Origin: Saprospiraceae bacterium | GTDB taxonomy: Bacteria > Bacteroidota > Bacteroidia > Chitinophagales > Saprospiraceae | Assembly: GCA_020627865.1 (NCBI GenBank) | Contig: JAHDGC010000006.1 | Coordinates: forward strand, 1 to 28,728 | Reading direction: 5' to 3' | DNA length: 28,728 bases | In this document: positions 1-28,728 of the stretch, one piece after another | Layout of the letters: the number at the start of each line of letters is the position of its first letter | Position numbering within the stretch: position 1 is the stretch's first letter | The notes under the pieces: model-generated | Seen by the model: only the letters and a program-made list of their open reading frames with translations | Database searches by the model: none | Told to the model about the DNA's origin: nothing | Position numbers and translations under genes: made by a program

Positions 1-2941
1 GGATACCTTTTGCGGCAGCATCAGAATGTCTTTCATAAACAAAAGCCCCCAAATCACCATCATAATAACGAAGACTTCCGTCAAAATGCGGATAAGAATG
101 GAAGCCGACCACATCAAAGTAAGCCCCACCTTTGAACGGGTAATTTCCCGTAACAGAACCATCATCGGGGTTGTCCGAATTCCGCAACACCGCATCCAGA
201 AAACTCGGGAAACCAATACCGGAAAAAGTAATCATAGCGTCGGGGTCTACATGTTTGATGACCTCGTAGCTGATCCTCAACAGGCGTACCATATGGAAAA
301 CAGGTGCCCTTAATTTATAGTGGCACGGATCGGGATTATTGTCCCACCAGTTGCCTGGTTCACCGGGTCGGAGCCATCCCCTTTCTCCGGTGTAATCAAA
401 GCCGGGTTCGTTCCAGATTTCCCAGAACTTGATATAATCTTTATAAATTAAAGCAGTTTTATACAGGTATAAAGCATAGTAATTTTCATCATTGACGGGT
501 GTTCCATTTTCGCCATTATCCCAAATGTCTGCATAGATGCCCTCGAAAAGTTCGGATTGATAGCTTTGGCAATAATAAATCGGTTCCTTATGTTCTTCGG
601 AAGGGAAACCTACAATTACTGTGTTATCTTCCAGTCCCAAATTTTGATAATGCTGGAAAGTTGGCAAGCGTAAAGAGTATCCCCAACGCTCTAGAAATTC
701 CTCCGGCAAGAAAGGGCGCAATGCCTTGATGCCTGCTCCTTTGATGTCTGTCATATTGTTACCTGCTGCCAAATCTGCTAAGTCTTCATCCCGCCATTGT
801 TGGCCATAAATGCCGAGGTTGCAACCGGGGCGGAAAGGTTCATCGTACGGTAAAATAAAATCGTTAGCAGTCATAGTCAGTGCGGGGTCAGCAGGCACTT
901 CTGCGGTGATGGTTTCGCTATAGCTCACGGTGCCACATTCATTACCAACCGTTAATGTCACCAAGTAGCTGCCACTGGCTCCGTATACATGCATCGGGTT
1001 GGCATCCGTACTGGTAAAGCCGTCCCCAAAATCCCATTGGAAAAACTGGATACTCGGGTCTGTAATGTTATTAAAAACGACAATCGGGCCTGAAATCGCA
1101 GGCGTAAAGCTAACCGTCGGTTCCATTTCGATGTTCATACTACCGGTTTGTGCCGTGATGATCTCGCCAGATGCATTCCGGATTTCTAGGCTGACTTCAA
1201 AATTGCCGGGGTTATTGTAAGTAACTGCAGGAGCAGGATTAGAAGATGCGGCCGGAGTTCCCCCCTCGAAGTGCCATGTATAACTTGCTGCTCCCGGAAA
1301 AGTATTGCTTTGGTAATCAATAGAGACAGGAGCACAACCTTCAGCGACGGAAGTTTCAAAAATTTGATCTGTTAGAAATATGGGTGCGCCTGTAAGTTGA
1401 ACCCCTTGCGCAGAGACCATTTCCGCATCGGCTGTTGTCGCAAAATCCCACTCTCTTTTCAATAAATTATTCAAACCTAAGGCTGCTGGAAAATTGTACA
1501 CCGCGCTGGCTTCTTCAGATTCATCAATGGTCGTTTTTGCCCAGAGGACATAGGTGTAGTTTTGGTATTCATCATGGAAAGCTGCCCCTTTAATGTTATC
1601 CGGTAACTGTAAGGCTGCCGTTCTGGCCGGATCGTAGTCTTTCCAGAAAAGCAAATCGGAAGTTGTTTTGTAGCCGATGCCTTCTTCTGTCGGTTCTTGG
1701 AAATAAAGATTGTTGTATTCCATTTTTTTATAAAGCCCCATGGACTCAAACTCATCTATCACTTCATCGTAATCCCGTTCTTCTGCCAATTTGTAAACAT
1801 GAAGTTGGAGAAAATTACTTTTAACCGATTCTATGTAAGCTTTGATCAAAAAATTTCGCTGTACTTCATTGCCACCGATGTATTCCTCAACGGGTTTTCT
1901 AGGAATATTACACTCCGTAACGATCCAATGTTTTTCCGGATAGGTATTGCCATCATAACCATAGTTGTCCAATACCGCTTGCAGATCATCCTGCACATTT
2001 CCAATACCATCAGCGGCTGCATCCGAGTGCCGGAAGTAATCAAAATCCATAATGTCATTGTTCCAAGCTTTCAGACTTCCGTCAAAATGTGGATAAGCAT
2101 GGAAACCGACCACATCAATATACGCACCACCCTTGTGCGGGTATTCTGTATTAACACTACCATCTGCTGGATTATCCGTATTTCTGAGAATAGCATCCAA
2201 AAAACTAGGGTAGCCCACACCGGATACGGTTACATAACCATTCGGGTCAATAGTATGGATAATTTCATAACTGATTCTGAGGGTTCGGATATAGTGGAAG
2301 ATGGGTGCTCTGAGTTTGTAGTCGCAGGGATCGGGATTGTTTTCCCACCAGTTGCCGGGTTGGCCGGGGTCTTGCCAGCCGTGTGCCCCCGAGTAATCAA
2401 AGCCCGGTTCATTCCAGATTTCCCAGAACTTGACATGATCCTTATAGTTGGACACCATTTTATACAGATATAAAGCAAAGTAGTTTTCATCGTTGACTGG
2501 CGTGCCATTTTCTCCATTGTCCCAGATGGGTGTATAGAGATTGGCAAACATTTCGGAACGGATACCGGAACAATAAAAGCTTGGATCTTGGTGGGATTCT
2601 TTTGGGAAACCGATAATTACGGTATTTTCTTCAAGTCCGATGTCTTCGTAATGGTCAAAGTTTCCTTCAAAAAAATCATAGCCATATTCTTCCATAAAAA
2701 ATTCGGAAAGGGAAGGTCGGAATGCCTTGACACCGACACCGGGGACATCGAGAGCTTCATTTCCGGCCGCAAGGTTGGCCAGTTCTAATTCGGAGAAGGG
2801 CGGGAAAAAGCCAACATTAGAGGATGGGCGAAATTTGCCCGTGTAGGGTAAAACGTAATCGTTGGCGGTTTGTGTAATTTGGCTTTTGAGGACTATACCC
2901 GTAGAGAGTACAATAAGAATTGTACAGATAAAATTGTTCAT
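1..2941 (-). CDS. Secreted multi-domain glycoside hydrolase, truncated in this window. Start at 2941. Signal peptide, GH clan-A-like domain 1, PKD, PKD, GH clan-A-like domain 2. The open frame continues past position 1.
   Basis: Hand translation of the minus strand gives one uninterrupted frame from the ATG at 2941 to the window edge. It begins MNNFICTILIVLSTGIVLKSQ (signal peptide). Each catalytic-like domain has a WEIWNEPGFDY motif, resembling the NEP acid/base motif of GH5-type hydrolases. Two PKD-like segments are present (YTWHFEGG...NPGNFEVSLEI and WDFGDGFTSTDANPMHVYGASGSYLVTLTV). The ORF track misses it because no stop codon lies within the window. The plus-strand ORFs 26..313 and 1697..2473 are antisense artefacts. 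Confidence 0.8.
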   Translation of the reverse strand, partial: MNNFICTILIVLSTGIVLKSQITQTANDYVLPYTGKFRPSSNVGFFPPFSELELANLAAGNEALDVPGVGVKAFRPSLSEFFMEEYGYDFFEGNFDHYEDIGLEENTVIIGFPKESHQDPSFYCSGIRSEMFANLYTPIWDNGENGTPVNDENYFALYLYKMVSNYKDHVKFWEIWNEPGFDYSGAHGWQDPGQPGNWWENNPDPCDYKLRAPIFHYIRTLRISYEIIHTIDPNGYVTVSGVGYPSFLDAILRNTDNPADGSVNTEYPHKGGAYIDVVGFHAYPHFDGSLKAWNNDIMDFDYFRHSDAAADGIGNVQDDLQAVLDNYGYDGNTYPEKHWIVTECNIPRKPVEEYIGGNEVQRNFLIKAYIESVKSNFLQLHVYKLAEERDYDEVIDEFESMGLYKKMEYNNLYFQEPTEEGIGYKTTSDLLFWKDYDPARTAALQLPDNIKGAAFHDEYQNYTYVLWAKTTIDESEEASAVYNFPAALGLNNLLKREWDFATTADAEMVSAQGVQLTGAPIFLTDQIFETSVAEGCAPVSIDYQSNTFPGAASYTWHFEGGTPAASSNPAPAVTYNNPGNFEVSLEIRNASGEIITAQTGSMNIEMEPTVSFTPAISGPIVVFNNITDPSIQFFQWDFGDGFTSTDANPMHVYGASGSYLVTLTVGNECGTVSYSETITAEVPADPALTMTANDFILPYDEPFRPGCNLGIYGQQWRDEDLADLAAGNNMTDIKGAGIKALRPFLPEEFLERWGYSLRLPTFQHYQNLGLEDNTVIVGFPSEEHKEPIYYCQSYQSELFEGIYADIWDNGENGTPVNDENYYALYLYKTALIYKDYIKFWEIWNEPGFDYTGERGWLRPGEPGNWWDNNPDPCHYKLRAPVFHMVRLLRISYEVIKHVDPDAMITFSGIGFPSFLDAVLRNSDNPDDGSVTGNYPFKGGAYFDVVGFHSYPHFDGSLRYYDGDLGAFVYERHSDAAAKGI

Positions 2942-3230
2942 GGAATCAGGTATTAAAATAGACTTTGTTACAAAGTCAGGTGTTAGCTGTTAGATATTTC
3001 AAATAATCAAGTTATTGTAAATGTCGTTGGGCTAGAGAAAACACTTGTTGTAGAAAGCACCGCAAAGGTACAAGAATAAAGGTAAATATAGATATAAATT
3101 ATTAACATATTACACTGCAAATTCAGGAAATCTATATTCGTGTAATTTATCAAGGGAGGAAAGCTAGGATTTTTAAGAAAAAATTGTTGTTTGCCAGACA
3201 CTTATGTGGTATTAATGTTTTAGATAAAAT

Positions 3231-3271
3231 AAAAATCGGGCAGCCGCAGAGGGCCGTCCCGATCTATTTTT
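3231..3271. terminator. GC-rich hairpin flanked by an A-run and a T-run: a bidirectional intrinsic terminator downstream of the flotillin gene.
   Basis: In aaaaatcgggcagccgcagagggccgtcccgatctatttttt, the stem atcggg/cccgat plus an inner GC pairing is followed by a T-tract on both strands. Confidence 0.5.
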
Positions 3272-3381
3272 TAACAAAACCTTTATTACCAGAAGGCATT
3301 ACTCAATAGATAACAAAAAGCATGCTAAATTGGTGGATTGTTGTTTTATTGTTTGCTTTCAATGAAGTTTAATTCTTTAAA

Positions 3382-4815
3382 TCACCCTTTATCTTCGCCG
3401 TTGGCGGTATCAGGCACTTCGATTTCTATAGGAATTTCAGCCTTTTCTTCGGTAGTTTTTCCAAGATATTGTGGCAAATCCATTCCGGCCATGTTGAACA
3501 AATCATTCAGTGGTGGGACAGACTTGTATAGTCCGGAAACAAACTTTGAGGTGGAGTTACCATCTTCGGGGTTGCCATTGCCACCTTCCCAAACGGTAAC
3601 TTTATCAATTTTGATATTCTTGATGGCTTCGACCTGTGTTTTAACCAGATCCTCCAGTTTATCCGCAATCAACATCAGGACAGCATCGCGAGAATCGCCT
3701 CCAGCAGCATCCACAATTTGCTTGAAACCTTCTGCTTGCCTGTTGAGGATTTCATACATCCCTTTCGCTTCGGCTTCTTTTTTCAAGAATATGGCATCGG
3801 CTTCTCCTTTGGCACTTCTACGTAATCTTTCCGCTTCCGCTTCTGCCTCAATTTCTATTTTGCGCTTTTCGATTTCTGCCTGCACAATGATATTGGCCTT
3901 TTGGGTGGCCATTTCCAGTTCGGCCCTCGCCAGTTCCGCTCTTTGTTCTGCAGCATAGGCTTCTTCAAGAGCATTTGCCTGCTGTACCTTTTCTGATGCC
4001 GTAGCGATACGCAATGCTTCCGCTTCTTTCTGGCGACGTTCCGCATTGGACTGTGCAATCTGAATCTGGGCGAGGTTTTCTCCGTCTATTGAGGTCGCCT
4101 GTGCATTAGCCTCCCCAATTTGGGCTTGTGCATTCGCTGCCGAAACTTGGATTCTTTGCTCCTTGGTTGCCTGTGCTTCCCCGATAGAACCATCCCGGTT
4201 TTTCTCGGCCACACTCATTTTGGCATCATTAATCGCTTTGGCTGCCGCCTCTTTTCCAAGTGCCTCGATATAACCGGATTCATCCTGAATATCGGTAACG
4301 TTTACGTTGATAAGTTGGAGGCCGATCTTACGGAGTTCTGCCCCCACGTTTGTGGAAACATTGGAAAGAAACTTATCTCTATCGGCATTAATTTCTTCAA
4401 TATCCATTGTCGCCACGACCAAACGCAGTTGCCCGAATATAATATCCTTGGCAATATTCATAATATCATTATTGGTTTTACCCAATAGTCGTTCCGCCGC
4501 ATTTTGCATGACACCTTCCGAGTTGGAGATGGCTACCGTAAATCTAGAGGGAACATTTACACGGATATTTTGCTTACTCAAGGCACCTTGCAAATCCACA
4601 TCAATGGATATTGGTGTCAAATCGAGGTATTCATAATCCTGTATAACTGGCCAGACGAATTCGGCACCTCCGGCCAGACACTTGGCCGAGCCAGAATTTG
4701 TCCGTCCGTAAATAACCAGCACTTTATCCGAAGGGCATCTTTTGTACCTTGATGCAAAAAAGAATAACATGAAGGATACCAATAATGCCAACGAAAATAA
4801 CAAGACCTGCTTCAA
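3382..4815 (-). CDS. Flotillin-like SPFH/band-7 protein (YqiK/FloT family).
   Basis: The 477-aa protein has an N-terminal transmembrane segment and an SPFH core (VIYGRTNSG...FVWPVIQDYEYLDL...RVNVPSRFTV). It continues into a long E/A/Q-rich coiled-coil with EA repeats, typical of bacterial flotillins. It sits directly downstream of an NfeD-like gene. Confidence 0.85.
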   Translation of the reverse strand: MKQVLLFSLALLVSFMLFFFASRYKRCPSDKVLVIYGRTNSGSAKCLAGGAEFVWPVIQDYEYLDLTPISIDVDLQGALSKQNIRVNVPSRFTVAISNSEGVMQNAAERLLGKTNNDIMNIAKDIIFGQLRLVVATMDIEEINADRDKFLSNVSTNVGAELRKIGLQLINVNVTDIQDESGYIEALGKEAAAKAINDAKMSVAEKNRDGSIGEAQATKEQRIQVSAANAQAQIGEANAQATSIDGENLAQIQIAQSNAERRQKEAEALRIATASEKVQQANALEEAYAAEQRAELARAELEMATQKANIIVQAEIEKRKIEIEAEAEAERLRRSAKGEADAIFLKKEAEAKGMYEILNRQAEGFKQIVDAAGGDSRDAVLMLIADKLEDLVKTQVEAIKNIKIDKVTVWEGGNGNPEDGNSTSKFVSGLYKSVPPLNDLFNMAGMDLPQYLGKTTEEKAEIPIEIEVPDTANGEDKG

Positions 4816-4979
4816 ACATATTCTTCGTTTTTTTTATGAGGTTAAACAATTAGAGATTTTTGCACTTTTTGTGATCCAGAGATTGACATGGCTGGCAATG
4901 ATATGTCGTTCCGATGGAACGCACAATATTATATTGTTCGGTATGAGCCGCAATATAGTGATCGGGACGCAATATATGA

Positions 4980-5007
4980 TTGAGACGCAATGCATTGCGT
5001 CTCTACA
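4980..5007. repeat. Perfect 22-bp palindrome gagacgcaatgcattgcgtctc (4982..5003) overlapping the stop codon of the NfeD-like gene. Copy 1 of a palindromic element family.
   Basis: The reverse complement of gagacgcaatg is cattgcgtctc. Related copies lie at 8406..8427 and 28612..28637. Confidence 0.8.
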
Positions 5008-5611
5008 GTAATTTTAAATCAACGGCGGGTTCTACAAGGATTAATTCATCGGATAATACTTCCACCACTTTTATTTTAGCACCTGTTGTTAAACTCTCTC
5101 CATTGGTAATGGCATCCAGTTCTCTCAAGGAACCATTGATGCTAATGTGTACTTTTCCTCTTCCTTTTTTATGAGGTGGAATGGTAAAATAAACCTCTCC
5201 GACATTATACAGCGCATCATTTACATCAACATTACCGGAAATACCCAATTGGGAAAATTTATACATTAAGTACCCGACAAGGAACATAGCCCCCAAGCCC
5301 GAAGCACTCGCAAAGGCAAGTGCGATTAGTCCCGTAGCACCAGCATTCAAGGCAAGCACACCTGCCCATCCGAAAAAGGTAAAAAAGGCAATGATGCTCC
5401 TTACGGAGAACACCGTAAAATCCGCATCAAAATCGTGTCCGACATCGGTATCCGTACTGATATCAATGTCGGTGTCCGTATCAAAATCAAAACCGATCAG
5501 GCTTAAGACGAACTGGATGACAAAGAGTACGCTAAAGACAATGGCTATCCCCCAGAAGATTTGTTCAATTCCGGTTAGTGTATTCCACCAATTTCCTAAA
5601 AATAGCAGCAT
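5003..5611 (-). CDS. NfeD/YqiJ-family membrane protein, the partner of flotillin.
   Basis: The 202-aa protein has N-terminal TM helices, an acidic DxD-rich loop (FDFDTDTDIDISTDTDV), a second membrane segment and a C-terminal OB-fold-like beta region (KGRGKVHISINGSLRELDAITNGESL..KIKVVEV). This is the usual NfeD architecture. It lies upstream of and is co-oriented with the flotillin gene. Confidence 0.75.
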   Translation of the reverse strand: MLLFLGNWWNTLTGIEQIFWGIAIVFSVLFVIQFVLSLIGFDFDTDTDIDISTDTDVGHDFDADFTVFSVRSIIAFFTFFGWAGVLALNAGATGLIALAFASASGLGAMFLVGYLMYKFSQLGISGNVDVNDALYNVGEVYFTIPPHKKGRGKVHISINGSLRELDAITNGESLTTGAKIKVVEVLSDELILVEPAVDLKLL

Positions 5612-6141
5612 GGGTCTTATTCTCTTATTTTTGTGAGTTTGAGATTAATTTTTCCTGCAAACATTCCAGATTTGCATCTCTGGCAACAACATGCCGTCCC
5701 GATGGGACTCTTTTCTTGTTTTTCTTACAATACACATTATTTTACCAATGTAGAAATCTTGTTGTTCACTTTAAAGATAAGCTTAAATCATAAAAACGGT
5801 TTATTTGTTCGACAAAAGGCAAGTATAATTCGCTAAAATGATTTTTTTGGAAAAGAAGTGAGGGATAAAATTGATATGTCAATGGAAATTTATACTTTGC
5901 TTAGGATAAAAATTATGGCTCTTGAAAAGCATTAGGTGTATGAGAAATGGTGCCGGTACGCTGTCTGCGTGACCCTGTCAGGCAGGCTCTAGAATTTATT
6001 CTTTTGCCTTTTTTCTACAAATGGGGTCGGAACCATGATTTTCTTGATTGGCGTGATTTACCTGATTTTTATCAAAGCATCAAAATTGCAAATATTATAA
6101 AAATGTCGGAAGCATTACGACGCTACATAAATTAAAAAACC

Positions 6142-7212
6142 ATGAGAAACCAAATCTTTCGTGTCAACAAACAGAACATCTATCAGATAGATCAAACAGA
6201 AACGGTATTGGCCGATTTACAAGCAGGAGAAATCCGCTTGAAAGTTGACAAATATGCTTTCACTTCCAATAATATTACCTATGCTGTTATTGGCCACCAG
6301 CTGCAATATTGGAATTTTTATCCGACCGAAGAACCTTTTGGGATTATACCGACTTGGGGTTATGCGGATGTCGTTGCCTCAAAACATCAGGACATCAAGG
6401 AAGGAGAACGGTTCTATGGTTATTTCCCGATGGCCACTTATTGTACCTTACAACCGGACAACATCAGTGCATTGGGATTCTCGGAGAACGCTGCACATCG
6501 CAGGGCATTGGCACCAGCCTACAACAACTATGCTCGTGTGGCAAGCCGTATCGAGCTTGAGGATTATGTTCCGATCTTCAGGCCTTTATTCGCTACTTCT
6601 TTTTTGATTTATCAATTGCTAAAAGAAAAGTATTTTACGGAAGTAGACCAAATCCTTTTGACGAGTGCTTCTTCCAAGACAAGCTTGGCACTGGCGGCTA
6701 TCCTTAAAAAGAATCAGGGAAAAGATGGGAAAAAAATTATGGGTTTGACTTCCTCCCGCAATCTTGATTTTGTGAAGACTGCATATTATCACGATGCGGT
6801 TTTTGCTTATGAAAATTACAAAGATATTTCACTAGAAAAAACAGTGATCGTAGACATTAGTGGCAATCACGAGTTATTGAAAAATCTATCTGTCCACCTG
6901 AACGACCAACTTGTTCACATTGTTTTGGTTGGATTGACAGATTGGAAATCAAGCAATATGGCCTCAAACCTCCCTAAATCGGAATTCTTCTTCGCTCCAA
7001 CGCAGTTTAAGATATTTCGCAAATTGCACGGTGCAGAAAAGGCCAGCGAAATATTAAATGAAGCCTTGATGGATTTTATCCAAGCGATAAAACAAATGAT
7101 GACATTGGAAAAGATAACCGACATGGAGCAATTGTCTAGATTATATTTAGAAATGGTGGATGGGAAAGTCGACCCTATGAAAGCATACTTGGTTAAAATT
7201 GTATCGAAATAA
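6142..7212 (+). CDS. Hypothetical protein, DUF2855-like (MDR / alcohol-dehydrogenase-like superfamily).
   Basis: The ORF is 356 aa with protein-like composition. The N-terminus (ADLQAGEIRLKVDKYAFTSNNITYAVIGHQ) is reminiscent of the GroES-like fold of MDR enzymes. The family assignment is from memory only. Confidence 0.5.
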   Translation: MRNQIFRVNKQNIYQIDQTETVLADLQAGEIRLKVDKYAFTSNNITYAVIGHQLQYWNFYPTEEPFGIIPTWGYADVVASKHQDIKEGERFYGYFPMATYCTLQPDNISALGFSENAAHRRALAPAYNNYARVASRIELEDYVPIFRPLFATSFLIYQLLKEKYFTEVDQILLTSASSKTSLALAAILKKNQGKDGKKIMGLTSSRNLDFVKTAYYHDAVFAYENYKDISLEKTVIVDISGNHELLKNLSVHLNDQLVHIVLVGLTDWKSSNMASNLPKSEFFFAPTQFKIFRKLHGAEKASEILNEALMDFIQAIKQMMTLEKITDMEQLSRLYLEMVDGKVDPMKAYLVKIVSK

Positions 7213-7384
7213 AAAAGGACGAATTGCAAAAAAGTCGTAAAACGACAAATAGACAATGTAGAACGGTGTAATCATTACAAACATATAGATTTTTTACAAA
7301 AATCATCCTGCTTTTATGCTGCCTCCTACTCCAAAACTTCTTACCTTTGCAGCCAAATCGACTAACAAACAATTATACTATCAA

Positions 7385-8320
7385 ATGGCTAAAGTAAAGC
7401 TCTTTTCGGGTACAAACTCTTCATACCTGGCGGAAAAAATTGCAGATCATTACGGATACCCTCTTGGAGACAAAACCTTGATGCACTTTAGTGACGGGGA
7501 GATGCAGCCTGTCATCAATGAATCTGTTCGGGGTTGTTATGTCTTTTTCATTCAATCTACTTTTGCTCCTGCCGATAACTTGATGGAGCTTTTATTAATG
7601 ATTGATAGCGCAAAAAGGGCATCAGCCGGTTACATTACTGCCGTAATTCCTTATTTTGGATATGCTCGGCAAGACCGGAAAGACAAACCCCGTGTGCCTA
7701 TATCTGCCAAGCTCATTGCTCGCATCTTGGAAGCTGCTGGCATTGATCGGATCATGACGATGGATTTTCATGCCGATCAGATACAGGGATTCTTTGATGT
7801 CCCCGTGGATCATCTGAAGAGTGAAGCTATTTTTATTCCTTACTTGAATAAAGTCGACTTGTCCAATGTCATTTTTGCCTCACCCGATGTTGGTGGTGTG
7901 AAAAGGGCTAGGGCTTACGCCAAATATTTTGAGCGGGATCTCGTCATTTGTGATAAATACCGAAAACGGGCGAATGAAGTTGCAGGTATGACCCTTATCG
8001 GAGATGTGAAAGATGCCGACGTTATTTTAGTGGATGATTTGGTGGATACTGCTGGGACACTTTGCCGCGCGGCTGACCTGATGATTGAAAAGGGCGCTAA
8101 AAGTGTTAGGGCTATTTGTACACATCCCGTTTTATCTGGTAAAGCACCTGAGAATATCAAAAATTCGAAGATCGAGGAAATTCTCGTATGTGATACCATT
8201 CCATTGCGGAAAAAATTTCCTAAAATAAAGGTATTGCCGACGGCCAAACTTTTCGCTAGGGCCATCCGCAACACACACGAGCATCGTTCTATATCCGCAC
8301 TTTTTGTGGAAAAATCGTGA
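7385..8320 (+). CDS. prs: Ribose-phosphate pyrophosphokinase (PRPP synthetase).
   Basis: MAKVKLFSGTNSSYLAEKIA...DGE...YFGYARQDRK...VILVDDLVDTAGTL is the classic Prs pattern, including the PRPP-binding DTAGT loop. I chose the internal ATG at 7385 (312 aa) over the 7316 ATG because 312 aa is the typical Prs length. Confidence 0.9.
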   Translation: MAKVKLFSGTNSSYLAEKIADHYGYPLGDKTLMHFSDGEMQPVINESVRGCYVFFIQSTFAPADNLMELLLMIDSAKRASAGYITAVIPYFGYARQDRKDKPRVPISAKLIARILEAAGIDRIMTMDFHADQIQGFFDVPVDHLKSEAIFIPYLNKVDLSNVIFASPDVGGVKRARAYAKYFERDLVICDKYRKRANEVAGMTLIGDVKDADVILVDDLVDTAGTLCRAADLMIEKGAKSVRAICTHPVLSGKAPENIKNSKIEEILVCDTIPLRKKFPKIKVLPTAKLFARAIRNTHEHRSISALFVEKS

Positions 8321-8322
8321 TC

Positions 8323-8430
8323 GTAGAGACGCATTGCATTTTGTGGAGACGCATTGCATTTTGTGGAGACGCATTACATTTTGTGGAGACGCATTACATT
8401 TTGTGGAGACGCATTGCAATGCGTCTCTAC
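8323..8430. repeat. Tandem array of a 20-bp unit gagacgcattgcattttgtg, about 4.5 copies, ending in the palindrome gagacgcattgcaatgcgtctc. It starts immediately after the prs stop codon.
   Basis: Copies start at 8326, 8346, 8366 and 8386, with a g/a variant in copies 3 and 4. The terminal partial copy completes the palindrome at 8406..8427, flanked by gtagagac...gtctctac. No spacers are present, so this is not CRISPR. Confidence 0.9.
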
Positions 8431-8526
8431 GGAACAAATTTTATTTTATTTTAGGTAAATAAAAAATAAAAGCCTATCTTTGTGCGCAATTTGTACAAAT
8501 AAGGAATATCCTTTAAATTTTATCAT

Positions 8527-9144
8527 ATGGAAAGCATTAATATTTCAGGAGAAATCAGAACAGATTTAGGAAAAAAAGCAGCGAAGCAAGATCGTCGTAA
8601 AGATATGACCCCCTGTGTTATATATGGAGGTGATAAAGTCGTTCATTTTTCTGCTCCAAAGAAAAGTTTCAAGCATTTAATATATACCAGAGATTTCAAA
8701 TTGGCAGAAATTGCTGTTGATGGACAAAGTTATAAATGTATCTTGAAAGATGCCCAATTCCATCCGGTAACAGATGAATTGCTACACATTGATTTTCTGA
8801 ATCTAATACCTGGAAAGACATTAAAGGCTAACATTCCAGTTAGATTTAAAGGTGCTTCCCCTGGTGTGAAAGTTGGTGGAAAGCTTGTTCAAAAACTAAG
8901 ATATATCAAAGTAAAGACAACGCCAGAAAAATTGGTAGATGAGTTATTATTTGATATTTCTGAACTGGAACTTGGAGGTTCTACGCGAGTTCGGGATCTG
9001 GAAGCTATCGACGGTATCGAAGTGATGAATTCACCTGGTATTCCTGTTGCTTCTGTTGAAATACCTCGTTCTCTTAAGAGTGCAGCAGCGGCATCAGATA
9101 AAGCAGCAGCAGGAGGAGCAGCAGCGACAGAAAAAGCATCCTAA
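8527..9144 (+). CDS. rplY: 50S ribosomal protein L25 / general stress protein Ctc.
   Basis: The 205-aa protein has the L25/Ctc fold signature (RKDMTPCVIYGG...LLHIDFL) and an Ala-rich C-terminal tail. The prs-rplY linkage is a common arrangement. Confidence 0.85.
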   Translation: MESINISGEIRTDLGKKAAKQDRRKDMTPCVIYGGDKVVHFSAPKKSFKHLIYTRDFKLAEIAVDGQSYKCILKDAQFHPVTDELLHIDFLNLIPGKTLKANIPVRFKGASPGVKVGGKLVQKLRYIKVKTTPEKLVDELLFDISELELGGSTRVRDLEAIDGIEVMNSPGIPVASVEIPRSLKSAAAASDKAAAGGAAATEKAS

Positions 9145-9294
9145 GATTAGAAAAAGTTTATTTTTTAAAATATTGAAGAAAGAGCCTGAACATTTGTTTG
9201 GGCTTTTTTTGTTTGTTATAATAAATTGTGATAAAGGGAAATTCTGCCCTCGCCCCTCTTTTCATCACGCATTTTATTTAAAATTAAAACCAAT

Positions 9295-10071
9295 ATGGCA
9301 GCGCTTCGCATCACGACCATTCAATCTGATATTATCTGGGAAAATCAGAAGGCCAATCTCCGGAAACTGGATAAATATTTAAAAGGGCTTTCCGGCCAAA
9401 CTGATCTCGTCATCCTTCCGGAAATGTTCACCACCGGGTTTAGTATGACTCCCAATCATCTGGCCGAAACCATGAAAGGCGCAACCCTAAAATGGATGGT
9501 AAAAAAAGCAGCGACGATGAAAGCTGCCATCATGGGCAGTTTAATCATCGAAGAAAGTGGCCGGTATTATAACCGAATGGTATTTGCCAAACCTAACGGG
9601 AAGGTGATGACTTATGATAAAAGGCATCTTTTCGGTCTTGCCGGGGAGGATCAATCTTATACGGCCGGGCAAAAGCGGTTGATTGTCAAGTATAAAGGCT
9701 GGAAAATATGTCCAATGATCTGCTATGACCTACGCTTTCCGGTATGGAGCCGGAATAATTGTGCTTATGACCTTTTGATCTATGTGGCGAACTGGCCGGA
9801 AGTCCGGCGCAATGCTTGGAAAAGCTTGTTGGTGGCTAGGGCGATTGAAAATCAAGTTTATACGATAGGTGTAAATAGGTGTGGTGTTGACGGGACTGGA
9901 CTTGTTTATACTGGGGATACTACTGTTGCAGACTATGGTGGAGGAATACTATTTCAAACCAGCGGGCAGGAATCCGTGCATACTGTAAGGCTGGAACGGG
10001 CAAAGATGATGGGTTTTAGGGAGAAGTTGGCATTTTTGAGGGATCAAGATGTGTTTGAGATTGTCCCGTGA
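9295..10071 (+). CDS. Carbon-nitrogen hydrolase family amidohydrolase (omega-amidase / YafV-like).
   Basis: The 258-aa protein starts MAALRITTIQSDIIWEN. It carries the Glu in ILPEMF, the Lys in TYDKRHLF and the catalytic Cys in the MICYDLRFP context, as in the nitrilase superfamily. Confidence 0.8.
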   Translation: MAALRITTIQSDIIWENQKANLRKLDKYLKGLSGQTDLVILPEMFTTGFSMTPNHLAETMKGATLKWMVKKAATMKAAIMGSLIIEESGRYYNRMVFAKPNGKVMTYDKRHLFGLAGEDQSYTAGQKRLIVKYKGWKICPMICYDLRFPVWSRNNCAYDLLIYVANWPEVRRNAWKSLLVARAIENQVYTIGVNRCGVDGTGLVYTGDTTVADYGGGILFQTSGQESVHTVRLERAKMMGFREKLAFLRDQDVFEIVP

Positions 10072-10362
10072 ACGGGACTGTCGGACCGCTTCGCTGTGAG
10101 AGGTCAGACGCTGCAGAGGGACAAAAACTTGGGGATTTGAGCATTTGTTTGGGGATAGAGATCATTCGCGTAGCTCATTAGTGGGCAAAAAAATGGCAGC
10201 GCATAAAATTTATGAACTGCCAACTCGTTGTATCTTATAATTAAATTTTTTGTAATAACCCTATTAACTAACCTATTTAAAGCGCAACGAGTAATTCTTT
10301 GATGGGTTTACTTTGTTTGGTCACACAACAATGTTGCGTTTTCTGCCTATAAAACAGTCTCT

Positions 10363-10899
10363 ATGTTAAAAAACGTTCCAAAAACTTTATTGTTGTTTGC
10401 TTTTTTTGCTTTTTTGTTCAATTCTTGTGGCTCCACGTCCAAAATTTCCACCAAAAGCACTACATACAGGAAAAGCACCACAACTAAAAAAAACAAAAAT
10501 ACTTCAGCGTATCTACTTAGAAAACAGGTCATAGATTATGCCAAAAGACAAGAAGGGTCAAAATATAAGTATGGCGGCATGAATAGATCAGGTTTTGACT
10601 GCTCTGGATTAAGTTGTTTTGTGATGAAAAAAGTAAATAAGACGCTCCCACATAATTCTACCGCACAATCCAAACAGGGCAAGAAAATTCCAATAAAGCA
10701 GGCCCAAGCAGGCGATCTTGTGTTCTTCGGAAGAAATGGAAAAGTAAATCATGTCGCCATTGTCTTAGAAAATAACGGACGGGAGTTAAAGGTTATTCAC
10801 AGTACCAGTTCAAGAGGCGTAATTATTGAGGACGTGCTCCGTTCCTCATACTGGAAGCCAAAGCTCATGTTTGCTGGAAATATTTTGGATAGTTATTAG
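10363..10899 (+). CDS. NlpC/P60 (C40) peptidase lipoprotein.
   Basis: A lipoprotein signal is present (LLLFAFFAFLFNSCGS). The C40 catalytic context is DCSGLSCFV with a downstream His (NHVAIV). Confidence 0.8.
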   Translation: MLKNVPKTLLLFAFFAFLFNSCGSTSKISTKSTTYRKSTTTKKNKNTSAYLLRKQVIDYAKRQEGSKYKYGGMNRSGFDCSGLSCFVMKKVNKTLPHNSTAQSKQGKKIPIKQAQAGDLVFFGRNGKVNHVAIVLENNGRELKVIHSTSSRGVIIEDVLRSSYWKPKLMFAGNILDSY

Positions 10900-11017
10900 A
10901 AAAATCCCATTCCACACGAAAAAGTATAATAAACAGATGTTTGCTCTTCGATAATGTACCAAAAAAAGTGTATTTTCGCACTCGTTTTACATCCTAATAA
11001 AAAAAACGCATTGCATT

Positions 11018-11590
11018 ATGAAAAACATCATACTTTTTGGCCCTCCGGGTTCTGGAAAAGGAACGCAGGCAGCTAAATTGGTCAAAAAATACAACCTACT
11101 ACACATTTCTACAGGCGACCTTTTTCGTTATGAATTGGGGAACAACACGGAATTAGGACAATTAGCCAAGAGCTACATGGATAAGGGGGCTTTAGTACCG
11201 GATGAGGTGACAGTGGCTATGCTAAAGAAAAAAGTGGAAATGAATCCTGATGTGAATGGATATATCTTCGATGGGTACCCTCGTACAGTCAACCAAGCCG
11301 TTCACTTGGATTATTTGCTGAAAGGGAAGAAGCAAAAGGTTTCTGGTCTAATTGCTTTGGATGTAGATGATGAAGAAATTGTAAAAAGATTGTTGCGCAG
11401 GGGAGAAACCTCAGGTCGTGCTGATGATAAAGATGAGAAGGTGATTCGCCAGCGGATTAAGGTTTATGAGAAAGAAACTTCTCCGGTCTTTGATTATTAT
11501 GATTTGAATAAGAAATCTACTAAGGTGGATGGTATTGGAAGTTTGAATCAGATTTTTAATCGACTTTGTGAGGTTATAGATAAGGTCTAA
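11018..11590 (+). CDS. adk: Adenylate kinase (short form).
   Basis: A P-loop GPPGSGKGTQ is followed by ISTGDLFR and GYIFDGYPRT. The length is 190 aa. Confidence 0.9.
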   Translation: MKNIILFGPPGSGKGTQAAKLVKKYNLLHISTGDLFRYELGNNTELGQLAKSYMDKGALVPDEVTVAMLKKKVEMNPDVNGYIFDGYPRTVNQAVHLDYLLKGKKQKVSGLIALDVDDEEIVKRLLRRGETSGRADDKDEKVIRQRIKVYEKETSPVFDYYDLNKKSTKVDGIGSLNQIFNRLCEVIDKV

Positions 11591-11750
11591 TGTGGTGGTT
11601 GGTGATTTTTTCTTTATAGAAATATTTTAAACGCCGTAAGCATTACGACGCTACATATTAAATATTACCAATAGCACCTCATTGCAAAGTGACAATTTCC
11701 TTTTTGGAGCTTGTCACTTTGTTTTTTAAAATAAGTATGATGACAATACT

Positions 11751-12743
11751 ATGGCCGAACAAAATTTTATAGATTACGTCAGAATTTGTTGTCGCTCCGG
11801 AGCTGGTGGGGCGGGTTCTGCGCATTTTTTTCGAGATAACCGCAATGCTATGGGTGGCCCTGACGGTGGTGATGGAGGTCGTGGTGGCCACATTATCCTA
11901 CGAGGCAACAAGCAATTCTGGACACTGCTTCCTTTAAAATATCGCAAGCATGTTATCGCGGGGAAAGGTGCTCCTGGAGGTGGCAATCACCGATCGGGAG
12001 CCTACGGGGAAGATGTTTACCTTGATGTCCCACTGGGCACTGTAGCCAAGGATGCTGAAACAGGGGAACAACTTTTTGAAATCACGGAAGATCAACAAGA
12101 AGTCATCTTGCTCAAAGGTGGCCGAGGCGGTAGGGGCAATAGCCATTTTAAATCTGCAACGAACCAATCTCCCCACTATGCCCAACCGGGAGAGTCAGGC
12201 AAGGAAGAATGGAAAATCCTAGAACTGAAAGTCTTGGCCGATGTCGGGCTAGTCGGATTTCCTAATGCCGGAAAATCTACCTTGTTGGCTTCCATTACGG
12301 CAGCCAAGCCTAAAATTGCCAGCTATGCCTTTACGACTTTACAGCCTAATTTGGGTATTGTTTCTTATCGGGATCATCGTTCTTTCGTGATGGCGGATAT
12401 TCCAGGGATTATCGAAAATGCGCATGAGGGAAAGGGATTGGGCCATCGTTTTCTAAGACATATTGAACGCAATGCTACCCTGCTTTTTATGATTCCTTGT
12501 GATTCGGATAACATCATCAAGGAGTATGAAGTGTTGCTTCATGAGTTAAAAATGTATAATGAAGAGTTACTCGACAAACCCCGTGTACTTGCTGTTACTA
12601 AAAGTGACTTGATGGATGAAGAACTCAAGGAAATGATCTCTGCAGAATTGCCGGAAAATGTTCCAATTGTTTTTATTTCGGCAGTGGCGCAGTTGGGCTT
12701 GGTGGAGTTGAAGGATTTGTTGTGGACACGGATGAACAAGTGA
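11751..12743 (+). CDS. obg: GTPase Obg/CgtA.
   Basis: An N-terminal Obg fold with Gly-rich repeats ([25 protein letters not shown]) is followed by a G domain ([15 protein letters not shown]). Confidence 0.9.
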
Positions 12744-12808
12744 ACAATAAATTTATACCAGTAATACGATTCCTTCTATAAATTGAAGAAGTCTAACATA
12801 TCGGGTAC

Positions 12809-12877
12809 AAAGGAAAATTCTGCCCTCGCACCCTCTACATCCCCAGCGGGGTTGCCTACGCACAATTTTCCTTTTAC
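12809..12877. repeat. Composite inverted repeat between the convergent obg gene and the Cys-rich gene. Arms of about 15 bp (aaaggaaaattctgc / gcacaattttccttt) enclose a ccccagcgggg hairpin.
   Basis: The arm aaaggaaaattctgc is the reverse complement of gcacaattttccttt with one mismatch. The inner ccccagcgggg is palindromic. The left half, aaagg(g)aaattctgccctcgc(m)ccctct, recurs at 9234..9260. Confidence 0.6.
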
Positions 12878-12900
12878 TATAAAATAGTACCCCCATTTTG

Positions 12901-13323
12901 TTATCCACCCAAATTAAAGAAGCGGTTTTCATCGGAATGCTCAACATAAGTAGTGACCAATGAACAAGCCCTGCACGCCTCTATATTTCTTTGGGCATAC
13001 CACCTACAAGTTGACCGAATTGCACACTCTGGCAATTGGTCTTTCAGGTATTTTTCTTCGATGCTTTGGAGCACATTATCAATTACGCCACATTTTGTCC
13101 CTGTCCATTGTTTACATCCAGACTCAACACACTTATTCGCCACCCTTAATGTTTTCTCCGGCTTTGTTCCTGCGGCAGAGGAATGCATCTGACCGTAGAG
13201 TTCCGCTGTTATTTTTACAGGAGTTGCCAACATATCCATTTCCTCTTGCTCATTCTTAATCCCGATCAGATAAGCTCCTTTAGAAAACCGAGAGCTTGGG
13301 CAAGTCTTACTTTCATCTTTCAT
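12901..13323 (-). CDS. Hypothetical Cys-rich protein (140 aa) at the end of the peptide-export cluster.
   Basis: The ORF has protein-like composition and 8 Cys residues (CKQWTGTKCG, CAIRSTCRWYAQRNIEACRAC). It is co-oriented with and immediately downstream of the GG-leader peptide gene. I recognise no family. Confidence 0.45.
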   Translation of the reverse strand: MKDESKTCPSSRFSKGAYLIGIKNEQEEMDMLATPVKITAELYGQMHSSAAGTKPEKTLRVANKCVESGCKQWTGTKCGVIDNVLQSIEEKYLKDQLPECAIRSTCRWYAQRNIEACRACSLVTTYVEHSDENRFFNLGG

Positions 13324-13422
13324 AAAATAACATTATTTTTTCATAGACAAAGTCACTTCTTCTGTACATAAAATGTAAGAATAAAGGCATACAGGCATAA
13401 TACTATATGCCTTAATAAAGCA

Positions 13423-13596
13423 TTAATGTGGACGCTCACCCGGCGCTACCATTCCCCAAATAATTGGAGGCTCAAGGTCAATAATCGGATCGTCTGAATT
13501 TCCACCTTTAATTTGCTGAATTTCATTTTCGAGCAAAGCTTGCTTTTCGAGTGCTTTCATTGCTTTCGCGATGATTGCTTTAGCGTTGTTTTTCAT
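13423..13596 (-). CDS. 57-aa double-glycine-leader peptide (bacteriocin/pheromone-type precursor). Leader MKNNAKAIIAKAMKALEKQALLENEIQQIKGG, core NSDDPIIDLEPPIIWGMVAPGERPH.
   Basis: This is a hand translation of the minus strand and is not in the ORF track because it is shorter than 60 aa. Its LxxxEIxxIKGG matches the double-glycine leader consensus cleaved by C39-peptidase ABC exporters. It lies 68 bp downstream of the HlyD gene on the same strand, and a stem-loop (aaggcata...tatgcctt) follows its stop codon. Confidence 0.6.
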   Translation of the reverse strand: MKNNAKAIIAKAMKALEKQALLENEIQQIKGGNSDDPIIDLEPPIIWGMVAPGERPH

Positions 13597-13664
13597 CTTA
13601 AATAAATTTTAAGTTATCCTTCATTTATTTAAAGTAGCTGAAGGAATCCCTACCTATATTTTCA

Positions 13665-14798
13665 TTAACTTTTTACCGTATTCATAATTGGAATAAACCG
13701 CCCTAGCAGTCTATGCTTTCTCGTGATAATTTCCCCAACGCCGGATAAATCCTGTTGATACGAAATACCAATATTGTAGCTGCTCACTAATTGTTGGGGC
13801 AAAGCTACTTCTACCCGATATGTGTTGTTGTCATTTGGATTCTTCGAGATCGCCGAAATCTCTCCCTCAAGCATTCCAAACTCCAACTCAGGGTATCCCG
13901 AAAGTTTAATGTTAACTTTTTGAGCAGGAGCCAACTTCCTCAGTTGTACAGCTGGCACTTCCAACATCGCTACATATTTCGATGATTGTTCAGGCACAAT
14001 TGTAATAACAGGTTTGCGTTTCTTTACTTTTTGTGTTTTACCGAAATTAATTTCCAAAATATTCCCGCCTATATCCGCCAGAATAAGGTGCTCTTTTTCC
14101 CATGTTTGCACAGCAGCTTTCAGATAATTAAAATCTTCTATAACTTTTTTAAAATAACTCAGGTGATTTGTTTTATTGCCCCCACTGGCTACGGCCTGAC
14201 TGTATATCTGATTCCGCTTTTCTTGAATTTCTTTTTCATGCAACAGGTACTGAAAATAACTTTCTTCAAATTGTGCATATGCTGTTTGAAGATTACCTAA
14301 GGTAAGTTGTCCGAGTTTTTGAAAAGCAAATTCAAAAGCATAAGAGTTGAGTTGAACGGCATCTACTTCTTTTCGTAAGCGCATAACATCCTGATAGTTG
14401 GCATTACTTTTCAGCACAATTAAAGGAGTACCCTTCTTCACCAACTGTCCCTTTAGCACCAAGAATGTTCCGATCTCATCGGCAGGTTCCAGAAAAATTT
14501 CCTGTGCTGGAAATTTATTAACAATAGTTGCCTCAGCAGAAACGACATCGGGATATTTCACAAACCATGCTATGGCAATCATCAAAAAGATCAAAGTAAA
14601 AAACAATATGTTGCCCCTGCGAATCATCCAATGAGGTACAGCAGTCAGGATTTCTTGTACATTTTCTTCCCGCAGTTGAAAAGGTTCTTTATCCTTTTGC
14701 TTAATCGCATCAATATCTAACGATGGATCAATATTTTTTTTGGGAATCCGGATGGTTTGCCCATTGTCTAACTCAATAGTTACATAATTATCATCCAT
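13665..14798 (-). CDS. HlyD-family membrane fusion / secretion adaptor protein.
   Basis: The 377-aa protein has a single N-terminal TM segment (ILFFTLIFLMIAIAWFV) and a long coiled-coil plus beta-barrel region typical of type-I/bacteriocin export adaptors. It starts 6 bp after the ABC exporter gene. Confidence 0.8.
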   Translation of the reverse strand: MDDNYVTIELDNGQTIRIPKKNIDPSLDIDAIKQKDKEPFQLREENVQEILTAVPHWMIRRGNILFFTLIFLMIAIAWFVKYPDVVSAEATIVNKFPAQEIFLEPADEIGTFLVLKGQLVKKGTPLIVLKSNANYQDVMRLRKEVDAVQLNSYAFEFAFQKLGQLTLGNLQTAYAQFEESYFQYLLHEKEIQEKRNQIYSQAVASGGNKTNHLSYFKKVIEDFNYLKAAVQTWEKEHLILADIGGNILEINFGKTQKVKKRKPVITIVPEQSSKYVAMLEVPAVQLRKLAPAQKVNIKLSGYPELEFGMLEGEISAISKNPNDNNTYRVEVALPQQLVSSYNIGISYQQDLSGVGEIITRKHRLLGRFIPIMNTVKS

Positions 14799-14804
14799 AA
14801 TATC

Positions 14805-17045
14805 TTAATTTCCTAGTTCCAGTTGATTTTTAACCAGTTCATAATATTTACCTTTCTTTTCGACAAGCTCAGCATGATTTCCGACCTCTACAGCCTTCCC
14901 TTCATCCAACACAATAATCTGGTGGGCATTCTTCACGGTACTCAATCGGTGGGCAATTACCACGACGGTTCTGTTTTCAAAAAACTGGTCTAAATTACCC
15001 ATGATTGTTTTTTCATTGTTTGCATCAAGGGCAGAAGTCGCTTCATCAAAAAACAAAAATGGAGGATCTTTATAAACAGCTCGCGCAATGAGAATTCGCT
15101 GCTTTTGCCCAGTACTTAACCCAACACCCTCCATTCCTATTTTAGTATTGTAAGACAGTGGCAATTCCTCGACAAAGCTCTTGATATTGGCGATTTCTGT
15201 AGCATTATAAAGTTCATCCATATTAATTTCATCTACTCCAACACAAACATTCTCCGCGATGGTATCGTTAAAAATATATCCTTCCTGCATGACGACTCCG
15301 CAATGCTCTCTCCACGTACTTTGAGAAATTCCTTGCATATCTATATTCCCCAAAGTTATTCGGCCTTTATTCGGCTCGTAAAATTTGAGTAATAATTTCA
15401 TCAAAGTTGTTTTGCCACTGCCACTTGCCCCAACAATTGCCGTTATATTGTTAGCAGGAATCGTGATATCAAGGTTTTCCAATACAGGTCGATGCGTCCC
15501 CGGATAGCGAAATGTCAATCCCTGAATGGTAATATCCTGATCCCTAGGCATAACCTTTATCTTATTTTCATTCAACTGTTCTTCATCTTCCCTGTGGTGG
15601 ATTTCGCCAAGTCGTTCTAATGAAATTTTGGCATCTTGTAACTCTCTGAGGAAGTTGATAATCTGCATGATTGGCGCATTCAGTTGCCCAACGATGTACG
15701 TAATGGCCAACATCATTCCTAGTGTTATTTGTCCATTGATAACAAACATGGCGGCAACGATGGTAATCAGGATGTTTTTTAATTCATTAATAAAAGATGA
15801 GCCTACATTTTGGTATTGGTCTAAGGCTAGCCCCTCTACAGACAATTTGAACAGTTTTGCCTGCAAGAATTCCCAAGACCATCTTTTTTGTTGTTCAGCA
15901 TTATGCAACTTGATCTCTTGCATTCCGTTAATCAACTCAATAACTTTGCTTTGCTCCTCACTAACCTGGCTAAACTTTTTATAATCTAAAATTTTCCTTT
16001 TCTTAAAGAAAAATAACACCCATGCAAAATAAAGGACTGTCCCCGTCAAGAAGATCAGAAAAATAGTGATGCTATACCATGCCAACACCAACCCAAAAGT
16101 CAACAAGTTAATGGTTGAAAACAATACATTTAGCGAGGATGTTGTTAGAATTTTCTCAATCCTCTTATGGTCATTAATCCGTTGCAAAATATCCCCCGTC
16201 ATCCTTACATCAAAGAAGGAAATTGGTAGCTTCATCAGCTTTATAAAAAAATCAGAAATTAATGAAATATTGATTCGGGTACTCAGGTGCAACAATATCC
16301 ACCCTCGGATGACTTCAATAGAGGTTCTACCGATAAAAAGGAATAACTGGGCTAACAAAATCAAAAATATAAAACCAATATCCTTATTACTGATCCCTAC
16401 GTCAACAATGCTTTGTGTCAGAAAAGGAAAAATCAACTGTAACACACTAGCAGCGAACAAACCAATGACCAACTGAACCAAAAAGGGTTTATATTTTAGG
16501 AGATATTTGGAGATGTAAGAAAAACCAAAAGTATGTGCTTGGTCATTTGTATCATCAGAATAAAAGTTAGGTGTGACTTCCACTAATAGCACAATACCTT
16601 CACGAGTATTTACATCTGCATTACTCCCAATCCATGTTTGTAAAAATTCTTCTCTGGTATAAGTAATCAAACCAAAAGCCGGATCAGAGACATAACAAAT
16701 ATCATTTTTCACCTTATGTAATACGACAAAATGATTGTTATTCCAGTGCAAAATACACGGTAAAGAAGCTTCCATCAATTTATTGTAATCTATCTTGACG
16801 GCCATTGCGCGAAAGCCTATTTTTTCAGCTGCGAGACCAAGGCTTTTGAGATTACTTCCCATCCGATTGGTTTCTGACAATATTCTGAGTCGTTGAATGT
16901 TCAGCGTTTTACCATAATACTTTGCAATAATCTTCAGGCACGTAGGCCCACAATCTTTAGCATCCGCTTGTTTATAAAAAGGAAACCGCCCGATGGATTG
17001 TTTTCTTTTTATTGTTTTATATTTAAGAGGTAACTCAGCCGTCAT
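14805..17045 (-). CDS. Peptidase C39 domain-containing ABC transporter (bacteriocin/RiPP-processing exporter).
   Basis: An N-terminal C39 peptidase has the catalytic Cys in QADAKDCGPTCLKIIAKYYG and a His in NNHFVVLH. A six-TM domain follows. The ABC cassette has Walker A GASGSGKTTL, signature LSTGQKQR and Walker B LFFDEATSALD. Confidence 0.9.
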   Translation of the reverse strand: MTAELPLKYKTIKRKQSIGRFPFYKQADAKDCGPTCLKIIAKYYGKTLNIQRLRILSETNRMGSNLKSLGLAAEKIGFRAMAVKIDYNKLMEASLPCILHWNNNHFVVLHKVKNDICYVSDPAFGLITYTREEFLQTWIGSNADVNTREGIVLLVEVTPNFYSDDTNDQAHTFGFSYISKYLLKYKPFLVQLVIGLFAASVLQLIFPFLTQSIVDVGISNKDIGFIFLILLAQLFLFIGRTSIEVIRGWILLHLSTRINISLISDFFIKLMKLPISFFDVRMTGDILQRINDHKRIEKILTTSSLNVLFSTINLLTFGLVLAWYSITIFLIFLTGTVLYFAWVLFFFKKRKILDYKKFSQVSEEQSKVIELINGMQEIKLHNAEQQKRWSWEFLQAKLFKLSVEGLALDQYQNVGSSFINELKNILITIVAAMFVINGQITLGMMLAITYIVGQLNAPIMQIINFLRELQDAKISLERLGEIHHREDEEQLNENKIKVMPRDQDITIQGLTFRYPGTHRPVLENLDITIPANNITAIVGASGSGKTTLMKLLLKFYEPNKGRITLGNIDMQGISQSTWREHCGVVMQEGYIFNDTIAENVCVGVDEINMDELYNATEIANIKSFVEELPLSYNTKIGMEGVGLSTGQKQRILIARAVYKDPPFLFFDEATSALDANNEKTIMGNLDQFFENRTVVVIAHRLSTVKNAHQIIVLDEGKAVEVGNHAELVEKKGKYYELVKNQLELGN

Positions 17046-17077
17046 AACAATACTATTGTAGAATTATTAAATATTTT

Positions 17078-18142
17078 TTAAACGATTTCGGTTTTTAGGG
17101 ATTGCTTCAGATTGTTTTCGCTCCATGCCTTCCATTCTCCGGTATACGGATTATACCCACATTTCAGTGGTTTACTTTTGTCATTAGAAGAATCTACAGT
17201 AAAGGCACGACAATCTGTGCAGATATACCGGAACTCACAATCCTTACACACTTCAACCTGATCTTTATTCAGATTCCAATACTTTTTGAAACGCGCATCC
17301 TTTATCGCATCCCTCAGTTTTATGGTTTCAACATTACCAAAAGATTCTGGCATTGCCGGGCAATTCCGGATTTCCCCCTGCTTATCAACAGACACCTTAC
17401 CGTTCAGGCAAGTATTGTGTTTTTGGGCTTCGGAAAATGTTTTAAGATGAATAGAGAAAAATGCTTTTTCAATGACCCCACAACTCTTTTCAGAAACCAC
17501 TTTACTTGCCGTATGAATCAGGTATTTGGAATGACCTACCGGGTGGATATGTTTTCCATATGGAGAGTCATAAATATTAACCGAGTTCATCCGTTTATAA
17601 GCCTTGAATAAGGCTACAAAATCTTTATTCTCATTTTTATCCCAATACGGCAAAATGAAATCTATCCCAATGGAATTTGACTGTATGCTATCCAAATAAT
17701 CTAATATTTCCCTGAGTTCATCAACACTGGTTTTACGATAAAATCGCATTTGAACAAACCTGCAATGTAGTTCACTTAGTTGTTCCAAAACGGCCTGTAG
17801 ATCAAACGAAGAACTTTCATCAAAATCAACAATAGCGTTAGAAACCTCTAGGGGGTCTTCCCATTCAAGATTCATTTCCGGAAAAAGTTCAGGTGTATCC
17901 GTTAAAAAAGCAAACTCATTATCCAGTAAGATATTGAAATAGTTATCAATAATTTTATCGTATTTATTTTCATACGCCGCCTTGATTTCGGGGATTGATT
18001 TTCCCTTATGGATTGTCAACACGTCATACAAATCCGTAGGAATCTGGATGTAATTATGTCTTTGCAAATCACAGATGATACTATTCTGGGCACCTTTTAC
18101 AGGAATGCAATTTGCGTAAAGTAAGCACACAGCATTTTTCAT
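17078..18142 (-). CDS. SPASM-domain protein (grasp-with-spasm-type peptide maturase). No canonical radical-SAM CxxxCxxC motif is visible.
   Basis: The C-terminus carries a SPASM-like Cys array: CLNGKVSVDKQGEIRNC (Cx15C with Gly) followed by CKDCEFRYICTDC (Cx2Cx5Cx2C) and a final CGYNPYTGEW. The N-terminal 250 aa contain no CxxxCxxC triad. It sits between the ATP-grasp gene and the exporter gene. Confidence 0.65.
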   Translation of the reverse strand: MKNAVCLLYANCIPVKGAQNSIICDLQRHNYIQIPTDLYDVLTIHKGKSIPEIKAAYENKYDKIIDNYFNILLDNEFAFLTDTPELFPEMNLEWEDPLEVSNAIVDFDESSSFDLQAVLEQLSELHCRFVQMRFYRKTSVDELREILDYLDSIQSNSIGIDFILPYWDKNENKDFVALFKAYKRMNSVNIYDSPYGKHIHPVGHSKYLIHTASKVVSEKSCGVIEKAFFSIHLKTFSEAQKHNTCLNGKVSVDKQGEIRNCPAMPESFGNVETIKLRDAIKDARFKKYWNLNKDQVEVCKDCEFRYICTDCRAFTVDSSNDKSKPLKCGYNPYTGEWKAWSENNLKQSLKTEIV

Positions 18143-18354
18143 TGGAAACTGATTATTTTTGAAATAGGTTTATATAATTGTTGGCTGCTCACATTATCGC
18201 TTTGATAGCTACGGGCCGACAGTTTTACCTTGTTGGGTACTTTAGGCCTGTTTGTCACTTTTGCCATTTGTAGTGTAATGGGGAAAGCCCCAGAGACATC
18301 TTTGAGTTTAAGTTTTTTCATCACATAAAAATTTTGCAATAGCCCTTTCCACAT
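18139..18354 (-). CDS. Candidate small ORF (71 aa, or 60 aa from the internal ATG at 18321) that fills the gap between the ATP-grasp and SPASM genes.
   Basis: The gap would otherwise be 165 bp. The ORF's TGA stop overlaps the SPASM ATG as ATGA (ttccaATGAaaaatgct). From the internal start it reads MKKLKLKDVSGAFPITLQMAKVTNRPKVPNKVKLSARSYQSDNVSSQQLYKPISKIISFQ. I recognise no family, so it may be spurious. Confidence 0.25.
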   Translation of the reverse strand: MWKGLLQNFYVMKKLKLKDVSGAFPITLQMAKVTNRPKVPNKVKLSARSYQSDNVSSQQLYKPISKIISFQ

Positions 18355-19267
18355 AAAAATTACAGTTTTGGGAAAGCCAGTGGAATTGCCCCATCGGGTT
18401 TATTTCTAGGAAATAATATTCATTTTTCGGGGTTACAATCAGGTCAATGGAACCCGTATTCATCTCGGCTTTATCCATGAAAGCCCAGACTTTTGCTGTT
18501 ACTTCTGCCGGCAATTTAACAGGGACGCAACGATTGGGTTTTAACTGGTTGTAATTCCTGTAATCTATTTTTGTTTGTTCATCTCGCTGGGAAAAAATAG
18601 CCATACAAAAAAGTTGTTGACAAACTACAAAAATCCTGATTTCATATTTTTTGGGCACATACTGTTGTAAAAAAATCGGCACAAAAGTATCATTAAGCTT
18701 ACGAATATGCGTTTCGTTTATTTGCTTAACACCTGTAGAAAGTATGTGCTTATTCCGAGTAGTGATACTTACCGGTACGCGCAAATCTTTCGTAATAAGC
18801 GGTGCGAACTTTTCATAGAACGCAAGTAACTCGCCCCTATTATTCGTAATCAATGTGTTGGGTATTTTAAAACCAACGTCCTTTGCAATACTCAAATTAA
18901 CCAGTTTATTGTTATGAGACTCTTGCATCAAGGAGCCGATATAGTTTTCTTTTAGGTTTTCCTTTAGTTTATATTCTTGGTAATTAATCAACCGCATAGC
19001 CTCCTTTGAAACATACCTAACATAATCCTCTCGATTAGCATAATCTTCAAAGATTTCTTTGGGCAGCACACTATGAAAACCTCGACGATGCCAGACTTTC
19101 TCCGCATTAGCAAACACACCGATATGATCCTCAGTATTAGAAATCGTGGTTATGGACTTCACAAAATCATTGTTATTGAAACGCGTAAAGGATTTCCCTC
19201 GACTGATAAGCCACTCAACAACCAAGTCTGTGGTCATGTCCCGTTTCTCTGAAATTATGTAGATCAT
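18308..19267 (-). CDS. ATP-grasp peptide ligase (graspetide / microviridin-type maturase, grasp-with-spasm-type).
   Basis: The 319-aa protein has an ATP-grasp fold (RimK/MvdD-like: KDLRVPVSITTRNKH..., EIRIFVV..., SIDLIVTPKNEYYFLEINPMGQF). It lies directly downstream of two precursor-peptide genes. Confidence 0.75.
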   Translation of the reverse strand: MIYIISEKRDMTTDLVVEWLISRGKSFTRFNNNDFVKSITTISNTEDHIGVFANAEKVWHRRGFHSVLPKEIFEDYANREDYVRYVSKEAMRLINYQEYKLKENLKENYIGSLMQESHNNKLVNLSIAKDVGFKIPNTLITNNRGELLAFYEKFAPLITKDLRVPVSITTRNKHILSTGVKQINETHIRKLNDTFVPIFLQQYVPKKYEIRIFVVCQQLFCMAIFSQRDEQTKIDYRNYNQLKPNRCVPVKLPAEVTAKVWAFMDKAEMNTGSIDLIVTPKNEYYFLEINPMGQFHWLSQNCNFYVERAIAKFLCDEKT

Positions 19268-19305
19268 AAAGCTATTTTTAAAAGAACTCAGGTTGAAAGA
19301 AAGAC

Positions 19306-19327
19306 TTCGGGATCATAGCGTCCCGAA
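19306..19327 (-). terminator. Stem-loop (ttcggga-tcatagcg-tcccgaa) between precursor gene 1 and the ATP-grasp gene: a probable partial terminator or attenuator.
   Basis: A 7-bp perfect stem is followed on the minus strand by tctttctttc. The analogous hairpin after precursor gene 2 (19541..19580, tcgggg...ccccga) shares the flanking gaaagatttcggg sequence. Confidence 0.4.
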
Positions 19328-19354
19328 ATCTTTCTTCGAATTCTCGGTTACAAA

Positions 19355-19477
19355 TTATATTGGGTATAATTCCAATGTTTCTGTATCTAGAATATCAGTA
19401 CGACCGCAAGTGTATACTAATTTTCCACCAAAGATTACTTCTGAATTGTTCAATTCAAATTTTTCAAAATTTTTCAT
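19355..19477 (-). CDS. RiPP precursor peptide 1 (40 aa): MKNFEKFELNNSEVIFGG / KLVYTCGRTDILDTETLELYPI.
   Basis: Hand-translated from the minus strand. It ends in TAA at 19355. The core is rich in Thr, Asp and Glu, as graspetide ester/amide-forming cores are. It has a GG leader end and lies immediately upstream of the ATP-grasp gene. Confidence 0.7.
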   Translation of the reverse strand: MKNFEKFELNNSEVIFGGKLVYTCGRTDILDTETLELYPI

Positions 19478-19607
19478 AATAAAATTATTTTAAGTTTTAA
19501 TAAAGGATTAGTTTTTTTTGGAAATGTTGAGGTAAAGATCTCGGGGATTTTATACCGCGAGCGATGTAAAAGCGCCCCGAAATCTTTCTATTGAATCATT
19601 GAGATGA

Positions 19608-19730
19608 CTAGATTGGGTAAAGCTCCAATGTTTCTGTGTCAACGATGTCCGTACGGCCACGTGTGTACACTAACTCACCACCAAAGATTACCTCAGAGTT
19701 ATTCAACTCAAATTTTTCAAAATTTTTCAT
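19608..19730 (-). CDS. RiPP precursor peptide 2 (40 aa): MKNFEKFELNNSEVIFGG / ELVYTRGRTDIVDTETLELYPI.
   Basis: A tandem paralogue of peptide 1 with an identical leader and three core substitutions (K19E, C24R, L29V). The shared downstream sequence indicates a gene-plus-hairpin duplication. Confidence 0.7.
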   Translation of the reverse strand: MKNFEKFELNNSEVIFGGELVYTRGRTDIVDTETLELYPI

Positions 19731-19845
19731 AATAAATTGTTTTTTTAAGTTTAATAAAAAATTAACTCCTACTCTATTAAAGGATTTTCGGATAGCTCCC
19801 TATTTTGAATTGATCGATCTTATCCTAAATTAATTATTGCGGGTA

Positions 19846-22563
19846 TTAAAAATCATATTTCAAACTCCCGAGAAAATACCTTGATTGGATGAAATATTCA
19901 TTTGTACTGATCAAGGCATCAGAGAAAAAATCTTGCCGAATAGACTTTGTATCCAACAGATTCAGGCAGGCAATTTTAAACTCAAACGGACTGTCCTTCT
20001 TCTTATAGTAAAGTTCAGCATTTAAAAGATCATACACCCCAGAGGTTGCCGAATCCTTACTCTTATACCAGTTATATTCATAATCTGCTACAAGAATAAA
20101 ACTCTTCAGAAACGAAACTTCTATATTCATAAAAGGTCGGTTTGTAATATACTGCTGACCTGAAACTACATTGTTACCGTAACGATTTACAATATATTTA
20201 AAACCAACTTCCAGTACAGGAAAATTATCTGCTACAGTCTCTATGCTACCCACATACCGTTGCGTAAAACTATTGTTAAATGTAAGTTCATTATCTTCAA
20301 ACAAGCTATTGTATTTGGCATAAGACAAATTCGCATTTACATCCAATTTAAGAAATTTAAATCGTCTTTCATATGCCCCTAGGACTGATAGAAAATCATT
20401 GGGTTCTCCAACATTCACAGGGATAGAAACCCGCTCAAGTCCATTGTATATGATCCGTGTATTGATGTGGTCATATTTTTTCTGAAAAGACAGCATGCCG
20501 TATATATTCGTAAAATTGAATAAATTTAGGGAAGAATAATTCAGGCTCAGGTTATGGTACCAAGCATTATTCAAACTTGAATTCCCATAAAATAAATCAT
20601 TGTAATCCCTAAGTACACTATTTTGAGCATACTGCTGAACATCAAAAAACTCTGCTTGTATCGAATAATCCAGCTTTAAAGAAATAGACTTCCGAAACTT
20701 GTATTTGGCATTAAAATATGGCAACATTATATATTTACTGAAACTTTCCGTATTTCCCAACTGTGTATTTTCAAGTTGGAACCGGTGGAAAGTCAGCCCA
20801 GGGTTTATGGTCAATTTACCAATTTTCGACTTCGCACCTAGCCCTATAAAAGCATCTTGAAATTGATAAGTAACATTATTATTCAAACCATCTTCCCCAA
20901 AATCTACATCTTGCCCTCCTCTCATTTTTTGCAGCAGTCCCGATTCTAACTGTTGGTTGCTGAAGGTATATCCTCCTGTAAAATTCAGATGATTAGTCTT
21001 GTTCAAGATATAGTAATGATTCAGTGTAAAATCCATCTTATGGGTATAAATCCTGCTATCTTGAAAAAGATTGTAAACGGTATCGGTATTCAATGGAATA
21101 ATATCGGGAAAAAGCTGTTCTGTTGTTGCCAGCGCATAACCCGTTTTTTTATTGTTATACTGCTGACTAAAACCCAGCACGGATACGTTCTTGTCATTCT
21201 CATTGTAAAACACGTCCACTTTTTGTCGGAACGCAGGCACCACAATACTATGATCTGCATCAAAAGCTCTGGTATCAAAATCACTCTCAGAGCGCAACAT
21301 TTTCTGCTCCGTGGTTTTATGATGCTTGAGCATAAAATCATGCTCTATATGCAAATCTGGATGCGGTGTATATCTCGTGTTGAACTTCAACATCCCAGTC
21401 GCAGTACCTTGTTCATTTGTTGAAATTAAACGCTCGCTATTATTTCCCTGACGAATATACAACCTGCTGGCCTGATCTTCAATCAAGGATGTTAAATCAG
21501 AGGCTATCGCAAATCCAGAGAACGCTAATTTACTGTTAGGATTCCAAGTAAAATTAAATGCACCTACCTTTGCATCCATATTTCTAGCTTTATTTTCCTT
21601 CATTAAACCTAACCCTAATTCATCTGAGGAAAGTTGCATGGACACACCCGATTTTTTCCCTAGATTATTAAGCCCACCGTTAAAGCGGAAATAATCCTGT
21701 ACCGAGAAGACCTGTTGGCTAATATTATTTACATTGCCGATAAAGTTAATACTGACTTTAGGCCTAAAGTAAAATACATTCGCATGACCAAGGTATCTTT
21801 TTTCGGGGCCAGCCCCTGCCTCAGCAGAACCAAACACGATATTCTGTTTGCCTTCTTTCAGCCTAATATCTATGGCCAACTTATGATCTCCTCCCAAGCC
21901 ATTCATCGGAGTAAATGAATTGTTATCGTTGAATAAATTTATCTTATCCACAACATTAGCCGGAATATTATTGGTAGCCAGCTTCGTATCTCCTGTAAAG
22001 AAATCTTTTCCATCAACAGTCAGTTTATCCACCTTCTCTCCATTCACTTTAATCTGACCGTTTTCCCCGACTTCAAACCCTGGCAACTGCTCAAACACGT
22101 CTTTAAGTTTGCGCTCCTTTCCCGTTGTAAAAGCCTCGGCCCTATAGCTAATAGTATCCCCAGAAACCGCAACAGGTAGCTCGTATACTACAGTAACTTC
22201 ACTCAGGTTATTAGCAGCGGGTTGCAATACAATGGTTTTAAATCCGTACTCTCTTGTTAGGTCTACTATTTCACTCCAATCCTCGTATCCCAGATAACTC
22301 ACCTTTAGCAAGTAGCTCGAATCCTGATCAAGTTCAATTTTGAAACGGCCTTCACTATCAGTTATGGCAAAGGAACGAATTGGTCCATTCTCTTCGGTAA
22401 GTCCAATAACATTGGCAAAAGATAAAGGTTCCTGTTCCGTGTTATAAACAACACCTTCTACAAATACCTGCTGTGCCTGTACAACTCCCGCACTCCACAA
22501 AATTAAACAGATCAAGGGGAATAGGCTCCTGAATACTAATATGTTCGTTTTATAATTTCTCAT
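19846..22563 (-). CDS. Outer-membrane beta-barrel protein, TonB-dependent-receptor-like with an N-terminal carboxypeptidase-regulatory-like domain.
   Basis: The 905-aa protein has a signal peptide (LICLILWSAGVVQAQQ) and a CarbopepD_reg-like beta-sandwich (VEGVVYNTEQEPLSFANVIGL...SEGRFKIEL). A long beta-rich region follows, ending in an aromatic terminal residue (..LGSLKYDF). Confidence 0.75.
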   Translation of the reverse strand: MRNYKTNILVFRSLFPLICLILWSAGVVQAQQVFVEGVVYNTEQEPLSFANVIGLTEENGPIRSFAITDSEGRFKIELDQDSSYLLKVSYLGYEDWSEIVDLTREYGFKTIVLQPAANNLSEVTVVYELPVAVSGDTISYRAEAFTTGKERKLKDVFEQLPGFEVGENGQIKVNGEKVDKLTVDGKDFFTGDTKLATNNIPANVVDKINLFNDNNSFTPMNGLGGDHKLAIDIRLKEGKQNIVFGSAEAGAGPEKRYLGHANVFYFRPKVSINFIGNVNNISQQVFSVQDYFRFNGGLNNLGKKSGVSMQLSSDELGLGLMKENKARNMDAKVGAFNFTWNPNSKLAFSGFAIASDLTSLIEDQASRLYIRQGNNSERLISTNEQGTATGMLKFNTRYTPHPDLHIEHDFMLKHHKTTEQKMLRSESDFDTRAFDADHSIVVPAFRQKVDVFYNENDKNVSVLGFSQQYNNKKTGYALATTEQLFPDIIPLNTDTVYNLFQDSRIYTHKMDFTLNHYYILNKTNHLNFTGGYTFSNQQLESGLLQKMRGGQDVDFGEDGLNNNVTYQFQDAFIGLGAKSKIGKLTINPGLTFHRFQLENTQLGNTESFSKYIMLPYFNAKYKFRKSISLKLDYSIQAEFFDVQQYAQNSVLRDYNDLFYGNSSLNNAWYHNLSLNYSSLNLFNFTNIYGMLSFQKKYDHINTRIIYNGLERVSIPVNVGEPNDFLSVLGAYERRFKFLKLDVNANLSYAKYNSLFEDNELTFNNSFTQRYVGSIETVADNFPVLEVGFKYIVNRYGNNVVSGQQYITNRPFMNIEVSFLKSFILVADYEYNWYKSKDSATSGVYDLLNAELYYKKKDSPFEFKIACLNLLDTKSIRQDFFSDALISTNEYFIQSRYFLGSLKYDF

Positions 22564-22565
22564 GG

Positions 22566-23396
22566 TTAGCTCCTTTCCTTCTTACGTTTCGTTTCGGACA
22601 TCTTCATCATTTCTGCCAGTTTTTCATTGTACATTTTTTTGAAGGAAGCTTTATTGGTTTTCTTTCCTTTACAAGGCTTCTTAATTTTAACTTCTTCCGT
22701 AGGATTGAGTATAATTTTGGAGCAAGTAATACGAATCCTATCGTTACTCACTTCAAGGATAAAGCCTGGAAGTCCCCAGTATTGGGCAGGTCCTTGGCTA
22801 ATCGGGATACTAGGTGTATACCATGCTGTTATGGTGGTTTTGACTATTTTCTCCCCCGGTTTTCCATCATTAGCTATTTTTGTAAAATCCGGTTTTTTCA
22901 CTTCTTTTATTGCCGTAGCCTTATAGCAAGTGTATGTTCCTATTTGCTTGGTTTCGTTGTCAAGTGTCCAATCCAGTTGCTCTAACTTATCCTTAAGCAA
23001 GAACAGTTTCCCAAAAACGTCCCTATTTTCCAGAGATGTCATTTCCGCAGTGTTCTTATACAAACCGCCATCAGATCCACCTCCAAGCCCAACAACTTCC
23101 AGCTCCTTTCCTTGTCCTGTACTTTTTAATTTCGGAATTTCCTTGTAGAGTGATTCTGTCCGATTGAAAGCCAACTCGTACTCTTTCTGCATCGCCCTTC
23201 TGATTTTATCATTAAGCGCTTGTTCATCAATAGTTGTTTTTTTTACAGTATGTTTTGTACTATCTGTATCCTCAACAGGATCGATTGAAATTTCATTTAT
23301 AGACTCTGTATGATAAAAAGCCTTGCCATGAACGTCTTGCCCGTACGAATTAAACATGGCGAAACAAACGAATGCAAATACTAATAACTTTTTCAT
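22566..23396 (-). CDS. GLPGLI-family protein.
   Basis: The 276-aa protein has a signal peptide and a YWGLPGFILEV motif, the diagnostic GLPGLI box. The gene ends 3 bp before the outer-membrane barrel gene, the usual pairing for this family in Bacteroidota. Confidence 0.7.
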   Translation of the reverse strand: MKKLLVFAFVCFAMFNSYGQDVHGKAFYHTESINEISIDPVEDTDSTKHTVKKTTIDEQALNDKIRRAMQKEYELAFNRTESLYKEIPKLKSTGQGKELEVVGLGGGSDGGLYKNTAEMTSLENRDVFGKLFLLKDKLEQLDWTLDNETKQIGTYTCYKATAIKEVKKPDFTKIANDGKPGEKIVKTTITAWYTPSIPISQGPAQYWGLPGFILEVSNDRIRITCSKIILNPTEEVKIKKPCKGKKTNKASFKKMYNEKLAEMMKMSETKRKKERS

Positions 23397-23549
23397 AACA
23401 AAAATGATTTTACTTTTACTTTAATAATTCTTCAATCTTTCCCTAGATTACTCAGCGATACGATCTTGTCTCAATCGCAATGTCACTGTTATCTTGGGAT
23501 ATATCAATCATAGAAAATTCAATTTTTCTACCTGTCGACAGTAAGGTCA

Positions 23550-23972
23550 TTAAAATCTAACAGTTAAAAATGCATCTGAAAGTTTAATGCTGTATCTTCC
23601 AGCCTGGATAGTCCAAGGCTGTTTCATAAAATCTATTTTAACAGTATAAGGTTCTTCGACGATGAAAACAGAATTAAAATGCTGATCAAGAATCACTTTA
23701 TTTATGGTACTTCTAAGAAAAGCTAACTCAAAATATAAGTCTTCATCATAAGAGACAACAGCATATGTTAGCGCCTTATCTCCACAACAATCCGAAACAT
23801 CGTAAGACAATTTCTTTGGGTAAACTCCTTCTATTCGACAGATACCAAAATTTTTACAGTTGGAGCTTGGCCGTCCAAGTACTACCTCGGCAAAACCTTG
23901 TTTTATTTCAGGGCTGTGCTTGGCTGCCTCCCTTTTTACAACTTGTTTTACAGATGTTTTTCGGCTATTCAT
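23550..23972 (-). CDS. Hypothetical protein (140 aa).
   Basis: The ORF has protein-like composition. I recognise no motif. Confidence 0.4.
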   Translation of the reverse strand: MNSRKTSVKQVVKREAAKHSPEIKQGFAEVVLGRPSSNCKNFGICRIEGVYPKKLSYDVSDCCGDKALTYAVVSYDEDLYFELAFLRSTINKVILDQHFNSVFIVEEPYTVKIDFMKQPWTIQAGRYSIKLSDAFLTVRF

Positions 23973-24797
23973 TGTAGTATCATTTTATTTCGTTCTATAT
24001 TTGATATTACAAAGATGCTTGTAATTATGGGATGTGACTATGACAATATTAGATATTTTGTTAGATACACCTCATATAAAAACACTACAACAAAAAAACA
24101 TAAAAGTCTGATAGTCAAAATTATACATCATTTAGCTCGTCATGAATAATTATCTCCTCATAATGTACTTTTTCTTCTTCATTCAAATTATTGTAGTCTG
24201 CTTCTGATGTAATAATGCCCCATGAAATTAATATAGCTATTATGATAGTAATCATATCTCTCAAGTTTTAATAGTTAATAAATATTTGTTGGTATCTGTG
24301 TCTACTACAAAGTTAAGGCAAACATCAAGAAAGAAAGTAGACAGAAAATAGCCTCGTGTGAGATATTGATTGAAAGGCAACTTGCTTTATCTGAATACAT
24401 AAACTTTTGATTACAAACCCATTCAAAGAAAAAGGAACCCTATTTATTTTATAAATTATTCTTATCTTGCAGTATTTTTAAACAAAAAAAATAGCTGTTT
24501 TCCCAAGCGCTAACATTCGAGCATTACAATTCTTTGAATCTTTTTGGCGTAAAATATAAAGCATATATAAACGCCCCAACCAAATCGACAGGTTTCATGA
24601 CTGTCTCTTTTTCTCTATGCTTCGCAGAATATTTCTACTGTGACAGCTGTGTAGAAATTTTTCGTCTAGCCCTTCCAAGGAAACGGCTAGCCTAGCTCAA
24701 AATAGCTGGGTCAAAAATGTCGATTTGATAAGGTTCACAACTTAAATAGAATTGGATTTTTAAATTTGAGAGATTATAAAATAATAAAAGTATAGAC

Positions 24798-26342
24798 ATG
24801 AGAGAATTAAAAGAACTGGCATACATTCTGACCAAGCATAAGGTTCGGTCTATAGAGATCATAGGCAGCGATGATATGCAACACGATTCAAAACTTTATA
24901 AATTATATGAAGCTGTTCAACAAAAAAAAGTAGAAACGGATTTGGATGCAGCAGAATTTATTTATGGAAAAAGAGAAGTTTCTGCCAAATATCGCAACCT
25001 CAAACACAACCTCAAAAATCGTTTACTTAATACTATTTTCTTTATTGAGAATAATGACTCTGATAGAAAAAAAGCACACTATAACTGTTGGAAGCAATGG
25101 TCTGCTTGTGTAATTCTGAAAGAAAAATCAGCAGAGCATACGGCAACTAAACTGGCAGAGAAGATTATCAAACAAGCAATAGAACACGAGTTTGCCGATA
25201 TTGTCGTAGCCGTTAGCCTTTACCTCCGGTTTTATCATGGCTTGAGAACGAAGAGCAGAAAAAAATTTGAACATTACAACGCCATATATCATCAATACAA
25301 GGAAATAGAAGACTATCAAAACTTGGTCCATGAGTATTACATTAAGCTTGTTATGGATTATGCATTGGAAAGTGTTACGGTCAATGCCAAAATTAAGGAA
25401 GAAGGCGAAAAATTCTATGCGGAATTGGCTCCGATGAAAGATAAGATACCCACTATAAAATTTCACCACTATTTGTATCAAATCCAATTGCTCACTACAA
25501 TGGGTGTCTTTAATTATCGAAAAGCAAAGGAAGTGTGTACCGAGGCTCTTCAGTTTTTACAAAACAACAAAACCCCTTTTTATAGCGGTATAAGAATATT
25601 TTTGCTGAACAAAATGACCTGCCATATACAGCTAAAAGAATATGAAGAGGGAAAAAAAACCGCAAAGGAATGCGAGGAATTATTGGAAGAAGGCGCCTTC
25701 AACTGGTTCAAGGCCAAGGAGTTTTTTTTCATGCTCTCTATGCACACAGCCAACTACCAAGATGCTTACTATACCTATAAAGATGTCATCCCCCATCCTA
25801 GATTTCGCAACTATAAAGCCATCTTTCAGGAAACTTGGTTATTGAACCAAATGTACCTTCACTTCCTGTTTTTAATAGGAGAAATCAAACCGTATGAGGA
25901 TGATAATAAGTTTAACACGATCCGCTTGGGAAAATTCCTCAATCAAGTTCCTAATTTTTCAAAAGACAAACATGGCATGAACATTCCCATTTTAATCATA
26001 CAAATGGCTTTCTTGATTTTCCAGAAAAAATATGATTATGCCATAGATAGAATCGAGGCACTCGAAAAATACTGTTTCCGATACCTAAAAAAAAATAACC
26101 CTAACTTCCGGTGTAACTGTTTCATACAGATGTTGTTGCAAATACCCATATCGGGCTTCCACCGCTCTGGCGCAGAACGCCGAGCATTAAAATACTTTAA
26201 TAAAATGAAAACGGTAGAAATCAACTTTAACAATCAGGCTCATGAATTAGAAATTATTCCATTCGAGATGATGTGGGAATTTATCCTTGCATCATTACAG
26301 AATAAGTTCCATAAAGTAAACCGACCAAACTACCAAAAATAA
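24798..26342 (+). CDS. Hypothetical protein (514 aa), predicted all-alpha.
   Basis: A long ORF rich in K/E/Y/F with helical repeat-like composition. I recognise no family. Confidence 0.55.
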   Translation: MRELKELAYILTKHKVRSIEIIGSDDMQHDSKLYKLYEAVQQKKVETDLDAAEFIYGKREVSAKYRNLKHNLKNRLLNTIFFIENNDSDRKKAHYNCWKQWSACVILKEKSAEHTATKLAEKIIKQAIEHEFADIVVAVSLYLRFYHGLRTKSRKKFEHYNAIYHQYKEIEDYQNLVHEYYIKLVMDYALESVTVNAKIKEEGEKFYAELAPMKDKIPTIKFHHYLYQIQLLTTMGVFNYRKAKEVCTEALQFLQNNKTPFYSGIRIFLLNKMTCHIQLKEYEEGKKTAKECEELLEEGAFNWFKAKEFFFMLSMHTANYQDAYYTYKDVIPHPRFRNYKAIFQETWLLNQMYLHFLFLIGEIKPYEDDNKFNTIRLGKFLNQVPNFSKDKHGMNIPILIIQMAFLIFQKKYDYAIDRIEALEKYCFRYLKKNNPNFRCNCFIQMLLQIPISGFHRSGAERRALKYFNKMKTVEINFNNQAHELEIIPFEMMWEFILASLQNKFHKVNRPNYQK

Positions 26343-26376
26343 ATTTCGCAACAATAGAAAGACCAAATACTATTTT

Positions 26377-27822
26377 ATGCAAAATAACATCTCCAATCAA
26401 CTATCTGCCCTCTTTCAAAAATGGAGTGGCAAAACCCCAGAACTCATCTTGCCCCTCGCGCCCTCCGGCTCCAACAGAAGATACTATCGCTTACAAGCGG
26501 CAGGCATCAGTGCCATTGGTTGCCATGGAAAGGAAGCGAAGGAGAATCTTGCCTTTGTGGAATTCAGCAAACATTTCAAGCAGCAGCAACTGGCCGTACC
26601 GGAGATTTATGCAACCGACCTAGAAAAAGGCATCTATCTTCAGGAAGACTTGGGCAGCACTACCCTTTTCAGTTTTTTGCTACAAAGAGGAAAAGACTTC
26701 TCGGAAAGTTTACTAAAGATGTACAAGAAAAGTGTGGAAGAACTCGCTCGGTTGCAAATCATAGGAGGACAAGATTTTCCGTATAAATATTGTTATCCAA
26801 GACCTGCTTTTGACAAGCAATCCATGCTTTGGGATTTCAATACCTTTAAATATTACTTCTTAAAATTGGCAGGGTTTACCTTTGATGAAGAAGCCCTTGA
26901 GAACGATTTTCACAAATTTGCGGATTATCTATTGAGCGCCGATTGCTCTCATTTCATGTTCCGAGATTTTCAATCTAGAAATATTATGATGAAAGCGGGT
27001 GCTCCTTTCTTTATTGATTATCAAGGCGGGCGGCAAGGTGCGTTGCAATATGATTTGGCATCTTTGTTATTTCAGGCTAGGGCGAACATGTCTTCGAATT
27101 TGCGGGAAACTTTATTGGAACATTATCTGGATACTGCTGAAAAATTGACAGCTATAAATCGGCCAGTATTTATTCGTTATTATTATGGTTTTGTATTGAT
27201 CCGCTGCATTCAGGTTTTGGGGAGTTATGGTTATCGGGGCTTGCATGAACGTAAGGAACATTTTATCAAGAGCATTCCTTTTGCGATTAAAAATCTGCAA
27301 TGGTTGTTGCCCCAATTACAGATGGATGTCGACATGCCGGAACTGAAAAGGGTGCTTACAGCCATCAGTCAAACGGATCACTTTGACAGTTTTGATCCGG
27401 AGAAAGGGGCAGCCAGTGTCCTTACTGTTTCTGTAAAAAGCTTCTCATACAAACAAGGTATACCCGGAGACCCATCCGGCAATGGTGGCGGCTTCGTTTT
27501 TGATTGTCGAGCGTTGCATAATCCCGGTCGTTATGAACCGTATAAAAAGTTAACGGGCCGGGATAAACCTGTTATCGAATTTTTACAAGGGCATAGCAAT
27601 ATCCAAAATTTCCTGAACAACATTTACTATATTGTTGATCCAGCTATTGAAAATTATATTGAAAGGAGTTTTACCAGTCTTTGTATCAACTTTGGTTGTA
27701 CGGGTGGGCAACATCGTTCTGTTTATTGTGCGGATGCCATGAAGCGACATATTGAACAAAAGTATGGGGTGGTTGTTAGATTGGAGCATGTGGTGCAAGA
27801 GCAGAAGGGTTGGAAAAACTAA
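26377..27822 (+). CDS. Fusion protein: N-terminal APH-fold sugar/small-molecule kinase (AmgK-like phosphotransferase) plus a C-terminal RapZ (YhbJ) C-terminal-like domain.
   Basis: N-terminus: LPLAPSGSNRRYYRL, the catalytic loop FRDFQSRNIMMK and FIDYQG match the phosphotransferase enzyme family. C-terminus: SFSYKQGIPGDP...FVFDCRALHNPG...LTGRDKPVIEFL...GCTGGQHRSVY is closely parallel to RapZ's C-terminal domain (SFGFKYGIP..VFDVRFLPNP..MTGLDKPV..GCTGGKHRSVY). Confidence 0.7.
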   Translation: MQNNISNQLSALFQKWSGKTPELILPLAPSGSNRRYYRLQAAGISAIGCHGKEAKENLAFVEFSKHFKQQQLAVPEIYATDLEKGIYLQEDLGSTTLFSFLLQRGKDFSESLLKMYKKSVEELARLQIIGGQDFPYKYCYPRPAFDKQSMLWDFNTFKYYFLKLAGFTFDEEALENDFHKFADYLLSADCSHFMFRDFQSRNIMMKAGAPFFIDYQGGRQGALQYDLASLLFQARANMSSNLRETLLEHYLDTAEKLTAINRPVFIRYYYGFVLIRCIQVLGSYGYRGLHERKEHFIKSIPFAIKNLQWLLPQLQMDVDMPELKRVLTAISQTDHFDSFDPEKGAASVLTVSVKSFSYKQGIPGDPSGNGGGFVFDCRALHNPGRYEPYKKLTGRDKPVIEFLQGHSNIQNFLNNIYYIVDPAIENYIERSFTSLCINFGCTGGQHRSVYCADAMKRHIEQKYGVVVRLEHVVQEQKGWKN

Positions 27823-27889
27823 GCGTAGAGATGAGAGAATAGAAACGGCTTTATCATAAAAGAATACTTATTCACATAAAACATTAACA

Positions 27890-28588
27890 ATGAATTTACA
27901 AAACAAAAAAATACTCATCACCGGAGGGAGTTCCGGTATTGGAAAAGCAACGGCTAAATTGCTGGTTGAGGCTGGGGCAAAAGTTGCAATTACAGGAAGA
28001 AACCCTGAAAAGTTGGATAAAGTTGCACAAGAAATTGGTGCCGTTCCGATTGCTTTTGACATTAGCAATTATGATGTATTGGAAGCAAAGGCAAAAGAAA
28101 CATTTGATGCACTTGGTGGGATTGATGCTTTGGTTAACAATGCTGGGATTGGCGAATTTGCCTTGTTAGGAGATGTCAAAGTCGAGATGTTTGAGAAGGT
28201 GTTTGCCACTAATGTTTTTGGACTGGCCATGCTTACGCAAGCGTTTGTCAAATATTTCAAAGAACAGAATCATGGGAATATTATCAATATTGCTTCTACA
28301 GCATCGCAAAAAGGTTTTGCCTATGGGACGGTTTATTCTGCCTCCAAATTTGCCTTGCGCAGTATGACGGAATGTTGGCGGACAGAGTTGCGTAAGTTCA
28401 ACATCCGGGTGATACAAATTAATCCTAGTGAGGTAACAACTGCTTTTGGGAATACGGATCGGGAGGAACGCCCCGAGGAAGTCAGAAAATTAAGGCCGAT
28501 AGAAATTGCGCATAGCATCAAGGCGGCTTTGGAGATGGATGCCCGTGGGTTTATTCCGGAGTTGACGGTTTGGGCGACGAATCCTTAA
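27890..28588 (+). CDS. SDR-family short-chain dehydrogenase/reductase.
   Basis: It has TGGSSGIGKA (Rossmann TGxxxGxG), NNAG and a catalytic YSASK. Confidence 0.85.
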   Translation: MNLQNKKILITGGSSGIGKATAKLLVEAGAKVAITGRNPEKLDKVAQEIGAVPIAFDISNYDVLEAKAKETFDALGGIDALVNNAGIGEFALLGDVKVEMFEKVFATNVFGLAMLTQAFVKYFKEQNHGNIINIASTASQKGFAYGTVYSASKFALRSMTECWRTELRKFNIRVIQINPSEVTTAFGNTDREERPEEVRKLRPIEIAHSIKAALEMDARGFIPELTVWATNP

Positions 28589-28611
28589 GGATATATGGTT
28601 TCGCAAAAACG

Positions 28612-28637
28612 TAGAGGCGCAATGCATTGCGCCTCTA
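28612..28637. repeat. Perfect 26-bp palindrome tagaggcgcaatgcattgcgcctcta, the third copy of the palindromic element family.
   Basis: It is self-complementary. Apart from an A/G and a T/C compensatory pair, it is the same element as 4982..5003. It lies 24 bp downstream of the SDR stop codon. Confidence 0.8.
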
Positions 28638-28728
28638 TAGGTGGCCGGATTAAAAACTAATAAGCTTAAAAAATTTTTTCAACCCCTGCCTGTTCCTGCG
28701 AACACGCAGGCAGGATTAAGGCATTAAG

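What the first reader, a model, noticed from the sequence alone, without database searches (positions are those of the whole stretch)
12901..19730. Grasp-with-SPASM-type RiPP cluster coupled to a dedicated C39-ABC/HlyD exporter and a second GG-leader peptide.
One strand carries, in transcription order, two tandem 40-aa precursors, an ATP-grasp ligase, a SPASM-domain protein, a C39-peptidase ABC exporter and an HlyD adaptor. After these come a 57-aa double-glycine-leader peptide and a Cys-rich 140-aa protein. The leader is MKNFEKFELNNSEVIFGG and the core is rich in Thr, Asp and Glu. Gaps are tight (6 bp, 32 bp) and one junction is an ATGA overlap. ATP-grasp graspetide enzymes are characterised, but the ATP-grasp plus SPASM pairing is, to my knowledge, defined only computationally, with the product chemistry unknown. 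The GG leaders on both peptide types suggest both are cleaved and exported by the same C39 transporter.
Basis: partly seen in the sequence, partly recalled or inferred. Interest (0 to 1): 0.9.

Follow-up and report, generated by a model that had tools for sequence, protein, structure and literature searches.

The report
Grasp-with-SPASM peptide cluster plus stray cassette
This is a real but fairly typical member of an already catalogued, chemically uncharacterised family of bacterial gene clusters that make cross-linked peptides (the 'grasp-with-SPASM' graspetides), and the extra peptide and cysteine-rich protein at its tail are a separate, unannotated two-gene module.

Summary
On the minus strand lie two tandem 40-aa double-glycine precursors, an ATP-grasp ligase, a SPASM protein, a C39-ABC exporter, a HlyD adaptor, a 57-aa GG peptide and a 140-aa Cys-rich protein.

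The core is the catalogued grasp-with-spasm system (TIGR04192/TIGR04193, gwsG/gwsS; Makarova 2022 'Branch 5'; graspetide 'Group 14'). It has about 2,800 SPASM homologues, and no product chemistry was found in the literature searched up to 2026.

Corrections and additions:
- A conserved 60-aa 'LPL-family' gene between the ATP-grasp and SPASM genes was missed; the ATGA overlap belongs to it.
- The SPASM protein has no CxxxCxxC site (0 of 64 homologues). Its N-terminus folds like a RiPP recognition element, so it is unlikely to be a radical-SAM enzyme.
- Thirteen of 16 cores in this precursor family have no Cys. They share Thr5 and a D-x-Y-D-T motif.
- An upstream GLPGLI protein and a 905-aa outer-membrane barrel are syntenic in the nearest relatives.
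- The 57-aa peptide and the 8-Cys protein are absent from 84 related loci. They recur as an independent pair elsewhere, within a family of at least 475 members that is not in Pfam or NCBIfam.

Verdict: a new member of a known kind, of moderate interest.

The parts
19608..19730 (-). Precursor A1, 40 aa: an 18-aa double-glycine leader (MKNFEKFELNNSEVIFGG) and a 22-aa core (ELVYTRGRTDIVDTETLELYPI) with no Cys.
   Evidence: ORF. Homologues in L005, L006, L008 and L012. Purifying selection against copy A2, pN/pS 0.054.
19534..19588 (-). Stem-loop after precursor A1 (13-bp outer stem).
   Evidence: MFE -24.8 kcal/mol, z -4.66.
19355..19477 (-). Precursor A2, 40 aa. It is a tandem paralogue with 3 aa differences (E19K, R24C, V30L).
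19296..19337 (-). 17-bp stem-loop between the last precursor and the ATP-grasp gene. It is a candidate leaky terminator or RNA stabiliser that would set the precursor-to-enzyme ratio.
   Evidence: MFE -25 to -31 kcal/mol, z -4.6 to -6.0. Strong hairpins sit at the same position in L005, L006 and L008.
18308..19267 (-). GwsG, the grasp-with-spasm ATP-grasp peptide maturase (319 aa).
   Evidence: TIGR04192 at 232.4 bits against a cutoff of 230. PDB relatives are CdnC, AMdnB, MdnC and MdnB. It is 56-59% identical to the orthologues in L005, L006 and L002.
18139..18321 (-). LPL-family small protein (60 aa; FPITLQ ... LYKPISKI). It is translationally coupled to both neighbours: a 14-nt overlap with gwsG and an ATGA overlap with gwsS.
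   Evidence: Sequence. Homologues at the same junction in 62 of 81 loci by position and in at least 52 of 78 by HMM. Described as the 'LPL family' in PMC8939145.
17078..18142 (-). GwsS, the SPASM-domain peptide maturase (354 aa). It consists of an N-terminal RRE-like domain, a radical-SAM-like barrel with no CxxxCxxC site, and a SPASM domain with the CX11GX4C...CX2CX5CX2C...C motif.
14805..17045 (-). Peptidase-containing ABC exporter (746 aa). The C39 motifs are intact (Q..DCGPTC; HFVVL...VSDP).
   Evidence: Pfam Peptidase_C39 1.8e-33, ABC_membrane and ABC_tran. Sequence. It is 72-79% identical to the neighbours' exporters.
13665..14798 (-). HlyD-family membrane-fusion adaptor (377 aa) with an N-terminal TM segment.
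   Evidence: Pfam HlyD_3 3.8e-11 and TIGR01843.
19846..22563 (-). 905-aa outer-membrane protein: a CarboxypepD_reg domain followed by a large beta-barrel. It is syntenic with the cluster in the nearest relatives and is a candidate outer-membrane component.
   Evidence: Pfam hits. Orthologues directly upstream of the precursors in L001/L005, L004/L006, L008 and L012, some of which hit PF14905.
22566..23396 (-). GLPGLI-family (Porph_ging) protein, 276 aa, abutting the outer-membrane protein gene.
   Evidence: TIGR01200 at 169 bits and PF09697. Syntenic in L005, L006, L008 and L012.
23550..23972 (-). 140-aa ORF of unknown function at the head of the same-strand block. Whether it belongs to the cluster is uncertain.
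   Evidence: One homologue (29% identity, E 4.5e-8) at the equivalent position in L005. No family hit.
13423..13596 (-). 57-aa double-glycine peptide. It is the first gene of an independent cassette, not a graspetide precursor.
   Evidence: No homologue in 84 grasp-with-spasm loci. Homologous leaders sit next to 8-Cys genes in L085, L086, L088 and L089, and P0142 is a further member.
13384..13413 (-). Terminator-like hairpin between the 57-aa peptide gene and the 8-Cys gene.
   Evidence: 11-bp stem; region z -3.3.
12901..13323 (-). 140-aa protein with 8 conserved Cys (SGCKQWTG.KCG; LP.C.IR.TCRWY.Q; AC..C). It is the second gene of the cassette.
   Evidence: 19 homologues, alignment A2, and at least 475 relatives in metagenomes. 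No Pfam, NCBIfam, PADLOC or PDB match.

Best explanation
The region is a grasp-with-SPASM graspetide biosynthetic gene cluster of the Bacteroidota type. It is probably from a Saprospiraceae-like organism.

**Proposed pathway.**
1. Two near-identical 40-aa precursors are made in excess. Stable hairpins after each precursor gene damp read-through into the enzyme genes (inferred).
2. The ATP-grasp ligase GwsG installs side-chain ester cross-links in the 22-residue core. The likely partners are the family-invariant Thr5 and an Asp of the conserved D-x-(Y/V)-D-T motif (inferred from conservation).
3. GwsS is not a radical-SAM enzyme. It has an N-terminal RRE-like leader-binding fold, a barrel that has lost the SAM-cluster cysteines, and an intact SPASM Fe-S domain. 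It most likely acts as a leader-binding Fe-S partner or second, non-radical maturase, working with GwsG and the translationally coupled 60-aa LPL protein (inferred).
4. The C39 domain of the ABC exporter cuts after GG, and the ABC/HlyD pair exports the product. The family and motif assignments are shown; the activity is inferred.
5. The syntenic GLPGLI protein and 905-aa outer-membrane barrel may handle outer-membrane passage or re-uptake (speculative).

**Tail of the operon.** The 57-aa GG peptide and the 8-Cys protein form a separate portable two-gene cassette that has landed downstream of the exporter and probably borrows it.
For: **Family membership.**
- Both curated equivalog cutoffs are passed.
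- The ATP-grasp's best solved relatives are graspetide macrocyclases.
- The SPASM protein has 2,776 homologues, many named 'grasp-with-spasm system SPASM domain peptide maturase'.
- A further 592 relatives were confirmed in genomes.

**Precursors.**
- 16 members from the window, L005, L006, L008 and L012 all have an 18-aa leader.
- 15 of 16 have Thr at core position 5, and 16 of 16 have the [DE]x[YVLF][DN][TSD] motif.
- pN/pS between the window's two copies is 0.054.

**LPL gene.** It lies at the same junction in at least 52 of 78 loci.

**GwsS.**
- No CxxxCxxC in 25 aligned homologues or in 64 full-length homologues.
- The SPASM cysteine motif is kept in 63 of 64.

**Cores.** 13 of 16 contain no Cys.

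**Hairpins.** z -4.3 to -6 after precursor genes in four loci.

**Synteny.** The outer-membrane barrel and GLPGLI genes are syntenic in L005, L006, L008 and L012.

**Cassette independence.**

**Literature.** PMC8939145 (Branch 5, LPL) and PMC13097080 (Group 14).
Against: - Nothing here is biochemical. The cross-link positions, the role of GwsS and the role of LPL are all inferences.
- The ATP-grasp clears TIGR04192 by only 2.4 bits.
- The GwsS model is moderate (mean pLDDT 75.5) and poor across the SPASM part. No PqqD/RRE Pfam hit was obtained by sequence.
- Three further invariant cysteines (C12, C127, C221) could in principle build a non-canonical cluster.
- DUF6624, a lipoprotein-like protein present in the nearest relatives and probably Makarova's 'cluster 23', is absent from the whole window. 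The pathway here may therefore be incomplete or may differ.
- The outer-membrane barrel and GLPGLI linkage holds only in the nearest sub-clade.
- A C39-ABC gene immediately downstream is not universal among the related loci.
Confidence: 0.8

Rival explanations
1. GwsS is a working radical enzyme, as the published Branch 5 description assumes. On this view it installs a thioether, C-C or C-O cross-link on the ATP-grasp product, using a non-canonical cluster site or SAM chemistry.
For: - The SPASM domain is intact in 63 of 64 homologues.
- The fold is closest to rSAM-SPASM RiPP maturases.
- Three extra invariant cysteines (C12, C127, C221) lie outside the 7-Cys motif.
- Makarova et al. propose thioether formation.
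Against: - No CxxxCxxC in 0 of 64 homologues.
- In the AF2 model, the segment after the first barrel strand reads D-F-D-E-S-S-S and contains no Cys.
- 13 of 16 cores in this family have no Cys to donate sulfur.
- NCBIfam lists it as a SPASM-domain maturase; the nearest comparable model hit is a 'pseudo-rSAM' (TIGR04150).
Confidence: 0.15
2. The 57-aa GG peptide and the 8-Cys protein are an integral part of the graspetide pathway, as a second substrate type with its own tailoring or immunity protein.
For: - They lie on the same strand, 68 nt downstream of HlyD.
- The peptide has a canonical double-glycine leader.
- The only C39 peptidase in the window is the cluster's exporter.
Against: - No homologue of either gene occurs in 84 grasp-with-spasm loci. 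The nearest relatives end after HlyD.
- The pair occurs without ATP-grasp or SPASM genes in L085, L086, L088 and L089.
- The only conserved neighbour of the 8-Cys gene is the small upstream partner.
- The cores lack a conserved Thr/Ser-Asp/Glu pattern.
Confidence: 0.08
3. The 8-Cys protein and its small partner are not a peptide-maturation pair. They could instead be a regulatory, immunity or toxin-antitoxin-like two-gene module, with the 8-Cys protein acting as a zinc-binding partner.
For: - It is a strict two-gene unit in variable contexts, with a median 4-6-nt gap in the soil clade.
- The partner there is a 75-100-aa protein without a GG site.
- The 8-Cys protein is small for an enzyme and has no TM segment or signal peptide.
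Against: - In the Bacteroidota subgroup the partner has a conserved GG leader and a hypervariable core, which is the signature of exported peptides.
- PADLOC does not recognise it.
- No toxin-like domain was found.
Confidence: 0.35
4. The ATP-grasp is a housekeeping RimK or glutathione-synthetase-type ligase and the 40-aa ORFs are chance ORFs.
For: There are weak RimK-family hits: TIGR00768 at 34.6 bits and PF08443 (weak) on relatives.
Against: - The RimK score is far below its cutoff of 143, whereas TIGR04192 is passed.
- The best PDB relatives are graspetide macrocyclases.
- The precursor family is conserved in four other genomes.
- The precursors are under strong purifying selection.
Confidence: 0.02

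Closest known systems
Grasp-with-spasm system (NCBIfam TIGR04192/TIGR04193, gwsG/gwsS; Makarova 2022 ATP-grasp 'Branch 5'; graspetide 'Group 14')
   Same: - An ATP-grasp maturase and a SPASM protein, both above the curated cutoffs.
- GG-leader precursors upstream.
- An LPL-family small gene directly upstream of the SPASM gene.
- A C39-ABC and a HlyD downstream.
- Bacteroidota-type genomic context.
   Different: - This precursor family is not recognised by PF14406 or by any NCBIfam precursor model (no hit).
- The cores are the shortest in their family (22 aa) and mostly lack Cys.
- The DUF6624 lipoprotein found in the nearest relatives is missing.
- An unrelated GG-peptide and 8-Cys cassette is appended.
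Microviridin and chryseoviridin ATP-grasp macrocyclases (MdnB/MdnC, PDB 5IG8/5IG9; CdnC, PDB 7MGV)
   Same: - Homologous ATP-grasp domain (E 7e-28 to 5e-22 over residues ~117-317).
- Thr/Ser and Asp/Glu-rich cores.
- GG leaders and C39 exporters in many clusters.
   Different: - Those enzymes act alone on precursors with a PFFARL-type leader helix and have no SPASM or LPL partner.
- Their products are known tricyclic protease inhibitors, whereas the product here is unknown.
rSAM-SPASM RiPP maturases with an N-terminal RRE (SuiB 5V1Q, CteB 5WGG, PqqE 6C8V with PqqD)
   Same: - The same three-part layout by fold: RRE, partial TIM barrel, SPASM domain.
- The 7-Cys SPASM motif is present.
   Different: - GwsS lacks the CX3CX2C radical-SAM cluster site throughout the family, so SAM-radical chemistry is not expected.
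- There is no detectable sequence similarity to PDB entries.
Partner-protein-dependent graspetide synthetases (rosaritide MirB/MirC; PMC13097080)
   Same: The concept is shared: a graspetide ATP-grasp that strictly co-occurs with, and may depend on, a non-ligase partner protein.
   Different: - The partner there is a PpiC-type chaperone-domain protein, whereas here it would be an RRE-SPASM Fe-S protein plus a 60-aa protein.
- Dependence is untested here.
Peptidase-containing ABC transporters (PCATs) for double-glycine peptides, such as PCAT1, LahT and the NHLP and bacteriocin exporters
   Same: - A C39 domain with Cys and His/Asp motifs.
- A six-TM ABC core and a HlyD adaptor.
- Substrates with GG leaders.
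   Different: - It scores below the equivalog cutoffs of the named NCBIfam exporter families.
- It may serve two unrelated peptide families in this locus.

Membership tests
Grasp-with-spasm system | ATP-grasp protein scoring above the TIGR04192 equivalog cutoff | tested here: met
   232.4 bits against a cutoff of 230, full length 1-318/318. It clears the cutoff by only 2.4 bits.
Grasp-with-spasm system | SPASM-domain protein scoring above the TIGR04193 equivalog cutoff, encoded next to the ATP-grasp | tested here: met
   355.9 bits against a cutoff of 175. The genes are 165 nt apart on the same strand, with only the LPL gene between them.
Grasp-with-spasm system | Small LPL-family protein directly upstream of the SPASM gene (Makarova 2022) | tested here: met
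   60-aa ORF with FPITLQ and YKPISKI motifs. Homologues sit at the same junction in at least 52 of 78 loci.
Grasp-with-spasm system | GG-motif precursor peptide(s) upstream of the ATP-grasp | tested here: met
   Two 40-aa precursors. The family is conserved in L005, L006, L008 and L012.
Grasp-with-spasm system | Cluster 23/DUF6624-type predicted lipoprotein in the locus ('almost all Branch 5 loci') | tested here: not met
   tblastn of the L005 and L006 DUF6624 proteins against the window gives no hit better than E 0.25. It is a frequent accessory, not a defining gene.
Graspetide (RiPP class) | ATP-grasp homologous to characterised omega-ester/amide macrocyclases | tested here: met
   CdnC 6.8e-28, AMdnB 7.8e-25, MdnC/MdnB 1.3e-24 and 4.6e-22.
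Graspetide (RiPP class) | Side-chain macrolactone or macrolactam cross-links in the mature peptide | not testable with these tools
   This needs mass spectrometry. Only conserved candidate residues (Thr5; D-x-Y-D-T) were identified.
Radical SAM / SPASM peptide maturases | CX3CX2C motif binding the SAM-cleaving [4Fe-4S] cluster | tested here: not met
   Absent in the window protein, in 25 aligned homologues and in 0 of 64 full-length homologues.
Radical SAM / SPASM peptide maturases | SPASM 7-Cys motif for the auxiliary clusters | tested here: met
   C245-X11-G-X4-C261 ... C299-X2-C302-X5-C308-X2-C311 ... C328, all invariant. Present in 63 of 64 homologues. TIGR04085 at 30.9 bits against a cutoff of 27.
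RiPP recognition element (PqqD-like) | Three-strand, three-helix winged-helix fold at the N-terminus | tested here: met
RiPP recognition element (PqqD-like) | Sequence match to the PqqD Pfam family, and leader-peptide binding | tested here: not met
   No PqqD hit for residues 1-94 even at E 10. Binding cannot be tested here.
Peptidase-containing ABC transporter (PCAT) | N-terminal C39 domain with catalytic Cys and His/Asp motifs, plus an ABC exporter core | tested here: met
   PF03412 1.8e-33, PF00664 and PF00005. The motifs 'QADAKDCGPTC' and 'HFVVL...VSDP' can be read directly in the sequence.

The most novel reading that the evidence does not exclude
There are two readings that the evidence does not exclude.

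**(a) A three-component graspetide synthetase.** GwsS would be a radical-SAM-dead, RRE-bearing Fe-S protein. Together with the 60-aa LPL protein it would be an obligate leader-presenting subunit for the ATP-grasp. Alternatively, it would add a non-radical redox modification not yet seen in RiPPs.

**(b) A new class of peptide-maturation pair.** The 57-aa peptide and the 8-Cys protein would belong to a widespread pair that is not in Pfam or NCBIfam (at least 475 loci). Its Bacteroidota branch would have acquired double-glycine leaders for export.

The probability given is for at least one of the two being true.
Probability: 0.35. Interest if true: 0.65.

Novelty: new member of a known kind. Interest (0 to 1): 0.4.

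Why it matters
The grasp-with-SPASM group is one of the largest graspetide groups with no known product or chemistry. No characterised example was found in the literature searched.

**Why this locus is a useful test case.**
- It is compact.
- It has the shortest cores in its family (22 residues, one of them free of Cys).
- It has two near-identical precursors and a complete exporter.

**What the analysis changes.** It narrows what to expect. The SPASM partner cannot do canonical radical-SAM chemistry and carries its own leader-binding fold. The commonly repeated 'thioether by a radical SAM enzyme' idea is therefore unlikely for this sub-family. A three-protein maturase complex (GwsG, LPL, GwsS) becomes the hypothesis to test.

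**Side finding.** The 8-Cys protein and small-partner pair is an uncatalogued, widespread gene pair that may deserve a study of its own.

Tried and rejected
1. **Precursor family models.** Pfam and NCBIfam searches with the 40-aa precursors, the LPL protein, the 57-aa peptide and the 8-Cys protein gave no significant hits. The only traces were sub-threshold leader similarity of the 57-aa peptide to PF14406 (E 0.13) and ComC (E 0.13).
2. **Structure of the 8-Cys protein.** The AF2 model had pLDDT 57, too low for a fold search, so none was run. A profile search of the PDB found nothing below E 0.38.
3. **Sequence search for GwsS.** A profile of the family found no solved relative at E 0.01. Only fold comparison was informative.
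4. **Natural LPL-GwsS fusions as evidence of interaction.** The longer homologue P0097 has no PISKI motif, so its N-terminal extension is most likely a mis-called start. Rejected.
5. **Homology between the two 140-aa ORFs** (12901-13323 and 23550-23972). None was found.
6. **DUF6624 in the window.** Not found.
7. **Linking the 57-aa peptide to the 75-100-aa partner family.** The partner-family HMM gave no hit. Only a short motif resemblance remains (PPIIWGMVAP against GPILWGIIARP), so homology is not claimed.
8. **Sigma-70 promoter scan.** The number of sites found was no greater than in shuffled sequence (38 against 39.4), and the scan is not suited to Bacteroidota promoters.
9. **Papers not held.** Haft & Basu 2011 and Ramesh et al. 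2021 were unavailable, so their content is cited only through papers that quote them.
10. **Defence-system library.** No hits.

Full report
**Observation**

The 32-bp and 6-bp junctions are correct.

The two 40-aa genes are a tandem duplication with a 253-nt period. They differ at 24 of 123 nucleotides, yet only 3 of the 20 changed codons alter the peptide (pS 0.77, pN 0.042, pN/pS 0.054). The flanking DNA is barely alignable. Both copies are therefore maintained as coding genes.

- The ATP-grasp and SPASM genes are 165 nt apart. The 'ATGA overlap' is between the SPASM gene and an unlisted 60-aa ORF (18139-18321) that also overlaps the ATP-grasp stop by 14 nt.
- The leader MKNFEKFELNNSEVIFGG belongs to the 40-aa precursors, not to the 57-aa peptide.

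**What the core is**

- The ATP-grasp passes the NCBIfam equivalog TIGR04192, 'grasp-with-spasm system ATP-grasp peptide maturase' (232.4 bits, cutoff 230).
- The SPASM protein passes TIGR04193 (355.9 bits, cutoff 175).
- RimK-type models score far below their cutoffs.
- The ATP-grasp's best solved relatives are the graspetide macrocyclases CdnC, AMdnB, MdnC and MdnB (E 7e-28 to 5e-22).
- The exporter has Peptidase_C39, ABC_membrane and ABC_tran domains with readable catalytic motifs. The adaptor is HlyD-family.
- The SPASM protein has 2,776 homologues at E<=1e-5, many already named by NCBI or JGI.
- A genome scan confirmed 592 relatives. These are mainly Flavobacteriia, Saprospiraceae and Chitinophagales, but also Thermoanaerobaculia and other Acidobacteriota, Longimicrobium and a Myxococcaceae MAG.
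- The closest are Saprospiraceae MAGs (65% and 62% identity) and a Psychroserpens (61%).

**Literature**

- Makarova et al. 2022 (PMC8939145) describe exactly this arrangement as ATP-grasp 'Branch 5': 190 loci, Bacteroidetes-specific, always with a TIGR04193 SPASM protein, highly diverse GG precursors, a small 'LPL family' protein always directly upstream of the SPASM gene, and a 'cluster 23' protein. They list C39-ABC, HlyD and a PF14905 outer-membrane barrel among the associated families.
- Carter et al. [quoted passage not shown]
- A 2026 preprint uses the gene names gwsG/gwsS for P. gingivalis ICE-borne copies.
- I found no experimental product or enzymology for this group among 62 graspetide papers from 2022 onwards.
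It is, however, well known computationally.

**Conservation of the small genes**

BLAST and a profile built from nine sequences recover the same precursor family in the nearest loci:
- four copies in the Saprospiraceae MAG (L005)
- three in Psychroserpens (L006)
- four in Neolewinella persica (L008)
- four in a Lewinella MAG (L012)

In 16 of these sequences the leader is always 18 residues (M-E/K-x-F-x-x-F-x-L...I-F/V-G-G). The core has Thr at position 5 in 15 of 16. All 16 carry a [DE]-x-[YVLF]-[DN]-[TSD] motif. 13 of 16 cores have no Cys. The window's 22-residue cores are the shortest.

More distant loci carry differently patterned, Cys-rich cores, in line with the diversity Makarova reports.

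The 60-aa ORF is a divergent LPL-family member (FPITLQ ... LYKPISKI). A small ORF ending at the SPASM start is present in 62 of 81 loci by position. At least 52 of 78 are detected by an HMM, including acidobacterial loci with an LVPVT ... KPISKC variant.

**The SPASM protein is not a radical-SAM enzyme**

- In an alignment of 25 homologues the invariant cysteines are C12, C127, C221 and the SPASM set C245, C261, C299, C302, C308, C311 and C328. No sequence has CxxxCxxC.
- Across 64 full-length homologues from the genome loci, none has CxxxCxxC in the first 200 residues, while 63 keep the SPASM cysteine motif.
- In the model, the segment after the first barrel strand, where radical-SAM enzymes carry the cluster cysteines, reads D-F-D-E-S-S-S and contains no Cys.
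- By established knowledge of the superfamily, SAM cleavage needs that three-Cys site. Combined with the Cys-free cores, this makes the thioether idea unlikely here.
- The most economical reading is a leader-binding Fe-S partner or non-radical second maturase. It may form a complex with GwsG and LPL, by analogy with the partner-dependent graspetide synthetases reported in 2026.
- This step is inference. Three extra invariant cysteines leave room for a non-canonical site.

**Extent of the cluster**

- In L005, L006, L008 and L012 a GLPGLI/Porph_ging protein and a ~900-aa CarboxypepD_reg outer-membrane barrel directly precede the precursors, as in the window at 22566-23396 and 19846-22563.
- This linkage holds only in the sub-clade that shares this precursor family.
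- A further 140-aa ORF (23550-23972) has one weak homologue at the same place in L005.
- The relatives also have a DUF6624 lipoprotein-like gene between the barrel and the precursors. The window has none anywhere.
- There is no TolC-like gene in the window.
- The whole same-strand block runs from 12901 to 23972. It lies between a convergent obg gene and a divergent 514-aa ORF, beyond an 825-nt AT-rich spacer.
- Stable stem-loops follow both precursor genes (z -4.7 and -6.0). They recur at the precursor/enzyme boundary in L005, L006 and L008 with unrelated sequences. This is consistent with leaky terminators or RNA stabilisers, as known from other RiPP operons. Their function is inferred.

**The tail is a different thing**

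- Neither the 57-aa peptide nor the 140-aa Cys-rich protein has a homologue in any of the 84 grasp-with-spasm loci. The nearest relatives end after HlyD.
- The Cys-rich protein is nonetheless a real family. It has 19 homologues in the clustered protein database and eight (nearly) invariant cysteines in the motifs SGCKQWTG.KCG, LP.C.IR.TCRW(Y/F).Q and AC..C.
- In four unrelated contigs it is immediately preceded by a small peptide whose leader is homologous to the window's (…KALDALKKQALRDDEIKQVKGG). The contexts are beside NRPS genes, SdpC-type toxin genes, an RHS/SpvB-type toxin gene and a LanB-like gene.
- The cores of these peptides are hypervariable and often end in GMW.P or PPI(I/L).G(L/M)(I/V). 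An orphan 59-aa member was also found.
- A metagenome scan found at least 475 relatives, mostly on soil contigs.
- There the gene is preceded by a 75-100-aa protein with a conserved N-terminal region and a W/P-x-G-hydrophobic motif. This holds in 45 of 69 loci by HMM and 49 of 75 by clustering, always on the same strand, with a median gap of 4-6 nt. No third gene is conserved.
- Neither protein family is in Pfam, NCBIfam, PADLOC or the PDB by sequence. The structure model was too poor to use.
- In the window the cassette sits 68 nt downstream of HlyD, with a terminator-like hairpin between its two genes.
- Borrowing the neighbouring C39 exporter is a reasonable guess, but nothing more.

**Verdict**

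The system is an already catalogued kind, so this is a new member of it and not a discovery.

What the follow-up adds:
- the missed LPL gene
- the evidence that the SPASM partner is a radical-SAM-dead, RRE-bearing protein acting on largely Cys-free cores
- the wider syntenic block
- the separation of the 57-aa peptide and 8-Cys protein as an independent, uncatalogued gene pair

Interest is moderate (0.4). The locus is a good minimal test case for an open chemistry question, and the side finding may be new.

Noticed in passing
window 12901-13596 (-); L085-L169: The 57-aa GG peptide and the 8-Cys 140-aa protein form a portable two-gene cassette. The 8-Cys family has at least 475 metagenomic relatives and is always paired with a small upstream partner. 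That partner is a GG-leader peptide in Bacteroidota-like contigs and a 75-100-aa protein in soil contigs. Neither family is in Pfam, NCBIfam, PADLOC or the PDB.
   Followed up: yes
window 23550-23972 (-); L005 2587-3000: A 140-aa ORF with a CKNFGIC...CCG motif heads the same-strand block. It has one weak homologue (29% identity) at the equivalent position upstream of the GLPGLI gene in the closest Saprospiraceae locus. It has no family assignment.
   Followed up: partly
L005 6818-7825; L006 7662-8594; absent from the window: A DUF6624 lipoprotein-like gene, probably Makarova's 'cluster 23', lies between the outer-membrane barrel and the precursors in the nearest relatives. It was detected in 15 of the 84 loci. 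It is missing from the entire 28.7-kb window, which also has the shortest cores of the family.
   Followed up: partly
L054-L058, L063, L069, L082 (Acidobacteriota); L071, L079 (Longimicrobiaceae); L065 (Myxococcaceae): Grasp-with-spasm loci occur outside Bacteroidota. They have a longer LPL-family variant (…LVPVT.RF … RKPISKC), although the published description calls the branch Bacteroidetes-specific.
   Followed up: partly
window 13000-25000 compared with 1-12000: The cluster block has a lower G+C content (0.31-0.40) than the housekeeping flank with prs, rplY, adk and obg (0.38-0.46). The flanks are not syntenic with those of the closest relatives. Both points hint at horizontal acquisition.
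   Followed up: no
window 14805-17045 compared with 13665-14798: Across the nearest relatives the C39-ABC exporter is far more conserved (72-79% identity) than the HlyD adaptor (38-48%), the ATP-grasp (56-59%) or the SPASM protein (61-65%).
   Followed up: no
window 13589-13615 and 19470-19496: The sequences just upstream of the start codons of the 57-aa peptide and of precursor A2 share a 27-nt AT-rich stretch (81% identity; AACTTAAAAT...ATGAAAAA on the coding strand). It may be a shared translation or regulatory signal, or chance in AT-rich DNA.
   Followed up: no
window 23973-26342: An 825-nt AT-rich spacer (G+C about 0.31) separates the cluster from a divergent 514-aa ORF (24798-26342) that has no significant Pfam or NCBIfam match.
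   Followed up: no

Follow-up and report, generated by a model that had tools for sequence, protein, structure and literature searches.

The 57-aa open reading frame (ORF) that follows an HlyD gene on a Saprospiraceae contig is a genuine gene for a double-glycine leader peptide. It belongs to a small, previously undescribed family of precursor peptides that combine a conserved leader of about 30 residues, ending in K/N-G-G, with a short hypervariable core. The constant neighbour of this family is a soluble protein with eight cysteines, rather than an exporter or any maturase of known type. The peptide does not belong to the graspetide cluster around it, and a tempting misreading of the locus is thereby corrected; the two genes are regarded as a self-contained module that has come to lie at the 3' end of a 'grasp-with-spasm' cluster. 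The pair of double-glycine (GG) peptide and 8-Cys protein may represent an undescribed peptide-processing module. The gene, the family and the coupling of the two genes are the part of this reading that is held with high confidence. Features of the window, i.e. the whole stretch of 28,728 nucleotides that was analysed, are listed in Table 1.

Table 1. Features of the window around the peptide gene
Feature	Position	Strand	Basis or remark
57-aa peptide gene	13423..13596	minus	ATG start; read 13596 to 13423; translation and independent leader HMM
Peptide leader, codons 1-32	13596..13501	minus	ends ...IKGG
Peptide core, codons 33-57	13500..13426	minus	NSDDPIIDLEPPIIWGMVAPGERPH
Peptide stop codon	13425..13423	minus	
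Hairpin	13384..13413	minus	11-bp stem, 8-nt loop, 9 nt past stop codon, then UAUUCUUACA
Sigma-70-like match TTTAAA-16-TAAAAT	13606..13633	minus	weak; in hlyD-peptide spacer
140-aa soluble Cys-rich protein	12901..13323	minus	homologues, alignments, synteny with peptide gene
HlyD-family membrane-fusion protein	13665..14798	minus	PF13437 E=3.8e-11, TIGR01843 E=2.9e-11
C39-peptidase ABC transporter	14805..17045	minus	746 aa; PF03412 E=1.8e-33, TIGR01193 E=1.7e-122; C39 domain N-terminal (about residues 1-150)
SPASM maturase	17078-18142	minus	TIGR04193, 356 bits
ATP-grasp maturase		minus	TIGR04192, 232 bits
Two near-identical 40-aa peptides	19355-19477 and 19608-19730	minus	directly upstream of ATP-grasp gene

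The peptide gene and its family

The coordinates given for the ORF in the original prediction were right, and the translation places the gene on the minus strand. It encodes 57 aa, the leader MKNNAKAIIAKAMKALEKQALLENEIQQIKGG followed by the core NSDDPIIDLEPPIIWGMVAPGERPH and a stop codon. The end of the leader reads ...LLENEIQQIKGG. The proposed agreement with the pattern LSxxELxxIxGG is good at G-1, G-2, I-4, I-7, E-8 and L-12, and fails at position -15, which is occupied by lysine and is not hydrophobic. The core had been described as anionic, proline-rich and free of cysteine, and so it is: among its 25 residues there are five prolines (20%) and no cysteine, the net charge is about -4 and the pI is 4.1. 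It offers one serine, and no threonine or lysine, for cross-links.

A leader HMM, trained on 13 related peptides with the window sequence left out, recovered the ORF with 37.4 bits (E=6.6e-11) as its unique match among the 819 six-frame segments of the window, while the runner-up segment in the same scan had an E-value of 0.63. These values exclude the view that an AT-rich spacer is open in this frame by chance and holds no gene; to this view practically no probability is assigned. The frame is indeed short, and a word-index protein search with the 57-mer returned nothing beyond the query itself, as might be expected of a chance frame. This reading is, however, already refuted by conservation: the frame, its length, the start codon and the GG are all kept across 11 loci with diverged DNA, and the synteny of the peptide with the Cys-rich gene is conserved as well. 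Conservation of the reading frame in related genomes had been named as a check when the gene was predicted. The leaders of the relatives show 445 synonymous versus 810 non-synonymous codon differences, with the identity staying at 53%. The exact 57-aa sequence is present in the protein collection, with NCBI as its source, and an exhaustive phmmer search with it (1.84e9 representatives) gave one true relative, P0123, together with one spurious repeat protein.

As direct peptide searches gave almost nothing, the family was reached through synteny of the Cys-rich gene, next to whose homologues a small ORF with a related leader was found in every context that could be read. The family (hereafter GG-type) comprises 15 peptide genes at 11 loci, mostly from Saprospiraceae-like Bacteroidota; the loci that carry a name belong to Saprospiraceae-type MAGs, among them CBDICS01 and CALFBG01. 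Two scans of metagenome contigs with the peptide alignments recovered the known loci alone, so the family is rare in metagenome contigs.

The leader of the GG-type family is helical, with the consensus MKK..KK.IIKKALDALKKQAL.D.EL.Q.KGG. In the family alignment (A3) M1, A12, A15, L16, Q19, G31, G32 and the core residue G48 are invariant. G31-G32 was found in 12/12 aligned relatives and the GG in 15/15 peptides, and the hydrophobic residues at -4 and -12 hold in all relatives, with an offset of one residue in the peptide of locus L008; the double-glycine leader of the original prediction is thereby borne out by the 15 peptide genes of the family. Compared pair by pair, the peptides share on average 53% identity in the leader versus 12-23% in the core, with the break exactly at the GG, which is the leader/core boundary.

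The related cores are 13-36 residues long and many are Pro-rich or Gly-rich. The net charge of all 13 of them lies between 0 and -6 and is never cationic, in line with the earlier remark that the core is unlike those of class II bacteriocins. The only invariant position of the core is a glycine; M, L, F or Y comes next and then a hydrophobic residue (e.g. IIWGMVAP, ITWGLVVP, KTWGMHDG, DGMWWP and AGMWTP). The pattern G-[MLFYI]-hydrophobic, which was set post hoc, occurs in 13/13 cores, whereas 20,000 shuffles gave 2.8 on average and 9 at most. Of the two elements that had been singled out for comparison among homologous loci, the GG motif is thus kept throughout, and the core is kept only in this one glycine.

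The order and number of the genes vary. The 2.1-kb contig of P0123 (L095) carries four tandem GG-type genes (5-142, 587-766, 1107-1304 and 1672-1833), the leaders of which are near-identical while their Pro-rich cores are unrelated to each other, and this arrangement counts in favour of a leader/core boundary at the GG. At L090 peptide copies flank the Cys-rich gene on both sides (806-949, 1230-1649 and 1920-2051), and at L093 the peptide gene (1200-1352) lies downstream of the Cys-rich gene (727-1131). In most loci the peptide is upstream; the order is therefore flexible. A conserved leader, a hypervariable core and several precursor genes at one locus, as at L095 (four) and L090 (two), agree with the generic description of RiPP precursors.

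The stem-loop that was predicted behind the peptide gene, reportedly without a U-tract, is present, but U is moderately frequent in its tail UAUUCUUACA, and a consensus scan calls the hairpin terminator-like. The 102-nt spacer that holds it folds better than shuffled sequences (z=-3.2), and a strong hairpin lies no more than 60 nt from the stop codon in about 9/13 related peptide genes. Lying between the peptide gene and its Cys-rich neighbour, the hairpin is a candidate for a terminator or an attenuator. Read-through from the one gene to the other is no general requirement, since the peptide gene is located downstream at L093 and on both sides at L090. The tie to the Cys-rich gene, which had been raised merely as a matter of such read-through, has turned out to be the one conserved feature of the neighbourhood. 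The sigma-70-like match in the spacer behind hlyD might be the module's own promoter. This candidate is given low weight, as Bacteroidota promoters depart from the sigma-70 consensus; the scan of the region gave four sites versus 3.3 expected, which is not significant.

The cysteine-rich partner and the wider two-gene module

The Cys-rich gene adjoins the peptide gene in 10/10 loci where the contig allows this to be seen. In the window its product has cysteines at positions 8, 65, 70, 78, 100, 106, 117 and 120 and carries the motifs KCxxSGCKQWTGxKCGVI, LPxCxIRxxCRW[YF]xQ and ACxxCxLVxT. Members of the family are about 135 aa long and have no hydrophobic segment. In 120 sequences seven of the cysteines, together with R60, W73, R103, R107, W108 and Q111, are invariant, and C8 is present in at least 90%. 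Such residues are typical of a metal site plus an active site, and the protein is probably a metalloprotein binding Zn or an Fe-S cluster.

The family comprises 936 clusters in a collection of 5.8 billion proteins, none of which has a Pfam domain or any name other than 'hypothetical'. No match to the Cys-rich protein was found in Pfam, NCBIfam, PADLOC or the PDB sequences. Its AF2 model is confident (pLDDT 86.2), and fold comparison of this model found no relative in the PDB; among known enzymes, maturases, RiPP recognition elements and folds there was nothing similar. A literature search found no description of the GG-type peptide family or of the Cys-rich family. Among GTDB species representatives there were 163 matches, distributed over Saprospiraceae, Chitinophagaceae, Rhodobacteraceae, Mesorhizobium, Actinomycetes, Chloroflexia and one Thaumarchaeota MAG. 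Counted by its 936 protein clusters, the module extends over Bacteroidota, Alphaproteobacteria, Actinomycetota, Chloroflexota and a Thaumarchaeota MAG.

The GG-type leader was found only beside the closest homologues of the Cys-rich protein (at least ~57% identical). In 73/80 other genome loci, belonging to several phyla, the gene in front of the Cys-rich gene, in the same orientation, encodes a different small protein of about 75 aa (the long-type partner, counted by HMM at E<1e-3). The N-terminus of the latter follows the pattern F-x-V-x-L-D-G-h-x-L-S...I-Q-x-A-V...L-A, and 66/72 of the sequences carry a Gly-hydrophobic motif (e.g. FPREWYGIILHP or GPIIWGIIARP). None of the curated families fits it. 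At the long-type loci the partner has no GG leader and neither a peptidase nor a transporter is encoded nearby, although a few long-type partners (L009, L051) do end their N-terminal helix in GG. A search for a third conserved gene around the pair in the 80 loci gave at most clade-specific synteny and generic ABC ATPases.

GG-type and long-type partners share their genomic position and the Gly-hydrophobic motif. Homology between them is not claimed, because hmmsearch of one against the other was weak (at best 8.3 bits, between the leader helix of the L008 peptide and the long-type helix) and the hhalign comparison was not significant (probability 0.8%). Given the 73/80 loci without GG leader, peptidase or transporter, a partnership of two proteins inside the cell explains the long-type pairing no less well than a pair of maturase and substrate does. 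The wider module is tentatively proposed to consist of a small Gly-hydrophobic partner and a Cys8 metalloprotein of novel fold. In an Amylibacter-type genome (L085, 6533-6997; also at L086, L087 and L022) the long-type partner is a fused tandem duplication of 154 aa, with two copies of a unit that consists of F-x-V-D-L, a helix and the Gly-hydrophobic motif.

The surrounding graspetide cluster and known systems

The minus strand of the window, with a GC content of 39%, carries a textbook Bacteroidota 'grasp-with-spasm' graspetide cluster. In the order of transcription it encodes an unknown protein of 140 aa, a GLPGLI-family protein, a 905-aa CarboxypepD_reg-type protein, the two 40-aa GG peptides, the ATP-grasp maturase, the SPASM maturase, the C39-peptidase ABC transporter, HlyD, the 57-aa ORF and the 140-aa Cys-rich protein, and it ends convergently on obg. 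With the exception of the last two genes this is the gene set of 'branch 5' of Makarova et al. 2022 (PMC8939145), defined by TIGR04192, TIGR04193, C39-ABC and HlyD, and the cluster of the window is a normal member of that branch. The 57-aa peptide and the Cys-rich gene, in contrast, lie outside the described gene set (PMC8939145) and are found elsewhere without a branch 5 cluster. The two 40-aa peptides, which read MKNFEKFELNNSEVIFGG followed by [E/K]LVYT[R/C]GRTDI[V/L]DTETLELYPI, had no match among the Pfam and NCBIfam models and are presumably the graspetide precursors.

Two further points concern the maturase genes. The N-terminal half of the SPASM maturase has no canonical CxxxCxxC radical-SAM motif, with C6, C12 and C24 alone being present, and by its sequence this TIGR04193 protein seems to have a SPASM domain but to lack a radical-SAM core. 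A 71-aa ORF (18139-18354, minus strand) with an internal start at MKKLKLKDVSGAFPITLQ... overlaps the end of the ATP-grasp gene and stops at the start of the SPASM gene; it had no match in Pfam. At its position the branch-5 loci carry small accessory proteins of the 'LPL family' or PqqD-like type (PMC8939145).

The HlyD gene, the partner of the ABC exporter, ends 68 nt upstream of the peptide gene, and both exporter genes precede the latter on the same strand. The catalytic-type motifs of the C39 ABC transporter are readable (QADAKDCGPTC, NHFVVL and SDPA). A C39 transporter with catalytic Cys and His close to the peptide is found in the window and in 0/10 related loci. Likewise, when the C39-ABC, HlyD, SPASM and ATP-grasp proteins of the window were compared by tblastn with all fetched loci, no counterpart turned up at any of the 10 other family loci, so the adjacency to exporter and maturases is unique to the window. 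The blpAB-blpC-like placement, on which the original prediction leaned, is therefore a peculiarity of this genome, all four genes being absent at 10/10 other loci. A CarboxypepD_reg-type outer-membrane protein is encoded just upstream of the L001 peptide gene (6919-9309), and another one in the window (19846-22563) upstream of the graspetide precursors; as tblastn finds no similarity between them, this is probably a coincidence.

Sub-threshold profile matches fell only on families of GG-leader peptides: TIGR04149, ComC, TIGR01847 and class IIb bacteriocins. The window peptide remained below the cutoffs of the curated models (NF033214, 11.9 versus 50 bits; PF14406, 13 versus 25 bits), and so did its best relatives (TIGR04149, 22.2 versus 25; TIGR01847, 13.3 versus 15.7). 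TIGR04149 ('GG-Bacteroidales') is the best-scoring curated model for the relatives, the value of 22.2 bits belonging to the peptide of L090, and describes precursors of radical-SAM-modified RiPPs from Bacteroidota, short MKK... peptides with a helical leader ending in KGG and a variable core. The window peptide itself, however, gives no match to it, and the radical-SAM partner that defines the family (TIGR04148/TIGR04150) is absent, its place being taken by the unrelated 8-Cys protein of about 135 aa. The sole rSAM-related protein of the window is the SPASM protein of the graspetide cluster, which scores 22.5 bits against TIGR04150 (E=4.8e-5), versus a cutoff of 250 bits.

The streptococcal pheromones ComC/BlpC resemble the window peptide in the GG leader, the gene order ABC(C39)-HlyD-peptide and a mature part that is not cationic, and two of the related GG-type loci lie beside LytTR regulators. 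They differ in that the window has no cognate histidine kinase or LytTR regulator, that the model scores are far below the cutoff, and that com/blp loci have no counterpart of the cytoplasmic Cys-rich protein. The Nif11/NHLP precursors, such as prochlorosins, have a long conserved leader ending in GG and hypervariable cores, and are exported by C39 ABC transporters; several precursor genes are served by one maturase, and the transporter is often encoded elsewhere. The GG-type family follows the same leader/core logic, but it has no sequence similarity to these models, the window leader has about 30 aa, and the partner is not a LanM, a cyclodehydratase or an rSAM enzyme. Class II bacteriocins have a cationic, amphipathic or hydrophobic mature peptide and a dedicated immunity gene, and the window core, with a charge of -4 and a pI of 4.1, does not fit them. 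As the defining features were looked for in each case and found wanting, the peptide is not a graspetide, a ComC/BlpC pheromone or a class II bacteriocin. It is best likened to precursors with a double-glycine leader, and among these to the TIGR04149 peptides, although it stays below every curated cutoff.

A possible pathway and its alternatives

The pathway that is proposed here, and given about an even chance as a whole, leads from a precursor with its leader, which the Cys-rich protein binds or modifies, through cleavage by a C39 peptidase to export. The Cys-rich protein would bind the precursor in the cytoplasm and act on the Gly-hydrophobic motif of the core. A C39-peptidase ABC transporter would then recognise the double-glycine leader; in the window genome this would be the adjacent pair of transporter and HlyD, which would also serve the graspetide cluster. 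Cleavage after the GG would release the anionic 25-mer (NSDD...ERPH) for export, with a calculated monoisotopic mass of 2767.36 Da if unmodified. The hairpin behind the peptide gene might set the ratio of precursor and partner transcripts.

The strength of these steps differs. That the adjacent transporter is the leader peptidase and exporter of the window peptide is suggested by adjacency only; the C39 domain adjoining the peptide gene has readable catalytic-type motifs, which counts for the export step, while the 10/11 loci without a C39 transporter within view count against export for the GG-type family. The Cys-rich protein is taken to be folded, conserved and enzyme-like on account of its invariant residues, a pLDDT of 86 and the lack of a hydrophobic segment. 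Its putative role as a maturase of the peptide has a somewhat less than even chance, and its lack of a match to any enzyme, RiPP recognition element or fold counts against this step.

Another explanation could be that the peptide is secreted unmodified through a C39 transporter, as a ComC/BlpC-like quorum-sensing pheromone or an atypical anionic bacteriocin, with the Cys-rich protein acting inside the cell as a regulator, sensor or immunity-type partner. The GG leader with its weak likeness to ComC models, the anionic cores, which differ from those of pore-forming bacteriocins, and the position behind ABC/HlyD genes as in blp/com loci all suit it, as do two related loci: at L098 a histidine kinase (PF06580) and a LytTR response regulator are encoded directly upstream of the peptide, and at L089 a LytTR regulator directly downstream of the Cys-rich gene. 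These two adjacencies out of 11 loci may be due to chance, however, as LytTR systems are abundant in Bacteroidota, and no kinase or response regulator was found in 9/11 related loci or anywhere on the whole 28.7-kb contig, which leaves the signalling role of the original prediction without support. The 8-Cys partner is unlike any known pheromone receptor and, in contrast to fast-evolving immunity proteins, is deeply conserved across phyla, while scores with ComC models are far below cutoff (11.9 versus 50 bits; for a relative, 16.3 versus 20.4). Secretion of an unmodified peptide is thus considered unlikely. A still smaller probability is given to the reading that the peptide stays inside the cell and serves the Cys-rich metalloprotein as a subunit, chaperone or regulator, the GG being the mere end of a helix. 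It would agree with the 73/80 loci where the Cys-rich gene is paired with a non-GG protein, with the GG at the end of the N-terminal helix in some of these proteins (L009, L051), with the Gly-hydrophobic motif common to both partner types, with the lack of an adjoining transporter at 10/11 GG-type loci and with the weak match (8.3 bits) between the helix of the L008 leader and that of the long-type proteins. A structural subunit should conserve the surface through which it interacts, and the hypervariability beyond the GG, next to a GG and hydrophobic -4 and -12 positions that are invariant in 15/15 peptides, argues against one. Tandem arrays with unrelated cores are typical of secreted peptides or RiPP precursors and not of subunits, the sub-threshold matches fall on GG-leader families only, and the window gene abuts a C39 exporter that is, by its motifs, predicted to be catalytically competent.

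Far less probable is that the peptide, as had also been suggested, is a second substrate class of the adjacent ATP-grasp and SPASM maturases, i.e. a graspetide precursor. It shares strand and cluster with them, its core contains Asp and Glu, and several dissimilar precursors are frequent in branch-5 graspetide loci (PMC8939145). Its leader, however, is unrelated to the MKNFEKFELNNSEVIFGG of the two 40-aa precursors, the core with a single Ser and no Thr or Lys offers little for ester or amide cross-links, and at the 10 other loci the family occurs without ATP-grasp or SPASM genes and always with the Cys-rich gene.

Returning to the proposed precursor pathway, the peptide and the 8-Cys protein might be the secretion-adapted Bacteroidota form of a widespread two-gene module, in which the Cys-rich protein would be a new peptide-modifying enzyme and the GG-leader peptides a new RiPP class; this is put forward as a tentative possibility. 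Similar reserve applies to the view that the two-gene module is either a new class of RiPP or a metalloenzyme of a new kind. Double-glycine leader peptides as such are familiar, and what is new here is a coherent family of them tied to an unnamed protein family that lacks a domain model and any structural relative. If the Cys-rich protein does modify the peptide, the pair would make up a new RiPP class, possibly with a new enzyme chemistry, and the smallest possible gene set, a precursor and a 135-aa enzyme. If it does not, a cross-phylum two-protein system would still await explanation, with the GG-leader variant as an experimental handle: the peptide is short, natural tandem variants exist, and in the window genome an exporter is encoded next door.

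The two loci with LytTR regulators have further features. At L098 the genes of the kinase, which combines PF06580 with a Y_Y_Y domain, the regulator, the peptide and the Cys-rich protein occupy positions 1-1440, 1758-2504, 2946-3107 and 3207-3623, and the core of the GG-type peptide is NPIGKTWGMHDGDDDGGTLSDPD. At L089 (2-709, 1640-4762, 5672-5872, 6002-6391 and 6750-7469) the peptide is flanked on one side by a LanB-type lanthipeptide dehydratase together with an Rce1-like protease, and on the other by the Cys-rich gene and the LytTR regulator. Its core, IIGCPSCPPILLGLVVNDDPPTDFPYLSTF, contains Cys, Ser and Thr, and L089 may be a hybrid lanthipeptide locus.
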